From: an uncultured Candidatus Saccharibacteria bacterium
Lineage (GTDB): Bacteria > Patescibacteriota > Minisyncoccia > Portnoybacterales > UBA2143
NCBI GenBank assembly: GCA_964472495.1
Contig: CAYYLD010000002.1
Location: forward strand, 27,949-91,948
Length of the DNA: 64,000 bases
Direction of reading: 5' to 3'
Positions 1 through 64,000 of the stretch are shown one piece after another. How positions within the stretch are numbered: the first letter of the stretch is position 1; each line of letters starts with the position of its first letter. The position numbers were made by a program, and so were the translations under genes. The notes under the pieces were generated by a model. That model did not search any database. It was not told the DNA's origin and worked only from the letters and a program-made list of their open reading frames with translations.

Positions 1-544
1 CCGACCGTTGCGGTTTAATTGCCCTACGAAAATCAATCAGGTCCTTTTTAACTAAAGCTATTTTAGAAAGCATTTCTCTTTCTTTGCCTTTAAAAACTTG
101 ACTTTCAATTTTTTCAATCTTTTCGCCGATGTGGTCAAGCATGGGCAGGCAGGCGTCGACCAACCAATCAAGTACTCCAAAAAGAAGGTAGGCGGGGCTT
201 TGGAAATATTGCTTTTGATGATAATCTTGGAGCTGGCAGTCATTAAAGAATGTCTCTAAATCAGGAATTTTACCGGCATGGCTGGTAATCAGGGTATCTG
301 GTGTAATAATCAGGTCTAATTCTATTGGTTTGGTTTGCTGGTTTCTCCGATTGAAAACCGGAAAGTGCAGGGCCATAAAAAGTTGGTTGGGGTATTCTTC
401 TATTTTGGGCCGGTGAATGGGCGGCAGAAATTGTTCAGCGATGAAAGGATGAAGACGAAATCTTTCCTTGAGTTCATCTAAATCCTTTTGCTTTGGTTTC
501 TGGATATCAATCCAGGTAATATTATTAGCAGTAATTGTTTTCAT
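1..544 (-). CDS. corA: Magnesium/cobalt transporter CorA, N-terminal cytoplasmic part. The gene is partial and continues beyond the window start.
   Basis: Minus-strand ORF running from the ATG at 542-544 to the window edge with no stop. It translates as MKTITANNITWIDIQKPKQKDLDELKERFRLHPFIAEQFLPPIHRPKIEEYPNQLFMALHFPVF, the typical CorA N-terminal pattern (WIDL...hP...RPKxEEY...F). An AGGAGAAC RBS lies upstream. The ORF track missed it because no stop falls inside the window. Confidence 0.7.
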   Translation of the reverse strand, partial: MKTITANNITWIDIQKPKQKDLDELKERFRLHPFIAEQFLPPIHRPKIEEYPNQLFMALHFPVFNRRNQQTKPIELDLIITPDTLITSHAGKIPDLETFFNDCQLQDYHQKQYFQSPAYLLFGVLDWLVDACLPMLDHIGEKIEKIESQVFKGKEREMLSKIALVKKDLIDFRRAIKPQRS

Positions 545-643
545 AATATGGTTCTCCTGTTTATTCTCCATTTTAGCATGTCTTCTTTTAGCTGGGCAAG
601 TGGTTTGACAACTTTTGGGAAAATGATAAACTAATATTAGGCA

Positions 644-1135
644 ATGATGAATAAGAAAATTACTTATCTTACTGAAGAAACTGGTCAGTCTGCCGACCAG
701 GTTAAAAAACTTAGAAAGAAGCTTAAAGAGTGCCAAAAAGACAAGGAGGAATATCTGACCCAGGCCCAACGAGCCAGGGCTGATTTGATTAATTATCGAA
801 AGAGGCAGGAAGAAAAAATAATACCTGGAATTGTAACAATTGGTCAGATTAGCATAATTCGTAACATAGTATTACCGGCCTTGGATAGTTTAGAAGCAGG
901 AGCTAAAAAGAGTAAAGATGTTAAGCAAATCAGAGATCAGATAAATGGTATTCTAGTAAAGAATAAGATAGAGGAGATTGGAGCTGTGGGGGAAAAATTT
1001 AACCCTGAATTTCACGAAGCAGTGGAATCAGTTGAATCTGGAGAGGAATCAGGAATAATTATCGAGGAAATCCAAAAAGGATATTTGTTGAATAACGAAG
1101 TACTGCGACCGAGTAAAGTTAAAATAGCCAAGTAA
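644..1135 (+). CDS. grpE: Nucleotide exchange factor GrpE
   Basis: 163 aa with a coiled-coil N-terminus and a GrpE C-terminal motif (KFNPEFHEAV). It sits in the grpE-hsp20-dnaK-dnaJ context. Confidence 0.85.
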   Translation: MMNKKITYLTEETGQSADQVKKLRKKLKECQKDKEEYLTQAQRARADLINYRKRQEEKIIPGIVTIGQISIIRNIVLPALDSLEAGAKKSKDVKQIRDQINGILVKNKIEEIGAVGEKFNPEFHEAVESVESGEESGIIIEEIQKGYLLNNEVLRPSKVKIAK

Positions 1136-1191
1136 TTTCTTAAAAAAATAATTATAAAATTAAGATTAGGCCTGGCGGTTAAATGACCGAG

Positions 1192-1208
1192 AGTCGCTTG
1201 AGGCGACT
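1192..1208 (+). promoter_or_regulatory. Inverted repeat AGTCGC-ttga-GGCGACT, 26 nt upstream of the hsp20 start. It is a candidate heat-shock operator or 5'UTR element.
   Basis: Palindrome read directly from the sequence. A near-identical palindrome (CAGTCGCC-taa-GGCGACTG) sits 28 nt upstream of the htpX start at 42186-42204. Confidence 0.4.
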
Positions 1209-1233
1209 GTAGGGAAATAAGCTGTCAGCAGAT

Positions 1234-1677
1234 ATGTTTATGCCTATTAAATGGAAACCCTTCAGGGAGATAGAAAAACCCCTTAATCTGCCAGATGTTT
1301 TTGAAGAAGATGAATGGGTTCCTTTTGTGCCGACTTTTCGAGCCGAGGAACCGGCCGTTGACATCTATCAGGATAAAAACAATCTTTATGTGGAAATACC
1401 CCTGACTGGCGTTAATCCTAAAGATGTTCAGGTTTCTATTGATGACAATGTTTTGACTATTCAAGGCAAAACCCAGGAGAAGAAAGAAGTCAAAGAAAAA
1501 GATTATTTGCGTAAGGAAATCAGGAAGGGTTCTTTTCGCCGAGTAATTAAATTACCGGTTGAAGTGAAAGGAAATAAGGCTGTTGCTGAAAGTGTGGGCG
1601 GAATAATAAAGATTACTATTCCTAAGGCGGCTAAGACAACTCCGCCATCCAAAATGATTCCCATTAAAATCAAATAG
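1234..1677 (+). CDS. Hsp20/alpha-crystallin family small heat-shock protein
   Basis: 147 aa carrying an alpha-crystallin domain signature (PAVDIYQDKNNLYVEIPLTGVNPKDVQVSIDDNVLTIQGK...GSFRRVIKLP). Confidence 0.85.
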   Translation: MFMPIKWKPFREIEKPLNLPDVFEEDEWVPFVPTFRAEEPAVDIYQDKNNLYVEIPLTGVNPKDVQVSIDDNVLTIQGKTQEKKEVKEKDYLRKEIRKGSFRRVIKLPVEVKGNKAVAESVGGIIKITIPKAAKTTPPSKMIPIKIK

Positions 1678-1688
1678 GCTCGGAAAGT

Positions 1689-1712
1689 GCTTTTCAGCTA
1701 CCGCTGAAAAGC
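1689..1712 (+). terminator. Perfect 10-bp stem hairpin (GCTTTTCAGC-tacc-GCTGAAAAGC) between hsp20 and dnaK. It is a possible attenuator or partial terminator.
   Basis: Seen in the sequence. No T-run follows it, so it may act as an attenuator or processing site. Confidence 0.35.
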
Positions 1713-1740
1713 GCATTTCCTTGCCTTGCTTTAGAAAATA

Positions 1741-3624
1741 ATGACAAAAATAATTGGTATTGATTTAGGCACGTCAAATTCTGCCGCAGCCGTGGTAGAA
1801 GGAGGCAAGCCGACAATGATTCCTTCGGCTGAAGGAACAATTGTTGGCGGCGGTAAGGCCTTCCCTTCTTATGTTGCCTTTGATAAAGAAGGCAATCTTT
1901 TGGTTGGCGAAGCAGCCCGTCGGCAAGCGGTGACTAATCCCGAGAACACGGTTACCGCCTTCAAACGGAAGATGGGCACTAAAGAGAAAATAAATATGGC
2001 TGGTAAAGAATATACTCCCCAGCAGCTTTCCGCCTTTCTTCTTCAGAAAATTAAAAAAGATGCCGGGGCCTTCTTGGGCGAACCGATTAAAAAAGCGGTT
2101 ATCACCGTACCGGCCTATTTCAATGATTCCCAGCGCCAGGCAACCAAAGATGCCGGAGCCATCGCCGGTTTTGAAGTAGACAGAATTATCAATGAGCCAA
2201 CGGCTGCTTCTTTGGCTTACGGGGTTGACAAAGCCGACAAAGAGGAAAAGATTCTTGTTTTTGATTTTGGCGGCGGTACTTTAGACGTCACTCTGATGGA
2301 TTTCGGCCAGGGAGTTTTTGAAGTTAAGTCAACTTCGGGAGATACGCAACTGGGCGGCACCGACATGGATGAACTTTTGACTAACTACATCATTGAAGAA
2401 TTTAAAAAAGAAAATAATATTGATTTGAATCAGGATAAAACAGCTTACCAGAGAGTTAAAGAAGCGACTGAGAAGGCAAAAATTGAACTTTCATCTACTT
2501 TAGAGACAGAGATTAATTTGCCTTTTCTGAGCGCTGATTCGGCTGGCCCGAAACATTTAGTCGCTAAAATCACCCGGGCCAAGTTGGAAGAATTAGTTGG
2601 GCCAATTATTGAAAAGTGCCGCGGTCCCTTGGAACAGGCCCTGAATGATGCCAAATTGACTCCTGACGAAATTACCAAAATCATCCTGGTCGGCGGTCCG
2701 ACCAGGATGCCGGCTGTTCAAAAATTTGTTGAAGATTATGCCGGTAAAAAAATTGAAAGAGGTGTTGACCCGATGGAATGCGTGGCCGCCGGAGCGGCTA
2801 TTCAGGGAGCTGTTTTGGCCGGCGAAATGAAAGACGTTCTTTTGTTGGATGTTACTCCGTTAACTTTGGGCATTGAGACCCTGGGCGCGGTGATGACGCC
2901 GTTGATTGAACGGAATACGACCATTCCCGCTTCCAAGACGCAGATTTTCTCTACCGCTTCTGACAGTCAGCCGGCCGTTGATATTCATGTTTTACAAGGT
3001 GAGCGGCCGGTGGCCGCCGACAACCGAACCTTAGGCAGATTTATCTTAGATGGCATCCCGCCGGCCCCCCGGGGAGTTCCTCAGATTGAAGTTAGCTTTG
3101 ACATTGACGCTAACGGTATCTTGAATGTTAAAGCCAAGGATAAAGCGACTAATAAAGAACAGGCCATTACCATTACCGACTCGGCGGCTCTTTCCAAAGA
3201 GGAGATTGAGAAAATGAAGCAGGAGGCCGAAGCTCATGCCACTGAAGATAGACAAAGGAAGGAATTGATTGAGATGCGTAACCAGGCCGATACTTTAATT
3301 TTTTCCACCGAGAAGGCTCTTAAGGAAGCCGGCGATAAAATTAAAGCCGAAGATAAAAAAGAAGTAGAGGATAAGTTAGAGACCTTAAAGAAAGTCAAAG
3401 ATTCCAACGAAATAGAAACTCTCAAAAAAGCCATTGATGAATTATCTCAAGCTATCCAGAAAATCGGCGCCCAATTATATCAAAAAGTTCAGGAAGAGAA
3501 AGCAGAACAGTCCGAACCGGAGATATCCGCCAAGGGCGGACGCGCCTCTGGTGCGAAAGGAGAAGCCGACCAGGAAAAAACAGTTGAAGGCGAATACGAA
3601 GAGGTTAAGGAAGAGAAGAAGTAA
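1741..3624 (+). CDS. dnaK: Molecular chaperone DnaK (Hsp70)
   Basis: 627 aa with [23 protein letters not shown] and the full Hsp70 architecture, ending in an acidic C-terminus. Confidence 0.97.
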
Positions 3625-3625
3625 T

Positions 3626-4432
3626 ATGTATAAAAATCGGGTTACCCAATCAGTGGTGGCCGGTCTAGCTACCTTAATTTCAACGGCCAGCTGGTTGGGT
3701 TTAAAGAATGTTTTAACCGGCGGCGATAATTGGCTTTGGCCAAGTATCGGCTTTTTAATTTTACTAATCTTTTTAAGCTTAAATTGGCTCCTGACTAAGT
3801 CCAAAGCCATTTTATTAGTTACACTTACTCTTGTCTTAATCAGCTTTTTCTTTGCTTTCAGTTTCAAAATGACCTATTCGGCTGTTCTTTTTATCGCTTT
3901 GTTATTCTTTCTTTTCGGTTCTTGGCGGGCCGTTAACGAAAAAGAGGTCAGAATTAAATTAGAAGTTGATAAAATTCTCTGTCGCGGTCTGCCGGCCGTC
4001 TTAACCGGCCTAATTTTAATTACAGCTACTGCTTATTATTTTTCACCTCTAGTTTTAGAGAACCAGAACCAGATTAAAATTCCCCGTTTTTTATTTGATT
4101 TGATTGTCCAGCCGGTTATCGAAACGCTTGAAGCCCAAGTACCTCTTTCTCAATTATCGGCCGAACTCGGGGTCGATTCGACGGATAACCAACAATTTGA
4201 AGAAGCCCTTTATCAATTGGTCAATGAGCGCTTTAATCAATTCAGCCAGCCCTACCAAGAATATTTGCCTTTTGGTTTGGCTATCGGCCTCTTCTTTGCC
4301 CTTAAGGCGATTAGTTTGCCTTTTAAATGGCTGGTCATTTTATTAAGCTGGCTGATTTTTAAGCTTTTAGTTTCTTTAGGGGCGATTAAAATTCAAGAAA
4401 AAGGAGTTTTGCAACAGGTGATAGAGGTATAG
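3626..4432 (+). CDS. Hypothetical polytopic membrane protein sitting between dnaK and dnaJ
   Basis: The ATG at 3626 lies directly after the dnaK stop. The ORF track began this ORF at 3434, inside dnaK, in the same frame. Multiple hydrophobic helices are present. Confidence 0.6.
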   Translation: MYKNRVTQSVVAGLATLISTASWLGLKNVLTGGDNWLWPSIGFLILLIFLSLNWLLTKSKAILLVTLTLVLISFFFAFSFKMTYSAVLFIALLFFLFGSWRAVNEKEVRIKLEVDKILCRGLPAVLTGLILITATAYYFSPLVLENQNQIKIPRFLFDLIVQPVIETLEAQVPLSQLSAELGVDSTDNQQFEEALYQLVNERFNQFSQPYQEYLPFGLAIGLFFALKAISLPFKWLVILLSWLIFKLLVSLGAIKIQEKGVLQQVIEV

Positions 4433-4453
4433 AACAAGGATTAATTATTATTT

Positions 4454-5542
4454 ATGGCTAAGGATTACTATGAAATATTAGGGGTGTCCCGGGGAGCTTC
4501 CGAGCAAGAGATAAAAAAGGCCTACCGGAAATTAGCTCTGCAATATCATCCAGATCGGGCACCGGCTGACAAGAAAAAGGAATACGAAGAAAAATTCAAA
4601 GAGATTAGTCAGGCCTATCGAGTCCTTTCCGATAAAGAAAAGAAAGCTCAATACGACCAATACGGACAGACCTTTGAAGGAGCGCCTTTCGGTCAAGGAT
4701 TTAGTCAACAGGATTTCCGTTCTTTCCACGAAGCCTTTGGCGGCCGCGACATTTTTGAAGATTTGGGTTTTGGCCGAATTTTTGAAGAGATGTTTGGTTT
4801 CGGCCCCCGAACCAGAACCAGACGAACTGCTCAATACGGACGAGATATTGCCGTAGATATGGAAGTAGATTTGAAAGATGCTTTTAACGGACTAAAGAAA
4901 GAGATTGATTTACGAAAGATGGTCACTTGTCCGGAATGCCAGGGCAAAGGCGGCCAGTCGTTAAAGAAATGCCCTGTCTGCCAGGGGACTGGTTACGAGC
5001 AAACCGGCCGCCAGGGTTTTTTAGGGTTTATTATTCAACAGAGGCCCTGCTCAAGGTGTCACGGCCGAGGCGAAATACCGGAAAAAGTTTGCCCTAAATG
5101 CGGCGGTCAGGGAAGAGTTGAGGAGACAAAGGAGATTAAAATAACCATTCCGGCTGGTATTGATGACGGACAGGTTCTTAGATTGAGCGGCCAGGGGGAA
5201 GCGGCTCCCTACGGTGGAACAGCCGGCGATTTGTTTATCAATATTCATCTGCGGCCTGACAAAAATTTCCAGCGACAGGGCGACGATTTACTTTATAACT
5301 TAGTTATCAACTTCAGCCAAGCGGCTTTAGGTGATAAAATAGAAATACCCACTTTGGCTGGCCCAGTTAATTTGAAAATTCCGGCTGGCAGTCAACCCGG
5401 CCAGCTGATCAAATTAAAAGGTAAGGGGATACCTTGTCTATACGGCCGCGGTCAGGGAGATTTGATTGTCAAGATTCAGGTAGAAGTTCCTAGGAAGTTA
5501 TCCCGAAGAGAAAAAGAGCTTATTAAGGACTTAGCCAAGTAG
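4454..5542 (+). CDS. dnaJ: Chaperone DnaJ
   Basis: J-domain (YYEILGV...HPDR), a G/F region and four CxxCxGxG zinc-finger repeats. Confidence 0.95.
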
Positions 5543-5549
5543 TATTTCA

Positions 5550-5725
5550 GAGTTCAGGATAACCATTTCGAGAAGATTAGATGACAAAAGATAACAACCG
5601 GGATAGTTTGGTAATAAAGAACTCTTTTGTCATCTTAGAGCAACCGCTTAAATAATAAATAGAATACTAACCAAGTCACGGCGGCTGCGACTTCGAGGAA
5701 TGGTTATCCTGAACTTCTTGAACTC
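5550..5725 (+). repeat. Structured intergenic repeat element, copy 1 of 3. It has nested inverted repeats with the conserved cores ACCATTTCGAGAAG, AGATGACAAAAG...CTTTTGTCATCT and GCAGCCGC...GCGGCTGC.
   Basis: About 180 bp, alignable with 10200-10372 and 33716-33895. The outer stem (gttcaggataacc / ggttatcctgaac) is self-complementary but differs between copies. Confidence 0.6.
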
Positions 5726-5734
5726 ATAGTCATT

Positions 5735-6280
5735 ATGTCTATTCGTGAATTATTAACTAATTTTCATGTCGGCACCGCTTCCGGCTGGGATTTGTTTGTT
5801 ATCCTTGTTTTCTTGGTGGCTGTTTTGGTCTACGGTTTTTTCCTCGGTCGCAATCGAATGATTATCTTGCTTTTGGGCAGCTATTTCTCTTTGATTATCA
5901 GTCAGGTTATTCCTTGGTCAAGAATTAGCGCTTTGGGCTGGTTGAGGATTGGTCAAGAACCATCGGCCTCTTTGAAAATTTTGGTTTTTGTCGGCTTAAT
6001 CCTGTTGTTTTATTTTCTCATACCGCGTTCTGTTCTTAGTTCGGCTTTAAGAATCAAGAAGAGAGGTGAGGCCGTTTGGTGGCAGATATTTGTTTTAAGC
6101 ATTGTTCAGTTGGGCCTTTTGGCAGCAATCATCTTTTCTTTTTTACCTGGTCAGACCATAGCTGATTTTACTCCTTTGGTCAAAAAGATATTCATTGGTC
6201 CGGAAGCTCAATTTATCTGGCTAACTTTGCCAATTCTGTTTATCGTTTTAATGCGCCGCAAGAAAAAGATAGAGGATTAA
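5735..6280 (+). CDS. Hypothetical membrane protein
   Basis: 181-aa ORF with several hydrophobic segments. Confidence 0.5.
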   Translation: MSIRELLTNFHVGTASGWDLFVILVFLVAVLVYGFFLGRNRMIILLLGSYFSLIISQVIPWSRISALGWLRIGQEPSASLKILVFVGLILLFYFLIPRSVLSSALRIKKRGEAVWWQIFVLSIVQLGLLAAIIFSFLPGQTIADFTPLVKKIFIGPEAQFIWLTLPILFIVLMRRKKKIED

Positions 6281-6326
6281 TAAATTTGTCCTTTAATAAC
6301 ATAGAGAAGAGAAAGGAGGATTTGGA

Positions 6327-6749
6327 ATGAAAAGATGGATAGGCCCGCCACAGTCTTTACTTATAGGTATTGCCGTATTTTTGGCTGTTATTGTTTTGAT
6401 TTCGGGCTTGCCTTTGGGTTTCGACGATAGATGGCAAGGAATGATAGTGGGTTTTGCTTTTTTTATCTTCATTCTTTTAAGGAACTCGGTTGATTGGTCC
6501 AGCCTCTTGGTGTATTCAGGAAGAAAGAATGAAGAAAGTATTATGGTGAATCTATTGACGCCTTTAATCTTTTCTTTAATAATGTCAGCTTTCGCTGTCT
6601 GTGGTTGTCAAATAAGTTTGGTAAAGGTAAGTTTATCTTTTCTGATAGCCGTAATCGCGGATATTCTTATCCGAATTTGGCTGGGTTGGAGAATGGCTCA
6701 AAATATTGGTGACAACAGAAGCAAAAGCAAAGAAGAATCGACTACTTGA
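6327..6749 (+). CDS. Hypothetical membrane protein
   Basis: 140-aa ORF with a strong RBS (AAGGAGGA) and hydrophobic segments. Confidence 0.5.
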   Translation: MKRWIGPPQSLLIGIAVFLAVIVLISGLPLGFDDRWQGMIVGFAFFIFILLRNSVDWSSLLVYSGRKNEESIMVNLLTPLIFSLIMSAFAVCGCQISLVKVSLSFLIAVIADILIRIWLGWRMAQNIGDNRSKSKEESTT

Positions 6750-6829
6750 TTCAACCTCGCAGTAAACCGTCTAAACTGGATTACTGCGGGGTTGATTTTT
6801 TTTAGAAAAAAAGATAAAATGATGAAAAT

Positions 6830-6900
6830 GGGGGTATAGCTCAATGGTAGAGCAGTGGCCTTTTAAGCCATTGATGGGGGTTCGATCCCCTCTACCCCTA
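6830..6900 (+). tRNA. tRNA-Lys (anticodon UUU)
   Basis: Cloverleaf folded by hand. Acceptor GGGGGTA/TACCCCT, D-arm GCTC-AATGGTA-GAGC, anticodon arm GTGGC-CTTTTAA-GCCAT, T-arm GGGGG-TTCGATC-CCCTC, discriminator A. CCA is not encoded. A hairpin follows at 6905-6930. Confidence 0.85.
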
Positions 6901-6944
6901 CTTTTATAGCCTCGGAGGCCGAGAACGGTCCTCGGACTTAAAAT

Positions 6945-7886
6945 ATGACTATTAGACAAATCTACAATTTAGCTCTCAAAATGGGTATTGAAGCGGATTT
7001 GCGGGGTAAAACCGAAGTCAAAAAATACTTGGCTCACCAGAAAGAAAATTATCAGAAACTGCCGCCGGAAAAGAAAAAAGAATTCGATAGAGAGCGACTG
7101 AGTAATCCTTACTCCGATACTCGTATTTTGAACGAACCCAAAAATCCTCAAAAGTCAATTAAAAGGATTTTGGCCGGTATTGATATTGGGGTGTCTGAAT
7201 TGCTTTTGGCCAAAGAATTGGGCAAGATTGATTTGATTTTTTCTCATCATCCTCACGGTCAGGCCTTGGCTAATTTAGACGATGTTATGCAATTACAGGC
7301 CGAAGTTCTGGCTCAATATGGCGTCCCGATTAACGTGGCCGAAGGATTACTGAAACCGAGAATTTCAGAAGTGGCCCGCTCGCTTTCTCCAGCTAATCAT
7401 AACCGGGTCGTTGATGCCGCTAAATTACTCCATCTGGGATTTATCTGCGTTCACACGGCCTGCGATAATTTAGTGGCCAATTTTCTAGACCAAAAGATAA
7501 AAAAATCGCAACCGGAATATGTCGGCGACCTGTTAAAGCTTTTGAAAGAAATTCCCGAGTATAAAGAGGCGATTAAAATTGGTGCCGGGCCGTGGCTTTT
7601 TGTCGGCGAGGAAGGGAATCGTTGTGGCAGGATCGCTTTGACTGAAATTACCGGCGGCACCGAGGGTTCGGCCAAAATTTACGAAAAGATGGCTCAAGTA
7701 GGCATTGGAACAATTATTGGCATGCACATGTCAGAAGAGCATAAAAACGAAGCCGAAGCGGCTCATATTAACGTAGTCGTGGCCGGCCATATGTCTTCTG
7801 ATTCTATCGGGGTCAACATTCTTCTCGACCAATTAAAAAAACAGGGGATTGAGGTTATTCCCTGCGGCGGATTAATCCGTAAATAG
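6945..7886 (+). CDS. Nif3-family dinuclear metal center protein
   Basis: N-terminal DLIFSHHPHG motif and C-terminal GHMSSDSIG motif. The length fits the family. Confidence 0.5.
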   Translation: MTIRQIYNLALKMGIEADLRGKTEVKKYLAHQKENYQKLPPEKKKEFDRERLSNPYSDTRILNEPKNPQKSIKRILAGIDIGVSELLLAKELGKIDLIFSHHPHGQALANLDDVMQLQAEVLAQYGVPINVAEGLLKPRISEVARSLSPANHNRVVDAAKLLHLGFICVHTACDNLVANFLDQKIKKSQPEYVGDLLKLLKEIPEYKEAIKIGAGPWLFVGEEGNRCGRIALTEITGGTEGSAKIYEKMAQVGIGTIIGMHMSEEHKNEAEAAHINVVVAGHMSSDSIGVNILLDQLKKQGIEVIPCGGLIRK

Positions 7887-7897
7887 ATTCGCAAAAT

Positions 7898-8647
7898 ATG
7901 CCCTGGTATAAAGATTTTTTTGACAAATGGTATCTTGAAATTTATCGAGATAGGCCGCTATTTAAAGAAAAAAATATTCAAAAAGAGTTTACCTTTATTA
8001 GACGTGTTCTGAATTTACCCGAAGGAGCTAAAGTTCTTGATTTATGTTCCGGGCACGGTCGTCATACTATTCCTTTGGCTAAAACTGGCTATCAAATGAC
8101 GGCGCTTGATTTAAACAAAAAGTTTCTTAGTATTCTTAAAAGAGAAGCCAAGGAACAAAAATTAGATATTAGAATTATCCATAGCGATATGAGAGACATT
8201 CCTTTTATGAACGAATTTGACGGGATAATTAATATTTTTACTTCATTTGGTTATTTCACAAATGACAAAGAAAATCTTAAAGTTTTAGAGCAGGTTTTTA
8301 GGGCCTTAAAGCCGGCTGGCAAATTCTTGCTCGATGTTGTAAATAAAGAATGGGTCCAAAGAAATACTCACATCGAAAATAAATACAAGATAAAAAAATA
8401 CTCCGTTTTGGAAAAAATAAAATTTAATCAAGGAACTAACCAATGGAAAGCTAATTTCGCGATTACCAACGGAAAAGGCAGAAATTATTCGGCAAAATAC
8501 ATAACTAAATTATATTCTTTGGCTGAAATAGAGAAGATGCTGAAGCAAGTAGGCTTTGATAAAATCATTGGTCTCTTTGGGAATACTGTCAAAATAGAAA
8601 AATTTACCCCCCGGTCTAAGCGTTTAGTAATTTTAGCCCAAAAATGA
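7898..8647 (+). CDS. Class I SAM-dependent methyltransferase
   Basis: Motif I: VLDLCSGHGRHTIPLA...ALDLN. Confidence 0.7.
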   Translation: MPWYKDFFDKWYLEIYRDRPLFKEKNIQKEFTFIRRVLNLPEGAKVLDLCSGHGRHTIPLAKTGYQMTALDLNKKFLSILKREAKEQKLDIRIIHSDMRDIPFMNEFDGIINIFTSFGYFTNDKENLKVLEQVFRALKPAGKFLLDVVNKEWVQRNTHIENKYKIKKYSVLEKIKFNQGTNQWKANFAITNGKGRNYSAKYITKLYSLAEIEKMLKQVGFDKIIGLFGNTVKIEKFTPRSKRLVILAQK

Positions 8648-8765
8648 GAGTTTAAAGTTAGCCGAGAGTTCTTTCTCTGCACAGTTTCTACCATTGTGCA
8701 GGGATTTTTTTATTCCACTTGTTAAAGCCAATAAAAGCTGTTATAATTTGAACAGTCAAAAATAA

Positions 8766-10178
8766 ATGAAGCGTCTTTTAGCCGTTGAAACAATTAAGAA
8801 AACAGGGGAGTCAGTCAAGTTGGCTGGCTGGGTTCATCAACGCCGCGACCACGGCCAGATTATTTTTATTGATTTGAGAGACAAAAGCGGCTTAGTTCAG
8901 TTGGTCTTCACTCCCGAAAGTAAGGCCCTTTACCGGACAGCTAACTCTTTGCGGCCAGAATGGGTTATTAAAGCGGAAGGAAAAGTTAATCAACGACCCA
9001 AAGGAATGGATAATCCTAAGCTGCCGACCGGTCAAATTGAGATAGAGGTGACCAATTTAGAAGTTCTTAATCAAGCCAAGACACCGCCTTTTGAGATTAC
9101 TCAGACCAACACTGGCGGGAAGGAAGCCAATGAGGAACTTCGCTTAAAATACCGCTATTTGGATTTACGACGGCAAAAAATGAAAGATAATCTGGTCTGG
9201 CGGCATAAAGTAGTCAAAATAATCCGCGATTTCATGGATAGAGAGAACTTTACGGAAATAGAGACGCCTATTTTAACCAAGTCCACCCCTGAAGGAGCCA
9301 GAGATTTTCTGGTTCCCAGCCGAATTCATACAGGTCAATTTTACGCCTTGCCCCAGGCCCCTCAGCAACTCAAACAATTACTAATGGTCGCCGGCCTGGA
9401 AAAATATTTTCAGATTGCCCGTTGTTTTCGTGACGAAGATTTGCGGGGCGACCGCCAACCGGAATTCACTCAATTAGATATTGAAATGTCTTTTATTAAG
9501 CAGAAAGATATCTTAAATCTGGTTGAAAAGCTCTTTATCAAAATTGTTAAAGAGTTAGTTGAATTAGATAAAAGTTTGTCCAAGAAACTGACCTTTAAGC
9601 CGTTTTTTAAGTTAGATTACCAGGAAGCCATCAAAAAATATGGCACTGATAAACCGGATTTGAGAAAAAATAAAAAAGACCCCGATGAATTAGCCTTTGT
9701 CTGGATTTTGAATTGGCCTCTTTTTGAATGGAATAGCGATGAAAAAAGATACGATTCCTGTCATCATATTTTTACAGCCCCCCAAGAAAAAGATTTGCCT
9801 CTATTAGACAAAGAGCCTCTCAAAGTTCATTCTTGGCAACATGATTTAGTCCTTAATGGTCATGAAATTGGCGGCGGCAGTATCAGAATTCACCAGCGGG
9901 AGATTCAAGAGGAGATATTTAAATTAGTTGGTTTAACCAACGAAGAAACAGAGGAAAAATTCGGTCATTTACTGCGGGCCTTTGAATATGGAGCGCCGCC
10001 TCACGGCGGGATTGCTCTGGGCCTTGATCGTTTGCTGATGATTCTATTTAATGAAAAAAGCATCCGTCAGGTGATTGCTTTCCCAAAGAGCGGTGACGGC
10101 CGCGATTTGACCATGGAGGCGCCCAGTTCGGTTAGTCCGGAACAACTGAAAGAATTAGGGATAAAGATATCCCCTTGA
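8766..10178 (+). CDS. aspS: Aspartate--tRNA ligase, a short bacterial-type form without the GAD insertion
   Basis: Class II aaRS motifs: FRDEDLRGDRQPEFTQLDIEMSF, GGGSIRIH and ALGLDRLLM. An OB-fold lies at the N-terminus. Confidence 0.85.
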   Translation: MKRLLAVETIKKTGESVKLAGWVHQRRDHGQIIFIDLRDKSGLVQLVFTPESKALYRTANSLRPEWVIKAEGKVNQRPKGMDNPKLPTGQIEIEVTNLEVLNQAKTPPFEITQTNTGGKEANEELRLKYRYLDLRRQKMKDNLVWRHKVVKIIRDFMDRENFTEIETPILTKSTPEGARDFLVPSRIHTGQFYALPQAPQQLKQLLMVAGLEKYFQIARCFRDEDLRGDRQPEFTQLDIEMSFIKQKDILNLVEKLFIKIVKELVELDKSLSKKLTFKPFFKLDYQEAIKKYGTDKPDLRKNKKDPDELAFVWILNWPLFEWNSDEKRYDSCHHIFTAPQEKDLPLLDKEPLKVHSWQHDLVLNGHEIGGGSIRIHQREIQEEIFKLVGLTNEETEEKFGHLLRAFEYGAPPHGGIALGLDRLLMILFNEKSIRQVIAFPKSGDGRDLTMEAPSSVSPEQLKELGIKISP

Positions 10179-10199
10179 TTAATATATAGTTAGATTTAG

Positions 10200-10372
10200 A
10201 AGCTCAACCTAACCATTTCGAGAAGCTTAGATGACAAAAGATACCAACTAAGAGGGAAGGGTAATGAAGAACTCTTTTGTCATCTTAGAGCAGCCGCTTA
10301 AATAATAAATGGAGAACAATGGCGTCACGGCGGCTGCGTCTTCAAGAAATGGTTAGGTTGAGCTTTGACAAG
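10200..10372 (+). repeat. Structured intergenic repeat element, copy 2 of 3
   Basis: Same conserved cores as 5550-5725. The outer stem here is gctcaacctaacc / ggttaggttgagc. Confidence 0.6.
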
Positions 10373-10377
10373 AGACG

Positions 10378-11436
10378 ATGTTGACTAAGTTCTTGACCAC
10401 TGTTTTTATTTTACTTAATCCGCTTAATTTTTTATTCGGCCAGTCATCAGGACAAGCTAACTTTGAGCAAACTTCTTTACCTCCTCAGCCGCTACCCGAG
10501 ACAAACTCTTTGACAATTGACTTCCGTCCCGGTTTAGCCAATATTATTTCCGGCTTTGTCATCTCGGCTGCCCAGGGGACTAATCCTGATTTTTTGCCTA
10601 TTCGCAACTGGAACGTTGACGAACCAAAAGTTAAAGCCGAAGCGGCCTTAATTTTTGAATCAGATAAGGATAAAATTCTTTATCAAAAAAATATTGAAGA
10701 AGTTTTGCCCGTGGCCAGCTTAACTAAATTGATGACCGGCCTAATCGTCTTGGAAAATTTGGATTTAGACCAGGTGGTAACCGTCAGTCAAAAAGCAGTT
10801 GCCGCCTACGGCGATAACGGCGGTTTGGTTATTGATGAAGAAATCTCGGTTAGAAGTCTTCTTTACATCCTGCTGATGGAATCAAGCAACGACGCCGCTG
10901 TGGCTTTAGCTGAGGCGCTTGAGGCATCTGAAAATCTGCGAAGGTTTAACCTTCGCAGATACGAAGGTTTAACCTTCGCAGACCTCTTTACAAACCTGAT
11001 GAATGAAAAAGCCGAAGAATTAGGCCTGTCCAAGACCAATTTTGTCGAGCCAACCGGTTATCAGCCAGCCAATCTGTCAACGGCTCTTGATTTAGCCGAA
11101 TTAGTCAAATATACTTTAAATCAGTCACTCCTTTGGCAGATTCTCAGGACAAAAACGATTGATGTATCTTCAATTGATAATTCTGTTAATCATCATTTAA
11201 CCAATACCAATCAGCTATTAGGCCATTGGCCGAATATCATTGGCGGCAAAACCGGTTATACCGAAGAAGCGCAGGGCTGTCTCATTTTAGTTATCAGTCA
11301 GGATTTAGATAAAATGAGAAACTATTTTGACCAAGATTCTTCTGCTTGTCTGATTATTATTGTTTTAGGGGCTGAAGATAGATTTTTAGAAACAGAAAAA
11401 TTAGTTAATTGGGTCAACCAGGCCTATATCTGGTAA
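10378..11436 (+). CDS. D-alanyl-D-alanine carboxypeptidase (serine peptidase S11, PBP5/6-like)
   Basis: SxxK (SLTKLMT), SxN (ESSND) and KTG (KTGYT) motifs. Confidence 0.8.
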   Translation: MLTKFLTTVFILLNPLNFLFGQSSGQANFEQTSLPPQPLPETNSLTIDFRPGLANIISGFVISAAQGTNPDFLPIRNWNVDEPKVKAEAALIFESDKDKILYQKNIEEVLPVASLTKLMTGLIVLENLDLDQVVTVSQKAVAAYGDNGGLVIDEEISVRSLLYILLMESSNDAAVALAEALEASENLRRFNLRRYEGLTFADLFTNLMNEKAEELGLSKTNFVEPTGYQPANLSTALDLAELVKYTLNQSLLWQILRTKTIDVSSIDNSVNHHLTNTNQLLGHWPNIIGGKTGYTEEAQGCLILVISQDLDKMRNYFDQDSSACLIIIVLGAEDRFLETEKLVNWVNQAYIW

Positions 11437-11449
11437 ATAAGTAGATAAG

Positions 11450-11473
11450 GGACGCCCTTGAAAGGGCGTCCCT
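11450..11473 (+). terminator. GC-rich hairpin GGGACGCCCT-tgaa-AGGGCGTCCC after the dacB-like gene
   Basis: Perfect 10-bp stem. It belongs to the AAGGGCGTCCCTT motif family seen elsewhere in the window. Confidence 0.5.
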
Positions 11474-11486
11474 TGGAATCAAATCT

Positions 11487-12533
11487 ATGCCTGATATTTT
11501 TCATCTTTCTCGTCTCTTAGGATTAGCTGCTATTTCCTTCATTTTTGCTTTGGCTTGGACACCAGCTTTAGTCCATTTTCTGGAAAAGTATCGTTTGGGT
11601 AAGCAAATTCGGTTCGCCAACGTACCTGTTTTCGCCAGTCTTCATAAGAAAAAAGAAGGAACTCCGACTATGGGCGGCATTTTGGTTTGGGGAACTATTT
11701 TAGTTATCACTTTACTTTTCTGGTGGGCTGGCCAAATAGGCCAGGGGACTATTTTTGAGAAAATAAGCTTTTTAAGCCGCGGCCAGACGCTTCTGCCTTT
11801 AGGCGCCTTAGTTGCTTCAGCTTTGGTTGGCTTGGGTGATGATTTATTAGGCGTTTTTAAAAGGGGTTCTAATGGAGGCGGCTTACACATGCGGCACCGC
11901 CTCTTAATTTATACAGCCATTGCCGCTTTTGGCGCTTGGTGGTTCTTTTGGAAATTAGACTGGGATTTAATTCATGTCCCTTTTGTCGGCGATTTTAATA
12001 TCGGCTGGTGGTATATCCCTCTCTTTATTTTCGTTCTGGTCGCGACAGCTTTTTCAGTTAACGAAACCGACGGATTGGATGGTTTAGTCGGCGGTATCCT
12101 TTTAATTGCTTTTGGCGCTTACGGAGTCATCGCCTTTTCTCAAGGAAAAATGGATTTAGCCGTTTTTTGTGGAGTAATTATCGGCGCTTTGTTAGCTTTT
12201 CTTTGGTTCAATATTCATCCGGCCCGCTTTTTTATGGGCGATACCGGAGCAATGTCCCTAGGTATCACTTTGGGAATTATTGCTATGTTAACTAATGCCT
12301 TCCTACTGCTGCCTTTGATTGGCTTTATCTTGGTTATGGAATCTGCCTCGGTAATCATTCAACTCCTTTCTAAAGTAATCCGCCAGAAAAAGATTTTTCT
12401 TTCCACGCCGATTCATCACCATTTTGAAGCTATTGGCTGGCCGGAAACAAAGGTGACTATGCGTTTCTGGATAGTCGGCGGGGTCATGGCCGCTATCGGT
12501 TTGATTCTGGTCTTCATTGAGAAAATTATTTGA
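11487..12533 (+). CDS. mraY: Phospho-N-acetylmuramoyl-pentapeptide transferase MraY
   Basis: NETDGLDGL and MGDTGA motifs. Polytopic membrane protein. Confidence 0.93.
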   Translation: MPDIFHLSRLLGLAAISFIFALAWTPALVHFLEKYRLGKQIRFANVPVFASLHKKKEGTPTMGGILVWGTILVITLLFWWAGQIGQGTIFEKISFLSRGQTLLPLGALVASALVGLGDDLLGVFKRGSNGGGLHMRHRLLIYTAIAAFGAWWFFWKLDWDLIHVPFVGDFNIGWWYIPLFIFVLVATAFSVNETDGLDGLVGGILLIAFGAYGVIAFSQGKMDLAVFCGVIIGALLAFLWFNIHPARFFMGDTGAMSLGITLGIIAMLTNAFLLLPLIGFILVMESASVIIQLLSKVIRQKKIFLSTPIHHHFEAIGWPETKVTMRFWIVGGVMAAIGLILVFIEKII

Positions 12534-12550
12534 GCCTCTTTAGCTAAGTT

Positions 12551-14005
12551 ATGAAAATCAGTAATTTCAAAAACAAAAAAGTAACGATTATCGGTTTAGG
12601 ACTACATGGCGGTGGTGTCGGCGTAGCTAAATTCTTCAGTCGTTTGGGGGCCAAGGTTTTAGTTACTGATTTAAGAGACAAAGAGGAACTAAAAGAATCC
12701 TTAGAAAAACTCAAAGGCAGACCAATAAAATATGTTTTGAATCAGCATCGGCCGGAAGATTTTATCAATACTGATTTGGTCATTAAAAATCCGGCTGTTC
12801 CGGAAAAATCTAAATATCTGGAAATAGCTCGTCAACACGGCGTACCTATTGAAACGGATGTAGGGATGTTCTTTGAGCTTTGTCCAGCGCCGATTATCGG
12901 CATAACCGGCAGCAAAGGCAAGTCAACAGTGGCTACTCTGACCGCTAAGTTTCTGACCAAAAAATATAGTGACGTTATTTTAGCTGGCAATATCCGCAGT
13001 TCCGTCTTAACTAAATTAAAAAAGATTAATAAAGATAGTTTGGTTGTCTTAGAGCTTTCCAGTTGGCAATTGGCTGGCTTGAGGTCTCATCGAAAAAGCC
13101 CCCGCTGTTCAGTAATAACCAATATTCTGCCCGACCATCTCAATCGCTACAAGAACATCGAAGAATATATTGAGGATAAGAAAGAAATTTTCCGTTGGCA
13201 GAAAGCGAAACCTCATCAGAAGAGACAAGATATCTTCCAAGGCAGAGATTATCTAATCCTTAATTACGATGATAAAATAGTCAGGGATTTTGCCAGTCAA
13301 GCTAAATCACAAGTATTTTATTATAGTCAGGATAACGGCATCACTTCCAACTTGGAGAAAGCTAATTTAGCTGCTTTCGTCAAGGGAGAAAAAATCCTTT
13401 TTGGTCAGGATAAAAAAGAAGAAATTTGTTCTTTGGAAGACGTTCGTTTAAGAGGCAAGCATAATATTGACAATGTTTTAGCCGCTATCAGCGTAGCCAA
13501 ATTATGCCAAGTTTCTAATAAATCAATTAAAAAAGTTCTTGATAAATTTAAAGGTCTGGAAGGCCGCTTGGAATTAATTAAAATAGTTAACCAAGTTAAA
13601 TATATTAACGATACGGCCGCGACCATCCCCGAAGCCACTTTAGCTGCTTTAACTTCTTTCCCCCTGAAGAAAAATATTATCCTTATTGCCGGTGGAGCTG
13701 ACAAAAATTTAAATTTTGACCAGCTGGCTGAAATATTGGTTAGAAAAGTAAAAAGTTTGATTCTTTTAGAAGGAACAGCTACGGCTAAACTGAAACAGGC
13801 AGTCGAAAATCAGATTGCCCTGACTAATAATCAATTGGAAATAATTGGTCCGCTAGATAGCATGAAAGAAGCGGTTTCGGAAGCTAGTGCCAGAGCGATT
13901 AAGAAAGATATTGTTTTGCTTTCGCCAGCCTGCGCCAGTTTTGGTCTTTTCAGGCATGAATTTGAAAGAGGCGAAGCTTTTATTAAGGCCGTTAATAGAT
14001 TATAA
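12551..14005 (+). CDS. murD: UDP-N-acetylmuramoylalanine--D-glutamate ligase MurD
   Basis: Mur ligase P-loop GITGSKGKST, with an N-terminal Rossmann fold. Position between mraY and ftsW. Confidence 0.85.
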   Translation: MKISNFKNKKVTIIGLGLHGGGVGVAKFFSRLGAKVLVTDLRDKEELKESLEKLKGRPIKYVLNQHRPEDFINTDLVIKNPAVPEKSKYLEIARQHGVPIETDVGMFFELCPAPIIGITGSKGKSTVATLTAKFLTKKYSDVILAGNIRSSVLTKLKKINKDSLVVLELSSWQLAGLRSHRKSPRCSVITNILPDHLNRYKNIEEYIEDKKEIFRWQKAKPHQKRQDIFQGRDYLILNYDDKIVRDFASQAKSQVFYYSQDNGITSNLEKANLAAFVKGEKILFGQDKKEEICSLEDVRLRGKHNIDNVLAAISVAKLCQVSNKSIKKVLDKFKGLEGRLELIKIVNQVKYINDTAATIPEATLAALTSFPLKKNIILIAGGADKNLNFDQLAEILVRKVKSLILLEGTATAKLKQAVENQIALTNNQLEIIGPLDSMKEAVSEASARAIKKDIVLLSPACASFGLFRHEFERGEAFIKAVNRL

Positions 14006-14062
14006 TTCAATCATCATTTCTGTTTTGTTTTGCCCAGCCATAAACGCCTCTGACAAGTTTCT

Positions 14063-15154
14063 ATGAAAGCTCATCAACCAGATTATATTCTCATTTTTCT
14101 CATCTTGTTTATGGTTGCTTTTGGTTTAGTGATTATCGCCAATCCGTCCATAGTTCTTTCCCAGGAAAATTTTAAAGAGAGTTATTATTTCTTGAAGCAT
14201 CAGGGACTTAATGTCCTTTTGGGACTGATTTTTTTCTTTATTGCTCAGCGTATTTATTATAAACATTGGCAAAAATTCGCTTTTTTCTTATTGATTTCAA
14301 GTATTGCTCTTTTAATTTTGGTCTTCATTCCCGGATTGGGTTACGGCTCTGGTCAGGCCAGAAGATGGATTATTTTAGGCCCTTTTTCTTTTCAGCCCTT
14401 TGAATTAGTCAAACTGACTTTTATTTTCTATTTAGCCGCCTTGCTTAGTAAAAAAGGAAGAAATAATCAGCAAATAATTAAAGAAAGCTTAATCCCTTTT
14501 TTGGTGACCGCTGGGATAATTACCTTTTTAATTCTTAGTCAACCCGACTTTAGCGCCTTGATTATTCTAATAGCCATTGCCCTGACTATTTACTTTTTGG
14601 CCGGGATGAATATATCTTATCTTTTGGCCTTTGCCGGTCTAGCTTTGGTTGGTTTTTTGGTTCTGATTAAAATGGCTGCTTACCGAATGAATCGTTTGAT
14701 TGTTTATCTTCATCCGGAAATGGACCCTCGAGGCATCGGCTATCAGATTAATCAGGCCTTATTAGCTATTGGTTCAGGAGGTCTTTTTGGCTTAGGTCTC
14801 GGTCATAGTATTCAGAAATGGCGCTATCTGCCTGAACCAATTGGCGACTCTGTTTTTGCTATTATTGCCGAAGAACTAGGCTTGATTGGCGCCGCTTTTT
14901 TGGTTGCTCTCTTCGTCCTTTTGGCTTGGCGAGGATTGAAAATTGCCCGTCAGGCACCGGACAGATTTGGCCTCCTTCTGGCTGGCGGTATTACCGGCTG
15001 GTTATTCTTCCAGGCCTTTATTAATGTAGCTGCCATTTCCGGTTTAGTTCCTTTAACTGGTCTGCCTTTACCTTTAATCAGTTACGGCGGCTCGGCCATG
15101 GTTGTTTCTTTAACCGCTTTAGGCGTTTTAGTTAACGTTTCAAAATATACCTAG
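14063..15154 (+). CDS. ftsW: SEDS-family peptidoglycan glycosyltransferase FtsW/RodA
   Basis: 10-TM SEDS pattern. Position between murD and murG. Confidence 0.85.
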   Translation: MKAHQPDYILIFLILFMVAFGLVIIANPSIVLSQENFKESYYFLKHQGLNVLLGLIFFFIAQRIYYKHWQKFAFFLLISSIALLILVFIPGLGYGSGQARRWIILGPFSFQPFELVKLTFIFYLAALLSKKGRNNQQIIKESLIPFLVTAGIITFLILSQPDFSALIILIAIALTIYFLAGMNISYLLAFAGLALVGFLVLIKMAAYRMNRLIVYLHPEMDPRGIGYQINQALLAIGSGGLFGLGLGHSIQKWRYLPEPIGDSVFAIIAEELGLIGAAFLVALFVLLAWRGLKIARQAPDRFGLLLAGGITGWLFFQAFINVAAISGLVPLTGLPLPLISYGGSAMVVSLTALGVLVNVSKYT

Positions 15155-15164
15155 AGCGTCAGCG

Positions 15165-15197
15165 GGGGCGTCCCTTTTTAGTAAAAAGGGACGCCCC
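15165..15197 (+). terminator. Rho-independent terminator hairpin GGGGCGTCCCTTTTT-agt-AAAAAGGGACGCCCC
   Basis: Perfect 15-bp stem after ftsW. It is a family member of the GGGCGTCCC motif. Confidence 0.6.
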
Positions 15198-15205
15198 AGG
15201 AAGAT

Positions 15206-16351
15206 ATGCGAATACTTTTTACCGGCGGCGGCACTGGTGGGCACATTTTTCCCATCATTGCTTTAGCCAGACAATTAAAACAAATTCACACTCAATCAAT
15301 GACTCCGATTGGTCCGGCTGAGGAGACTACTTTAGAAATGTTTTTTCTAGGACCTGATGGCTGGACTAAGGAATTACTCAAAAAAGAAGGTATTAGAACT
15401 AGAATAATTTTAGCTGGCAAATTGAGACGCTATTTTTCTGTTTGGACTCTTTTTGATTTAATTAAGATGCCCTTGGGTTTGTTGCAATCACTTTGGTATC
15501 TTTATTTCTGGATGCCCGACGTTATCTTCAGTAAAGGAGGTTACGGCAGTATGCCGGTCGTTTTAATTGGTTGGCTTTACCGGATTCCTATCTTAATCCA
15601 TGAATCAGATACCGTCCCCGGTTTGACTAATCGCTGGGCCGCTAAATTATCTCAAAGAATTGCTCTCTCTTTTGATTCGGCTGAAGAATATTTTCCTCCT
15701 CAAAAAACCGCCTTGGTCGGCAACCCAGTCCGTTCAGAAGTTATTCAAATTTGTCAGATGGTCAGCCAAGAGGTGGAAGAAGAGGCCAAGAAACTTTTTC
15801 AAATTAACGGCCAAAAACCAATCCTTCTTATTCTGGGCGGCAGTCAAGGAGCTCACTCATTAAATGAATTTATTTTACAACTTTTACCTCAGCTTTTAGA
15901 AAATTATGAAATTATTCATCAAGTTGGCTCAAAGAATTACCACCAAATTGAAAAGAAAGTCGGCCAAAACCAGCTAGTTAATTATCATTTTTATGCCTTT
16001 TTAGATGAAAACCAGTATGCGGCTGCTTATCTTTTAGCTGGTTTAGTTATTTCCCGGGCCGGGGCGGGGACTATCTTTGAAATGGCTGCCTGTGCTAAAC
16101 CAAGTATTTTAATTCCCTTGCCTCAAGCAGCTGCTGACCACCAAAGGAAGAATGCTTTTGCTTATGCCCGAGCCGGGGCTACCTTAGTTATTGAACAAGC
16201 CAATCTGACTCCCAACCTTTTCTTAAATAAAATTAACCAGATTCTGAGTAATCCTGAATTAGCCCGAAAGATGTCTCAAAGCGCCCAGAATTTTTATCAA
16301 CCAGAAGCCGCTCAAAAAATCGGCCAGGAATTGATTGAAATGGGAAGATAG
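15206..16351 (+). CDS. murG: Undecaprenyldiphospho-muramoylpentapeptide beta-N-acetylglucosaminyltransferase MurG
   Basis: N-terminal GGGTGGHIFP motif, GT28 fold. Confidence 0.9.
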   Translation: MRILFTGGGTGGHIFPIIALARQLKQIHTQSMTPIGPAEETTLEMFFLGPDGWTKELLKKEGIRTRIILAGKLRRYFSVWTLFDLIKMPLGLLQSLWYLYFWMPDVIFSKGGYGSMPVVLIGWLYRIPILIHESDTVPGLTNRWAAKLSQRIALSFDSAEEYFPPQKTALVGNPVRSEVIQICQMVSQEVEEEAKKLFQINGQKPILLILGGSQGAHSLNEFILQLLPQLLENYEIIHQVGSKNYHQIEKKVGQNQLVNYHFYAFLDENQYAAAYLLAGLVISRAGAGTIFEMAACAKPSILIPLPQAAADHQRKNAFAYARAGATLVIEQANLTPNLFLNKINQILSNPELARKMSQSAQNFYQPEAAQKIGQELIEMGR

Positions 16352-16352
16352 T

Positions 16353-17771
16353 ATGGTTAAAATTCAACCAATTAGAGTCAGAATTGCGCCCAGTCCGACC
16401 GGACCGCTGCATTTAGGCACAGCCCGTACTGCTCTTTTTAATTATCTATTTGCCCGAAAAAACAAGGGTGAGTTTATTCTGCGCATTGAAGATACTGATA
16501 TAGAGCGTTCGGAAAAGAAATATGAAAAAGAAATAATTGATTATCTTAAATGGCTGGGGATTCAATGGGATGAAAAAATTTATCGACAGAGCGAACGGAT
16601 TACTCTTTATCAAAAATACATTAAGAAACTGCTTGATTCGGGTCAGGCCTTTTGGTGTTATCATAGTCAAGAAGAATTAGTCCAGGAAAAAGAAGAACAG
16701 ATGAAAAGAGGAGAGGGGCCACGTCATCTTTGCCAGCATAAAGACCAGTCGCCTAAAGCAAAAAAAGGAGGTATTATCAGATTCCGCTGCCCGGATAAAA
16801 AAGTGGTTTTCAATGATTTAATTCGCGGTCATTTAGAATTTGACGGTCGTTTGTTAGGCGACATTAGTATTGCTAAAGACGAAAAAACGCCTCTCTATAA
16901 TTTCAGCGTGGTCATTGACGATTATGAAATGAAAATGAGCCATGTTATCCGCGGCGAAGACCATATTTCCAACACTCCCAAGCAGATTTTAATCGGCCAA
17001 GCCCTCGGCTTTCCTCAACCTCAATTCGCTCATTTGCCCCTTATCTTAGGCCCGGACAAAAGCAAACTAAGCAAACGCCACGGAGCGGTCTCGGTCAGTT
17101 GGTATAAAAAAGAGGGATATTTACCGGAAGCGCTGGTTAATTTTATGGTTCTGCTCGGCTGGAATCCGGGGACAACCAAAGAATTTTTTTCTCTTGAAGA
17201 GCTAGCTAAAGAATTCTCTTTGGAACGGGTTCAGAAAGGAGGAGCCATTTTCAATCTGCAGCGCCTGGACTGGCTCAACGGATATTATATCCGCCAGATG
17301 GATTTAGATGATTTAACCAAAAAATGCCTGCCGTATTTAGAATCGTCATTACGAGGAGCCGGAGGCGACAAAGCAATCCCGTTTGATTATGCCAAAAAAA
17401 TAGTCGCCTTAGAGCAAGAGCGGTTAAAGAAGCTGTCTGAAATAGGGGATTTAACCAAATTCTTCTTTTTAGACAAATTGGACTATCCAGCCGAGTTGCT
17501 TATCTGGAAGAAAATGACCCTCCAAGAGGTCAAAAATAATCTTGACATGCTAGAGGAAAAATTGTCTAAAATGAACAAATTTGACCGGAAATCGCTGGAG
17601 GGAGCTTTGATGCCCTTGGCTAAGAAACACGGCTCTGGCGAGCTCCTATGGCCTCTGAGAGTGGCTTTAACCGGCCAAAAAGCCTCGCCGCCGCCCTTTG
17701 AAATAGCCGAAATCCTGGGTAAAGAAAAAACTTTGAAGAGGATTATAGAAGCTAAGGCGAGGATAAAATAA
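16353..17771 (+). CDS. gltX: Glutamate--tRNA ligase
   Basis: Class I HIGH (PSPTGPLHLGTARTA) and KMSKS (KLSKRHG) motifs. I place the start at the ATG at 16353. The ORF-track TTG start at 16335 overlaps the murG stop. Confidence 0.9.
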   Translation: MVKIQPIRVRIAPSPTGPLHLGTARTALFNYLFARKNKGEFILRIEDTDIERSEKKYEKEIIDYLKWLGIQWDEKIYRQSERITLYQKYIKKLLDSGQAFWCYHSQEELVQEKEEQMKRGEGPRHLCQHKDQSPKAKKGGIIRFRCPDKKVVFNDLIRGHLEFDGRLLGDISIAKDEKTPLYNFSVVIDDYEMKMSHVIRGEDHISNTPKQILIGQALGFPQPQFAHLPLILGPDKSKLSKRHGAVSVSWYKKEGYLPEALVNFMVLLGWNPGTTKEFFSLEELAKEFSLERVQKGGAIFNLQRLDWLNGYYIRQMDLDDLTKKCLPYLESSLRGAGGDKAIPFDYAKKIVALEQERLKKLSEIGDLTKFFFLDKLDYPAELLIWKKMTLQEVKNNLDMLEEKLSKMNKFDRKSLEGALMPLAKKHGSGELLWPLRVALTGQKASPPPFEIAEILGKEKTLKRIIEAKARIK

Positions 17772-17774
17772 AAA

Positions 17775-17803
17775 CTCCCAAGTCCGTAATTCGGTCTTGG
17801 GAG
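17775..17803 (+). terminator. Hairpin CTCCCAAG-N13-CTTGGGAG after gltX
   Basis: 8-bp perfect stem seen in the sequence. Confidence 0.35.
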
Positions 17804-17859
17804 AGAGTGAAAAAGAGAGTAGTAGGAAAGTTGTCTGAGGGGATCCAGGAGAACCTTTT

Positions 17860-18150
17860 CTATGCCTGACCGGGTTGTACAAACCGATAACAAAAAGAGG
17901 CGTAATCATGCTTTCTTACCTCCAGTAAGAGGGCGATACCGATCAGCTCGACTATCTTCTCGTAATCGGACGCGGTCATTTTACTAGAGAATCCCGTGAA
18001 TGCTCCTATTGATTTCCATTCCCCCTTGCCTTCACTCATGGCTCCCATCCGATAGAATCTGAGTATGCCCTCTTTATCTATGGTAACCATGTCATCGGGC
18101 CGGATAATCGTCAGCTTGTCCCTGAATCTTAGAAAATCTCGATGGTTCAT
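17860..18150 (-). CDS. Hypothetical protein, 96 aa
   Basis: Good RBS: GGAGGAAAAA before the ATG. Confidence 0.45.
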   Translation of the reverse strand: MNHRDFLRFRDKLTIIRPDDMVTIDKEGILRFYRMGAMSEGKGEWKSIGAFTGFSSKMTASDYEKIVELIGIALLLEVRKHDYASFCYRFVQPGQA

Positions 18151-18198
18151 TTTTTCCTCCTAAATAATTATAAGTTTTAAGGTTCATCCTTTTATTTT

Positions 18199-19533
18199 AT
18201 GCGACAAAAGAATTGTTATATATATAACATATTTAATAGAATCTGTCAATTTTTCTGGCGAGACCTGATAATAGTTTTGATGATTCTTATCCTGCCCCTT
18301 ATCAGCCAGGGCGGTTTAATTGATGACCTTAATGAGCAGATTAGCCAGGCCGAGCAAAAAAGGGCTGAATTGGAAAAGCAGGCCGAAGAATATCAGCAAG
18401 TCATCAATCAAAAGAAGGGAGAGATTAAAACCTTAAATAACCAGATAGCTATTTTCAACGCCCAGATAAACAAACTCCAGATAGAAATTAATATTACCGA
18501 AGATGATGTTGACCAGACCAAATTAGAAATTGTCCAGTTGGAGTATGGCATTGACCAAGCCGAAGAGGATATTCTGGAGCAAAGAGATAATTTAGCCAAA
18601 ATTATTCAGACCATCGCCGAATACGACCAGACCAGTCAAATAGAAATAATTCTGGCCAGCGAAGATTTTTCTGATTTTTTTAATCAAATAGCTTATTTAG
18701 ATAATCTCCAAAACGGCGTTCAGGAGAAAGTAGGACAGTTGAGAAACCTTAAAGAAAGATTAGGGCAGGATAAGGAAAGTAAAGAGGCCAAAAAGGAACA
18801 CTTAGAAACTCTCAAAACTCAATTAACCAATCAGCAGTGGTCTTTAGCCAGCCAGAGAAAGTCCAAAGAAGCTCTTTTGAACTATACCCGCGGCGAAGAA
18901 AGCGAGTATCAGGAAATGCTGGCTCATGTAGAAGCCCAAAAGAAGTCGTTACTAGGCGACCTTAACCGCTTGCGCCAGTTGAAAGCCGAGGAACTGGCTA
19001 GGTTGAAGGAGCTTCAGGAAAAGCCGCCGGCTGAGTATTGGGCATCGCTTGACTGGTATTATCAGCAGGATGACTCCCGTTGGGCTAAAACAACTATTGG
19101 TATCAGCGATTCGGAAATTGAGGATTACGGCTGCGCGGTTACCTCGGTAGCTATGGTTTTAACTTATCACGGATATAGTATTACGCCTGGCCAGTTAGCT
19201 AAAGAATCAATTTACGCTGGCGACTTAATTTACTGGCCGCAAAGATGGGGGAGCGTCAGATGCAATAATTGCCCGCCGCCTCACGCCAGTCCTTTTGACT
19301 GGTTCCGTTTGGACCGCGAATTAGGAGCCGGTTATCCGGTGATTATCTTTGTTAAGGCCAATGGCCGGGGAGGCGGCCATTATGTAGTTGTCCATCATAA
19401 GACGGCTGACGGCCGCTACGTCGTTCAAGACCCGCTTTTCGGAGCCAATATCTATTTGGACTCCACCCGGGTCTATATTTCAAATCTTTACGAAACTACG
19501 ACCAGTTTAGACCAGATGGTTATTTATCATTAA
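18199..19533 (+). CDS. Secreted or membrane-anchored coiled-coil protein with a C-terminal papain-like cysteine peptidase domain (C39/NlpC-like)
   Basis: N-terminal hydrophobic anchor, then a long coiled coil, then DYGCAVTSVAMVL...GGGHYVVVHHK, a Cys/His catalytic pattern. An alternative start is the ATG at 18280. Confidence 0.55.
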   Translation: MRQKNCYIYNIFNRICQFFWRDLIIVLMILILPLISQGGLIDDLNEQISQAEQKRAELEKQAEEYQQVINQKKGEIKTLNNQIAIFNAQINKLQIEINITEDDVDQTKLEIVQLEYGIDQAEEDILEQRDNLAKIIQTIAEYDQTSQIEIILASEDFSDFFNQIAYLDNLQNGVQEKVGQLRNLKERLGQDKESKEAKKEHLETLKTQLTNQQWSLASQRKSKEALLNYTRGEESEYQEMLAHVEAQKKSLLGDLNRLRQLKAEELARLKELQEKPPAEYWASLDWYYQQDDSRWAKTTIGISDSEIEDYGCAVTSVAMVLTYHGYSITPGQLAKESIYAGDLIYWPQRWGSVRCNNCPPPHASPFDWFRLDRELGAGYPVIIFVKANGRGGGHYVVVHHKTADGRYVVQDPLFGANIYLDSTRVYISNLYETTTSLDQMVIYH

Positions 19534-19574
19534 TTAAGGCCTACAAAAGCTTAAGAATATATCTTCCAGCTAAC

Positions 19575-19601
19575 GCGAAAATCCCCAGCGAGGATTTTCG
19601 C
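19575..19601 (+). terminator. Hairpin GCGAAAATCC-N7-GGATTTTCGC followed by a second GC stem and T-run
   Basis: Perfect 10-bp stem seen in the sequence. Confidence 0.4.
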
Positions 19602-19640
19602 TGTAGTGAGCTGCTCGCTCTTTTTGCCTCGCAAAAAACC

Positions 19641-20105
19641 ATGCCCATTCGCAGCTCAATGCCGCTGGAAAATATATTCTTAAGCTTTATCATAATCATG
19701 CGACATCTTATCTTAATTATTTTTATTCTCTTTTTTCCTGGTTTTGCTTTAGCCCAGAATCCGGAAGGATCGGCTAATTTAGAAAAGTTAGATAGATTTT
19801 ATGAACAGATTAATGAAAAAGCCCTCCAGCCGATGAAACAACTAAGCGACAAACTCTCGGAAAGTATGGAGAAAAGCTTAGAAAAAGTTATAGAAAAAAT
19901 TAAACAAAAGAAACATCAGAAACAAGAAGAAATAAAGGAAGAAGTTAAAAGAGAAGTCAAAGAAGGAGCTCGAGAATGGGGCCAGAGCTTGGCCATTTGG
20001 ATTGAAGACCAGCTAGCTCCCCTAAAAATTAAAGTTCAAGAGGGGAGTAGCCTGATTAGAGAAAGAGTTAATCAGATAAAAGACTGGTTAATTGGCTTAT
20101 TTTAA
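19641..20105 (+). CDS. Hypothetical secreted charged/coiled-coil protein
   Basis: A signal-peptide-like segment MRHLILIIFILFFPGFALAQ is present, so the true start is probably the ATG at 19701. The protein is rich in K and E. Confidence 0.45.
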   Translation: MPIRSSMPLENIFLSFIIIMRHLILIIFILFFPGFALAQNPEGSANLEKLDRFYEQINEKALQPMKQLSDKLSESMEKSLEKVIEKIKQKKHQKQEEIKEEVKREVKEGAREWGQSLAIWIEDQLAPLKIKVQEGSSLIRERVNQIKDWLIGLF

Positions 20106-20249
20106 AAGGAAAAATATAGACATATCTTCAGAGGAGAGGGGATTTATCCACATAGACAATTTGACGGCCTGAGAGCCGTATATTAAAATGGATACAATGT
20201 CGCATAATAATCCTTAATACACATTTAATATATTGATTTTGGCTAATCT

Positions 20250-21191
20250 ATGCAAAAAAGCTTAAAACCACTTCCCCAGCATTTAAACGATTTTTTGGAC
20301 TGGTTAGATATTGAAAAAGGTTTATCTAATAAATCTCAGGAAAACTATTCCCGCTTCCTCAAAAAATTTATTGACTGGCTAAAGGAGAATGACCTTGAGG
20401 GCTTGAAGCCCCATCAGCTCTCCCCCACTCATATCTGGAATTATCGGGTCTATCTTTCCCGTCAATCCAAAAAACCATTAAAAAAATCAACTCAAAACTA
20501 TTATTTGATTGCCTTGAGGTCCCTTTTAAACTATTTTGCCAATCGGGATATCTTATCCTTGCCAGCCGAAAAAATTAAATTAGCTAAAGATAAAGATGAT
20601 AAAAAAGTAAGCTTTCTAAGCTTGGAACAATTAGAAAAATTATTTTCAGCCCCGGATGTTTCTAAACGCAATGGTCTCCGCGACCGAGCTATTTTAGAAA
20701 GCTTATTCTCAACTGGTCTTAGAATTGCTGAATTGGTTTCACTTGACCGCGAACAAATTAATCTAAAACCGACGACTAAAGAATTAGAATTAGGCATTGT
20801 CGGTAAAGGTAATCGGCCGCGAACGGTCTATTTTTCCGAAAGAGCTGTCCATTGGCTAAATAGGTATTTAGAAAGCCGCAAAGATAAAGATAAGGCCTTA
20901 TTTATCAATTACCGAAGCAGAAAAAAATCAGAGCGTCGATTAACTGACCGCTCTATCGAAAGAATTATTAAAAGATACGCTCTCTTAGCCGGCCTGCCTA
21001 TCAACACAACTCCTCATACTTTGCGCCATTCCTTTGCTACTGACCTTTTAAGCCAAGGGGTTGACTTACGGATTATTCAGGAATTTTTAGGTCATCGTAA
21101 TATTGCCACTACTCAAGTTTATACTCATGTAACCAATCAACGTCTGCGCGACATCCATCGCCAATTCCATAGTGGCAAAAAATTAAAATGA
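20250..21191 (+). CDS. Tyrosine site-specific recombinase of the XerC/XerD family
   Basis: C-terminal catalytic signature HTLRHSFATDLL...LGHRNIATTQVYTHV (R-H-R-Y) and an N-terminal SAM-like core-binding domain. Confidence 0.85.
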   Translation: MQKSLKPLPQHLNDFLDWLDIEKGLSNKSQENYSRFLKKFIDWLKENDLEGLKPHQLSPTHIWNYRVYLSRQSKKPLKKSTQNYYLIALRSLLNYFANRDILSLPAEKIKLAKDKDDKKVSFLSLEQLEKLFSAPDVSKRNGLRDRAILESLFSTGLRIAELVSLDREQINLKPTTKELELGIVGKGNRPRTVYFSERAVHWLNRYLESRKDKDKALFINYRSRKKSERRLTDRSIERIIKRYALLAGLPINTTPHTLRHSFATDLLSQGVDLRIIQEFLGHRNIATTQVYTHVTNQRLRDIHRQFHSGKKLK

Positions 21192-21284
21192 TGCTAAAAT
21201 ATAGGATTATCCCAATATTTTCATCGTTCGCTCGGAAATAAAAATTTATTTTCATTTCTCTCGCTCACTCGAAAATAAGCCATT

Positions 21285-22433
21285 ATGCGCATCTCTTATT
21301 CGGCCCTGGACACTTTTTCCACTTGTCCGGCCAAGTATAAATATCAATACATTGATAAAATAGCTGTTCTTAAATCAAAAGAGTTGGTTTTCGGCACTTT
21401 GATTCATGAATGCATGCACATGTTCCACGAACCGACACGGTCAACGCCTGTTTCCGAAGATGAACTGCTCAAGTATTTCGCTGAAAAATGGGATGCTAGT
21501 GTTTACCAAAACGACCAGGAAGAATCTTTTGCCTTTCACCAAGGTGTTGCCCTGTTAAAGAAATACTATTTGCAAAATCAAGGAGCCGATTTTAATATCG
21601 TCGACTTGGAAACGCCCTTTGAGGTTCCCTTTTTAGAAAACAAGGAACTTCACCAAATTACCGGCCGGATTGACCGGATTGACAAACTGGCTGACGGCAC
21701 CTTTGAATTGATTGATTATAAAACGTCTAGGAAGATGCCTTCTCAGGAGAATGTTGATAGAAACTTCCAGCTTTCGGTCTATTATCTGGGTATTACCAAC
21801 CGCTGGCCCTCGCTCCAAAAAGAAAACAGACCGGTCAAATTATCTCTCTATTATCTCATTCATGGTGAAAAACTTTCCACTCTCCGGACTAATCAGCAAG
21901 CTCAAGAAAGCAAAGAAAAGATTTTATCTCTAATTAGTCAAATCAAAGAAAGTGATTTTCAGCCGCGGGCTAATCCGCTTTGTTCTTGGTGTCAGTATCA
22001 ACCTTATTGCCCTCTCTACAAACATAAATTTATCCAAGAACAATCCCCTGCTCCTGATGACCAGAAAATAAAAGAAGTTATTGATGAGTATTTCCAAATT
22101 AAAGATAAACAAAGTCAGGATAATCAAAGACTGAACAAATTAAAAGAAATGATTAATCAGTATCTTAACCAGAAAGGGTTGGAACGGCTCTTTGGCCGAA
22201 ACGGCCAGATTACTCGCTTGCCCCAGAAAAGATTTAGCTATAACTTTAATAAAGTGAAAGAAGTTCTGGAACCGATGGGTAAATGGAACCAGATTTTAAC
22301 CATTGACCCAGCCAAATTTAAAAAGATAATTGATTCCCTGCCTTACCAGGCCAAAAAGCAAATTGACCAAGCCAAAACCTTGGAAAGAGAATTTAAGGTC
22401 ATTTCAGCCAGCAAGAAATCGCTCGGAAAGTAA
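21285..22433 (+). CDS. PD-(D/E)XK nuclease superfamily protein, Cas4/RecB-like with a Cys cluster
   Basis: ELIDYKTS motif plus an N-terminal C and C-terminal CSWCQYQPYC, the four-Cys Fe-S pattern of Cas4/AddB-type nucleases. No cas genes or CRISPR array are nearby. Confidence 0.55.
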   Translation: MRISYSALDTFSTCPAKYKYQYIDKIAVLKSKELVFGTLIHECMHMFHEPTRSTPVSEDELLKYFAEKWDASVYQNDQEESFAFHQGVALLKKYYLQNQGADFNIVDLETPFEVPFLENKELHQITGRIDRIDKLADGTFELIDYKTSRKMPSQENVDRNFQLSVYYLGITNRWPSLQKENRPVKLSLYYLIHGEKLSTLRTNQQAQESKEKILSLISQIKESDFQPRANPLCSWCQYQPYCPLYKHKFIQEQSPAPDDQKIKEVIDEYFQIKDKQSQDNQRLNKLKEMINQYLNQKGLERLFGRNGQITRLPQKRFSYNFNKVKEVLEPMGKWNQILTIDPAKFKKIIDSLPYQAKKQIDQAKTLEREFKVISASKKSLGK

Positions 22434-22560
22434 TTTCAGGAGACGCAAATTTTTCTCCAGCGGAAAAATTTGCTCAGTACTCGACAAAATTTCGCCGGAG
22501 GCGAACCAAGCAATTTTGTCTCCGTATGCTCCTGAAAATTACATTTCCTCGCTCCTGTTT

Positions 22561-22959
22561 TTAAGGTCTATAACCTGCCGGAGTATATTTATCAAAATAA
22601 CCGCAGGGGGCATAGCCAGCCGCTTGGGCTTCCGCCTCGGAAGAAAACCAAATTTGGTTTTGGGGAGAGATTTTTTTGGCCGATGGACATTCCGGCCAGT
22701 GATATTTATTGCTGTTAACACTGCCGACGAATTTCCCCTGCTCTGTTTCTTCCTGTTCTGTTTCTCCCGCTAGCCGACTGGTTTCCAAGGATTGTTCAAT
22801 TGAAGCGGTCGGTCCTTGAATAACTATCGGCTCCTGACCAATTTGATGAGCAGTCAGACGACCGGCTCCAAAGCTGATTAAGGTGACTAAAACAATACCG
22901 ATAGTCAGGGTTATATCAGATTGATGCTCCTTGACGAAGTTTTTAAAATTGGTTAACAT
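22561..22959 (-). CDS. Hypothetical membrane-anchored protein
   Basis: N-terminal TM (ITLTIGIVLVTLISFGAG) and a C-terminal H/C-containing motif (YHWPECPS...GYAPCGYF). The ATG at 22959 is preferred over the TTG at 22977. Confidence 0.4.
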   Translation of the reverse strand: MLTNFKNFVKEHQSDITLTIGIVLVTLISFGAGRLTAHQIGQEPIVIQGPTASIEQSLETSRLAGETEQEETEQGKFVGSVNSNKYHWPECPSAKKISPQNQIWFSSEAEAQAAGYAPCGYFDKYTPAGYRP

Positions 22960-23017
22960 TATTTCATAAGGGTTCAACTCTCAAGTTAACCTGATGGCTG
23001 AACTCTACAAACGAATC

Positions 23018-23293
23018 ATGTCTAAAACTAAATCGGCCGGTTCAACATCGCTCGGCCGAGATTCTCAACCAAAATATTTAGGAGTCAAATTATTCGGCGG
23101 CCAGTCAGCCCAGCCGGGCAGTATTATTGTCCGCCAAAGAGGCAGTAAATTTAGAGCTGGTAAAAACGTCCGCCGCGGTAACGATGATACCCTTTACGCT
23201 ATCGCTAAAGGGGCGGTTAAATTTATCACTAAGAAAGTTAAGCGCTTTGACGGTTCCCGTCGAGTGGTCAAGGTGGTTAATGTAGAACCTTAA
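23018..23293 (+). CDS. rpmA: 50S ribosomal protein L27
   Basis: [29 protein letters not shown]...[18 protein letters not shown] matches the L27 consensus. The ORF-track start at 22994 adds a spurious 8 aa. Confidence 0.85.
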
Positions 23294-23323
23294 TTTTTAA
23301 AAAATTTTTGAGAGGAGGCAGAA

Positions 23324-23680
23324 ATGGAGGGAGGGATTTTTATCACGGACAGAGTAAACGGTAAACTCTTCGCCGACAGAATTGTTATAAAAAGTGACGG
23401 CCGGGTAAGAAAAATAAAACTCAAGGAGTGGATAGAAGGAAAGATAGAAGTCCTCGCTAAATCTGACACATTTGACAAGCTTGTCTGCGTGGTCGTTGAA
23501 AATAAGTCTCTGAAAATTGCTTTCCGTTTAAAGGATATTAGACCGGGATTGGAAAGAAAGACAACCGGCCAGGACTTTTATTCCGGCAAATTTGTTCCTT
23601 GGGTATGTGCTCTTATTAGTTTTGGCCAAGAAACATCTCTTAAAGAAAAAATGGAAAAAGCGATTGCCGGGATTGATTAA
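23324..23680 (+). CDS. Hypothetical protein, 118 aa
   Basis: Strong RBS: GAGAGGAGGCAGAAATG. Confidence 0.45.
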   Translation: MEGGIFITDRVNGKLFADRIVIKSDGRVRKIKLKEWIEGKIEVLAKSDTFDKLVCVVVENKSLKIAFRLKDIRPGLERKTTGQDFYSGKFVPWVCALISFGQETSLKEKMEKAIAGID

Positions 23681-23706
23681 ATCCTAAACTGATTAAATCA
23701 CGAAGA

Positions 23707-23740
23707 AGAGATCTCTTATCAGAGACCTCTTTTTTATTTC
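23707..23740. terminator. Bidirectional terminator hairpin between the convergent 23324 gene and pyrG
   Basis: GAGATCTCT...AGAGACCTC stem with a T-run on the plus side. The stem is perfect with G-U on the minus transcript. Confidence 0.4.
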
Positions 23741-25356
23741 ATTCCTGCCTTAACAAACTCTCTAAATAGAGGGTGAGGCCGTAAGGGCCGCGATTTGAAC
23801 TCCGGATGAAATTGGGTAGCCACAAAAAACGGATGGTTTTTAAACTCAATTATCTCTACTAAATTCTTTTCCGGATTAATGCCAGCCATAATCATCCCCT
23901 TCTCCTCTAAAATATCTCTAAAATCATTATTCAATTCATAGCGATGACGATGTCGTTCCAGAACCTCCTGGCGTCTATAGGCCTGACGGGCTCGGCTGTT
24001 TTTGATCAGCCGACATCGATAAGTCCCTAAACGCATTGAACCGCCGTAACGCTTATCCTGAAGATTAATTTTTTGTTCCGGCATTATATCAATAACCGGA
24101 TATTTTGTCGTTGGATTGATTTCGGTGGTATGGGCCCCTTTTAGCCGACAAACATTTCGAGCAAACTCAACCACGGCTAATTGCATCCCATAACAAAGTC
24201 CCAGATAAGGGATTTTATTCTTCCGGCAAAATTCAATCGTTTTAATCTTACCTTCGGTCCCCCGTTCTCCATAGCCACCCGGGACAATTACCCCATCAAG
24301 TTTTTTTAACTCTTTAATTTTTTGCGGCGACCTTTCATATTCTTCTGAGTTCAGCCAGTGAATTCTTGCTTTCCTTTGATGATGCCAAGCGGCGTGTTTA
24401 ACCGCCTCAATCACCGAAATATAAGAATCAGAGAGAATAAAATTCCCCGTACTAAAATATTTACCAACAATACCGATATTAACCTGTTTGTTGGCGTTTT
24501 TAATGGTCTTAACTAAATTTTGCCAATTTCCTAAATTTTTTTTTCTTGATTTTAAGCCGAATTGGCTCAAGATTTTCTGGCCGATTTTGTCTTTCTCGAA
24601 ATTTATTGGTACCTCATAAATGATTTGGATATCCGGAGCGGAAATAACGTGGGACTGTTCCAGATTACAAAAAATAGAGATTTTCCTTTTTCTTGGTTCG
24701 TCCAGCGGATATTCCGAGCGAGCAATAATAAAATCAGGCTGAATACCGGCCGAATTGAGGGTCCGGACGGCTGATTGAGTCGGCTTGGTCTTCATTTCCC
24801 CAATCTTTTTTGGCACAGGCAGATAACTGACTAAAATAAAAAGAACATCCTGGGGATGTTCTAAATGAAGCATTCTGGCCGCCTCCAGAAACAAAACATT
24901 TTGATATTCGCCAACCGTGCCGCCGATTTCGATGAGGACAAAATCAGCTTGTTCCTTCTTGGCTACCCGGCTAATCCGCCTAATCACTTCTTCGGGGATA
25001 TGAGGAACCACCTCCACACATTTCCCCTCATAGCCTAGATTCCGTTCTCTTTGAATAACCGTCTCGTAAACTCGGCCAGTGGTTATATAATTATCAGTGT
25101 ATAAATCCTGGTTTAAAAATCTTTCGTAGTTGCCAATGTCTTGGTCTGTTTCGATGCCGTCCTCGGTAACAAAGACCTCGCCATGTTCAATCGGATTCAT
25201 TGTTCCGGCATCAACATTGATGTAGGGATCAATTTTGATGGCCGCTACCTGATACCCTTTACTTTGGAGAATTCTGCCGATAGAAGCCGTGGCAATTCCC
25301 TTGCCGATGCCTGACATTACCCCTCCCATCACAAAAATGTATCTTGTCTTCGGCAT
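23734..25356 (-). CDS. pyrG: CTP synthase
   Basis: N-terminal MPKTRYIFVMGGVMSGIGKGIATASIGRIL. A C-terminal glutamine amidotransferase domain is present. Confidence 0.95.
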   Translation of the reverse strand: MPKTRYIFVMGGVMSGIGKGIATASIGRILQSKGYQVAAIKIDPYINVDAGTMNPIEHGEVFVTEDGIETDQDIGNYERFLNQDLYTDNYITTGRVYETVIQRERNLGYEGKCVEVVPHIPEEVIRRISRVAKKEQADFVLIEIGGTVGEYQNVLFLEAARMLHLEHPQDVLFILVSYLPVPKKIGEMKTKPTQSAVRTLNSAGIQPDFIIARSEYPLDEPRKRKISIFCNLEQSHVISAPDIQIIYEVPINFEKDKIGQKILSQFGLKSRKKNLGNWQNLVKTIKNANKQVNIGIVGKYFSTGNFILSDSYISVIEAVKHAAWHHQRKARIHWLNSEEYERSPQKIKELKKLDGVIVPGGYGERGTEGKIKTIEFCRKNKIPYLGLCYGMQLAVVEFARNVCRLKGAHTTEINPTTKYPVIDIMPEQKINLQDKRYGGSMRLGTYRCRLIKNSRARQAYRRQEVLERHRHRYELNNDFRDILEEKGMIMAGINPEKNLVEIIEFKNHPFFVATQFHPEFKSRPLRPHPLFREFVKAGMK

Positions 25357-25358
25357 AG

Positions 25359-25823
25359 CTATTTTAAAGACTTATCTTTGTCCTCTTCTATGACAATAAT
25401 TTTTATCTTAGTTTCTAAATTGTGAGGAAATTCAATAGTTGCCCCATATTCGCCTATTTCCTTGATTGGCTCATCTAATTTAATCTGTTCTTTTTTTATC
25501 TCAAATCCCTGCTCTTTAATCTTTTCGGCGATTTGACTAGTGGTGACCGCCCCGAAAAGTTTACCTTCTTCAGCTACTTTGGCGGTTATTTCTAATTCCA
25601 AACCATCTATTTGACTGGCTATTTCTTGATACATCTTTAATTCTTCCTCGGCTTTTTCGGCTCCAATTTTCTTTTCTTCCTCTAATTTAACCAGTTCTGA
25701 TTTAGTCGCCAAAACAGCCAATTTATTGGGAATTAAATAATTACGGCCGTAACCATCAGCCACTTTTTTAACTTCACCTTTTCGGCCTAATTTTTCTACA
25801 TCTTTAAGAAGGATTACTTTCAT
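25359..25823 (-). CDS. rplI: 50S ribosomal protein L9
   Basis: MKVILLKDVEKLGRKGEVKKVADGYGRNYLIPNKLA. Confidence 0.85.
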   Translation of the reverse strand: MKVILLKDVEKLGRKGEVKKVADGYGRNYLIPNKLAVLATKSELVKLEEEKKIGAEKAEEELKMYQEIASQIDGLELEITAKVAEEGKLFGAVTTSQIAEKIKEQGFEIKKEQIKLDEPIKEIGEYGATIEFPHNLETKIKIIVIEEDKDKSLK

Positions 25824-25833
25824 AATTATTTTT

Positions 25834-26109
25834 TTAATATTTTATCTCAAAATTATTAAACCGACCAGTCGCCTCCTGCCACTGAATATCTATTTTATCC
25901 ACTTTGGCTATGATAGGTCCATTATAACACCATTTGATTAATTTTTCCAAATCTTCTTGTTCCCCTTCGGCGACTACCTTGACCGTCCCATCTTCTTGAT
26001 TGCTGACCCAGCCGATTAGGCCTAACTTCTTGGCCCGCCGCCGGGTGGAGTCCCGAAAAAAGACTCCCTGCACCCGCCCGTGGATTATAAGTATTACTCG
26101 TTCTTTCAT
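25834..26109 (-). CDS. acyP: Acylphosphatase
   Basis: GRVQGVFFR...GWVSNQEDGTVKVVAEG signature. Confidence 0.8.
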   Translation of the reverse strand: MKERVILIIHGRVQGVFFRDSTRRRAKKLGLIGWVSNQEDGTVKVVAEGEQEDLEKLIKWCYNGPIIAKVDKIDIQWQEATGRFNNFEIKY

Positions 26110-26110
26110 A

Positions 26111-27322
26111 TTAATTTTGTGAGGTCAAAGACAACAGATAGTCCCTGTTTTTAAAGAATTGGCTGGCCTGTTTCTGAATCAATTTTTCTGATTCTTTTTG
26201 ATTCTTAAGATGATTTTCTTTAATGGCCGAAGCCATCCGGCCGAAATAAAGAGAACGTAATAGTTTGATAGTTAAATCTTTTTCAGGTTTAACCCGATAA
26301 AGATAGAACAACTGATAGACTATTTTTGACCAGAAATCAGGACTTATCTCTAAAGATTTCTCTTTGAGAAACATCATCTCCAGAGGGCCCCTAATTTCCG
26401 AAGGCAGATATTTCTTAAGTTTTCCATAATAATTGGGAAAATCAGCCAGGGCTGTTTCTTCAATTTCTTTATAATCAATCGGCGGCAATTTTTGAAAACT
26501 AATCTTACCGCCGACTCGACAAACTAAAGGCGGTTTTTTCAAGCTTATTTCTTTCCGCCACAAATCTTTATAATTGTCTAAAAAACTAAAAAAGGTTTCA
26601 GCTACCTCCAAAAACATATTATCTAATTTAAGCAAACTGGGGTTATGAATTTTTGAACCCAAACCAACCTGTCCCAATTTAAAACCATCCTTAACTGCCT
26701 GGCTGGTCATAAAAATATCAATCCCATAACCCTTGGCTGTTGGCGGCCACTCCTGACTGAGCCAATAATTAATCATCTTTGAAGAAAAACTCATATCACC
26801 GCCGATTGGCTGACGGATATTATATCCCAAAAGTCCGTAAATTAATGGGTAAACCAAATGATTGGTAATTGAACCATCATATTTATGGCGATGATAAATC
26901 GGCGTGATAAAATCGTAGCCCTGACCAATTGGTTCTAAGAAGCACTTAATCCATTTGGCCTTGATACTTTTAATATCAGCGTCAACGGTCATCGCTCCTT
27001 CGGCGCCTAAATCTTTAACCTTTATAAATAAATTTTTAAGATTATTTCCCTTGCCTCGCTGACCGCTGGGGGTGGAAATATAGATTTTCGGATTTTTTGT
27101 TTTGGTGGCTAAAAAAACTCTACCGGTATTATCGGGAGAGTCATTATCACTATTGATGATAACCGCCTTTTGACGGTCAAAATATTTAGTCAATCCCTGA
27201 TCAACCTTCTTAGTGACTAAAGCAATATTGTCGGCTTCATTAAGCGAAGGGATACCGACAACAATTTCAGCTTTTTTTATTTTATCCGGATTATCTTCTA
27301 TCATTTTGAGACGACACTCCAA
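26111..27322 (-). CDS. Glycosyltransferase (GT2/GT81-like)
   Basis: N-terminal nucleotide-sugar binding region (IVVGIPSLNEADNIA...INSDNDSPDNTG). Confidence 0.5.
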   Translation of the reverse strand: MECRLKMIEDNPDKIKKAEIVVGIPSLNEADNIALVTKKVDQGLTKYFDRQKAVIINSDNDSPDNTGRVFLATKTKNPKIYISTPSGQRGKGNNLKNLFIKVKDLGAEGAMTVDADIKSIKAKWIKCFLEPIGQGYDFITPIYHRHKYDGSITNHLVYPLIYGLLGYNIRQPIGGDMSFSSKMINYWLSQEWPPTAKGYGIDIFMTSQAVKDGFKLGQVGLGSKIHNPSLLKLDNMFLEVAETFFSFLDNYKDLWRKEISLKKPPLVCRVGGKISFQKLPPIDYKEIEETALADFPNYYGKLKKYLPSEIRGPLEMMFLKEKSLEISPDFWSKIVYQLFYLYRVKPEKDLTIKLLRSLYFGRMASAIKENHLKNQKESEKLIQKQASQFFKNRDYLLSLTSQN

Positions 27323-27357
27323 TCTTATATATCAAAAACCAGACCTGACCTAAAAGA

Positions 27358-28566
27358 TTAACGATTAATTTCCTCCATTAATACTTCCAGGGCCTTGTCC
27401 AGTTGAGGATCGCGCATCTCATTAATATCTTCATCAGTCAGTTTTATCTCAACATCGGGGGTAATCCCCTCTTCGCAAATGCTTAAGCCAGCCGGCGTCA
27501 GCCATTTAGCTACCGTAATCTTGATACTGGAACCATCTTTTAATTTTTCCAACTGCTGAACCGAACCCTTGCCAAAGGTCTTCTGACCAATAATCTTAAT
27601 CTCTTTAATATCTCTTAAGGCGCCGGCTAAAATTTCCGAAGCCGAAGCCGAGCCCTCGTTGACTAAAATAACTGTCGGTAACCCGGCTAAGGCATTATAA
27701 CCTTCGCTCCGATGTTCGTTTCTCTGACTATTGCCAAAGTCCTCGGCAACGACCAGCTCTCCCTTGGGCAAAAACCAGCTGACTATATCAACGGCCACCT
27801 CTAAATAACCGCCTGGATTATTGCGAACATCTAAAATTAATCCTTTGGCCTGGGCGTCTAAAATCTGGTTAACTACTTTCTCAAATTCCTTGGGAGCATT
27901 TTCAGTAAAATGATAAAACTGAATATAGGCTATATTTTCTTCTTTCATTTCCCATTTAATAATGGGGATTTTAATTGTCCCCCGAGTAATCTTTATCTCC
28001 TTGGTCTCATCCCATTCGTCCCGCATGACTAATAAAAATACTTCTGTATTCTTCGGTCCCCTGATTAAATTAACTGCCTCATCAAGAGTCAAATCAGCTG
28101 TCAAAGTGTCATCTATTTTAAGAATTTTATCGCCGGCTCGCAAACCGGCTTCCTGAGCAGGCATTCCTTCTAAAGGAGAAATAATGGTTAAAACTCCTTT
28201 GCGCATACCGATTTCGGCGCCAATCCCTTCAAAACTGCCGCCCATATCATCAATAAATTTCTTGCTTTCGGTCGGTTCCATGAAGACTGAATAAGGGTCA
28301 TCTAGAGATTTAAGCAAGCCAGAAATAGCTCCATAGATCATACCTTGACGGTTTAAATTATCCCGGTCGACATATTTCTCTTCAATAAGATGCCATGCAT
28401 CCCAAAACAAACCAAAATCAACCAACGGTGGTTGGCCCAACTGTTTATTGGTTAACCCCTCTATTTTTTCAATCGAGGGCTGGCTGGACTGACCGACAAA
28501 AAAACCAAGGCCGAAAATAACCGCTAATAAGACAGCTAAAATGGATAAAGAAATGTACTTTTTCAT
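27358..28566 (-). CDS. Carboxyl-terminal processing protease (S41, Ctp/Prc family)
   Basis: Signal anchor, PDZ domain (GDKILKIDDT) and S41 catalytic region (VILVNEGSASASEILAGALRD...GQKTFGKGSVQ). Confidence 0.85.
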   Translation of the reverse strand: MKKYISLSILAVLLAVIFGLGFFVGQSSQPSIEKIEGLTNKQLGQPPLVDFGLFWDAWHLIEEKYVDRDNLNRQGMIYGAISGLLKSLDDPYSVFMEPTESKKFIDDMGGSFEGIGAEIGMRKGVLTIISPLEGMPAQEAGLRAGDKILKIDDTLTADLTLDEAVNLIRGPKNTEVFLLVMRDEWDETKEIKITRGTIKIPIIKWEMKEENIAYIQFYHFTENAPKEFEKVVNQILDAQAKGLILDVRNNPGGYLEVAVDIVSWFLPKGELVVAEDFGNSQRNEHRSEGYNALAGLPTVILVNEGSASASEILAGALRDIKEIKIIGQKTFGKGSVQQLEKLKDGSSIKITVAKWLTPAGLSICEEGITPDVEIKLTDEDINEMRDPQLDKALEVLMEEINR

Positions 28567-28641
28567 CTTATATTGACAAATTTATCAAATGTTATATAAT
28601 TCGAAATAATAGTTCTTAAAATCAAAAGAGGGAGGTGAAAG

Positions 28642-29088
28642 ATGGCAAAATTAATCAGTAGTAGTTTTCTGGTAACTGTGGTAACTCTGGGAATTTTCTT
28701 CATTAGTTCGGTTTTTACTCGTCAGGCTTTTTGGGTTACTCTTCCGGTCATCATTGTTCTTATCTGGCTCTGCAAATTTCTTAGAGAAAACGTAGACAAA
28801 GATATATTTGAATTGTCGTTAGCGGTGGCCGGTATGGCTTTCCTGGTCGCTTTCGGCATTGTCTTGACTTACTCTTCCTGGCCGGTGATTTCTCCCGACT
28901 ATCTTTCCTATTATTTTTCGGCCTTCGTCGTTTCTTTGCTTCTCTTGCTCTCGTTAATTTACTTTATCAAAATATACTATATTGACGAGCTGGAAGCGTC
29001 TACCGGCCTGGACAAACACGGGATAGAATCGGCTCTATCTATAGAGGGAATTACTATCCTCGTCTGCCTTTTCTATCTTCCCTTCTAG
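28642..29088 (+). CDS. Hypothetical membrane protein
   Basis: Strong RBS (GAGGGAGGTGAAAGATG) and 4-5 hydrophobic helices. Confidence 0.5.
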   Translation: MAKLISSSFLVTVVTLGIFFISSVFTRQAFWVTLPVIIVLIWLCKFLRENVDKDIFELSLAVAGMAFLVAFGIVLTYSSWPVISPDYLSYYFSAFVVSLLLLLSLIYFIKIYYIDELEASTGLDKHGIESALSIEGITILVCLFYLPF

Positions 29089-29111
29089 GGCTCGGCTAAT
29101 CGGGTCTCCTA

Positions 29112-29987
29112 TCAAGGGGTTGTCTTAATCAGATAACCCCTCTTTTTATTCCGAGGATGTCTATTTAAGACGTAAGACGCGGTTTTTAAATCTATCCCCT
29201 TGGAGTGGCGCCATTTCCAAAAGTATTTCAGAGCGCTGATAATGTGCAGGCGGGTATATTTATTGAGCAAAATATCCAAAAAGCCGCCCCATTTCTTACT
29301 GGCTCGATAATAATAATGAGCCATCTGGGCCGTCGGATAACAAACTACCTGATAACCATTCTGCCAAAAACGACGACACCAATCAGTATCTTCTAAATAC
29401 ATAAAAAAACGTTCATCTAATAAACCGACCTTTTCAATCGCCTCTCGCCTGACCAACATAGCTGAACCTTGCAGCCAATTAACCGGTTGAGGGGAAGAAA
29501 AATCTTCTTCTTGGATTAAAAACTGCTTTATTTTTTGCTTACCCCAGTTTAATTTACCTAAGAAAGTCCGTCGGGCAATAATCGCTCCTAAGCTGGGAAA
29601 ACGGAAACAGGAATTTTGGACCTGATTGCTAAAAGTCAATAATTGAGGACCAACTATACCAACATCCGGATGCTGCTCCAAATACTCCCGTAAACGACCA
29701 ATCGATTCTTTAAGAACAATAATGTCAGCGTTGAGAATTAAGATATAATTTCCTTGAGCTGCTTTAATCCCTTCATTAACAATTTTAGCATAACCAATAT
29801 TCTTTGAAAAAGAGATAAATCTGACCGCTGGAAATTTCTCCTTAATTAATTCTTGGGTTTCCGGCTCAGCCCGGCTATCAACAATAATTATTTCATACTT
29901 AAATTGACCGATATTTTCTTCAATCGACTTTAAGCAGAGTTTTAACAAAACCGGTGTCCGATGATGAGTGATAAGGATTGAAAGCAT
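29112..29987 (-). CDS. Glycosyltransferase family 2
   Basis: ILITHHRTPVLLKLCLKSI...IIIVDSRAEPET GT2 A-domain. A DxD region is present. Confidence 0.75.
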   Translation of the reverse strand: MLSILITHHRTPVLLKLCLKSIEENIGQFKYEIIIVDSRAEPETQELIKEKFPAVRFISFSKNIGYAKIVNEGIKAAQGNYILILNADIIVLKESIGRLREYLEQHPDVGIVGPQLLTFSNQVQNSCFRFPSLGAIIARRTFLGKLNWGKQKIKQFLIQEEDFSSPQPVNWLQGSAMLVRREAIEKVGLLDERFFMYLEDTDWCRRFWQNGYQVVCYPTAQMAHYYYRASKKWGGFLDILLNKYTRLHIISALKYFWKWRHSKGIDLKTASYVLNRHPRNKKRGYLIKTTP

Positions 29988-29993
29988 AATTAT

Positions 29994-31040
29994 TTAATCA
30001 AAAATATTCCGGCAGGCGTCTCGGATTTGGCCAAAATTATCGCCGACCGGCAGTAAGATATATTCGTCGTTGATAAAGGTATGATAAAGTAATCCTTCGG
30101 GACTGGTATCAAAAATCCTTCTTTTAATATTTTGGGTATCTAAATTGTCTGCTGATTCAACCAACTCTTTGATATTAGCTAAGCTCATATCTGTCCGGAT
30201 ATTTTCACCTAACGTATCAAGCAATTGATAAACTTTAATCGGATTAATCAAGACGCCCAAAGATAGAGCTTTTTCCTTAATGGCCAAAAGCACTTTTTGC
30301 TGCCGTCGCATCCGGTCGAAATCGTCAGTTGAATAGCGGGAGCGGGCATAGTAAAGAGCCGTTTGGCCGTCTAAAACATTTTGCCCGGCTGGCAGATGAA
30401 AAACCCACCTTTCTTCGCCGTCTATTTCTTTAATCAACCAATGTTCACCTTCTTCCTGGCCTTCTTTAGCCCATTGAAAATCCTCTTCAAAAGGCTCTTC
30501 CAAATAAATAGTGATACCGCCCAAGGCGTCAATCGCCCCCGTTAATCCTTCGAAATTAGCGCTGACCGTATAATCAATGTAAAGGCCAGTCAAAGAAGCG
30601 ATTGTCTTCTTAGCGCAATCCAAGCCGCCGTGGGCATAGGCGAAATTAATTTTCTTATCTTCACCTGAACACCAAATCTTATAGTAAATATCACGGGGCA
30701 AAGAAATCAAGGCGATTTGGCCGGTTTTTTTGTTGATACTAACCAGGATTATTGCGTCAGAAAGCAATTTTCCCTCGCCGGGGTCTTCTAATCCCCTCAT
30801 CCCCAAAAGCAGGACATTGATTCTATCGGGATCCTTTTTGGGTAATTGGGAAGAATCATCGCCACCAAAAGGCAAAACTCGAGCTGTCCAACCGAACATT
30901 TGTCTGAAATCTATCATCTGGCTGATAGTGAAGCTGGTCTTAAAAAAGAAAAAACCCAAAAAAGCAACAATCGGAAACAGGCACAGCCACAGCCAAACCC
31001 GTTTTCTTCTTTTTGGTTGATTTTGAAATTGATTCTCCAT
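29994..31040 (-). CDS. LytR-CpsA-Psr (LCP) family cell-envelope phosphotransferase
   Basis: N-terminal TM followed by INVLLLGMRGLEDPGEGKLLSDAIILVSI...ISLPRDIY. Confidence 0.8.
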   Translation of the reverse strand: MENQFQNQPKRRKRVWLWLCLFPIVAFLGFFFFKTSFTISQMIDFRQMFGWTARVLPFGGDDSSQLPKKDPDRINVLLLGMRGLEDPGEGKLLSDAIILVSINKKTGQIALISLPRDIYYKIWCSGEDKKINFAYAHGGLDCAKKTIASLTGLYIDYTVSANFEGLTGAIDALGGITIYLEEPFEEDFQWAKEGQEEGEHWLIKEIDGEERWVFHLPAGQNVLDGQTALYYARSRYSTDDFDRMRRQQKVLLAIKEKALSLGVLINPIKVYQLLDTLGENIRTDMSLANIKELVESADNLDTQNIKRRIFDTSPEGLLYHTFINDEYILLPVGDNFGQIRDACRNIFD

Positions 31041-31050
31041 ATTTGAGAAA

Positions 31051-32112
31051 TTATTTAAACCACCTTTCCATCTGCCTGGCTTTTAATTTCTTATTGGCCA
31101 TAATTATTTTCCTCTTTTGCCAGGCTGCGGGCATCTGCTTAAACAAATCCCTAATTGCCCGCCAGGTATATCTTTCCAAAAGAAGAACGTAAAACCAGGA
31201 AGCGATTTCTTTAGGCAAAAACCAAGGCAAATGTTTCAGTAAAAGGCCGATTTGTTCGTTCTTAATCTGCATCAGCCGCTGATTTTTAAAAGCCAGATAT
31301 TTAGAAAATTTATTAATTTTTAATCTTTCCCGGATAATGCTGAAATAGTTCGAAGCGGCGCTCTCGCCGGAAGTGCGCGCATGCCAAGCCAGACAGGCCG
31401 GCTGATAAATACTCTTCCAGCCAGCCAAACGCAAGCGCCAAGCCAAATCAACGTCTTCTTTATAGCAAAAAAAATCTTCATCAAAATACTCGTCATTTCC
31501 CTCGACCCGACTGGAGACAAAAATTCTAATATCTTCTAAGGCCTGACGTCGATAAACCGGTGCCGCTCCATCGGCTCCAAAAATCTCTTCTTTTTTCTCA
31601 AATTGACCTTGTTCAATTTCTCCCTGTCCCCGATTGACAATCCGTCTGTTTTTTAAAACAACCAAACCGGTTGTATCAACGATATAAGATATTTGATAAT
31701 CGGTTGGTCGACCCAAAGACAAATTGCCGATATTCCAGCGCAATAATTTTCCCTGAAGAGCGCTTGTCTTGCTGTCTTTGAGCAGCTCTTGAACAGCCCT
31801 CTGAATAAAATCTCTATCCAGAACAACGTCCTGATTAAGACAACAAACAAAATCTCCCCGACTTTCCCTGATCCCTTGATTGTGACCAGCCGCAAAGCCG
31901 AGATTCTTTTGATTAAAAATAATCCTTAGATTAGGCCGGTCCTTTAAACTTTTTAAATAATCAATTGTTCCGTCAGCGGACTGATTGTCAATAATTAAAA
32001 CTTCCAGCCGAGGATAACTCTGCTTAAAAACCGAAGCCAAACAACTTTCCAGATACGGCCGGGCGTTATGAGTAAGTAGATTTATAGAAACCAAAGGATG
32101 ATTTTGCTCCAT
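31051..32112 (-). CDS. Glycosyltransferase family 2
   Basis: SINLLTHNARPYLESCLASVFKQSYPRLEVLIIDNQSADGT. Confidence 0.75.
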   Translation of the reverse strand: MEQNHPLVSINLLTHNARPYLESCLASVFKQSYPRLEVLIIDNQSADGTIDYLKSLKDRPNLRIIFNQKNLGFAAGHNQGIRESRGDFVCCLNQDVVLDRDFIQRAVQELLKDSKTSALQGKLLRWNIGNLSLGRPTDYQISYIVDTTGLVVLKNRRIVNRGQGEIEQGQFEKKEEIFGADGAAPVYRRQALEDIRIFVSSRVEGNDEYFDEDFFCYKEDVDLAWRLRLAGWKSIYQPACLAWHARTSGESAASNYFSIIRERLKINKFSKYLAFKNQRLMQIKNEQIGLLLKHLPWFLPKEIASWFYVLLLERYTWRAIRDLFKQMPAAWQKRKIIMANKKLKARQMERWFK

Positions 32113-33676
32113 ATAATACAGCTAAATTAACTACAAAAAACAAAAAAACCTTATCATTAAGGAGAACCACATCAAATAAACTATAACCGAAAACCCAAAT
32201 TAAGGCAAGTAGAAAAAAGCCGGCCCAGACGCGGAAAAAAGGCTTTTTATGACGACTGAAAACCTGCCAAGTATCTTTCAAAATATAGCCAAAAATAGTT
32301 AATAAAATGAGCAAACCAAAGATACCTGCTTCAGCGGCCATATCTAAATATAAGCTATGAGCGGAAGCGCCTTTTTTGGCTGTTGACAAAGGCTCATTAA
32401 GGACTAAGGGATAATTACCTATGCCCACTCCCAGAAGAGGATGAATGATAATTGAATCTGCTGTCCTCCGCCAAATTTCCAAGCGGCTCTTAACCGATAG
32501 TTCGGATAAATCAATAATACTTCTGGCTCTCTCAAAAAAAGAAACCCCGGAAATCGCTTCCTGGCCTAACTGAATATATTGAGGTAAGAAAAGAATAGCT
32601 GAAGCAGTCGGGAATAAAATAAAAAATATAATTAGAGTCCCTAAAATGAGTTGAATTTCTTGCGACCATTTTTTGGCATATTTGGGCTTCAAAAATTTCG
32701 TCCAGGCCCGAATGCTCGGTGACCAATAGAACAAAATAATCAATAAAAATACCAGACAGGAAATCAGAGCGCTGACCCAGGCGCCTCTGGAGCCGGAAAA
32801 AATAATAGCCAATAAACAAACAATCAGAAAAAGATAATAGAAAACGGCCTTTTCTCTACTGCCTTTTGGCCGGAAAAAGATTGTCGTCAGGAAGCAAGGC
32901 AGGGCCAAGACACAAAAAAAAGCAAAAGAATGAGAATCAGGAAAGACAGAAAACATTCGTAAAGTGGGCAGCTGATAGGAATAATAGGAAAACCAGGTAT
33001 TGCTGTAAGACAAAAGGACGCTCAAACCCTGACCATAAAAGACATTGATGAAGTATTTATCCCAAAGATACCAAAACTGGTTGAGATTAATAAAAAAGAC
33101 CATAGCCAACTGGAAAAAACCAATTCCCAGAGTCAAACCGATAGCTACTCTAATAGCGCTAAAAATCTTAAAAATAACCTCTTTGTTCCGGGCAATTAAA
33201 TTTCTGATAATTATATAAAGCAGAAAAACGTTAATCAGAAAGAGCAGCTTTTTGATTCCCAGCCAGATGTCTTCGGCTACCAAAAGCGAAAGGGCGCTGA
33301 TAAACAGAAAGAGAGCTGCCAGATATTCCATCGGATAATGTTTAAATTTTTCCTTTAGTTTCCAGCGGCCTGCCTTTTTGACTAAATTAACCGAGAGACC
33401 TTCCTTGAAAAATAAAACCAAAAACAGAATAGTCAATAAAATCCGCCAGTTAGCCATTGAGTCAAAGTTTTCACTAATCGGTAAAGCGATAAACAAAGGA
33501 ATAGAGGCGATAAAGACCCAGAGAGAATCTTCCAGGGGGCTGAAAAGAAAGTAAAAAATTAAAAGGCCGGTCAGGAACAAACTGGCCTCCCGGGGAAGCC
33601 AATTGAAGACCATTAAAAAAAGAGCCGCCACTTCGGTTAAGAGAATAGCTATATTTTTCGCTTTTGAGCTGTCCAT
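32066..33676 (-). CDS. O-antigen ligase/polymerase-like polytopic membrane protein (Wzy_C family)
   Basis: At least 10 TM helices and an HPLLGVGIGNY motif typical of the O-antigen ligase domain. It overlaps the 3' neighbour by 47 nt, so the start is uncertain. Confidence 0.55.
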   Translation of the reverse strand: MDSSKAKNIAILLTEVAALFLMVFNWLPREASLFLTGLLIFYFLFSPLEDSLWVFIASIPLFIALPISENFDSMANWRILLTILFLVLFFKEGLSVNLVKKAGRWKLKEKFKHYPMEYLAALFLFISALSLLVAEDIWLGIKKLLFLINVFLLYIIIRNLIARNKEVIFKIFSAIRVAIGLTLGIGFFQLAMVFFINLNQFWYLWDKYFINVFYGQGLSVLLSYSNTWFSYYSYQLPTLRMFSVFPDSHSFAFFCVLALPCFLTTIFFRPKGSREKAVFYYLFLIVCLLAIIFSGSRGAWVSALISCLVFLLIILFYWSPSIRAWTKFLKPKYAKKWSQEIQLILGTLIIFFILFPTASAILFLPQYIQLGQEAISGVSFFERARSIIDLSELSVKSRLEIWRRTADSIIIHPLLGVGIGNYPLVLNEPLSTAKKGASAHSLYLDMAAEAGIFGLLILLTIFGYILKDTWQVFSRHKKPFFRVWAGFFLLALIWVFGYSLFDVVLLNDKVFLFFVVNLAVLYGAKSSFGFYKSTYS

Positions 33677-33715
33677 TATTAAAGTTTATCTTTTGGTTGC
33701 CCTAAACATTCCTCA

Positions 33716-33895
33716 AAGTCGCACCAGAGGCCACCCTAACCATTTTGAAAGGCCTAGATGACAAAAGCAACAGCCGAACTTGGAAAAGTAAAAAGTAAAG
33801 CTTTTGTCATCTCGGAGCAGAGGTTCAATTTAATCAGGAATACCAGTTAATTCTGGCCGCTGCGTCCTTGAAAAATGGTTAGGGTGGCCTCCGGA
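33716..33895 (+). repeat. Structured intergenic repeat element, copy 3 of 3 (the most divergent)
   Basis: It shares ACCATTTtGAaAgG, AGATGACAAAAG/CTTTTGTCATCT and GGCCGCTGCG with the other copies. The outer stem is ggccaccctaacc / ggttagggtggcc. Confidence 0.55.
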
Positions 33896-33898
33896 GAC

Positions 33899-35296
33899 TT
33901 AATATCCTTTCAGTTTCTTAGAGCCCTTATGCTGGCGCATTCTTTCCAGGGCCTTGGCCTCAATTTGGCGAATGCGCTCCCGGGTTACCCCGAACTCCTG
34001 ACCAACCTCCTCTAAAGTGTGAGTAATGCCGTCCTTCAAACCGAAACGCATTTCCAAAATCTTCTGTTCACGCGGCGATAAATCAACCAAGATTTCCTTT
34101 AAGCGGCTGCGCAATAGTTTGCGAGCGGCCACTTGAGCTGGCGAAATTGTCTTTTTGTCTTCAATAAATTCACCCAAACTGCTTTCTTCGTCCTCATCGC
34201 CGACCGGCGCTTCCAGAGAAAGGGTTTCCTGGGAAATTTTCATAATTTGCCTGATTTTATCCACTGTCTCGCCCATCTCGGCAGCTACTTCCTCGGGCAG
34301 GGGCTCGCGACCTAAGTCCTGCAGAAGCCGCCGTTTAATTTGAGTATATTTACTAATCGTTTCAACCATATGAACCGGAATACGGATAGTTCTCGCTTGG
34401 TCAGCCAAAGCTCGGGTAATCGCCTGGCGAATCCACCAGGTCGCATAAGTAGAAAATTTATAACCCCGGTGATAATCAAATTTCTCTACGGCCTTAAAAA
34501 GACCAATATTGCCTTCCTGAATCAAATCTAAAAGAGTCAGATTGCGACTACGACCAACGTATCTCTTGGCAATACTAACGACCAAGCGCAAATTGGCTTG
34601 GGTCAGTTTTTGTCTAGCTTCTTCGTCCCCTTTCTCAATCTGTTTAGCTAATTTAACCTCTTCTTGGGCAGTCAGCAAAGAGATTTTTCCGATTTCCCTT
34701 AAGTACATCTGGACATTATCAAAGGTTTCTAATTTGAAAGAAGTTTTTTCTTTCAGAACAGCTTTTTTCTCTTTTCTGGTTGAAGGTGCTTCTAAAAACT
34801 CAACCGATTCAATTATTCGGATATTATTGTCCTTGAGGCGCTGACAAACTTCTTCCAAGCCGACAATATCTTCCTCAATCCGGGGCACTAATTTAATAAT
34901 TTCGGACTCGGTAACAAACCCGCGTTCCCGCCCCCGGTTAACTAGCTCCTGAATTTTGTCTTCGGTGATTAATACCTTTCTTCTGGCTTTTCTCGCTTGA
35001 CTAATCTTTTTCTTTGGCCGACGAACAATTTTCCTCTGACTGCTGACTTTTCTTTTTTTGGCCGGTCGGCTAATTCGTTTCTTAAGCCGACTGGCTGCTT
35101 TTTGCCTAATTGGTTTTTTAACTTTTCTTGCTTTTCGACTGGCTGTTTTTTCGGTTTTTCGATGAGCAGCCGGCTTTTTCTCGATTCGGCGAGACGCTTT
35201 TCTGACTTTCCTCTTGGGAGTTATTTTTTTGCTCGAGGGACGATGCCGGCCGGCAGACCGTAATCTTCTACCCCGAACGACTTTCTTTTTTACCAT
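33899..35296 (-). CDS. rpoD: RNA polymerase sigma factor RpoD/SigA with a highly basic N-terminal extension
   Basis: Regions 2-4 are present ([40 protein letters not shown]; region 4 HTH). The first ~110 aa are K/R-rich instead of the acidic region 1.1. Confidence 0.9.
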
Positions 35297-35298
35297 AG

Positions 35299-37095
35299 TT
35301 AACTTTTAGATTTAGTTAGTTTATTGAATTCCTCGGTTAATTTCTTAAGGGTTTCCCTGTCTTTTTTTTCTTCGGCTTCCCGAATAGAAAGGTTAAGCTG
35401 ATCTAATTTCTGATGCCAGTGACGATTCTTTAACTGGTCAAAACAAAATCTAATTTCCTTAGTCGATTCAAATTCATCGGCCGATTTATCCAGCAAACTG
35501 CAACGGGCCTCCGCTTTAAAAACAAGTTCGTCTAACTGGCTGGCTAAATCGGTTGATAGATCTTGACGAAAGTTGGCCAACTTGATTCTTTTATCCGGGC
35601 ATTTCTTCAGATTCTTAAATATTTCGGCCAAGTTGGCATTAGCGAATAAATAAGCCGGCTGGCGCTTAAACCGTTTAAATTTTTTCAGATTGATTAAAAG
35701 CAGCCCCAAAAGATATTCTTCCAGGTCAATTTTACCATCAGTCGGGCGAGCCAACTCAACCGGATTGCTTTCTTCTTCTTCTATTGAAGGCATAATTTCT
35801 TCCATCAGGGGAATTTCTATCTTTTCCATTTCAGCCGCTAAGTCTTTTTCTTGAACTCTTAAATGTTTGGCTAATTCCTGAAGCCAATGGGACTGCTCAA
35901 TCTTATGAGGAATCTTTTTTATCAAAGGCAAAATAATTTTAGCTATTTCTTTCTTTCCTTCAAGCGTCTGACAATCGTATTGAGCTAAAACGTTTTCTAA
36001 ATAAAATTCAATCAGGCTGCGGGCTTGTTTGATTAACTGGCCCCAGTCAGAATTATTTTTTTGAAGGCAATCAGCCGGGTCCTGGCCGGCCGGCAGACTA
36101 ATCACCTTGGTATTAAAACCAAGCTGGATAGCTAAATCAATTCCCCTTTTGGTGGCTGTCTGACCGGCCGAATCCATATCAAAAGCCGTAGCCAGATTCT
36201 CGGTATAGCGTTTAATAATTCCTAATTGTTTTTCGGTCAGCGCCGTTCCCGAAGAAGCGACAGCATTGCTAAAACCGGCCTGATGTAAGGCAATGACATC
36301 AGTTTGTCCCTCAACCAAAACACAGAGATTCTCTTTACGAATAGCTAATTTAGCTTTATCTAAACCGTATAAAAAGCGACTTTTGTCATAGATGGGAGTA
36401 TTGGGCGTATTAATATATTTACCCATTCGTTGATTAGGCCGCTGTGGATTTTCCCGTCCGCTAAAACCGATAACCATTCCGTTCAAATCGCGGATGGGAA
36501 AGATAATTCGGTCGCGGAAACGGTCATAATATTCATTCTTCTTTTCGCTCTTAACAGCTAAGCCGGCTTTATCAATCTCTTCTTCCGGATAACCCCGCCC
36601 CTTCAAAAAATCTAACAAACCGCGCCAGCTGTCAGGCGCATAACCAATCTGCCAATCCTTAATCGCTCTTGGCTTTAAACCCCGACTGTTTAAATAACCT
36701 TGCATCCGTTTACCGGTCCGGCTGCCTTCTAATTGTCTGATAAAAAATTGATTAGTCAAACTGCAAATTTCATAAAGACGGGTTCTTTCGGTCTTCAGCT
36801 TGGGGTCTATTTTTTTTAATTCCACCCCGGCCCGCTGAGCCAACATCCGCAAAGCGTCGCCGAACTCAACCCCTTCTATCTCCATAACAAAATCAAAAAG
36901 AGAACCGCCTTTATTACAGCCGAAACAATGCCACATCTGTTTCTCCGGCGAAACGAAAAAAGAGGGCGCTTTTTCAGAATGGAAAGGACAAAGAGCCCGA
37001 TAATTGCGCCCGGCTTTTTGGAGACGGATATAGCTACCGATTACCTCAACGATGTCCAGCCTATTTTTAATTTCGTCAACGGGTGAACTAATCAT
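35299..37095 (-). CDS. dnaG: DNA primase DnaG
   Basis: Zinc ribbon [13 protein letters not shown]...HCFGC, a TOPRIM domain, and the dnaG-rpoD arrangement. I place the start at the ATG giving [16 protein letters not shown]. The ORF-track start at 37167 overlaps the upstream gene by 80 nt. Confidence 0.88.
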
Positions 37096-37717
37096 ATCTT
37101 TGTAATAACAACTCAAAATTATTATACAATCTTTCAATAAATTGGTTAATTTTTTGATTACCTCCAATCTGCTTCAATAGATTGTTTGTTTCTCTAATAG
37201 CCTCCTCGGTAAACCCTAATTCCATCATTAGTTTAGTCCTGATTCCATTATTGGGTTTTTGGGAAAAATAATCCTGTAAGATTTGATGCCATTTTCGAAT
37301 AGCCTGTCCTGAAATATCAAAAGCTAATTCTTCTGGCAAAACGTTATCTAAAAAACCAATAATTTCGTCCCAATTATCCATCTTATTATAAAATAGTTCA
37401 TCTTCTAAAAAACTAATCGGATAATGTCCCGGTTGATTAGATCGAGGTAACAAAGAATAAATATCTTCAGCCTGAGTAAACTCTTCAACAATTATATCTA
37501 CTAAAGAATGAAATTTAAAACCAGCCTCAAATGAATTCTTGTCTTTTAGTTGATTAAGTTTGACCTCTGGAAAATGGGTTTTCTCTCGTTTAATAATTTT
37601 TAGATATCTAATATCAGGAAAACTTGTCCCAATGAAAAAATCCTTTTTATTCTTATCTTTAAAATATTTATTAAAAACCTTATCGGTCAAAGCTATATGG
37701 GTAATCGGACCTGGCAT
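37088..37717 (-). CDS. Hypothetical protein, 209 aa
   Basis: ORF only, with no recognisable motif. It overlaps the revised dnaG start by 8 nt. Confidence 0.4.
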   Translation of the reverse strand: MPGPITHIALTDKVFNKYFKDKNKKDFFIGTSFPDIRYLKIIKREKTHFPEVKLNQLKDKNSFEAGFKFHSLVDIIVEEFTQAEDIYSLLPRSNQPGHYPISFLEDELFYNKMDNWDEIIGFLDNVLPEELAFDISGQAIRKWHQILQDYFSQKPNNGIRTKLMMELGFTEEAIRETNNLLKQIGGNQKINQFIERLYNNFELLLQRYD

Positions 37718-37735
37718 ACTATATCTAATTATTGC

Positions 37736-38251
37736 TTAATATTTATATTGCACCTTATTTTCATCTTTACCCTGAAGTATTTTATCAACCATGGCTATTT
37801 CTTCCAAAATTCCGCCAATCAAATCGTATTTCTTAGCTTCCGGATAAGTAACCCAGGCATAATCAATATCATCCTCATCTAATTTTATCCGACCGGACTT
37901 ATAAGGGCAATAAAAACTTAGAATAATTACCGGTTGGCCATCCGACCTGATAAAAGTGATATCCAACAAATATTTTACCCTGCCTACTTCTAAATTACAT
38001 TCTTCTCTGATTTCCCGTCTTAAAGAATTACCGATGGCAAAATACCAATGGTCTTTAGTTGTTTTAGGAGTATTGATATAGTCATCGGTTTCCAGTCCGC
38101 CGCCGGGCACTGTCCATTTACCCGGAAAGGCCTTTTTTTTCAAGCTGCGCCGCAGGAGTAAATAAGTTTGCCGGCCGCCTTTCTGCCTAGCTGGCCGATA
38201 AATAATCGCTGTGGAAGTAATTCGATGTAATTCTTTGTCTTTAATTTTCAT
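37736..38251 (-). CDS. NUDIX hydrolase
   Basis: Degenerate Nudix box (GGGLETDD...LRREIREECNLEV). Confidence 0.55.
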   Translation of the reverse strand: MKIKDKELHRITSTAIIYRPARQKGGRQTYLLLRRSLKKKAFPGKWTVPGGGLETDDYINTPKTTKDHWYFAIGNSLRREIREECNLEVGRVKYLLDITFIRSDGQPVIILSFYCPYKSGRIKLDEDDIDYAWVTYPEAKKYDLIGGILEEIAMVDKILQGKDENKVQYKY

Positions 38252-38300
38252 ATTTTATCCAGCACCTTATCTAAAACAAAAACCAGCCAGCCAATTTTTT

Positions 38301-38633
38301 TTATTTTTTGCTTTCATCTTTTCTCTGCCAACGATTTTTATCTCTCTTATTAAGCTTTTCTTTCATCATTTTCTTGAAGACTTTATCCAAATCAATGCCC
38401 TTAGAATTAGCTAAACAAATTAGAGGGAAAAGAACATCGATTATTTCGTCGCCTAGATTTTTAGCCCCTTGGCCATATTTTTTCTTTTCGGCTCCATGAA
38501 GATGACTGACTTCCCTGGCTAACTCCCCTACTTCCTGCGTTAAATGAGCCAATATTTCGAACGGCTTAAAATAGCCAATCTTATATCGCTTAACCCAATC
38601 ATCGACCTGTTTTTGAATCTCTTTTAAAGGCAT
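38301..38633 (-). CDS. MazG-like nucleotide pyrophosphohydrolase
   Basis: LTQEVGELAREV...LGDEIIDVLFPLICLANSKGIDLD matches the MazG/NTP-PPase EExxE...D pattern. Confidence 0.7.
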   Translation of the reverse strand: MPLKEIQKQVDDWVKRYKIGYFKPFEILAHLTQEVGELAREVSHLHGAEKKKYGQGAKNLGDEIIDVLFPLICLANSKGIDLDKVFKKMMKEKLNKRDKNRWQRKDESKK

Positions 38634-38638
38634 GATTT

Positions 38639-39097
38639 TTATCGATGACGATTATAAACCATATTTTCTGAATAATTTTTCAGAATTTTAGCACTGGTGA
38701 AATACATCTTTTCCGGCAATTTGTCCAGAGCAAACCAACGCCACTCGGTTATTTCATCGGGTTCCATTACTTTCGGTTTACCTTCAAATTCTTCGGATAA
38801 AAACCCAACAGTCACAAAATGGGCGTCGCTAACCCGCTCGTTGGTTAAGCTGATAAATTTTAATTTATCCTGATTGATTTTGATGTTGGTCTCTTCTATC
38901 ACTTCTCGGGCGGCCGCTTCTTCAAGGGTCTCGCCAAAATCAATTTTGCCCCCCGGCATAGTCCAAGTGCCTTCACCGTGAAGCGCCGAATCGGCTTTTT
39001 TGGGGTCATCGTGCCGCTTACCCAAAAGAACTTTGTTGTCTTTTAAAATCATAACGCCAACGCCGGCCTTAACGCCAATTTTTTTGTCTTGAGACAT
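38639..39097 (-). CDS. NUDIX hydrolase
   Basis: Canonical Nudix box: MPGGKIDFGETLEEAAAREVIEETNI. Confidence 0.8.
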   Translation of the reverse strand: MSQDKKIGVKAGVGVMILKDNKVLLGKRHDDPKKADSALHGEGTWTMPGGKIDFGETLEEAAAREVIEETNIKINQDKLKFISLTNERVSDAHFVTVGFLSEEFEGKPKVMEPDEITEWRWFALDKLPEKMYFTSAKILKNYSENMVYNRHR

Positions 39098-39159
39098 ACA
39101 TTCGCAATTTTAATTTAAAAATTTGATTTAAAAAAGTGAATTATTCCGAAATCGCAAAC

Positions 39160-39247
39160 TGGCGGAGAGGGCGGGATTCGAACCCGCGATACCTTGCGGT
39201 ATACCTGTTCTCCAAACAGGCGCACTAGGCCACTATGCGACCTCTCC
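39160..39247 (-). tRNA. tRNA-Ser (anticodon GGA), class II with a long variable arm and encoded CCA
   Basis: Minus-strand fold: acceptor GGAGAGG/CCTCTCC, anticodon arm CCTGT-TTGGAGA-ACAGG, 16-nt variable arm, T-arm GCGGG-TTCGAAT-CCCGC, discriminator G, then CCA. Confidence 0.85.
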
Positions 39248-39336
39248 CTTTAAATCCATTTAAGGTTTGCTATTGATATTCCACGATCTTGCGAAGCAAG
39301 GTCATCGTATTAGAAAGGGTGAATCTTAAATGGATT

Positions 39337-39603
39337 CTATTTAAAATATTCAGCCAACTTATTTCTTATTTTCTCTACCTCAAAAGTATCCAAAGGATCG
39401 TCCGGCTTATGCTTTAAACGCCTGATTTCCTTTTCCAGTTCAAACTTACTCAAGCCATCTTTTAAGGCGTTCTGGAAAACATCTTCAACATAAGCCCGTT
39501 CTTTGTCGGATAATTCAGGGATTTGACGTAAGGCCTTTTCAAAATCATCCCGATATATTTTTTTGCTTGAACCAAAAAATGCGTCAAAAATACTCATAGA
39601 CAT
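39337..39603 (-). CDS. Hypothetical protein, 88 aa
   Basis: ORF only. Confidence 0.35.
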   Translation of the reverse strand: MSMSIFDAFFGSSKKIYRDDFEKALRQIPELSDKERAYVEDVFQNALKDGLSKFELEKEIRRLKHKPDDPLDTFEVEKIRNKLAEYFK

Positions 39604-39611
39604 TTAAAAAA

Positions 39612-39974
39612 TTATTTTTCAGTTCTTTTTAATTCCTTCTTTCCCCATAAAATAGTTAATCTATTGCCCAAAAATGCCGCAAAATTATCTCTGGCTGGCT
39701 CGTTAGCAGAATAAGCTAATCTTTTGTATTTTGTAAAATCATGAATATCTTTTTTGGTGATATCATCTGCGGTTAGTTTTTTATAATTTTGCCAAGCCCT
39801 CATATCATCTTCAGTCAATTTTTTTACTTCAGTGTTAGTTAAATTAGGATTAGCTTTTTTCCCTTTTTCTTCTATTTCTTCGTTTCTTAAATTTTCTATC
39901 TCTTGCTGGAAACCCTCCAAAGATTCCTGTTCTTGTTCCGGCTCTTTTTCGAATATGTTCATAATTAAAATCAT
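39612..39974 (-). CDS. Hypothetical acidic protein, 120 aa
   Basis: ORF only. Its stop overlaps the downstream SGNH gene start. Confidence 0.35.
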   Translation of the reverse strand: MILIMNIFEKEPEQEQESLEGFQQEIENLRNEEIEEKGKKANPNLTNTEVKKLTEDDMRAWQNYKKLTADDITKKDIHDFTKYKRLAYSANEPARDNFAAFLGNRLTILWGKKELKRTEK

Positions 39975-40615
39975 TTTTCGACCAACTTATTCTTCAACAA
40001 AAAATCATTGACTCTTTCAAATATTTTCTGGTGGCCTTGAGGGTTGGGATGGAGGCCATCTTCTAAATCTTCCTTATTTAATAAATCTAACATACTAATA
40101 AACATTACTTTATTTTTTTGGCTAACTTTTTCTATAACTGAATTGTATTTTTCGATATCCTCGTTGGTGTTGTAAAATTTTTGATTCCACCACTGGGGTA
40201 CGGTCCTGCTCTCATCAACCTTGAACAGCCCAATGAATATAATTTTATCGGTATATTTCCCCGCTTTTTTAATCAGTTTTTCCAAATTCTTTTCAAAACT
40301 GTCTATATCTGTGTCTGGATTATCCTTTGTTTCAGTATATTGAGCGTCATTAACACCAATAGCAAAAATCAAAATGTCGAGATTTTTTCTTTTTCTTAAG
40401 TCACCTACTACAAATTCTTTCCCTTGCTCAAATTTATCCAATAACTTTCCGGTATTAAAACCTCCGGTGGCTAAATTGCTGACATAAATACGAATATTCC
40501 GACGATTTTCTTTTTTATGGAAATATTGCTTTAGTCGGTCAGCCCAACCGCCTTTTTCCGGGTCCCAACAGCCCCAAGCAACACTGTCTCCAAAAATTAA
40601 TATATTAATAAACAT
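39971..40615 (-). CDS. SGNH/GDSL hydrolase
   Basis: Block I ILIFGDSVAWG and block V DGLHPNPQGH. Tandem paralog of 40628-41263. Confidence 0.75.
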   Translation of the reverse strand: MFINILIFGDSVAWGCWDPEKGGWADRLKQYFHKKENRRNIRIYVSNLATGGFNTGKLLDKFEQGKEFVVGDLRKRKNLDILIFAIGVNDAQYTETKDNPDTDIDSFEKNLEKLIKKAGKYTDKIIFIGLFKVDESRTVPQWWNQKFYNTNEDIEKYNSVIEKVSQKNKVMFISMLDLLNKEDLEDGLHPNPQGHQKIFERVNDFLLKNKLVEK

Positions 40616-40627
40616 AAAGATTAATTA

Positions 40628-41263
40628 TTATTCCTCGACCAATTTATTCTTCAACAAAAAATCTCTGACTCTTTCAAAAATCTTCTGATGGCCCTGGGAA
40701 TTGGGGTGTAATCCATCCTCTAAATCACTTTTATCAAGTAAATCAAATATATCTATGAATAATAATTTATGTTCCTGGCAAACTGATTTTATTATCTGGT
40801 TGTATTTCTGAATGTTCTTATTAGTATAGTGTAAGCCACTATCCCAGGAAACTGGCGTTGTTTTTGATTCTTCCACTTTTAACCCTCCACTAAAAATAAC
40901 TTTTTTTGTAAATTTCTCGGCTTGTTTTATTAATTCTTTTAAATTATTCTTGAATTTTTCTAAGCTAATCTGCGGACCATCTTTTGATTTTACATACATA
41001 GAGTCATTAGTCCCTATCGAAAATATTATAATAATGTCATCATACCAACCCTTCTTTATTCTTTGTCTTGTTTCAAATTTAAATCTTTTCAATAAATCGC
41101 TTGTATTATCTCCGTCAACTCCGAGATTATATACACTGATATAGCCATCATCAACTTCATTAGCTTCAAAATGCCTTCTTAATCTCTGGACCCAGCCTCC
41201 TCTTTCTGTATCCCAAGCTCCCCATGTTGTACTTGCCCCGAAAACACAAATTACTTTGTCCAT
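40628..41263 (-). CDS. SGNH/GDSL hydrolase (paralog)
   Basis: ICVFGASTTWG and DGLHPNSQGHQKIFERVRDFLLKNKLVE. The C-terminus is near-identical to its neighbour. Confidence 0.75.
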   Translation of the reverse strand: MDKVICVFGASTTWGAWDTERGGWVQRLRRHFEANEVDDGYISVYNLGVDGDNTSDLLKRFKFETRQRIKKGWYDDIIIIFSIGTNDSMYVKSKDGPQISLEKFKNNLKELIKQAEKFTKKVIFSGGLKVEESKTTPVSWDSGLHYTNKNIQKYNQIIKSVCQEHKLLFIDIFDLLDKSDLEDGLHPNSQGHQKIFERVRDFLLKNKLVEE

Positions 41264-41267
41264 ATTT

Positions 41268-42161
41268 TTAAATCTCCATCTCCCGCAGATTTCTTATTCT
41301 TTCTTCAACCGGCGGATGGGTCATAAACCATTTAGCCACTTTCCGACCTTTAAAAGGATTGGCAATATACATATGAGCCATCGCTTTGTTGGCCACCCGC
41401 AAAGGTGTCCGGTCAGTTGATATTTTTTCCAAGGCCTTGGCCAGGCCTTCCGGATAACGGGTCAGCAAAGCGCCGTCGGCGTCAGCCAAGAATTCTCTTT
41501 TGCGGGAAATAGTCATTTGAATTAAAAAAGCAAAAAAGGGAGATAAAATAGCCAAGCCGATACCAATTAAGAGCATAATGGCTGCTAATTGGCCGCCTTC
41601 CCGGTTATCTCTTCGGCGACCGCCTAACCAGGTCCAGCGCAAGAACCAATCGGAGATTAAAACAACTAAACCGACCAGAATAACAACAACCGTCTGTAAA
41701 AGAATGTCCCGATTGCCAATATGGCTTAATTCATGAGCTAAAACGCCTTCTAATTCTGTCTGCTCTAATTTTTCTAAAAGTCCTCTGGTCACGGCCACGA
41801 CTGCGTGCTCCGGGTTACGGCCGGTGGCGAAAGCATTGGGAGCCATCTCATCAATAATATAGACTTTGGGCAGAGACAGACCAGCCGTAATACAAAGATT
41901 CTCTACCAACCGATATAACTCCGGATTGTCTTCTTTTTTAATCTCTTGGGCCCGGCTCATCTTTAAGATAATTTTGTCCGAATACCAATAAGAAGTAAAA
42001 CTCATTGCCGCGCTAAAAACTACAGCCACGACTAAAATAATTGGGCTGTTGAACTGATAAGAAAAAACCCAGCCCAAACCGATAATAAAAAGCAGAAAAA
42101 AAATAATTAAAAACCAAGTCCGCCGGATATTACTATCTTTGTGAGTGTATAAAGTGGCCAT
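41268..42161 (-). CDS. htpX: Heat-shock zinc metalloprotease HtpX (M48)
   Basis: HELSHIGNRD HExxH motif, N-terminal TMs and M48 architecture. Confidence 0.9.
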   Translation of the reverse strand: MATLYTHKDSNIRRTWFLIIFFLLFIIGLGWVFSYQFNSPIILVVAVVFSAAMSFTSYWYSDKIILKMSRAQEIKKEDNPELYRLVENLCITAGLSLPKVYIIDEMAPNAFATGRNPEHAVVAVTRGLLEKLEQTELEGVLAHELSHIGNRDILLQTVVVILVGLVVLISDWFLRWTWLGGRRRDNREGGQLAAIMLLIGIGLAILSPFFAFLIQMTISRKREFLADADGALLTRYPEGLAKALEKISTDRTPLRVANKAMAHMYIANPFKGRKVAKWFMTHPPVEERIRNLREMEI

Positions 42162-42185
42162 CTCTTAAGGGGTCGCCCTTTTGGA

Positions 42186-42204
42186 CAGTCGCCTTAGGCG
42201 ACTG
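42186..42204 (-). promoter_or_regulatory. Inverted repeat CAGTCGCC-taa-GGCGACTG, 28 nt upstream of the htpX start. It is a candidate heat-shock operator.
   Basis: Same palindrome core as 1192-1208 upstream of hsp20, at matching distance from the start codon. Confidence 0.4.
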
Positions 42205-42251
42205 ATCCTCAATGGCAACCCTTTATAGTTCCAAGGGCGTCCCTTAAAAAT

Positions 42252-42809
42252 TTAGAAACTGACTTTAACTGGTTTTCGGGCAGCCGCTTCTTCTATTTCA
42301 AAAAAATCCCGCTTCTTAAAACTAAACATGCCGGCGACTAAATTATTAGGGAACTTCTGGATTTTAATATTAAAGTCCCTGACATTGCCGTTGAAAAAGC
42401 GGCGGGCGGCCTGAATTTTATTCTCGGTGTCAGATAATTCCCGCTGCAATTCCAGGAAATTCTGATTAGCTTTTAGGTCCGGATAATTTTCAGCCACCGC
42501 AAACAATGACTTCAAGGCGCCAGCCAGCATATTTTCCGCTTGGCCGTGTTCCTCAACCGTTTGAGCTCCCATGGCGGCGGTTCGCGCTTGAGTCACTTTC
42601 TCAAAAAGCTCTCTTTCGTGCCGAGCATATCCTTTGACTGTCCCGACTAAATTAGGAATCAGGTTATAACGCCTCTTCAGTTGAACATCGATGTCCGACC
42701 AGGCCTCATCAGTCCTGTTTCTTAATCTAACTAGGCCATTGTAGATAGCGATTAACCAAAAGAGAATAATCGCGGCAACAATAATAGTTGCCCATAAGGT
42801 TGTGCTCAT
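42252..42809 (-). CDS. lemA: LemA family protein
   Basis: N-terminal TM followed by the LemA domain (IAIYNGLVRLRN...RRYNLIPNLV...AENYPDLKANQNF). I place the start at the ATG with a good RBS (AAAGGAGACC). The ORF-track start at 42914 is upstream. Confidence 0.8.
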   Translation of the reverse strand: MSTTLWATIIVAAIILFWLIAIYNGLVRLRNRTDEAWSDIDVQLKRRYNLIPNLVGTVKGYARHERELFEKVTQARTAAMGAQTVEEHGQAENMLAGALKSLFAVAENYPDLKANQNFLELQRELSDTENKIQAARRFFNGNVRDFNIKIQKFPNNLVAGMFSFKKRDFFEIEEAAARKPVKVSF

Positions 42810-42926
42810 ATTTAAGGTCTCCTTTCTGTCTATATTATAGTATATCTCCAAATTTATGCAATCGTTGACAGAATTTATTCCATTACCTAAAATTGAAAGA
42901 AATAGTTCTTTCAAAGGGGGTAAAAA

Positions 42927-43097
42927 ATGAAAACATCAACTAGATGGATTATTGTCTGCTTTGTGATACTAATTACGGGATGCTTAATCGGAGGAATGCA
43001 TTTAGACTTAATCTCTGTTATTCCAAAAAAATGGGCTTCTGATATTGGAACTATTGGAGTATTCGTAGCCATCATTTTCGCCTGGCCTAGCTCCTAA
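42927..43097 (+). CDS. Small hypothetical membrane protein, 56 aa, not in the ORF track
   Basis: The ATG at 42927 is preceded by AAAGGGGGTAAAAA. Translation: MKTSTRWIIVCFVILITGCLIGGMHLDLISVIPKKWASDIGTIGVFVAIIFAWPSS, with two hydrophobic segments. Confidence 0.3.
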   Translation: MKTSTRWIIVCFVILITGCLIGGMHLDLISVIPKKWASDIGTIGVFVAIIFAWPSS

Positions 43098-43159
43098 GGA
43101 TAAAGGCGATTAAAAAACAGCCGCTTTAAACAAAACGGCTGTCTTTTTTTGAAAGTATT

Positions 43160-44803
<1,644 letters not shown>

Positions 44804-44860
44804 TCACAGCCGGAAAAGAACCTGCTTTGCCATCAAAACAGATTCTCTCAGCCATAACTT

Positions 44861-45139
44861 TTATTTCTCCAAAATTGCCAAAATATCCTCCTCTCTGGCA
44901 ATCAAATATTCTTTATTATCTATTTTAATTTCATTAGGTCCGTATTTGGTAAATAAAACAATATCGCCCTTCTTAACATTAATCGGTTTATTGGGACGGC
45001 CCGGACCGACGGCCACCACTTTGCCCTGTTCGGGCTTTTCTTTTTCAGCCGTCTCCGGCAAAACAATACCCGATTTAGTTTTTTCTTCTGTGGAAATTGG
45101 TTCAATGAGAACCCGGTCAGCTAAAGGTTTAATGTTCAT
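44861..45139 (-). CDS. groS: Co-chaperonin GroES
   Basis: 92 aa: MNIKPLADRVLIEP...KTKSGIVLP mobile loop. Confidence 0.95.
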   Translation of the reverse strand: MNIKPLADRVLIEPISTEEKTKSGIVLPETAEKEKPEQGKVVAVGPGRPNKPINVKKGDIVLFTKYGPNEIKIDNKEYLIAREEDILAILEK

Positions 45140-45219
45140 ATTTGCTTAATCAAACAGCGAACAACAAACAGCGAACAATAGAAATTGTTCACTGATAGCT
45201 ATCCTCTGTTCTATAAACT

Positions 45220-45248
45220 ATTCTAATCCCGAATCTCTCTATTGTCAA
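45220..45248 (-). promoter_or_regulatory. Sigma70-like promoter of groES-groEL, TTGACA-N17-TAGAAT. A GAACAA-repeat leader lies at 45152-45189.
   Basis: Minus-strand hexamers read directly from the sequence. The 5'UTR carries two direct AACAGCGAACAA repeats and a GAACAAT-agaa-ATTGTTC palindrome. Confidence 0.45.
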
Positions 45249-45266
45249 GTCAGTTAGCGGCTTAGC

Positions 45267-45322
45267 GGGGCGTCCCTTTTTTATACGCCTTTTGCAAAGG
45301 GCGTATAAAAAAGGGACGCCCC
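45267..45322 (-). terminator. Long nested palindrome GGGGCGTCCCTTTTTT-ATACGCC...GGCGTAT-AAAAAAGGGACGCCCC. It terminates the 45333 gene.
   Basis: Seen in the sequence. It is the largest member of the GGGCGTCCC motif family. Confidence 0.5.
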
Positions 45323-45332
45323 GGGAGTAACG

Positions 45333-46373
45333 CTATACCCTCAAACCCGAGTCCTTTTCCTGAGCCATCCCAGCTAAACCCAACTCTTCCATTCGCCGGT
45401 TATACTTTTCTAAAATCCCCTTTTCCGGCGAGTCCGGATGGAATTCTAATTGATTATCGTCAAAGACAACCCGGCCGCCGGTCTGATAAGTTAAAGGGTC
45501 TTTTTTAATCCGTCTGAATTGAATCTTTTTGAGAATAAATTCCAAAGCATCACCTATTTGAGTATCCAAAATAGATTCTCTCAATTTCCTAATTGAATTG
45601 AATAAACGATTAGTTCCAACTTCTCTTAAATAACCCCTCCGGCTCTGAGGATAAAAAGTTAAATATTCGGTCAACCATTGATTAGTTCTCTGGAATTTCT
45701 TATACAACCCGGTCTCGGCCTGCCAAACCGGAATCAGATGAGCATAGGTCTGAGCATTGTATAAACTGGGCAAAGGGATTTTTAAGGACTGGTTGGTTAT
45801 ATAATGATTAAGACAAAATCTGTTTTTAGTCAACTGGCCGTGCCGCCGCTGGCCAAGCAAATGAACAAACAAGGTCGTTAATGCCCGACAAGTCCAAATG
45901 CGGCCAGCTTTGGTCACAATTAACAAATCAATATCTGATTCTTTTCTGGGATTATTCATGGCCAAGGAGCCGCTGACCATAATCAGGCGGATATAAGGAA
46001 TGGTCTGAAGTAATTTTGTTATCCGGCTGATTTTTTTCCAGCGCTGGTCAGCCAATTTCTGTTTTTTAATTCTTTGTTTAACTAAGCTGGTTCGGCCTTT
46101 TAAAAAATAAAAGCCGTTCTTTTGACCGATTAATTCAGTCAAAGCCGGACTATTGTCTAAAACTTCTAAAATGTGTTCAAAATCCAAGGATTGCCATTGA
46201 GGATCACGTCCCTCGCCTTTGGCGAGGGCGTATCCGAAAGGGCGATTCTTGGATTTTGATGACCTCGGCTCTAAACGTATCAAATACCTAAAAACTTCCC
46301 AGCCAGTCAGCGGCCGCTCCAAGACATCGTAATAAACCAGCGTAGCCAAAATTGCCTTTTCTAAATCAGTCAT
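45333..46373 (-). CDS. Nucleotidyltransferase-fold domain protein
   Basis: GSLAMNNPRKESDIDLLIV matches the Pol-beta-like NTase GS...DxD motif. Confidence 0.5.
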   Translation of the reverse strand: MTDLEKAILATLVYYDVLERPLTGWEVFRYLIRLEPRSSKSKNRPFGYALAKGEGRDPQWQSLDFEHILEVLDNSPALTELIGQKNGFYFLKGRTSLVKQRIKKQKLADQRWKKISRITKLLQTIPYIRLIMVSGSLAMNNPRKESDIDLLIVTKAGRIWTCRALTTLFVHLLGQRRHGQLTKNRFCLNHYITNQSLKIPLPSLYNAQTYAHLIPVWQAETGLYKKFQRTNQWLTEYLTFYPQSRRGYLREVGTNRLFNSIRKLRESILDTQIGDALEFILKKIQFRRIKKDPLTYQTGGRVVFDDNQLEFHPDSPEKGILEKYNRRMEELGLAGMAQEKDSGLRV

Positions 46374-46375
46374 AA

Positions 46376-46510
46376 TTTATAAGGGCGTGCATCGAGACTC
46401 CACATAGAGGGTTGCCCTCGAGATTCCACGCCCTTTGCGAAGCAAAGGACGTGGTCGAGAGGGCGACCCTTTAAGCAAGTCGTGGTCGAGAAGCATGCCC
46501 TTAAGGCGAA
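46376..46510. repeat. Left terminal inverted repeat (~135 bp) of a 2.8-kb IR-bounded cassette
   Basis: Its reverse complement aligns at about 95% identity with 49055-49188. It is made of AGGG-N3-CCCT mini-palindromes plus direct sub-repeats TCGAGAYTCCAC x2 and GTGGTCGAGA x2. Confidence 0.7.
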
Positions 46511-46605
46511 AATCTATCCGAAAGGGCGACCCTTGACGAATCTACTTCTATCATACTCCGTTCCCCTCAAAGAAAAAAGAGGTGTCCGGATTACATCCAA
46601 ACACC

Positions 46606-48174
46606 TCATATCAATTCTTGCAGGTATTCATTAGTCGAAAGTTCTTCCAGCGCCGAATTCAACAAGAAGCTAATTTCTCCTTCAGGTTTTCCCAAAACAG
46701 CGGATATTCCAGCTAAAGAATACTCATCAAAAATGACCATTTTAACAATCAGTTTTTCAACATCGCTTAAGCCATTTAAGGCATTATCAATAATCTGCTG
46801 TTTTTCCCGAAGAAGAGCTATTGCTTCCGGGGTCTTGGTACTGCCTATCTGAAGCCAGCCTCGTCGACTTTCAGAAATTACTTCTATACCCCTACTCACC
46901 AATTCATCCAATAGTTTAAGATTGCGGCTGTTAGAACATCGGGCAAGAGTATCTGATTTTCTTTCGGCAAACTCGGACTCTCTATGAATTCTCTCCATCT
47001 GAGCGATTAAACGACTATGAGCTATGCGCAATTTTCTTTTAGACAGCTCGATGACATCTTCAGGAGCTTTCTCTAATCCGTTAATAGAGAATGGGCCACG
47101 AGGAGGACTATAAAGACGTTGAAGAGTCCCCCAATCCAGACCAGGGTGTCTAACAGATAGTGCCTCAATCACATGGGACAAAGTTATCCCTTCAGCCAGA
47201 AGGTCAATAGCTTTTAAACGATCTCCTAATGAGATTCTGATTGGTTGTTGTCTTTTTAACCGCCAGCGAATACCAAACGGACTCTCCAATCTTTCAAATA
47301 GTATTCCTTTGTTCCTGCGCAGATGCTGGGCAATATTTTCCTGAATCGAGGATTGAGTTGCCGAAGGAGACAAAGCGTACCCCGAGCCTGGGTGCATCAC
47401 TAACTTAGCTAAATCAGCAACTGACCAACCTCTCTTTTTCCCAAAATAGGACATTAACATGAACAGCTTTTCTGTTTGTGGTTTAGTTCGAACGGGTGGC
47501 GAAGTCACTCCAGATATAACTTCCCATTTTGTTAAAAGAGAATCATCATCGCATTTTTTAAAAAGACGCCGATGTCTCTTTTTCCTACTTCCGTCACGCA
47601 AGGCGCTGTTAACCGCTTTTCTGAGAGCAAGATGATTAGGATGCATGCCGTGATAATCCGGATGTTTCTTAACAGTGAAAACCAGTTCTCTCTGTTCCAG
47701 TGGCCCTTGCTTCGAGAGAATCTCAACCATTAAGCTCCGTAGGCTGCATTCGCCCCGTAATCGTCTTTGACCCTTTTTGGCAATAGGACCAAAGGATTTT
47801 TTTCTCAAGGTCATTGTTTGCCGGAATTCCGGGTCGGGGATAGTACCTGGAACAAACCACTCTTTTTTCCAAACGTCAAATACTTTCCCCGGATAACGAC
47901 GCTTGAAATAAAACAATCTCTCCCATAAATGGTTAGCCAGCTTTTCTCCAGTCGCACCTTTAGTCTCATACGGATATTCAAGAATCAATAGAGATAGTTC
48001 GTAAGCTGTCCAGCTTCTCTCCGATAGAATCTTAATAAGAATGATGGTATTTCTGTTGGTGGTATCAATGACATCTTTTAAGCTGGCGATGACTTCATTT
48101 GCCGAACGAGGAACAACAATTAATGGCTTGTTCTTTTTCCCTTTTTCTTTCTTTTCTTCTTTTTTCCCTTCCAA
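46606..48174 (-). CDS. Hypothetical 522-aa protein with a C-terminal sigma-70 region-4-like HTH and a lysine-rich N-terminus. It is cargo of the IR-bounded cassette.
   Basis: C-terminal LSDVEKLIVKMVIFDEYSLAGISAVLGKPEGEISFLLNSALEEL resembles sigma r4 / LuxR-type HTH. GC content and codon usage are higher than the surroundings. A terminator hairpin lies at 46579-46607. Confidence 0.55.
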   Translation of the reverse strand: MEGKKEEKKEKGKKNKPLIVVPRSANEVIASLKDVIDTTNRNTIILIKILSERSWTAYELSLLILEYPYETKGATGEKLANHLWERLFYFKRRYPGKVFDVWKKEWFVPGTIPDPEFRQTMTLRKKSFGPIAKKGQRRLRGECSLRSLMVEILSKQGPLEQRELVFTVKKHPDYHGMHPNHLALRKAVNSALRDGSRKKRHRRLFKKCDDDSLLTKWEVISGVTSPPVRTKPQTEKLFMLMSYFGKKRGWSVADLAKLVMHPGSGYALSPSATQSSIQENIAQHLRRNKGILFERLESPFGIRWRLKRQQPIRISLGDRLKAIDLLAEGITLSHVIEALSVRHPGLDWGTLQRLYSPPRGPFSINGLEKAPEDVIELSKRKLRIAHSRLIAQMERIHRESEFAERKSDTLARCSNSRNLKLLDELVSRGIEVISESRRGWLQIGSTKTPEAIALLREKQQIIDNALNGLSDVEKLIVKMVIFDEYSLAGISAVLGKPEGEISFLLNSALEELSTNEYLQELI

Positions 48175-48932
48175 TTTGTGCCTCCTTTGCTAAAAAAGAA
48201 TGGGTAGAATTTTTCGCTAATCGGCCAGCCAATCAAAGGGACCACTTGGAGATTTCCATATATTCTTTTTTCTTCGTAGGTTATTAAGTCCGAGGCAATC
48301 TGATCAAGGAACAATCTTATTTGTTTCGGCCCTTCTGCCCATATTTTGATTCTTGTCCCACAAAGCTTATCTTTTGTCTTAGCTGATCGACAATCAACCG
48401 GCCTAACCGGATAAATACTACAAAGGTCTTTGTCTAAAAAAATACAAGACCTTTCCCGATAAGCCTCTCTTAAGGCTGGTCCTACATCTTCCCAGCGTTC
48501 TATATCGACCACAGCCGATAAAGAAGACGATGTTAAAAGGCTTCTCTTGTTTCTTTGATAATAATGGTAAAAATCCAAAGCCTCCTTTTTAACTCTCTGT
48601 TTAATGGAGCGGCGGTTTGGCTTAGAAAGCGAGCTTATATAATCAATTATCAGCTCCATTTCTAAAGTAGTACAACAAACCAACTGGTGGCAGCACCAAG
48701 AACAACCCCGATGACAGCTAATTTCATTTTCTTTTAGGTACTCTTCAGTCAAATCATCCATTAGACGGAAAATATTTCTGACTAAAGCTACGCCTTCTTC
48801 GGGTTCTCCTAATCTCTCTAAAAATTCGCCTTTTGCTTTACCGTAAACAATCCGCTCTCCTTCACTCATTTTCCAGCCATGAACCGGGTCAATCTGATCA
48901 ACCCTTACTTGCATTTCTCGCAATAAATACAT
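48120..48932 (-). CDS. YkgJ/UPF0153-like putative Fe-S or zinc-binding protein (CxxCxxCC domain)
   Basis: CHRGCSWCCHQLVCC...CIFLDKDLCSIYPVRPVDCR motif. RBS AAGGAGGTGAAAGGAA. The Lys-rich tail overlaps the next gene start by 55 nt. Confidence 0.5.
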   Translation of the reverse strand: MYLLREMQVRVDQIDPVHGWKMSEGERIVYGKAKGEFLERLGEPEEGVALVRNIFRLMDDLTEEYLKENEISCHRGCSWCCHQLVCCTTLEMELIIDYISSLSKPNRRSIKQRVKKEALDFYHYYQRNKRSLLTSSSLSAVVDIERWEDVGPALREAYRERSCIFLDKDLCSIYPVRPVDCRSAKTKDKLCGTRIKIWAEGPKQIRLFLDQIASDLITYEEKRIYGNLQVVPLIGWPISEKFYPFFFSKGGTNWKGKKKKRKKKGKRTSH

Positions 48933-49054
48933 TTCCTTTCACCTCCTTTATTCAAAAATTAAGGTACAAATTAAGCCAAACCTTCTTTGGTTTGGCTAAT
49001 TGACTATTAAAATAACTTTAACAGATTCAAAGGAATAGTCAATCTCTAAAGAGT

Positions 49055-49188
49055 CGTTTTAAAGGGCGTACCTCTCGACCACGACTTGCCTAAAGGGTCG
49101 CCCTCTCGACCACGTCCTTTGCTTCGCAAAGGGCGTGGAATCTCGAGGGCAACCCTCTATGTGGAATCTCGATACACGCCCTTTATAC
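49055..49188. repeat. Right terminal inverted repeat (~135 bp) of the IR-bounded cassette
   Basis: Reverse complement of 46376-46510 with a few substitutions. Confidence 0.7.
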
Positions 49189-49434
49189 CTTTAACCCCAA
49201 GGCGACTGCTTTGGCGATGCGGCTACTGACCAATGATTCTTTACTGGGAACAACTTTAATTTCCTTCAAGTCAGCTAATTTAACTTTGTTCTTTTTCAAA
49301 AACTTATCAATTTCCGGTAAAATCGTTTCGCTTAATTGATAAAGACCGGGCCATTGATGGCCGGCTATTTTTTTCTGGCCTTTCTTTAAAACCAGCTTTG
49401 GTTCTCTTTTAGATAAGTCAATGACTAAAATCAT
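49183..49434 (-). CDS. Hypothetical protein, ~84 aa
   Basis: ORF. The start is placed at MILVIDLS. The ORF-track extension to 49485 is encoded by GGGCGT-family palindrome DNA. The stop abuts the right IR. Confidence 0.35.
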   Translation of the reverse strand: MILVIDLSKREPKLVLKKGQKKIAGHQWPGLYQLSETILPEIDKFLKKNKVKLADLKEIKVVPSKESLVSSRIAKAVALGLKV

Positions 49435-49459
49435 TCTTAACCACTCAAAGGGTCCCTTT

Positions 49460-49684
49460 TTATACGCCCTTGCGCAGAATTTCAAAAATCTTATTTCTTT
49501 GTTTAAACCCCTTGATTAGCTTAATATTCTGCCACGGACATTTAAAATAATCAGCTAAGACATCAATAACTGCTCGGTTGGCTTGGCCTTTAATTGGTTT
49601 TTCTTTAACCCAAACTTCAAGATTGCCCTGTTTTTTGACAACGGCCCGCTTCTTAGAATTGGGAAAAACCTTAACTCTGATTAA
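49460..49684 (-). CDS. DUF167/YggU (UPF0235) family protein
   Basis: MLIRVKVFPNSKKRAV...KGQANRAVIDVLADYFK matches the YggU pattern. Confidence 0.5.
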   Translation of the reverse strand, partial: LIRVKVFPNSKKRAVVKKQGNLEVWVKEKPIKGQANRAVIDVLADYFKCPWQNIKLIKGFKQRNKIFEILRKGV

Positions 49685-49740
49685 CATTCTTTTAAAGGCA
49701 ACCCTTAAATCCCGAGGCACACTCTTGTCTTGTCAACTTC

Positions 49741-50160
49741 TCATTTCTTTTTCCTTTTAGCTTCTAATCTTCTGGCTCCTTTCTCATCAAAACCAAAATG
49801 ATGAGCAATTTCATGCCAGACAGTATCCTTGACCAAGGCGATTATTTTCTTATCTGCTTTAGCCAATCTCTCAATCGGCTCCTGAAAAATACTAATTTTG
49901 TCAGGTAGAATATTGCCGAATCCCCGGCCCCAGGTTGTCTGAGGAACGCCCTGATAGAGTCCTAAAAGAGAATTACTTGACCGCAAACCAACTTTGGCCA
50001 ATTGCCCGGCCGAGGCCTTTTCTTCAACAATAACCTCCACATTGTCCATTTTTTGACGGATATGTTCCGGCAACTCCAAAATCGCTTGTTCAACTAACTT
50101 TTCAAAATCAGCTCGTGGCATATCCATCATTCTATCAGATTTAATCAATTTATCAAACAA
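49741..50160 (-). CDS. Zincin-like metallopeptidase family protein (DUF1025-type)
   Basis: WHEIAHHFG HExxH motif near the C-terminus. The start is either the TTG at 50160 or the ATG at 50130. Confidence 0.5.
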   Translation of the reverse strand: MFDKLIKSDRMMDMPRADFEKLVEQAILELPEHIRQKMDNVEVIVEEKASAGQLAKVGLRSSNSLLGLYQGVPQTTWGRGFGNILPDKISIFQEPIERLAKADKKIIALVKDTVWHEIAHHFGFDEKGARRLEAKRKKK

Positions 50161-50228
50161 AAAAAGGAGCCCCGGGGGATTAGGACCCTTGACTTAATAA
50201 TTAACCTCAGTTGATTATTATAGGTAAA

Positions 50229-50423
50229 TTATTTTCCTTTTTTCAAGGTCGCTAAAAATTCCTCTTCGGGAAGCCAGGGAGCAATCCGTTTTACTTTTTC
50301 TAAAATTTTCTTCTTCTCCGTTTCGGTTTTAGCCGCCGTTAACTTAGCCCGCAGTCGGCGGTATTGTTTTCGGCGCTTGCGCCGTCGATGAATTTCAGCT
50401 TTCTTTATTTGTCCTCTTTTCAT
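50229..50423 (-). CDS. Small highly basic hypothetical protein, 64 aa
   Basis: ORF with a K/R-rich N-terminus. No clear RBS. Confidence 0.3.
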   Translation of the reverse strand: MKRGQIKKAEIHRRRKRRKQYRRLRAKLTAAKTETEKKKILEKVKRIAPWLPEEEFLATLKKGK

Positions 50424-50545
50424 GCAATTATTGACAGTAAATAAAAATAACGATAAGATAAATCATAAAGGATTTGTCCTTTTAAAGCAAAATAAAGGAA
50501 GCAAATTCGTACTAATTTCTGATAATCTAAGAGAAGGAGGGAAAG

Positions 50546-51313
50546 ATGAGAAAGACAAAATTCATCCTCTTACTGCTAGTAATAACCGTAGGGTTTTTGT
50601 CTGTAATCGGATCAGGGACGAGTCAGACAGGGAGATATATCGGTTCTGCCGTGTTTAAGGATCCGCGTGACAAAGAAATTGGTGGCGCTATAGGAGAACT
50701 AATCGGGGCACATCAAGAGCAGAAAAGGAGAGAAGAAGAATTAGAGAAACAGCGTGAACTAGAGAGACAGCAAATGGAGGAACAACGCAGTCTGGAGGAG
50801 AAACGGTTGGCCGAACATCGGAGACAGTTCGACCAAGAACTGGGCCAGAGAAAGGAAGAATTTAATAAACAGATGGGCCAACGTCAGGAGGAATTTGACA
50901 AGGAGATGTTACTGAATAAAAATCGAGAGCAACCGAGAGGTTCTGTAGAAAGAGAATCAAAGAATGAATGTACAAACGACAGCATCTTTTTTGAAGGATC
51001 GAATGGCACCATTCAATTACCTATCCGCAACAAAAAGGATGGCCAGCGCACAGTCTCCCAATTCTGGGGAATATTTGTTGAAAAAATCCATCCTATTTTG
51101 TGGAAGGCTGGTATCAGGCCTGGCGATGTGATCTTCGGCTTCGACTATAAGGCAGTACATTCAAGTAGCCCTAAAGAACGCTTCGATAAGCTATTCCAAA
51201 AAATGCAGGAGAAGATCGATGAAGGAAAAGGAACTATTAAACTTCATTGGTGGAACCGTTCTACTAGAAAAATTGAAGAAGGTTCATTCATACTCAAAAA
51301 GAAAGGAAAATAG
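50546..51313 (+). CDS. Secreted hypothetical protein with a charged Q/E/R-rich repeat region and a C-terminal PDZ-like segment
   Basis: Strong RBS (GAGAAGGAGGGAAAGATG), a signal peptide and GIRPGDVIFGFDYKAV. GC content and codon usage are shifted relative to the surroundings. Confidence 0.5.
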   Translation: MRKTKFILLLLVITVGFLSVIGSGTSQTGRYIGSAVFKDPRDKEIGGAIGELIGAHQEQKRREEELEKQRELERQQMEEQRSLEEKRLAEHRRQFDQELGQRKEEFNKQMGQRQEEFDKEMLLNKNREQPRGSVERESKNECTNDSIFFEGSNGTIQLPIRNKKDGQRTVSQFWGIFVEKIHPILWKAGIRPGDVIFGFDYKAVHSSSPKERFDKLFQKMQEKIDEGKGTIKLHWWNRSTRKIEEGSFILKKKGK

Positions 51314-51676
51314 ATGAGAAAAATTCTTTTAACGTTAGTCCTGGGTTTTTTATTTATTACCGGGAACTCAGCTATCGCTGGCGACATATACATTAAGGGG
51401 ATCGGGTTTGACGGACGATGCGCCAAAATAGAGTTTGGGAGCACCGAGAACGATACCGATGACCGGGTAGTGATAAGATGTAAGGTCTTCGATAGACAGA
51501 GAAACAGAGAAACCGTCTTCGGAGGTGAAAGACTATTCAGGAATATTTCCGGCTCTGGCTACTTTGTAGAGTTTTGTGGTCGCTCCGTAAATCCCGAGTA
51601 CGCTATCGTCCATGTCCAGGCCTTCCATAATGGAAAATTAGAGGACCAAATGACATGGTCGAGAAGCAGAAGATGA
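51314..51676 (+). CDS. Secreted hypothetical protein, 120 aa
   Basis: Signal peptide MRKILLTLVLGFLFITGNSAIA. The ATG abuts the previous stop. Confidence 0.45.
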   Translation: MRKILLTLVLGFLFITGNSAIAGDIYIKGIGFDGRCAKIEFGSTENDTDDRVVIRCKVFDRQRNRETVFGGERLFRNISGSGYFVEFCGRSVNPEYAIVHVQAFHNGKLEDQMTWSRSRR

Positions 51677-51711
51677 GACAGAATTCCGCGACATAGACAA
51701 CTGGATCAACT

Positions 51712-51750
51712 TGGATTACCTGACCCTTTTGGGCAAATGCTCAAAAGGGT
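51712..51750. terminator. Strong bidirectional rho-independent terminator GACCCTTTTG-N10-CAAAAGGGTC followed by T9
   Basis: 10-bp perfect stem with U-runs on both strands, between convergent genes. Confidence 0.65.
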
Positions 51751-51758
51751 CCTTTTTT

Positions 51759-51956
51759 TTATTTCTCCTGCTGCTCTTCAATAAACTTTCTAATTGACCG
51801 GTCATAGGTCTTTTCCGCTTCCTTGGAAAAAAGACAAGCCGGTAATTCGCCTCTCTGCCAATGGTATTTAATACACTGACAACAAAGCCCTTTCTTATCA
51901 CAGCCGGGATAAGTGCAGGGACAATCTTTCAAATTTTCTCCTTGTCGACACTCCAT
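51759..51956 (-). CDS. Small cysteine-rich protein, 65 aa
   Basis: [22 protein letters not shown] holds 8 Cys. An extended -10 promoter sits directly upstream of the ATG, so the transcript looks leaderless. Confidence 0.45.
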
Positions 51957-51962
51957 AATCAG

Positions 51963-51990
51963 ATTATAGCATAAAAAGGGGCGCTTCCAA
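51963..51990 (-). promoter_or_regulatory. Promoter TTGGAA-N16-TGcTATAAT positioned 7 nt upstream of the ATG of the Cys-rich ORF (leaderless)
   Basis: Read on the minus strand from the sequence. Confidence 0.4.
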
Positions 51991-52057
51991 AATGAAGTGC
52001 CCTATTAATCTCTTCTCTTATTTCCACGCCATTCCTTCTCCTTTCGGTTCACTATCT

Positions 52058-52270
52058 CTACTCTTCCACTAAAACCACGTCTTTAATTCTATCCATTGGC
52101 CAGTGTTCTTGTCTGTTCTCGCCAGGAACCCCAATAACGTTGAGTGTAACCGTATCTGTTATTTTATCAAGCTTCCCCATATCAGCCAAGAAACTCTCTT
52201 CTTCGTTATTAGCAGGTAAAACCAATACCGCTTCTCCTTCTAAAGACAAAACTTTTTCTCTAATATTCAT
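52058..52270 (-). CDS. Hypothetical protein, ~70 aa
   Basis: The start is placed at the ATG with a GGAGGAATAATT RBS. The ORF-track start at 52369 is upstream. A candidate TTGACG-N17-TGTAAT promoter lies upstream. Confidence 0.4.
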   Translation of the reverse strand: MNIREKVLSLEGEAVLVLPANNEEESFLADMGKLDKITDTVTLNVIGVPGENRQEHWPMDRIKDVVLVEE

Positions 52271-52432
52271 AATTATTCCTCCCTTCGGATAGCAAAGAAC
52301 TTCTCTAATTGATTTAATTACAGCATAAATAGATGTATTCGTCAAATAGAAAACTGCTTCAAAAAGCAATTTGTTTTCTCAAACAAAAGCAATTTCTTTC
52401 TTTAAGAAATATATTTATCCCAAATATGCGTT

Positions 52433-52897
52433 TTATCTATTCAAACTCCAAACCATGTAAGTCAGGTAAGTAGCAAAAGTAACCCAGCCGCCATAAGGAA
52501 TCAATAACCAGGCGGCCCGGCCGGAGAGCGGCCAGATTAAAATAATTAAAACCAAGACCGAAAGACCAAGCAAGCCGGCTTCCCAGACGGCCGGCCCAAT
52601 TAAATGTTGATTAAAGAAAAGGAAGCTCCAGAAAATATTTAGAAGAGCATTAATCAGAAAGATAATAATAATCCACCAAAAGCGGCCTTGATGAGGTACT
52701 TTGTTCCAGACAATCAGCGCTGAAATAGCGCCTAAAATAAAAATGACTGTCCAGGCAAAACCAATCACCGACCCTGGCGGCGTCCAAGCGGGCAATTTGA
52801 TCGTCCGATACCAATCCAGGCCACTTTTGGTCAGCCAACTTCCCAACCAAGCCACCCCTAAAGTAATTAATGGAATAACCAAATAATTTAATTTCAT
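52433..52897 (-). CDS. tspO: TspO/MBR family tryptophan-rich sensory protein
   Basis: 154 aa, 5 TM, W/P-rich (AWLGSWL...WYRTIKLPAWTPP...LNIFWSFLFF). Confidence 0.7.
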   Translation of the reverse strand: MKLNYLVIPLITLGVAWLGSWLTKSGLDWYRTIKLPAWTPPGSVIGFAWTVIFILGAISALIVWNKVPHQGRFWWIIIIFLINALLNIFWSFLFFNQHLIGPAVWEAGLLGLSVLVLIILIWPLSGRAAWLLIPYGGWVTFATYLTYMVWSLNR

Positions 52898-52933
52898 AAT
52901 TTCATCTAATTTCTGGTTTCTGATGAGGTTTGA

Positions 52934-53701
52934 CTATTTTTTATCAGCCGTCGGTAATTCTTTGCCCATTTTCTCAAAAGCTCTTAAAATTTCCAAGGGC
53001 ACCGCAAAGACAATCGTATTGGACTGGTCGGAACTAATATCATTAATTGACTGAAGGGTCCTTAGATGGAGGGCGCCTTTAGCTTCGGACAAAGTCCGGG
53101 CCGCCTTAGCCATATTATTAGCGGCCATGACTTCACCCTCGGCTTTAATGATAATGGCCCGTTTCTCCCGCTCGGCTTCGGCTTGCTTGCCAATAACCCG
53201 CTTCATTTCTTCAGGCAAAGTAATATCTTTTAATTCTACATTATCAACTTTAATTCCCCAAGGGTCACTCGCCCTATCAATTATCAGCCTGATACTTTCA
53301 GAGACCTTATCTCTTTGTGAAAGCAGTTCGTCTAAATCCACTTGACCGACCGCATTACGCATGGTTGTCTGGGCTAATTGAGAAATGGCATAATAAAAAT
53401 CCTCTACTTCCAAGATCACCTTATCCGCTTCAGCTACCTTGTAATAAATGACTGCGTTAACGCTGACCGAAATATTGTCTTTGGTAATCGCTTCCTGATT
53501 AGGCACGTCAACTGCCTTAACTCTTAAATCCACTTTTTTGTAAGACTGAATAATCGGGAAAACCAATCGCCAACCCGGATTCATCAAACCAATATACTTG
53601 CCCAACATAAATTTAACCCCTTTTTGATACTGGGTAATCTGCTTGATTGAAATTAAGATAATAAAAAGAATTATTCCTAAAATTATCCAGATTGTATCCA
53701 C
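52934..53701 (-). CDS. SPFH/band-7 (stomatin/HflK-like) domain protein
   Basis: N-terminal TM followed by the SPFH domain and a coiled coil. GTG start. Confidence 0.8.
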   Translation of the reverse strand: MDTIWIILGIILFIILISIKQITQYQKGVKFMLGKYIGLMNPGWRLVFPIIQSYKKVDLRVKAVDVPNQEAITKDNISVSVNAVIYYKVAEADKVILEVEDFYYAISQLAQTTMRNAVGQVDLDELLSQRDKVSESIRLIIDRASDPWGIKVDNVELKDITLPEEMKRVIGKQAEAEREKRAIIIKAEGEVMAANNMAKAARTLSEAKGALHLRTLQSINDISSDQSNTIVFAVPLEILRAFEKMGKELPTADKK

Positions 53702-53785
53702 TCTATTCTCACCCCCTTTCTCTTAATCATTTTTTAACTACCTATTCTATTATAGCAAAAATAGACCAGCCGGCAACCCAGGCAA

Positions 53786-53817
53786 CAAAAAAGCCCTGCT
53801 GGCAGCTTGTCAGCAGG
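53786..53817 (-). terminator. Terminator hairpin CCTGCTG-N9-CAGCAGG followed by a T-run on the minus strand
   Basis: Seen in the sequence downstream of the 53863 gene. Confidence 0.4.
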
Positions 53818-53862
53818 ACATATTTTAGATAAATAGTTAGTTCGTGGGCATTTCGGAAGCAT

Positions 53863-54600
53863 CTAGTCGAAATACATTGCCAATCTGGCAACTAGGAAGC
53901 TGCCTGGTTCCAGAAGAATCCCCTCTGGGGTATTGAAGTCATCTGGATGAGACAAAAGTGGCTCGACGCAGACATATCCCGACTTCCAATCCGTCCATAT
54001 ACATATCTGACCGTCCTCAAACCCTTGAAATGGACACATTCTAACCTTTCCGACACCGAATAAATTGATTTCAATCTCACTACTGGCCTCAAATATCTCG
54101 GAACCGTATGGCCGGTCGACATAGATAGGTTCAATACCCTGACCAAGGAAAATAATTTCTGCTCCTTCAGGAGCAGAAAAGTACGGATGCCAAGCGAACT
54201 CGAAAGGAACTGGAGTGGCCAGTCTGTTCTCAACGCTGACAGTTATCCCCAGAGAATTCTTATCCAAAAGGTAGCTGACTTTGTAATCCAATTGGTAGCC
54301 GAACTGCCTGAACTCACAAATATACTCAACGTCAGTCAGCCGTTCCGCAACATCAACAAGCTGCCAATAAACATCTCTCAATCCACCATGCTGAGGAATG
54401 GTAGCAAATCGACCATTCTTCTTTTTGCCGAAAATTGGTGAGCAGAGATGCATCCCTCCCCGGACTAAATCCTTACCCCCTTCTCCTTTGATAACTTGCT
54501 GCGGAAAGAAAAAATCCTTTCCGTCTTTCTCTAAGTTGGTGATTCTCGCGCCCATAGCCAGGGTTTCTATACTTAATATTTCATTATAAGAGTACAACAT
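53863..54600 (-). CDS. Aldose-1-epimerase-like (galactose mutarotase-like) domain protein
   Basis: GGMHLCSPIFG...IPQHGGLRD...W pattern resembling YeaD/hexose-6-P 1-epimerase. RBS AAGGAGGGCC. Confidence 0.5.
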   Translation of the reverse strand: MLYSYNEILSIETLAMGARITNLEKDGKDFFFPQQVIKGEGGKDLVRGGMHLCSPIFGKKKNGRFATIPQHGGLRDVYWQLVDVAERLTDVEYICEFRQFGYQLDYKVSYLLDKNSLGITVSVENRLATPVPFEFAWHPYFSAPEGAEIIFLGQGIEPIYVDRPYGSEIFEASSEIEINLFGVGKVRMCPFQGFEDGQICIWTDWKSGYVCVEPLLSHPDDFNTPEGILLEPGSFLVARLAMYFD

Positions 54601-54665
54601 ATGGCCCTCCTTACATTTCTTGAATTGGCATTAATTGTTAGTGAACAAATTTCTAAACTAAAACA

Positions 54666-54694
54666 AGCGTACCACAGAAATATGTTTATGTCAA
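54666..54694 (-). promoter_or_regulatory. Conserved-module promoter ATTGACA-N17-TACGCT
   Basis: Member of a seven-copy promoter family in the 54.6-62.7 kb interval. Confidence 0.45.
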
Positions 54695-54713
54695 TCCTTT
54701 CGACAGACTAGTT

Positions 54714-55418
54714 CTACAAATCTATCTCAATTTCTGGCTTATCTTTGTTAAGCAAGTCAGTGGTTGCTTTGGCCTGACATTGTTCAGTCAGCAAATTAGC
54801 CAATTCATCTCTGGCTCGTTCAATAAGCGATGATGGAGCTGGATCAATGCCGTCAAGATTAATGACAATTTTTTTAGTTTCTTCGGTAAGCTTGGTAAAA
54901 TCCCCGTTGCGCCAGTTCCATTTTCGGCACATCACATTCAAGGTTTTATCGTCAAAGTAAATTACTTCGTTGGGCTCGGGATTTTCCTTATCTTGAGTGC
55001 CTAAAGGAATAAATATCTCATTGCCCTTAGCCAGACTGAGCCGCAGATTGCCTTCTATCTTTTCAACATCATCACCGCCGCAGGGGAGCAGATATTTGAT
55101 GGAGATATAATTGAATAAAGCGACTACCGAGTTTATAAAAGGCAGACCGCCGCCCTTGGCAATTCTCGCCAGTAGCGATTTAATGGAAGGCAAAAATTGA
55201 TTTGGATTAGAGCCGAATTTCAAATGGACCTCATCCCAGGCTTTGACTAATTCATGCTCCACTAAATTTTGACCCATTTTTTCTTCTATTTCTTTGTTCA
55301 AGAGCTTCTTAATTCTTTTATTGCCTGGAGCGTTGACTATCTCGCTGACGATAATAATCCCTCGGTTAAAGCTGGGAAATTGATTAAAAATTTCCTGGTC
55401 AATAATAATTTTTCTCAT
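54714..55418 (-). CDS. B3/4 domain protein (PheT B3/B4-like, stand-alone)
   Basis: LLPCGGDD...GNEIFIPLG...EVIYFDDKTLNVMCRKWNWRNGD fits B3_4 family signatures. Confidence 0.5.
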   Translation of the reverse strand: MRKIIIDQEIFNQFPSFNRGIIIVSEIVNAPGNKRIKKLLNKEIEEKMGQNLVEHELVKAWDEVHLKFGSNPNQFLPSIKSLLARIAKGGGLPFINSVVALFNYISIKYLLPCGGDDVEKIEGNLRLSLAKGNEIFIPLGTQDKENPEPNEVIYFDDKTLNVMCRKWNWRNGDFTKLTEETKKIVINLDGIDPAPSSLIERARDELANLLTEQCQAKATTDLLNKDKPEIEIDL

Positions 55419-55428
55419 TGTCTTAATT

Positions 55429-55767
55429 TCAACAAGTTAAATGCAGAGCGGCTATAACTTTTTTCCGGTCAGCCAGCTGATTGTAAATCTCAACTGCTTT
55501 GGCGGTTGGCTCGGCCATCAACTCAATCCCCTCTTGAGCCAAATATTCCTTGGTTTCTTCCATCACCTCAACCAATCCGGAGTCACCGGTGCCAATAACC
55601 AAAACAGCCGGCTTTTCCTTAACCGCTTCTTTAATATCTTCCGGGTAAACTTTATGGCCTTCCCGGCGCCACCACTTTTCCAGCCGCTCTGGATAAATAA
55701 TCACGTCGTGCCGATATTCCTTCCCCTCAACCTTAATTTGCCCAAATTGATAACCATCTATCCGCAT
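55429..55767 (-). CDS. Mth938-like domain protein
   Basis: FGQIKVEGKEYRHDVIIYP...KPAVLVIGTGDSG...TAKAVEIYNQLADRKKVIAALHLTC. Confidence 0.65.
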   Translation of the reverse strand: MRIDGYQFGQIKVEGKEYRHDVIIYPERLEKWWRREGHKVYPEDIKEAVKEKPAVLVIGTGDSGLVEVMEETKEYLAQEGIELMAEPTAKAVEIYNQLADRKKVIAALHLTC

Positions 55768-55783
55768 ACCATTCTATTGTATC

Positions 55784-55809
55784 AAAAAACCGCCTCTTTG
55801 GCGATTTTT
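55784..55809 (-). terminator. Conserved terminator hairpin module (AAAAATCGCC-loop-GGCGGTTTTTT on the minus strand), copy 1 of 9
   Basis: Near-identical sequence recurs at 56633, 58759, 59503, 60125, 60773, 62695 and 63507. A fully paired stem with a G-U pair forms only on the minus-strand RNA. Confidence 0.55.
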
Positions 55810-55891
55810 GAAATATAAATAATTTATCTTTAAAAAAATAAGGGCCAGATTTTTTGTGTCTAACCCTCTCCGTTCTTAAGAAAGCCTTGTT

Positions 55892-56113
55892 TTAAAAGCA
55901 ATCAGGGCAATAAAATTTGCCTTCTCTTTCCCTAAGGTGTTTGTTTAGGGTGACCCGCTTGCATCCGGTACATCGTTTACCGTCCTCTCCTAACAAAACA
56001 GCTACATCATCTCTTATCCCATCCTGAGGACCCCATGGATTGGATTTGTCAGGAAAAGGCTCATTCGGCGTCGGTTGTCTAGTCCCAAAGCCCATAATCA
56101 TCCCTCCTTTCAT
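55892..56113 (-). CDS. Small zinc-ribbon protein, 73 aa
   Basis: CTGC...CPDC pattern. RBS GAAAGGAGGGATGATT. Confidence 0.45.
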   Translation of the reverse strand: MKGGMIMGFGTRQPTPNEPFPDKSNPWGPQDGIRDDVAVLLGEDGKRCTGCKRVTLNKHLREREGKFYCPDCF

Positions 56114-56147
56114 TAATAAAGTTTACCTGATTAAGTACGATTTTCTC

Positions 56148-56474
56148 TTAACTGCCACCGGGCCGGCGTGATTTGTCCATTTGGCGCGCCTTTTCAGCTA
56201 TCTCTACTATCAGCTTGGCTGCTTCTTTCGAGCTAATCCGTTTTCTCTCAACTTCCCTGATTAGAAGAATTGCCTCTTCGTAAAAAGACAGTAAAGTCGT
56301 GATGAAAACCAGAATATCAATATCTGTCTTCAGAACCTCAATCGCCTTTGCTTTAGCGATTTCTGCCTTTTCATCGACCTCGGCTACCATCAGGGTCTCT
56401 ATATAGGCCTGGATAAAATCGATCAGTTTTTGCTTAGCTTCAGGGCTAAGCGATTTTGAATATAGTTCAGTCAT
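56148..56474 (-). CDS. Hypothetical protein, 108 aa
   Basis: RBS GAAAGGAGGAAGGA. Operonic with 55892-56113. Confidence 0.45.
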   Translation of the reverse strand: MTELYSKSLSPEAKQKLIDFIQAYIETLMVAEVDEKAEIAKAKAIEVLKTDIDILVFITTLLSFYEEAILLIREVERKRISSKEAAKLIVEIAEKARQMDKSRRPGGS

Positions 56475-56580
56475 TCCTTCCTCCTTTCGTCAAGACGAAC
56501 ACGATACTTATACTTTTATTATTATTTTAAGGTACATTTCCTTTCCTTCAGACAAATTTTAATTTCAGCCAATTAAAAAA

Positions 56581-56608
56581 AGCATACCACAGAGCACACT
56601 TTTGTCAA
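56581..56608 (-). promoter_or_regulatory. Conserved-module promoter ATTGACA-N16-TATGCT
   Basis: Family member. A degenerate terminator hairpin lies just upstream at 56633-56654. Confidence 0.45.
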
Positions 56609-56727
56609 TGATTGAATTGTATTTTCACTCTGCCAAAAAACCGCCTCAGGCACGAAATTCTTAAGATTTTTTATTTTCCCAAATTTTTGGCTGCGCTGGT
56701 AATTCGAAATTAGGCATCGTATTTTTA

Positions 56728-57483
56728 TCAACCAGTCTTCTCACCAATCAACTTCCTATATTCACAATACTCGCAATTCTGGCCGGCGGCCGGAATTTGC
56801 TCGGAATCCAGGCACTTTTTAATTTCCAAAAGAGTCGGTTCAATCCATCTATCATCTCCCTGATGAGGAATAATCATTAATTCGAACTCCAGCCGGCCGT
56901 CAAATTGAGGCCGGTTTTTCCCGGCATTGGCAAAAACAAAATAGCCGGTCGGCGAAACCTTAAAACCCTTTTTCCGGAAAATCCATTGATAAATTTCCAT
57001 CTGTTGTTTATAACTCTGTTTGTATTCATCCTCTAGGGATATCTCCTTGCTGGTGCTGGTTGCTTTATAGTCAACAATCAAAAGTTCCTTGTCTTTATTA
57101 ATCCAAACATCATCAATAATGCCGCAAATTTCCAGATTAGTTGGCTGGTCTAAAACACAAGCCCCGACATATTGATAAACATCATCCCGCCAAATAGGCA
57201 AATCCGGATGTTTAAAGGGTACCGCGTCAATCTTGTATTTCTTCATCAGCTCATGGGCCTCGCCATTCTTGCGCAATAAATCAAATTCATTCTTCAAAAG
57301 CTGGTCCACAGCCGAGTTCAAAGGCCAGCCAGGCATACTCGGCCGGCTCAGACCGATTCTTCTGTCTATATAAAAACAGCGGGGACACTCTAAAAACATG
57401 CTAATCTTTGACCGACTAATCCTAAAAGGATTCTTTGCCCCCGGCTGATAAAGATTATTTTCTCTCTGTCGGTATTTGTTCAT
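56728..57483 (-). CDS. PD-(D/E)XK nuclease family protein, Cas4-like with four Cys
   Basis: LLIVDYKATS motif, N-terminal CPRC and C-terminal CEYCEY. Confidence 0.5.
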   Translation of the reverse strand: MNKYRQRENNLYQPGAKNPFRISRSKISMFLECPRCFYIDRRIGLSRPSMPGWPLNSAVDQLLKNEFDLLRKNGEAHELMKKYKIDAVPFKHPDLPIWRDDVYQYVGACVLDQPTNLEICGIIDDVWINKDKELLIVDYKATSTSKEISLEDEYKQSYKQQMEIYQWIFRKKGFKVSPTGYFVFANAGKNRPQFDGRLEFELMIIPHQGDDRWIEPTLLEIKKCLDSEQIPAAGQNCEYCEYRKLIGEKTG

Positions 57484-57531
57484 AATTTTTTAGTTCTATT
57501 TACTATTCCGGCTCGCCGGCTCGCCCTAAAA

Positions 57532-57873
57532 TTATAACCAGATAATTAAAAAACCGGCCAGGCCAATAACTATATCCCAAATTTTATCAAGGGTCGACTC
57601 TCTTCTGAAAAGATAGTTGGAAATAGCCAGTTCGAAAAACTCATAAGCTATTAATATGACTAGAACTAGCAACCAGGCGTAGTCAACAAAAATACAATGG
57701 GAGAAAACAAACCCCAAAATCAATCCGGAAGTAAAATGGACAAAGCTCCATCTATCCAGATAAAAATACTTTTTCTGACAGATGATTTTAGCCATCCATC
57801 TTTGCAGCCGATTGGAAAATACTGGTCTTTCACCCATGTTTGCTATTATATCAGAAAACCGCCGCTCGGCCAA
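57532..57873 (-). CDS. Hypothetical membrane protein, 113 aa
   Basis: Two to three TM segments. TGATATAAT lies 7 nt upstream of the ATG, so the transcript looks leaderless. Confidence 0.45.
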   Translation of the reverse strand: MAERRFSDIIANMGERPVFSNRLQRWMAKIICQKKYFYLDRWSFVHFTSGLILGFVFSHCIFVDYAWLLVLVILIAYEFFELAISNYLFRRESTLDKIWDIVIGLAGFLIIWL

Positions 57874-57983
57874 AGATTAATCAGTGGTTTTTAGCATATA
57901 AAAAAGGAGTCGCTAAAGAAAATAGCAACCCCATTGTTCGGCCTTAAACCATAGCCAATACCTCCGATGAATATCGTGAGCAG

Positions 57984-58235
57984 TCACTGCTCTAAATGTT
58001 TCTCTACTATCTTCTTTATCTTTGGCAGCTTATCGTCCCAGAAATTCCAATTGTTACCAGATTCGGTGACGATTGATATCTCTCTGAATGAACCGGGCTC
58101 CGTAGAGAAACATATAACCCCTTCAATACTCTTATCTATCTCTTCTATTATCTCAGCCGCCATCTGAACAGGCACCTCTTCGTTAAAAATAACCTTTGCC
58201 CTGTCGAGGACAACACTATAATTTCCTTCTGACAT
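57984..58235 (-). CDS. Hypothetical acidic protein, 83 aa
   Basis: RBS AAAAAGGAGGGAATAAAA. Confidence 0.45.
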   Translation of the reverse strand: MSEGNYSVVLDRAKVIFNEEVPVQMAAEIIEEIDKSIEGVICFSTEPGSFREISIVTESGNNWNFWDDKLPKIKKIVEKHLEQ

Positions 58236-58319
58236 TTTTATTCCCTCCTTTTTTTATTTTTTTTCTGTCCTTTTTTAGAACCAAAAAATGTTAGCGAACT
58301 GAATTTATCAATTAAAATA

Positions 58320-58348
58320 AGCATGCCATAGAAGCATGCTCGTGTCAA
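58320..58348 (-). promoter_or_regulatory. Conserved-module promoter ATTGACA-N17-CATGCT, followed by a conserved 5'UTR
   Basis: The UTR block GTTAGCGAACTGAATTTAT at 58291-58309 is shared with 59400-59418. Confidence 0.45.
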
Positions 58349-58404
58349 TATCTCGTTGGGACATTCACTAGTGATTCCATTTTCTGTAAAACCTACTTAT
58401 ACTT

Positions 58405-58746
58405 TTATTTTAATCTAAAAACAATCAAACCGAGTTTATCAATTTTTTCCCTATAATCCGGAAAACTGAAATAAACTTTTTTCATCTGCTCAATTGAATC
58501 AACAAAAGGCATAATCTTTTTAAAATCAATCGTCTTGGTCATTTCTTCAATCGTTTTATAGTATTCAACCTTTTTCACCTTTTTCTCCAATTTTTCATTA
58601 CCGCAGACAAAAACCAAAATATCACCCTCTTTTATTTTACGGTACGCATTTATGGCTGCCCGGCTCTCAATTGTTTTCCGCCCTTCCTTGATTGCCCCAA
58701 AAAAAACCTTATCCACCTGCCTTATTTTTAAACTATGCTTTTTCAT
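58405..58746 (-). CDS. ASCH (PUA-like) domain protein
   Basis: KVFFGAIKEGRKTIESR...EGDILVF...VEYYKTIEEM pattern. Confidence 0.6.
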   Translation of the reverse strand: MKKHSLKIRQVDKVFFGAIKEGRKTIESRAAINAYRKIKEGDILVFVCGNEKLEKKVKKVEYYKTIEEMTKTIDFKKIMPFVDSIEQMKKVYFSFPDYREKIDKLGLIVFRLK

Positions 58747-58758
58747 TATTCTATCTTA

Positions 58759-58786
58759 CCAAAAAACCGCCCCTTTGGCGATTTCT
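58759..58786 (-). terminator. Conserved terminator hairpin module
   Basis: GAAATCGCCAAAGGGGCGGTTTTTTGG on the minus strand. It is followed by TAAGATAGAATA immediately before the ATG. Confidence 0.55.
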
Positions 58787-58885
58787 TTTAAAAAAAGGAG
58801 CTTATTTGTTAAATTAAAAAGCAGGGACATTGTCTAATATCCCCGCTAACAAATCTTCGGTCAATGACGGCAAGTGCTATGGTTA

Positions 58886-59368
58886 TCATAAGTGAGTTCT
58901 CATAATCTTCAGCCAACCCTTAATGTTCCTCCAAATCTCTCTTTCGGTGAGTAATGCGAATTGTTTTAAGCTATCAAGATGCCATTTTCTCAATTCCCTC
59001 TCTGTAACAAGACGGTAATCACTATCACTTCGGTTTGCCGGATAATCAGCATCGATCCAATCATAAAGAGAAATCCTGTCCCCTATTTTTCTTAAAACCA
59101 AACTACCTACATTATCACGCCGGTGAGGCTGAGGATAAAGGGCGTTGAATTTATCAAGAACCATTATTGCCCTACCAGAATCATTGAGAAAAGAGAGTAT
59201 CGGTTCAGTATTTGCAACTTTATTGAGAAGTTCAAGATTTCTTACTGCCATAGAAAATAGCTCTACTGGGAAATAAGTCGGTTCTTTCTCAACCCTTTTC
59301 CTTATTTTCTTCCCTTGCCGTAGCAAAAGGATCTCTCTTTGAATATCTTCCGGTATTTTTATTGTCAT
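58886..59368 (-). CDS. Hypothetical protein, 160 aa
   Basis: RBS AAAAGGAGAGTGCC. Confidence 0.45.
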   Translation of the reverse strand: MTIKIPEDIQREILLLRQGKKIRKRVEKEPTYFPVELFSMAVRNLELLNKVANTEPILSFLNDSGRAIMVLDKFNALYPQPHRRDNVGSLVLRKIGDRISLYDWIDADYPANRSDSDYRLVTERELRKWHLDSLKQFALLTEREIWRNIKGWLKIMRTHL

Positions 59369-59431
59369 GGCACTCTCCTTTTTAAATTACTATTTAAATT
59401 GTTAGCGAACTGAATTTATTAATTTAAAATA

Positions 59432-59460
59432 AACATACCATGAAAGTACGCTTGCGTCAA
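59432..59460 (-). promoter_or_regulatory. Conserved-module promoter ATTGACG-N17-TATGTT
   Basis: Family member, with the shared 5'UTR block. Confidence 0.45.
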
Positions 59461-59502
59461 TTTCTTATTCTGTCTAAAAAAACTGCCTATCCCGTCAAGA
59501 TT

Positions 59503-59537
59503 CACCAAAAAAACCGCCCTTTTGGCGATTTTTTTAT
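59503..59537 (-). terminator. Conserved terminator hairpin module
   Basis: AAAAAAATCGCCAAAAGGGCGGTTTTTTTGG on the minus strand. Confidence 0.55.
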
Positions 59538-59554
59538 AAACACTCAACTTTACT

Positions 59555-60100
59555 CTACGGCTCATAATTCTTAATAAATAGAGTTGGTCCTCGCCAGTAC
59601 TCCAATTTTGTCCGGCCTTGCCTTTCTTTCCAATATCCTGGAAATGATTTGCCTTGTTTAAAAGGAGCAATACAGATAGCCAAATGGAGATGGGCATCTT
59701 CCCACCAACCATTTTCTTGTGTCCAAGCCGGAGCTATTATCCCGATTCTTTGACCTAATTCTACTTTAGTCCCTTTCTTAACCAATCTCTTGCCCAGATG
59801 CCCATAAAGAGAAAAGAATACATTTCTTGTTTTGGGGTCTTTATGAGCAATAATAATGATGTTGCCCCAATTACGATGACCACCCTGTTTAGGACTTTTT
59901 TTGCTGGCATAAAGAGCAGAATAAACTACTTTTCCCCTGCCTATGGATTTAACTATAGTTCCGGCTTTAATATTACAATCTTCGCCCAAATGCAATCCCC
60001 AATCTATTCCATCATAAATACATCTTTCCTTAAATTTATAACTGTTCACTTCCCATTTCTTAAATGGAAAATCTAGTTTAGGAGTATAGAGATAAGCCAT
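59555..60100 (-). CDS. M23 family metallopeptidase (LytM domain)
   Basis: HLGED (HxxxD) and AHLHLAI (HxH) motifs. The 59419-59712 ORF that overlaps it is spurious. Confidence 0.7.
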   Translation of the reverse strand: MAYLYTPKLDFPFKKWEVNSYKFKERCIYDGIDWGLHLGEDCNIKAGTIVKSIGRGKVVYSALYASKKSPKQGGHRNWGNIIIIAHKDPKTRNVFFSLYGHLGKRLVKKGTKVELGQRIGIIAPAWTQENGWWEDAHLHLAICIAPFKQGKSFPGYWKERQGRTKLEYWRGPTLFIKNYEP

Positions 60101-60124
60101 ATCACTATTCTACCCCCTCAAATT

Positions 60125-60154
60125 ATTCAGAGCAAGCAAAAAACCGCCCAAAAG
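60125..60154 (-). terminator. Conserved terminator hairpin module
   Basis: AAAAAATCGCCTTTTGGGCGGTTTTTTG on the minus strand. TAGAAT sits 6 nt before the ATG of the 59555 gene. Confidence 0.55.
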
Positions 60155-60265
60155 GCGATTTTTTATCCAGTTCCCCGAAAAATTATCAAGAACACATCTT
60201 TATCAAATTCTAAATAATAGAAAGACCGTGGCGTATAATCACCACGGCCTCAGTCAACCACGTCT

Positions 60266-60718
60266 TCATTTGAAGGATATAGGGTCAACTTCAATAAGCT
60301 TTTTTAGGTCGCCCTCGAATATGGGAAGGTCACGAGACCAAAAATGACTTCTGAATCCAGCCATTTTCCTTACAAAAAGATGATCTCTTTCAACACGCAA
60401 TCCAGAAACACCAATGGCCCCTAGGAATTGCCGTTGACAATCAGGATATCTGCCCATTTTCCAGTATATCCTTGATCCCCCCTTAATTCTTCCACCGTCC
60501 AGCGCCCGCTTGGCCCTGGCGTACGATTTTTTTAAAGAGCCACCTCTATGCTCCGCAAGATTGTTTCCGTTTTTGACAATAACCACATTAGATTCCCTGC
60601 CTAGGACAACAACAAAAGGGTCGATATCTACGTTTAATTCCGACCAAATACAGTTTATCTTGCCAAAAACCAACCGCAATTGCATCTCATCCATACTATC
60701 CACCTCCCTTATAATCAT
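60266..60718 (-). CDS. Hypothetical protein, 150 aa
   Basis: RBS AAGGGAGGTGGATAGT. Confidence 0.45.
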   Translation of the reverse strand: MIIREVDSMDEMQLRLVFGKINCIWSELNVDIDPFVVVLGRESNVVIVKNGNNLAEHRGGSLKKSYARAKRALDGGRIKGGSRIYWKMGRYPDCQRQFLGAIGVSGLRVERDHLFVRKMAGFRSHFWSRDLPIFEGDLKKLIEVDPISFK

Positions 60719-60733
60719 TTTGTACTAAAAACA

Positions 60734-60762
60734 AGTATACCATTAAAATATACTTATGTCAA
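60734..60762 (-). promoter_or_regulatory. Conserved-module promoter ATTGACA-N17-TATACT
   Basis: Best match to the sigma70 consensus in the family. Confidence 0.5.
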
Positions 60763-60772
60763 TATTCCATCT

Positions 60773-60804
60773 TATCAAAAAACCGCCCCCCTGGCGATTT
60801 TATT
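60773..60804. terminator. Conserved terminator hairpin module. It also serves the plus-strand methyltransferase region.
   Basis: AAAAAACCGCCCCCCTGGCGATTTTATT on the plus strand. Confidence 0.5.
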
Positions 60805-60861
60805 CAAAAACAAAAGTTCGACTAAATAAAATAAAAATGGTAAAATAAACTGAAAAATTAT

Positions 60862-61485
60862 ATGAGATCTAGTTACAGATTAAAGCCTAATACTACTTTA
60901 GAAAAATTTCTGCCTTTAATTCCAAAAGGTAGAGCTCTTGATATTGGAGCCGGCCAAGGAAGAAATAGCATCTTTTTAGCTAAAAATGGATTTGAGGTAG
61001 AAGCGATTGATCTTATTCCGGAAGGATTAAAAAAATGCCAGGATTTTGCCAAGAAGCACAACTTGGCCATTAAAACAAAAGCTATTGATGTAAGGAAATT
61101 TAAGTTTAAAGAAAATTATTATTCTTTAATTATGGCTAGGGCCGTCTTGGATTTCCTCAAAAAATCAGAGATAGGGACAATCATAGGAAAGATTAGGAAA
61201 TCTCTTGTCCCAGATGGCTTTATTTACTCCTTGGTCTTTTCAACCAAGGACCCGCTCTATTTAAAAATCAAGGGAAAAGGAATCAAAGAAATTGAAGAAA
61301 ATACCTTTTATCTGCCAAAATTTAAAACTTATCGTCACTTTTCTACTAAAACAGAATTAAAAGAAGCAATCAGGAACTTCAAGATTATTTATCTAAATCA
61401 GCGACCAATGAAGGACTATCACGATAAACCGCATTATCACGATATCATAGAGGTAGTCGCTCAAAAGAAAAAGACAACGGAATAA
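60862..61485 (+). CDS. Class I SAM-dependent methyltransferase (TehB-like)
   Basis: ALDIGAGQGRNSIFLAKNGFEVEAIDL. It is the only plus-strand gene in this array. Terminator ACAACGG-N6-CCGTTG + T6 at 61486-61500. Confidence 0.7.
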   Translation: MRSSYRLKPNTTLEKFLPLIPKGRALDIGAGQGRNSIFLAKNGFEVEAIDLIPEGLKKCQDFAKKHNLAIKTKAIDVRKFKFKENYYSLIMARAVLDFLKKSEIGTIIGKIRKSLVPDGFIYSLVFSTKDPLYLKIKGKGIKEIEENTFYLPKFKTYRHFSTKTELKEAIRNFKIIYLNQRPMKDYHDKPHYHDIIEVVAQKKKTTE

Positions 61486-61498
61486 CCCGTTGCCTTTT

Positions 61499-61747
61499 TT
61501 AACCAGAAAGATTGTACCAACATTGAGGGTCATGACTAAAGAAAGAACCAGAAAAACCATAAGCTACAGCTCCACATCCCCGATAAGTGTAAAGCAAAGG
61601 ACATCTTTTGCATTTTTCATATTGGTTTAGATCTCTATATTCATTTAGCTTTTCAGAATCTATAAATAAATCTATTAGTTTTTGTTCTGGTACTTTCCCT
61701 ATCAAGCTAGAGAAACGACGACAAGCATAAACACTTCCGTCAGTCAC
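61499..61747 (-). pseudogene. C-terminal SPASM/twitch-domain fragment of a radical SAM enzyme (truncated remnant)
   Basis: PC...CKRCPLLYTYRGCGAVAY...HDPQCWY matches the SPASM CxxCx5CxxGC...DPxC motif. An ~82-aa ORF is present with no radical SAM core upstream; only 285 bp lie before the next gene. Confidence 0.5.
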
Positions 61748-62032
61748 CGACTGAGACGATTTTCGAACTTATCTTATAAAAAAAGAAATATATTTTCATT
61801 CCCGCAAGATGATAAAAGGGTCATCCCTTGCATAAGATAACCCTTTGTTAATTTAGGCCACAGACTTTACGAATTGACATCTAGTTCCCTTACTCTTATC
61901 CAACCACCGACATCGTCCGGATTCATTTCCAAAAAATCTTCGTTGCTTATAATATTACCGGTCTGTTTTCGTATCAAGCTTTCTCAAGATGTAATTTCAT
62001 CCCGACGATTAGGCATAGGTAAGCCCCTTTAT

Positions 62033-62596
62033 CTATTTTCCGATGACACGATTAATTGCATAAGAACCATCTAAGTTAGTTTCCACTCTGTATCCCGCTT
62101 CATCCCCTTCGCCTTCAGCAATCGCCGGGGGAAAATTTGGAATAAATCCATGAATCCATAGGCCGTGTTTTCGGCTGATTCTTTCTAAATCCGCCGCGAA
62201 AGCAAGCATTCTGGACTTTAGAGTTTTTTTTCCCCAATGCAGATCCGGCCATATGGCCTGGGCTTTTCTTGAGATAGAATCAATATCTACTTCGCTAACA
62301 GACCCGGCAGTCATAAGATCTTTCTCATTAATCTGTTGGACTTTATAGGGGGGTAAAATACCAAACGGTTTTCCAAGTTCGCCTTCGGTCACCGGACCTC
62401 TCGCATCCCAATACATTCCATCAGAGCCAATAAGAACGGCGTGAGAGATTACATCCCCCTCCATCAAACCGATTATTGGCCAATTCAATCCTCGAGAAAG
62501 CGCGATAGCAAAGGTATAGCATTGACATCGTCCTTCTACCAAGAAGCGAAGTTCCTCGCGATCTTCTGGCTTTAATCTTTTAAACTCTATTGTCAT
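62033..62596 (-). CDS. Hypothetical protein, 187 aa
   Basis: RBS AAGAAGGAGGATACC. Confidence 0.45.
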   Translation of the reverse strand: MTIEFKRLKPEDREELRFLVEGRCQCYTFAIALSRGLNWPIIGLMEGDVISHAVLIGSDGMYWDARGPVTEGELGKPFGILPPYKVQQINEKDLMTAGSVSEVDIDSISRKAQAIWPDLHWGKKTLKSRMLAFAADLERISRKHGLWIHGFIPNFPPAIAEGEGDEAGYRVETNLDGSYAINRVIGK

Positions 62597-62648
62597 GGTA
62601 TCCTCCTTCTTATTTTTAGTTTCTATAACAATCTTAAGAACTAAAAAA

Positions 62649-62677
62649 AGAATGACACACCAATATTATTCTGTCAA
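62649..62677 (-). promoter_or_regulatory. Conserved-module promoter ATTGACA-N17-CATTCT
   Basis: Family member. Confidence 0.4.
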
Positions 62678-62694
62678 TGACATTATCCATTCTA

Positions 62695-62724
62695 CCAAAA
62701 AACCGCCCAAAAGGCGATTTTTTA
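62695..62724 (-). terminator. Conserved terminator hairpin module
   Basis: AAAAAATCGCCTTTTGGGCGGTTTTTTGG on the minus strand, followed by TAGAATGG. Confidence 0.55.
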
Positions 62725-62788
62725 TCTTTCTTATACATTTAAATCCTAACTAATCTCTCCAGCCAAAAAAGACGCTCGTTTTTCCTTT

Positions 62789-63496
62789 TCATCTCATCGC
62801 TTTTTTCTTCAAAGGCGCGGGCATTTTTTCGATGGCGTAACGCAAGGCCGTCCGCGGCATCTCATCTTTCCTTTTTATTACAAAATCAAAAACTTCCTTT
62901 TGAAAATTATTACTTGCCTCTTTAAGCATCCAACCATAACCTTTTTGAACCAAATCCTCTTTATCCTTCAAAAGAATTTCGGCAATTTTAAGGACAGGGA
63001 TCAATTCTTTTCTATTTTTCACAGAATAGATCAAGGACACGGCCGCCGCCCGACGCAGCCATAAATTCTTTGATTTGGCCCATTTTTCCGTTTTTTTTAC
63101 AAAACGCGGAAAATAATATAGGAAATACCCTAAAGCGTGAGTGCATAAATTATCACAAGAGTCCCATGAATCAACATATTTTCTGAGCCAGTTTTCAAAT
63201 ACTTTAAAATCTTCGGCCGCGTATTTTTTCCGCAGACGGAAAGCCCAGTCAAAAGAAATTTCCGTCCCGCCGATAATTTTAGCTTGAAGAAGCTCGTCGC
63301 ACAAACCAAAAATCTCTTTTTTTCCCAGCGTTTTTATTTCGTTAAAATATTTTGAAGAAATTTTCTTCAGGACAGGACTGGCAATGCCAAGGTGAACTTT
63401 TTTGTCTTTATAGAATCTGGAATAATCTTTACAGATGGCCGGATCCTTAACCAATCGGCCTAATTCTTTTCTCAACTGTTTAACGACTTCTTTCAT
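62789..63496 (-). CDS. DNA alkylation repair protein (AlkD/AlkC-like HEAT-repeat DNA glycosylase family)
   Basis: NLWLRRAAAVSLIYSV...DLVQKGYGWMLKEASNNF pattern of the DNA_alkylation family. TGATAGAAT lies 6 nt before the ATG. Confidence 0.6.
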   Translation of the reverse strand: MKEVVKQLRKELGRLVKDPAICKDYSRFYKDKKVHLGIASPVLKKISSKYFNEIKTLGKKEIFGLCDELLQAKIIGGTEISFDWAFRLRKKYAAEDFKVFENWLRKYVDSWDSCDNLCTHALGYFLYYFPRFVKKTEKWAKSKNLWLRRAAAVSLIYSVKNRKELIPVLKIAEILLKDKEDLVQKGYGWMLKEASNNFQKEVFDFVIKRKDEMPRTALRYAIEKMPAPLKKKAMR

Positions 63497-63506
63497 ACTT
63501 TTATTC

Positions 63507-63533
63507 TATCAAAAAACCGCCCCCTTGGCGATT
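63507..63533 (-). terminator. Conserved terminator hairpin module
   Basis: TAATCGCCAAGGGGGCGGTTTTTTGATAGAAT on the minus strand. Confidence 0.55.
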
Positions 63534-63537
63534 AAAT

Positions 63538-64000
63538 CTACTTTTCTTTTTTGTGTAGTGTTTTTTCAAAACTAAATAAAAATTTATCTAAATCGCTTTT
63601 TAAAATTTTACTCATTTTTTGTTCGATTTGTTTATCACGATTTGTTCTACGGATACTTAATATATCCATTATCGCCTGTTTACCCTTTAATTCAATAATA
63701 TATTTCACTATTAAGTATGATATCTTATATCCCTCATGTTCAGCTACGTTAAGCCAGGGTATCGTGGGATTAATAAGTATTTTGTTTTCCTTAAACCACT
63801 CCCAGTCTTCCTTTTTGACTATATTATTATAAACATTCTCTCCTTCTACATACTGACAAACTCCTTCGTTCGCCCAAGCAAAACATCTTTTATTAATCTG
63901 ACTTACAAATGCATGGGCAGTTTCGTGAATAATAGTTGGTAAAATTTCATGTTTTTTATGAGTTGTAAGTTTTTCAAAAACCAACGGACTGAAAATATAT
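63538..64000 (-). CDS. HExxH-motif hypothetical protein (putative small metallopeptidase-like). The N-terminus lies beyond the window end.
   Basis: IIHETAHAF motif. The frame stays open to position 64000. The ORF-track start is a TTG. Confidence 0.4.
   Translation of the reverse strand, partial: YIFSPLVFEKLTTHKKHEILPTIIHETAHAFVSQINKRCFAWANEGVCQYVEGENVYNNIVKKEDWEWFKENKILINPTIPWLNVAEHEGYKISYLIVKYIIELKGKQAIMDILSIRRTNRDKQIEQKMSKILKSDLDKFLFSFEKTLHKKEK

Follow-up and report, generated by a model that had tools for sequence, protein, structure and literature searches.

A family of intergenic palindromic repeats with a branched fold, probably mobile or recombining DNA, in a lineage of Patescibacteria

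The window analysed here is a stretch of 64,000 nucleotides in which three copies of a repeat of ~166 nt, designated family A, lie 4.6 and 23 kb apart among dnaK/dnaJ, aspS, tRNA-Lys and rpoD, all on the + strand. At least three families of long palindromic repeats are present in the window, namely A in three copies, B in two copies plus a remnant, and one G+C-rich family. The elements of families A and B are, in order of position:

1682-1720, no strand assigned: solo stem, the outer stem of a family B element with TACC as its closing loop and without the two-hairpin core, between the HSP20 and dnaK genes.
5550-5716, + strand: family A copy c1, between dnaJ (stop 5542) and a 181-aa ORF (start 5735); 163.6 bits, E 1.4e-35 with the covariance model.
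5550-5569/5697-5716, in c1: outer stem.
5570-71/5695-96, in c1: GA/GA loop.
5572-75/5691-94, in c1: 4-bp helix.
5576-5591/5623-5638, in c1: hairpin 1.
5640-5648/5680-5688, in c1: hairpin 2.
10200-10365 (10199-10366 counting a G-T pair), + strand: family A copy c2, between aspS (stop 10178) and a peptidase S11 gene (start 10378); 169 bits.
19546-19688, + strand: family B copy with a 25-bp outer stem, two hairpins and the conserved loop CCAGCG; fold z -10.2.
22425-22548, + strand: family B copy between convergent genes; fold z -5.3.
33703-33718, - strand: fossil fragment of a family A inner arm, TAAACATTCCTCAAAG, which is about TAACCATTTCTCGAAG (the arm motif with 3 mismatches) and directly adjoins c3.
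33727-33891, + strand: family A copy c3, of a different subfamily, antisense to both of its - strand neighbours, rpoD (33899-35296) and an O-antigen-ligase-like gene (32066-33676); 169.1 bits.

The bounds of each copy were taken as the points where the complementarity of the arms stops. The original prediction of three copies was borne out at these locations and on the + strand, with E-values far beyond chance, although the ends that it had given at 5725, 10372 and 33716 overshoot by a few bases into the flanks. Mean column identity among c1-c3 is 77% in pairwise alignment, and an nhmmer profile made from these copies recovers them with E-values of 4e-54 to 2e-48. A covariance model run over the 64-kb window with filters off returned exactly c1-c3 (E 1e-35 to 1e-37), the next matches (E >= 0.0016) being generic hairpins. 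The outer-stem arms quoted with that prediction are correct in sequence, whereas the quoted conserved cores are shared only approximately, as c3 reads ACCATTTTGAAAGG at one of them and carries GCAGAGGT...GGCCGCTGC at another, and c1 carries GCAACCGC, which creates an A-C mismatch. It is also true that the element keeps one orientation in the window while its neighbours change strand, c1 and c2 being flanked by + genes and c3 by - genes. The statement that no known RNA family could be recognised stands as well: at the gathering threshold Rfam 15 yielded just two tRNAs in the window and nothing on family A, and at E<=10 the c1 region gave chance hits to mir-1255 and HYMAI (14-15 bits against cut-offs of 63-80). 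Internal ORFs differ between c1 and c2 on reading of both sequences and are not conserved. A small ORF from the conserved ATG of AGATGAC was considered and rejected, since its length is not kept between these two copies.

Further copies, for which the original prediction had proposed a search, do exist in related genomes. An exact-pattern scan of one genome per species identified two MAGs with family A in records labelled Saccharibacteria (seven copies in CAYFWT01 and one in CAZFBL01), and a subsequent metagenome scan added 20 loci. After removal of duplicates, 25 distinct copies were obtained from the two MAGs and several metagenomes. Viral contigs scanned for hairpin 1, the family A arm-junction and the family B core gave 0 matches, and a covariance model (R1) applied to the window with filters off and to all loci detected no extra or more divergent A copies, matching elsewhere just generic hairpins and B copies (E 0.002-0.03). 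DnaJ and AspRS of the window have their nearest matches in proteins labelled Patescibacteria, Parcubacteria or Portnoybacteria, which places the host in a lineage of the CPR, within which the taxon labels conflict. A search of the literature for such elements in Saccharibacteria, Patescibacteria or CPR returned nothing relevant.

Each window copy folds as a three-way junction, in which a 20-bp outer stem is followed by a symmetric 2x2 GA/GA internal loop, 4 bp and two hairpins. The stem of hairpin 1 is (T)AGATGACAAAAG/CTTTTGTCATCT and that of hairpin 2 is GCAGCSGC/GCSGCTGC, each closing a loop of ~31 nt. Within the family A unit of ~166 bp, the inner arms TAACCATTTC-GA-GAAG / CTTC-GA-GAAATGGTTA and the two hairpins constitute a conserved core, and around this core lie another ~10-14 bp of complementary sequence that is specific to the site; the arms measure 24-26 bp and are 88-92% complementary. 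Relative to shuffled sequences, the fold of c2 has a z of -10.2 as RNA and -10.7 as DNA, and the opposite strand forms a mirror fold with a z of -8.8. RNAalifold applied to 23 sequences recovered the same 45 pairs, 23 of them with two-sided changes. Standard pairs occupy 98.2% of cells, compared with 85.0% in shuffles and 36-47% when partners are slid by 1-3 columns, and cells with two-sided changes number 147 against 43 in the control. With pairing so far above both shuffled and slid controls, the structure of family A is beyond doubt, and the pairing with two-sided changes that was to be checked by a covariance model and alignment folding holds in an alignment of 23-25 sequences. Of 23 copies, 19 retain the tandem GA/GA loop, and certain bases of the loops are also conserved. 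The invariance of hairpin 1 in the alignment was largely imposed by the search patterns, which fixed 11+11 of its bases; L052, the sole copy identified from synteny alone, carries a single change in this hairpin, to a G-T pair.

The manner in which the pairs vary is less typical of RNA. Watson-Crick pairs account for ~96% of cells (1078/1124) and G-U for only ~2.7%. The distal stem, comprising the outer ten pairs, shows 81 two-sided against 7 one-sided changes, many of which are flips between CG and GC without a wobble intermediate. Such scarcity of G-U together with transversion flips does not look like stepwise RNA compensation. Moreover, the distal stem and the core have separate histories, as core identity and identity over the distal 10 bp are hardly correlated over all copy pairs (r = 0.125). 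In three closer orthologous pairs the distal stem differs at 0/20, 3/20 and 3/20 positions and the unpaired positions at 12/76, 18/77 and 32/78; in two divergent orthologous pairs with flipped cores the corresponding values are 9/20 and 12/20 for distal and 16/77 and 31/77 for unpaired positions. Most paralogues or copies at different sites, however, differ at 6-14/20 distal positions and at only 7-22/~77 unpaired ones. For example, L009 and L005, which belong to one MAG, have cores that are 94% identical and distal stems that differ at 8/20 positions. The exceptions are two different-site pairs with similar distal stems, L015/L019 (2/20) and L031/L033 (4/20). The distal stem thus largely stays with its site, while the segment TAACC...GGTTA is what spreads between sites or is made uniform across them. 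Hypermutation of the distal stem was considered and rejected, as closer orthologues differ at only 0-3/20 positions.

Because the distal stem is resident at its site, distal covariation between copies mostly contrasts stems that belong to different sites. The copy-specific, compensatory outer stem that had been described is therefore real as a stem, but its outer 10 bp change little in vertical descent and do not record stepwise compensation within one RNA lineage. Pairing is nonetheless maintained locally, as indicated by two-sided changes that occurred in place between orthologues, where position 3 changed from G-C to A-T in c1/L031 and from A-T to G-C in L012b/L029. Between c2 and its orthologue L052, 3/90 stem positions changed compared with 12/76 loop positions, such that stems are ~4 times less changed in vertical descent. 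Local upkeep of pairing could be due to arm-to-arm correction by quasi-palindrome template switching, a known mutational route, or to selection for folding. Another possibility considered was that the distal stem derives from the target, through an inverted duplication of flanking DNA or because the element inserted where a hairpin already existed. This idea was prompted by AG(C)TTCAGGA/TCCTGAA(G)CT around the A element of the window and the B element of L040, and by AATAGCTTCA in the empty site of L042. It is weakened by copies at unrelated sites (L033, L019 and L015/L020) that carry similar distal stems, and by the near-constant length of the distal stems and their loose RRRNYYNSSS pattern. 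What is firm is that the site-resident stem and the core are decoupled.

Most family A copies lie 0-25 nt from both flanking ORFs and fill nearly the whole intergenic gap. From the upstream stop codon to the element there are 0-26 nt in most copies and 50-52 nt in two (median ~7 nt), and ~16 nt typically separate the element from the next start codon. Relative to the flanking genes, the element has the same orientation in 9 cases, the opposite in 9 and a mixed arrangement in 2. A promoter-like TTGTCA-18-AATAAT occurs inside c1 and c2 and is absent from c3 and the other subfamilies; a conserved internal promoter was accordingly rejected as a feature of the family. No terminator-like site falls on the outer stem of any copy, and the stem is not followed by a T-run. 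The window does contain genuine terminator-like palindromes, such as that at 15165-15197, and these look different. Gaps this small rarely leave room for the promoter and terminator of an independent transcript, and no signals for one are conserved.

Comparison of orthologous sites revealed both inversion and turnover. Three such sites show an in-place inversion of the core. L031 aligns colinearly in its flanks with window 5439-7411 (84-88% identity), and its core matches that of c1 at 80% when flipped versus 41% when colinear; at the rpoD site, the core of L009 matches c3 at 75% flipped versus 49% colinear; and the flanks of L026 and L011 match solely in the flipped arrangement. Since the GA/GA loop flips along with the core, the point of exchange must lie within the 20-bp perfect arms. 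No flip was seen in 7 near-identical strain pairs or in 8 population contigs (98.2-99.9% identical to the window), nor was any insertion event observed between near-identical strains, the 8 population contigs being identical at c1 and c2; near-identical strains are present in the JGI Ga0315544-549 series. Downstream of dnaJ, family A is present in the window and in L031, family B in L040 (DnaJ 95% identical), and the site is empty in L041 and L042, with gaps of 20-26 nt. Downstream of aspS, family A is present in the window and in L052 (94%; same distal stem as c2), family B is found in no genome, and the site is empty in L053 and L055, with gaps of 29 and 3 nt. Between HSP20 and dnaK, CAYFWT-type genomes carry A, L040 and L042 carry B, the window retains the solo stem of B and L041 has a different palindrome, so that some element of this architecture is found there in every genome examined. 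At the site of the family B copy at 22425-22548, L027 carries family A instead. Target-site duplications, proposed as a further check at the copy boundaries, are absent relative to empty orthologous sites: the comparison of c1 with L041 reads TTTCAG[element]TCTTGA against an uninterrupted TTTCAG, TCTTAA, and that of c2 with L053 shows no repeat at the junctions. The flanks of 25 copies share no target motif or dinucleotide.

Family B is unrelated to A in sequence and has the same architecture of a long outer stem and two hairpins. Its conserved core comprises the loop CCAGCG and GGAACCATGCCCGCTCGCAAT, its inner stem reads TTTCAGC, and its distal stems are fully copy-specific. The orthologues of the solo stem at L040:955-1095 and L042:6930-7050 hold a full B element in the same outer stem. 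An A/B chimera, in which a B element is fused to the 3' half of an A element, is found at L026:3931-4167, and the fossil arm next to c3 is interpreted as what remains of an earlier copy or as a partial duplication. Chimera, fossil arm and solo stem are decay products as expected of repeat DNA. An association of family B with the Xer-like recombinase gene at 20250-21191 was considered and found no support at other loci. Copies of family A have been gained, lost, replaced and degraded over evolutionary time.

The pairs that deviate from Watson-Crick geometry carry a possible strand signal. Read on the + strand of the element, non-Watson-Crick cells comprise 25 G-T versus 9 A-C events with close relatives collapsed (p = 0.009), and 15 versus 8 distinct columns in the most conservative count (p about 0.21). 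The bias is independent of the direction of the host genes, at 13 versus 7 for copies oriented with them and 11 versus 4 for copies oriented against them. As a purely double-stranded mechanism predicts no asymmetry and selection on mRNA predicts a bias towards the host strand, these counts hint at a single strand of fixed polarity. Such a single-stranded form behind the asymmetry is suggestive only.

Taken as a whole, these observations indicate that family A behaves like selfish, recombining repeat DNA, unlike an RNA gene. It is probably a non-autonomous palindromic intergenic repeat of the MITE, REPIN or ERIC kind, belonging to one lineage of Patescibacteria (CPR). The original prediction had offered either a structured RNA or a MITE-like element, and the latter half of this choice is right, a dispersed repeat with terminal inverted arms being supported. 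Under this model, recombination or template switching between the inverted arms would flip the core and would also keep the arms complementary. As the arms are mutually inverted, conversion within or between copies could set the core either way, which may account for the flips. A single strand of defined polarity would have to fold, possibly as a single-stranded DNA intermediate of the REPIN/IS200-IS605 type that leaves no target duplication; HUH-type mobility is not expected to produce a target-site duplication. If co-transcribed, the element would give operon mRNAs a long double-stranded stem whichever way it is oriented, and any effect on mRNA processing would be secondary. Certain observations run against a mobile-DNA reading. 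Stem conservation, the GA/GA loop and the conserved loop bases fit functional constraint, possibly at the level of RNA, and the terminal 10 bp are the most variable part, the reverse of TIRs bound by a transposase. No transposase, HUH/Y1 enzyme or dedicated recombinase was found in the window, where 40 ORFs were covered by Pfam and others by gene context, and none was found among the called genes of loci L040-L055. A parent IS with matching ends was likewise not found, in that the window and ~0.45 Mb of related loci contain no larger element bounded by solitary arm pairs.

Comparison with known systems helps to define what family A is. REPIN hairpins have conserved blocks, compensatory changes elsewhere and long vertical persistence (PMC3116915). 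Family A is similarly short, non-autonomous and intergenic, would form a long hairpin in single-stranded DNA or mRNA, contains blocks where only pairing is kept, shows compensatory changes and persists vertically. However, it does not consist of two inverted REP units, as its internal hairpins differ from one another (AGATGACAAAAG versus GCAGCSGC) and inverse symmetry exists only between the outer arms. The paired part that varies is terminal in family A and central in a REPIN, and family A has two unlike internal hairpins in a three-way junction and no GTAG-type REP head. Neither a RAYT gene nor a Y1_Tnp or other transposase domain was found in the sequence covered, which comprises 40 scanned ORFs of the window and the called genes of L040-L055 and is only a fraction of each genome. 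The definition of a MITE rests on TIRs and target duplications, and such elements are often co-transcribed and affect mRNA decay (PMC3184786). Like Correia/NEMIS, RUP and Nezha, family A is of a length within ~100-200 bp, has terminal inverted repeats, is non-coding, intergenic and often co-transcribed with a very stable predicted fold, and occupies sites of which filled and empty orthologous versions exist (PMC3184786). In contrast to MITEs, it has no direct target-site duplication, its outermost 10 bp are the least conserved, and no IS with matching ends was found in about 0.5 Mb of related DNA. ERIC is an imperfect palindrome of ~127 bp in transcribed intergenic regions for which effects on mRNA decay have been reported; ERIC/IRU of Enterobacteriaceae resemble family A as intergenic palindromes in either orientation at conserved orthologous positions (PMC3184786). 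The sequence and host phylum of family A are nevertheless unrelated to these. Descriptions of ERIC-type copies mention TA-flanked ends and duplications; the fold of family A is branched and its core is found inverted. As family A lacks the target duplication of a MITE and the REP doublet of a REPIN, and no mobilising enzyme was found in the window or the related loci, it is assigned to neither. It is best supported as a new repeat family that behaves most like REPINs, ERIC and bacterial MITEs, and the present evidence does not call for a new category of system.

An alternate scenario, which appears unlikely although it has more in its favour than the others considered below, is that the element benefits the host as a cis-acting RNA. 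The co-transcribed stem of 20-26 bp and its junction would then act between cistrons in mRNA processing or stability, for instance as an RNase III site or as a protective structure at a 3' end, and either orientation would work, the fold being nearly mirror-symmetric. Position is consistent with this, as the element lies between co-directional genes just past the stop codon and usually spares ~12-25 nt for the ribosome-binding site that follows. In length the stem would suffice for double-strand-specific RNases such as RNase III, both strands fold equally well, and the greater conservation of stems than of loops, the retained GA/GA loop and the constant occupation of the HSP20-dnaK site would all be expected of a useful structure. 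ERIC and Correia repeats are, in addition, known to alter mRNA decay (PMC3184786). However, close relatives manage without the element at the same sites, with gaps of 3-29 nt, and the G-U excess stays on the + strand of the element even in copies that would be transcribed antisense. The few G-U pairs and many transversion flips are again unlike RNA compensation, and the chimeras and fossils resemble decaying selfish DNA.

Somewhat less probable is that families A and B are both substrates of an undescribed, structure-specific mobilisation or recombination system of the CPR. Such a system would recognise the three-way junction folded on one DNA strand and would install, exchange or flip the ~145-bp core in a resident, site-specific stem without target duplication. 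If this is true, it would amount to cassette-like swapping of cores in intergenic hairpins.

A site-specific recombination substrate of an established kind, namely an inverton or an attC-like folded site, is improbable. A tyrosine or serine recombinase would bind the inner arms and flip or exchange the core, possibly switching the internal promoter. Integron attC sites and Vibrio cholerae repeats are recognised by structure and not by sequence, fold in a strand-specific manner, and combine a short inverse core and core of conserved sequence (RYYYAAC/GTTRRRY) with a variable and possibly branched terminal structure. The inner arms of family A (NCCTAAC/GTTAGGN) resemble this R-box consensus, the core is inverted at three orthologous sites, the dnaJ site shows an exchange of A and B inside similar distal stems, and target duplications are lacking. 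The promoter-like site in c1 and c2 and the Xer-like recombinase gene of the window could likewise be fitted to such a scheme. However, strain pairs and population contigs show one orientation only, which is not the behaviour of an inverton, and the promoter-like motif is confined to one subfamily. Copies are scattered among housekeeping genes in both orientations (50:50) without cassette arrays, no integron integrase or invertase adjoins any copy, and pairing runs 10-14 bp past the R-box-like motif. The Xer gene itself looks like a housekeeping gene and is located at the GC-skew switch.

The discrete structured-RNA gene that formed the other half of the original prediction, that is, a stand-alone small RNA gene in many copies with its own promoter and terminator, is very improbable. 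Its strong structure with two-sided changes, the G-U excess on one strand and the conserved loop positions would suit an RNA, but the median of ~7 nt to the upstream stop makes room for a promoter rare, the sole promoter-like site is internal and would transcribe just the 3' third of the element, and neither promoter nor terminator is family-wide. Orientation is evenly divided, cores flip at orthologous sites, sites may be empty or taken by another family, and no Rfam relative exists. Chance similarity, or a local duplication of terminator DNA as the original prediction had allowed, can be dismissed, as hairpin shape alone speaks for it against 25 copies dispersed over several genomes and unrelated sites, E-values around 1e-35, and the lack of the T-run that follows the G+C-rich hairpin of an intrinsic bidirectional terminator.

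Understood as repeat DNA, family A has several consequences for this group of bacteria. The genomes of CPR/Patescibacteria are very small and tightly packed, yet these repeats occupy gaps that measure only 3-29 nt in relatives. The family is a natural example in which pairing is preserved while the outer stem and the core differ in history, and it thus urges caution in covariation-based RNA discovery. It provides markers for tracking strains and lineages in CPR metagenomes, and probably causes breaks and inversions in assemblies. If the signal of single-strand polarity holds, family A would point to a hairpin-dependent mechanism of mobility in a phylum whose mobile DNA is poorly known.

Family B, a second repeat family, has the same three-way architecture as family A, the palindromic intergenic repeat under study, and is unrelated to it in sequence. 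Two full copies in direct orientation flank genes for an Xer-like tyrosine recombinase and a PD-(D/E)XK nuclease, and a "solo stem" without the core lies at a further site, the full element being present in orthologues:

1682-1720, family B solo stem
19546-19688, family B full copy
20250-21191, Xer-like tyrosine recombinase gene
21285-22433, PD-(D/E)XK nuclease gene
22425-22548, family B full copy

The cumulative GC skew reaches its maximum at about 20000-24000 of the window, where gene strand changes from + to - and the genes converge. This region looks like a replication terminus, and the Xer-like recombinase gene adjoins it.

A third palindromic repeat family in the window is G+C-rich, is made of nested TCGAGATTCCAC/GTGGTCGAGA units and has no match in Rfam. 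A sigma-70 region-4-like gene and a CxxCxxCC-domain gene lie between two 117-nt copies in mutually inverted orientation, which share 88-89% identity with a copy on another CPR contig; the family also occurs on the related locus L026:

46177-46259, G+C-rich family
46385-46501, + strand, G+C-rich copy, 117 nt
46606-48174, sigma-70 region-4-like gene
48120-48932, CxxCxxCC-domain gene
49063-49179, - strand, G+C-rich copy, 117 nt
L026:7261-7433, G+C-rich family
L026:14047-14161, G+C-rich family

Two near-perfect palindromes with GGGGCGTCCCTTTTT / AAAAAGGGACGCCCC in common, one of them upstream of groES-groEL, look like bidirectional intrinsic terminators, and a hairpin with 22-bp near-perfect arms sits directly beside tRNA-Ser in a 514-nt gap without a gene:

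15165-15197, near-perfect palindrome
39160-39247, tRNA-Ser
39253-39336, 84-nt hairpin
43160-45139, - strand, groES-groEL
45266-45323, near-perfect palindrome, upstream of groES-groEL

A long palindrome of some kind occupies the HSP20-dnaK intergenic site in every genome examined. In the CAZFBL MAG it is a fourth kind of element (L041:7015-7189, ~175 nt), unrelated to A or B, with the outer stem CAGCTGATTTATC.../...GAATCAGCTG. The element-carrying MAGs (records CAYFWT01 and CAZFBL01) are titled "Candidatus Saccharibacteria", labels that were contrasted with the record GCA_016782465.1 (L055). Their DnaJ and AspRS are 75-84% identical to those of the window and of Portnoybacteria-, Parcubacteria- or Patescibacteria-named genomes. 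The Saccharibacteria label is probably mistaken.

Families A and B meet in a chimera (L026:3931-4167), where a full-length family B element runs straight into the 3' half of a family A element, the latter beginning at the 3' arm of hairpin 1 and running onward. This arrangement points to one family inserting into the other or taking its place.

Follow-up and report, generated by a model that had tools for sequence, protein, structure and literature searches.

On likeness, the nearest known analogue of the repeat described here is the promoter-early stem-loop (PeSL) of T4-like phages, for which mini-circles and promoter and terminator activity have been demonstrated experimentally (Arbiol et al. 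2010, PMC2839356; Comeau et al. 2014, PMC4122927), while the present element is known from sequence. Both appear as small composites in which a sigma-70-type promoter is combined with a terminator stem-loop that lies between its -35 and -10 boxes or over them. They cluster in hyperplastic regions rich in small non-essential ORFs, mark the limits of what has been inserted, deleted or replaced between near-identical genomes, and go with cassettes that have their own promoter and terminator. The present element differs in residing on a bacterial chromosome, not a phage, in being followed by an apparently leaderless ATG where the PeSL has a Shine-Dalgarno site, in its stem (TCGCC/GGCGG instead of G4/C4), in its one rigid geometry as against five positional subclasses, and in its conservation in more than 100 MAGs of one bacterial phylum.

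Phage 'morons', which are promoter-gene-terminator units (PMC2839356), are likewise single genes inserted between other genes with their own promoter and terminator. Their flanks, however, are not sequence-conserved and not thought to mediate mobility, whereas the cassettes considered here would be flanked by one conserved element, found at breakpoints. In integron arrays, too, the genes are small, mostly unrelated and oriented alike, an imperfect palindrome with a strand-specific mismatch stands between them, and cassette content varies from strain to strain. Integron attC sites span 57-141 bp and carry R''/L''/L'/R' boxes with GTTRRRY; the present island has neither intI nor attC architecture, its cassettes carry promoters of their own, and its repeat also occurs outside arrays, behind tRNAs and single genes. 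Finally, REP/BIME and Neisseria DUS/Correia-type repeats are short imperfect intergenic palindromes too, repeated within a genome and able to terminate transcription or stabilise mRNA and to be hot spots of recombination. They are species- or family-specific, reach copy numbers of hundreds to thousands, frequently form inverted pairs and show no fixed-distance fusion to a promoter. The present element, by contrast, is low-copy, always co-oriented with genes, phylum-wide, and missing from 54 kb of core DNA.

The window, that is, the whole 64-kb stretch of DNA that was analysed, belongs to the chromosome of an ultra-small bacterium of the Patescibacteria (Paceibacteria/Parcubacteria-type), and 10 kb of it would be the resident part of a hyperplastic accessory-gene island of about 16 kb. 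We consider it probable that this is an island of self-expressing cassettes, in which a composite terminator-promoter element serves both as boundary and as crossover point. Most of its genes would be autonomous expression cassettes (Table 1). The gene labels of an earlier sequence-only reading are reproduced by Pfam, with the exception of a zinc ribbon (the 73-aa ORF, with CxxC pairs only); the matches are Peptidase_MA (HExxH; under the Pfam cutoff), DNA_alkylation (AlkD-like), a SPASM fragment, methyltransferase, M23, ASCH, PD-(D/E)XK/Cas4-like, DUF498 (= Mth938), B3_4 and aldose epimerase.

Table 1. Genes and putative regulatory elements of the array, in descending order of window position.
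Feature	Position	Strand	Description
HExxH / Peptidase_MA-like gene, 3' part	63538-64000	-	extends past window end; 244 aa in sibling contigs
E1	63502-63533	-	core 63514; hairpin AATCGCC-AAGGG-GGCGG, T6, then GATAGAAT; -35-like TCGCCA at 17 bp, with TG; AlkD-like gene ATG 6 nt past -10
AlkD-like DNA_alkylation repair gene	62789-63496	-	putative leaderless cassette, E1 to E2
E2	62688-62723	-	core 62700; loop TTTTG, GGTAGAAT; then 5-codon mini-ORF overlapping next TTGACA promoter
Type-B promoter	62648-62677	-	TTGACA-N17-CATTCT, weakest copy; AAGGAGG Shine-Dalgarno, then 187-aa gene
187-aa gene	62033-62596	-	no family match
82-aa SPASM-domain fragment	61499-61747	-	likely gene remnant
TehB-like SAM methyltransferase	60862-61485	+	sole plus-strand gene of array
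E3	60768-60801	-	core 60780; loop AGGGG, GATAAGAT; TTGACA promoter directly after
Type-B promoter	60733-60762	-	TTGACA-N14-TGGTATACT; Shine-Dalgarno site, 142-aa gene
142-aa gene	60266-60694	-	weak HbpS-like match; terminator-like hairpin of its own ahead of E4, at 60251-60222
E4	60101-60164	-	core 60141; loop TTTTG and long promoter variant GCTTGCTCTGAATAATTTGAGGGGGTAGAAT; M23 ATG 6 nt past -10; crossover site of junction B
M23 peptidase	59555-60100	-	putative leaderless cassette, E4 to E5
E5	59498-59534	-	core 59511; loop AAAAG, T7, GGTGAAT; left boundary of window-specific 1.64-kb block (junction C)
Three-gene block, window lineage only	57867-59509	-	160 aa 58886-59368, ASCH 58405-58746, 83 aa 57984-58235
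Type-B promoter and 5'UTR block ATAAATTCAGTTCGCTAAC	59401-59460	-	TTGACG-N14-TGGTATGTT; serves 160-aa gene
E6	58752-58784	-	core 58764; loop AAAGG, GGTAAGAT; ASCH ATG 6 nt past -10
Type-B promoter and identical 5'UTR block	58290-58348	-	TTGACA-N14-TGGCATGCT; serves 83-aa gene
P1 half-element	57844-57863	-	right arm 57863-57855; GGCGGTTTTCTGATATAAT, without left arm; 101-aa gene ATG 7 nt past -10; right boundary (scar) of junction C
101-aa gene	57532-57837	-	putatively leaderless from P1; sibling allele just 85% identical
PD-(D/E)XK / Cas4-like nuclease	56728-57483	-	
P2 half-element	56625-56645	-	right arm 56645-56637; GAGGCGGTTTTTTGGCAGAGT; junction E
Type-B promoter	56580-56608	-	TTGACA-N13-TGGTATGCT; upstream of 108-aa gene
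108-aa gene and 73-aa ORF	55892-56474	-	108 aa 56148-56474; 73 aa 55892-56113 (CxxC pairs, no Pfam hit)
E7	55775-55809	-	core 55787; loop AAAGA, GATACAAT; DUF498 (Mth938) ATG 8 nt past -10
DUF498/Mth938 gene and B3_4 gene	54714-55767	-	DUF498/Mth938 55429-55767; B3_4 54714-55418
Type-B promoter	54665-54694	-	TTGACA-N14-TGGTACGCT, diverged UTR box (TTGTTCACTAAC), Shine-Dalgarno; aldose-epimerase-like gene
Aldose-1-epimerase-like gene	53863-54600	-	

Seven exact copies of the full hairpin, AAAAATCGCC-N5-GGCGGTTTTTT, lie on the minus strand within 55.7-63.5 kb, together with two remnants that keep the right arm, GGCGGTTTT, alone and yield no fold when submitted to RNA folding. The pattern ATCGCC-N3-8-GGCGGTTT has seven minus-strand matches against 0.02 expected; tolerating up to three mismatches across the whole 64 kb returns the same seven loci and nothing more (0.13 expected), with no copy in the remaining 54 kb. 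The sequence-only reading had counted nine copies, eight full and one partial: the total holds, while the division is seven and two. It was right about a constant mismatch, for in every full copy a T stands opposite a G, pairing as U.G once transcribed into minus-strand RNA but leaving C x A mismatched on the plus strand. Folding energies range from -8.6 to -17.6 kcal/mol for the minus-strand RNA hairpins (that of E1 is weak, at -8.6 kcal/mol, z = -1.7), and from -5.7 to -11.7 kcal/mol for the three copies folded on the plus strand. The hairpin does not serve as a generic terminator in this genome, being absent from the other 54 kb, where terminator-like sites have diverse and often longer stems.

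The sequence-only reading had overlooked that this hairpin is physically fused to what looks like a promoter with an extended -10 and to a leaderless start. The T-run leads without a gap into an extended -10 box (TGnTAnAAT), and an ATG follows 6-8 nt past the -10 in four full copies (E1, E4, E6, E7) and in the remnant P1; in E2, E3 and E5 a second promoter comes next, with no leaderless gene. The left arm, TCGCCA, agrees with TTGACA at four of six positions and lies 17 bp upstream of the -10, placed like a weak -35. From this geometry we infer that cassettes are bounded by a rigid composite of about 35 bp, made of three parts: an intrinsic-terminator hairpin, AAAAAUCGCC-N5-GGCGG-U6, which would stop the upstream transcript; a sigma-70 extended -10 promoter (TTTG-n-TAnAAT) that would start inside the T-run and use the left arm as its weak -35; and the ATG, whose mRNA would be leaderless because a spacing of 6-8 nt is too tight for a Shine-Dalgarno site. 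Among the genes of the window is one for a primary sigma-70 comprising regions 1.1-4.

The composite is widespread. Scanning species-representative genomes for the exact AATCGCC-N5-GGCGGTTTTTTG identified at least 120 stretches, against about 4 expected by chance (our own estimate, from 19 fixed bases in 596 Gb); about 115 have the composite context, and almost every one bears a Patescibacteria label. The composite is thus no local duplication, and it is not a generic terminator of this genome either. Because the scan demanded an exact stem, the conservation statistics are in part ascertained: among the matches listed, the fixed-offset TAnnnT is present in 121 of 145 copies, an ATG exactly 6-8 nt past it opens an ORF 40 or more codons long in 57 of 145, a same-strand ORF ends within 200 nt upstream in 108 of 132, and the loop measures 5 nt in all 157 relaxed-pattern copies, and 79 different loop sequences are represented among 154. 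Where a T-run and extended -10 are present, the composite's hairpin is essentially the sole flush hairpin among the matches listed. Stem variants kept pairing 25 times and broke it 11 times. At the wobble position of the right arm, the extra copies listed have G 25 times and A 6 times, a preference for which dual coding offers no obvious explanation. At least eight copies directly follow tRNA genes, a longer E4-type module precedes unrelated genes in other CPR MAGs, and half-site scars (a right arm without its left arm) are found in the window and in other MAGs. Copies per genome appear few, with at least 3-4 exact ones in each of two complete genomes of about 0.64 Mb. That more than 100 MAGs conserve both its sequence and its geometry points to a dual-function constraint, terminator stem and promoter spacing being held in the same bases, and not to a recent local duplication.

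Sibling metagenome contigs match the window at 99.7-100% identity over about 5 kb of the island (its left part). The flanking Band7/TspO region is just 86-88% identical between two lineages, and beyond it the sequences are unalignable. In sibling L002, the Band7 end could stem from a chimeric assembly. Gene order is not fixed among these siblings but varies module by module. There are four hairpin-bounded structural differences in total, and in all of them the crossover falls inside GGCGGTTTT(TTG), i.e. in the hairpin right arm or T-run, with 9-27 nt of homology. At junction B, siblings have a 1.57-kb DUF2178-HTH-S51 block missing from the window, a difference seen again in an independent contig. 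At junction C it is the window that has an additional 1.64-kb block (160aa-ASCH-83aa), missing in every S-lineage contig spanning the site. A deletion known from one contig removed the S51 cassette alone, between two identical 27-nt copies. At junction E, the stretch past the PD-(D/E)XK gene is replaced between lineages, and P2 is a 19-nt island of homology shared with sibling L002, both flanks of which differ. Siblings have 80/98-aa and PF1765-like genes at 55892-56474, instead of the 108-aa/73-aa ORFs, and an unrelated 130-aa gene at 53863-54600; homology between lineages returns at 53798. Each of the two main haplotypes occurs in many independent assemblies, and they coexist within the same samples. 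The breakpoints, then, lie at the composite. It is essentially the sole repeated sequence in the island and would therefore be the crossover point for short-homology recombination, which may delete, insert or swap whole self-expressing cassettes and leave genes unbroken. Selection against gene-disrupting indels would also drive surviving breakpoints to intergenic DNA.

Such selection also enters the best of the alternatives, which sees ordinary regulatory signals only: a terminator-plus-promoter favoured by Patescibacteria, with no particular role in genome plasticity, where indels end because it offers the sole microhomology available and because indels that cut genes are removed. The hairpin/-10 unit is indeed found after tRNA genes and in housekeeping contexts of other genomes, the crossover homology is very short, and some lineage boundaries lie within genes and away from elements. 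We nevertheless hold this explanation to be unlikely, since all four non-homologous cassette differences break in the same 9-12 nt of the element and not merely anywhere in the intergenic DNA of the island, since within the window its nine copies all fall in 8 kb of the variable island and none in the other 54 kb, and since half-site scars recur, here and in other MAGs.

A site-specific recombination site, akin to an integron attC, an Xer/dif module or a REP/RAYT substrate, would have its imperfect palindrome read by a putative recombinase, with the constant strand-specific mismatch setting polarity. This would suit cassettes in one orientation, an invariant stem with its constant asymmetric T.G, a loop fixed in length and variable in sequence, and a crossover always at the right arm or T-run. 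It is nonetheless quite improbable: integrase, Xer and Y1-transposase are absent from the genes called about 10 kb either side, and the sole mobile-element gene is an IS1595 DDE transposase, present in some siblings. In two of these (L131 and L132), DNA with an IS1595-family transposase gene stands in place of all sequence upstream of the position 2 nt past the E3 T-run, a junction that is an IS1595 insertion, not recombination. Furthermore, a hairpin of 26 nt, with a 5-nt centre and no GTTRRRY box, is short for tyrosine recombinases, the cassettes have their own promoters, and the rigid -10/leaderless-ATG fusion and the placement after tRNAs fit transcription, not recombination. We give very little credence to the dyad TCGCC-N5-GGCGG as the DNA operator of a conserved dimeric regulator over the -35/spacer instead of an RNA terminator, and as little to a DNA uptake sequence or some other signal at the level of DNA: a constant 5-bp spacing, invariant half-sites around a free centre and an overlap with the promoter from -36 to -22 would agree with an operator, but a U6 tract always follows the dyad and an A-tract precedes it, the dyad lies just past same-strand stop codons or tRNA 3' ends, variants tend to preserve pairing, double compensatory changes included, and uptake sequences occur densely throughout a genome, while the 54 kb of core DNA hold no copy of the dyad.

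Returning to the island of self-expressing cassettes, genes without the composite element would be served by a second module, which combines a promoter of consensus TTGACA-N14-TGGTAnnnT with a 5'UTR about 50-80 nt long and AAGGAGG. Six sites of the TTGACA-N14-TG(G)-TAnnnT type are present (at the upper coordinates of the type-B rows in Table 1), one fewer than the ATTGACA-type promoters counted before. That two of them share a conserved 5'UTR block was correctly seen: the only two copies of ATAAATTCAGTTCGCTAAC are at 59419-59401 and 58308-58290. The proposal of cassette-like assembly is supported, with a correction on one point. Siblings do vary by modules at the hairpins, but given the breadth of its conservation, the sequence identity of the hairpin/-10 unit is not accounted for by local duplication, which is shown for the TTGACA-promoter/5'UTR pair only, the module at 58290-58348 being a paralogous copy of that at 59401-59460.

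The hairpin repeated through the island of small genes makes up half of a rigid composite element, a feature overlooked in the sequence-only reading of this DNA. The stem-loop spans 26 nt, and its T-run passes, in all copies, into TTTTTTG-(G/A)-TA-n-AAT, an extended -10 promoter sequence. Upstream, the TCGCCA of the left arm lies 17 bp ahead of TGnTAnAAT, and was flagged, with the TG, as a -35-like hexamer in a consensus scan. The hairpin is located at about -36 to -22, i.e. between, or overlapping, the -35 and -10 boxes. As a G+C-rich stem-loop that passes directly into a U-tract behind a gene of the same orientation, it has the makeup of an intrinsic terminator; the extended -10, with a start codon 6-8 nt further on, has that of a leaderless promoter. 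Because this spacing leaves no space for a Shine-Dalgarno sequence, it implies that the genes placed after E1, E4, E6, E7 and P1 would be translated from leaderless mRNAs. Some genes also have a terminator-like hairpin of their own, upstream of the shared one.

Nine hairpins, eight full and one partial, had been announced. The total and the minus-strand orientation stand, while the split becomes seven exact copies (E1 to E7) and two half copies retaining the right arm only (GGCGGTTTT; P1 and P2). No further copy exists in the 64 kb at up to three mismatches, where 0.13 would be expected. The mismatch said to be constant is indeed found, as a T.G at the same position of all full copies, with fold energies of -8.6 to -17.6 kcal/mol for minus-strand RNA; the plus strand of three copies gives -5.7 to -11.7 kcal/mol, and P1 and P2 do not fold.

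Positions in the window of the composite element and of associated features, with distance from -10 to start codon and identity between the two sibling lineages (W and S)
Feature	Position	Strand	ATG past -10 (nt)	W vs S identity
E1	63502-63533	minus	6	
E2	62688-62723	minus		
E3	60768-60801	minus		
E4 (longer module)	60101-60164	minus	6	
E5	59498-59534	minus		
E6	58752-58784	minus	6	
E7	55775-55809	minus	8	
P1 (half copy)	57844-57863	minus	7	
P2 (half copy)	56625-56645	minus		
Private terminator-like hairpin (example)	60251-60222			
Mini-ORF after E2	62688-62660			
Spacer/-10 complementarity	60762-60733			
Spacer/-10 complementarity	58348-58319			
Spacer/-10 complementarity	59460-59431			
Diverged 5'UTR box	~54650			
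Promoter upstream of GroEL ORF	45169-45248	minus		
SPASM-only ORF and region ahead of it	61499-62030			
Transposase DNA at junction A (start)	~60775			
Island segment	~59.5-64.0 kb, plus ~0.6 kb beyond			99.7-100%
PD-(D/E)XK gene				97%
B3_4 gene				94%
101-aa gene				85%
Band7 / TspO	52.4-53.6 kb			86-88%
Outside Band7/TspO and island segments, either side				unalignable

The replicon that carries these copies is a bacterial chromosome, not a phage: the window encodes DnaK, DnaJ, a class II aminoacyl-tRNA synthetase, Mur ligases, CTP synthase, DnaG, GroEL, a full-length primary sigma-70 (RpoD) and two tRNAs. The host is very probably a CPR bacterium, since its RpoD and DnaG are 70-76% and 56-57% identical, respectively, to translated loci of MAGs labelled Paceibacterota, Parcubacteria or Patescibacteria. 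All nine copies are confined to 55.7-63.5 kb, with none in the 54 kb that hold DnaK, GroEL, Mur, DnaG and RpoD, and G+C content drops from ~0.40-0.44 to 0.36-0.37 across 58-64 kb. Pfam reproduced the gene labels first proposed for the array, except for the zinc ribbon (no Pfam match).

The hairpin/-10 element is not local to this genome. Scanning a database of one genome per species with the pattern AATCGCC-N5-GGCGGTTTTTTG returned at least 120 stretches, nearly all of them in Patescibacteria MAGs; the matches listed carry the labels Nealson-, Portnoy-, Staskawicz-, Wildermuth-, Vogel-, Buchanan-, Komeili- and Doudnabacteria, Paceibacterota and Minisyncoccales. As the search pattern fixed the stem, its conservation is partly ascertained, but this does not touch the features that were not selected: the length of the loop, the offset of the -10, the distance to the ATG and the placement behind genes. 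Among the matches listed, the loop is 5 nt long in every copy with its sequence free (79 variants in 154), a TAnnnT stands at the same offset in 121 of 145 copies, 57 of these 121 have an ATG exactly 6-8 nt past the -10 that opens a real ORF, and a same-strand ORF ends within 200 nt upstream in 108/132. At least eight copies lie directly 3' of tRNA genes. Rare stem variants keep the pairing in 25 cases, double compensatory changes included, and break it in 11. At the wobble position of the right arm, G is preferred over A (25 vs 6 among extra copies). In the context of a T-run and an extended -10, the TCGCC/GGCGG composite hairpin is essentially the only flush hairpin used. The simplest explanation of this fixity of geometry and sequence across Patescibacteria is that two sets of signals, the stem and U-tract of a terminator and the -35, spacer and extended -10 of a promoter, have to be encoded in the same DNA. 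Genomes appear to hold few copies (at least 3-4 exact ones per genome in two complete genomes of ~0.64 Mb), and comparable clusters bound units of one to three genes in other MAGs, e.g. L060, L052 and L128.

How the element behaves between close relatives can be followed in some 40 contigs of the same population, recovered by exact-protein look-ups from many sediment metagenomes and one NCBI MAG. They form two lineages, W (the window and L210-L219) and S (L131-L139), which coexist. The near identity of ~5 kb of island against the far lower identity at Band7/TspO suggests that this segment was recently exchanged between diverged backbones. The unalignable stretches lie downstream of TspO and upstream of the SNase 3' end (contigs L131-L139, L001, L004); downstream of TspO, lineage S carries 302aa-GTPase-translin-Band7-LytB-PspC. 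The comparison of sibling gene orders that the sequence-only reading had called for brings out gain, loss and replacement of cassettes at junctions B, C and E and in a deletion of S51, each time with the crossover inside the element. At junction B, lineage S has a 1.57-kb stretch, DUF2178-HTH-S51, that separates the 142-aa gene from M23; the window combines the loop of the left copy with the downstream sequence of the right one, which places the crossover within GGCGGTTTTTTG, and the same junction is seen independently in contig L210. At junction C it is W that has the additional genes, 160aa-ASCH-83aa (1.64 kb), missing from all S contigs spanning the site; here the crossover fell within GGCGGTTTT, and left half copy P1 behind. 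The S51 cassette alone is missing from one S contig, lost between two identical 27-nt copies. At junction E, after the PD-(D/E)XK gene, both flanks are replaced and a 19-nt island, GAGGCGGTTTTTTGGCAGA, which is P2, is the sole sequence in common. The replacement after B3_4 has type-B promoter/UTR modules as borders in both lineages. Junction A does not belong with these cassette recombinations: it is a transposon insertion, seen from one end, in which DNA of an IS1595-family (ISXO2-like) transposase gene starts 2 nt past the T-run of E3 (L131 1-1111, L132), both contigs stopping inside that gene.

Among known systems, the closest is that of the PeSLs of T4-like phage genomes, defined as a sigma-70-like promoter and a stem-loop between or overlapping -35 and -10 within one short intergenic motif, with early promoters and a Shine-Dalgarno at the motif's 3' end (PMC2839356, PMC4122927). 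PeSLs gather where these genomes are hyperplastic and rich in small non-essential genes, and indels and replacements there are bounded by the motif (PMC2839356, PMC4122927). The CPR element likewise joins a promoter to a stem-loop in that position, clusters in an island of small genes and bounds the indels and replacements of close relatives. Judged by its sequence, it would match the PeSL definition in all but four respects: it sits on a bacterial chromosome, its predicted starts are leaderless instead of Shine-Dalgarno-dependent, and its stem sequence and breadth of conservation differ. For PeSLs, promoter and terminator activity was measured and mini-circles were excised (PMC2839356, PMC4122927), whereas the promoter, terminator and leaderless activity of the CPR element are predicted from its sequence. 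What is new with these PeSL-like composite regulatory cassettes is their presence in a cellular genome and their phylum-wide conservation.

Integron, REP/RAYT, DNA uptake sequence and operator readings fit worse. In an integron the cassettes are co-oriented and mostly lack promoters, one end of the array holds the tyrosine recombinase IntI together with attI and Pc, and the attC sites measure 57-141 bp, with R''-L''/L'-R' boxes and a GTTRRRY core. The cassettes of the island are co-oriented too, but each unit has its own -10 or -35/-10 promoter, no recombinase gene is found among those called within ~10 kb of either island end (UvrD, XseA, Band7, TspO and similar), and the repeat is a 26-nt hairpin with GG|TTTTTT, no GTTRRRY box and no Rfam match at E <= 1. 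REP/BIME palindromes are species-specific, of high copy number, often in inverted pairs and accompanied by a Y1 (RAYT) transposase gene; the present element has a single orientation, a phylum-wide range, no copy in 54 kb of core DNA and no Y1 transposase in the examined flanks. That absence from core DNA also argues against a DNA uptake sequence, as these occur in thousands of copies genome-wide, about one per kb, core regions included. A generic terminator of this genome is rejected because the other terminator-like sites of the window have unrelated stems and the three-mismatch search came back empty. Phage origin finds no support: a megablast search of 50,697 phage records with the 10-kb region gave no match; PHROG and PADLOC scans of the array gave generic matches only (Cas4-like, M23 endolysin-like, mad2-like methyltransferase) and no coherent phage or defence system, and a variable-loop scan of viral contigs returned 70 matches, generic terminators with this stem whose loop measures 3-9 nt and to which no -10 box is joined, contig L168 being the only one with the CPR composite. 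A known RNA family finds no support in Rfam, which yields tRNAs only at the gathering threshold, chance-level matches in the array at E <= 1 and nothing on the flanks of the other CPR copies. Vertical linkage to the AlkD gene fails too, with two elements in 80 metagenome loci of AlkD homologues (46-59% identity, 349 kb), neither adjoining the gene.

The best-supported reading takes together a "stop-then-restart" joint of transcription, a site of rearrangement and a dual-function constraint. The joint would insulate each cassette and set off the following one, in many cases with a leaderless mRNA, and cassette-scale rearrangements would occur at the element because it is the repeated sequence of the island, by short homology or through a recombinase. 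A bolder extension, which we hold to be rather unlikely, makes of the element a phylum-wide "universal joint", with the same ~35 bp (terminator, promoter and leaderless start) flanking self-expressing cassettes in many Patescibacteria, so that incoming DNA could recombine into any resident copy, via short homology or a hairpin-recognising recombinase, and be expressed at once. This would be a cellular counterpart of integrons or PeSLs, working without an integrase and driving the exchange of accessory genes between divergent CPR lineages. It is hinted at by backbones that differ by 12-14% while island segments are 99.7-100% identical, and by a 60-nt variant of the module before unrelated genes in different MAGs. 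Natural competence has been reported in Patescibacteria, which make up a large part of bacterial diversity and are barely culturable. To our knowledge almost nothing is established of their transcription signals, and our search of the open-access literature found no description of the element, or of CPR leaderless genes, promoters or terminators that would cover it. A sequence-defined unit of this kind, common to many of their lineages, would be a ready part for genetic work in those few CPR systems that are tractable; as a marker, it would help to annotate transcription units and leaderless genes across thousands of MAGs. With it, one could also test the idea that reduced genomes swap accessory genes in the form of pre-wired cassettes, with conserved regulatory joints as the points of exchange, something which we know to be documented so far in T4-like phages only.

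Array genes that lack a leaderless start use a second module, TTGACA-N14-TGGTAnnnT (type B), followed by a 5'UTR and AAGGAGG. We count six TTGACA promoters where seven had been claimed; the 5'UTR block said to be present in two copies does match exactly twice, over 19 nt. It is no phylum-wide motif, as exact copies are limited to these two window sites, with a diverged box elsewhere in the window and in sibling contig L002. The type-B spacer and the extended -10 region are often complementary to each other, e.g. GAGCATGC...GCATGCTT or AGTATA...TATACT, at three window sites and in L099, L107 and L122, and a potential hairpin might form across the -10. A consensus promoter, TTGACA-17-TAGAAT, lies ~0.4 kb before the GroEL ORF, and behind this promoter come an inverted repeat, GTGAACAAT-N4-ATTGTTCGC, and one more TGTTCGCTG; the GTTCGCT core resembles the GTTCGCTAAC box of type-B 5'UTRs, and may be an operator common to both. 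After E2, the expected leaderless ATG opens a mini-ORF of five codons only (ATG TCA TTG ACA GAA TAA), overlapping the -35 of the following promoter, and a TTGACA promoter comes directly next to E3, so that both sites have tandem promoters. An 82-aa SPASM-only ORF, preceded by ~280 bp without a convincing gene and kept in all siblings, looks like the leftover of a decayed radical-SAM/SPASM gene.

The longer module of E4 (hairpin, GCTTGCCCTGAATTTATTGAAGGGGTAGAAT and leaderless ATG) has near-copies in CPR MAG loci L027, L044 and L045, differing by eye at a few positions and preceding unrelated genes (Nudix-like, ABC-transporter ATPases, a small protein; the first two labels read from translations); in L045 an inner sub-motif of one copy is tandemly duplicated. 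A T-arm-like minihelix, ...GCTCGGTTCGAGCGACCGAGCCGCA, stands ahead of the hairpin in L015, L025, L095, L098, L109, L115, L124 and L130, directly after tRNA-Asn or tRNA-Gln sequence in at least three loci, and Rfam matched no family but tRNA there. A non-coding motif of ~70-90 nt, ...CTAATTTCTCTCCAATCAATGGTTCTAAATGCGTCC..GGGGAGC.., immediately precedes the hairpin in different MAGs (two copies each in L032 and L088; L072, L045, L071, L049, L055), without an ORF on either strand in L088 or an Rfam match in the loci scanned; it may represent a small RNA not yet described, with the element as its terminator.
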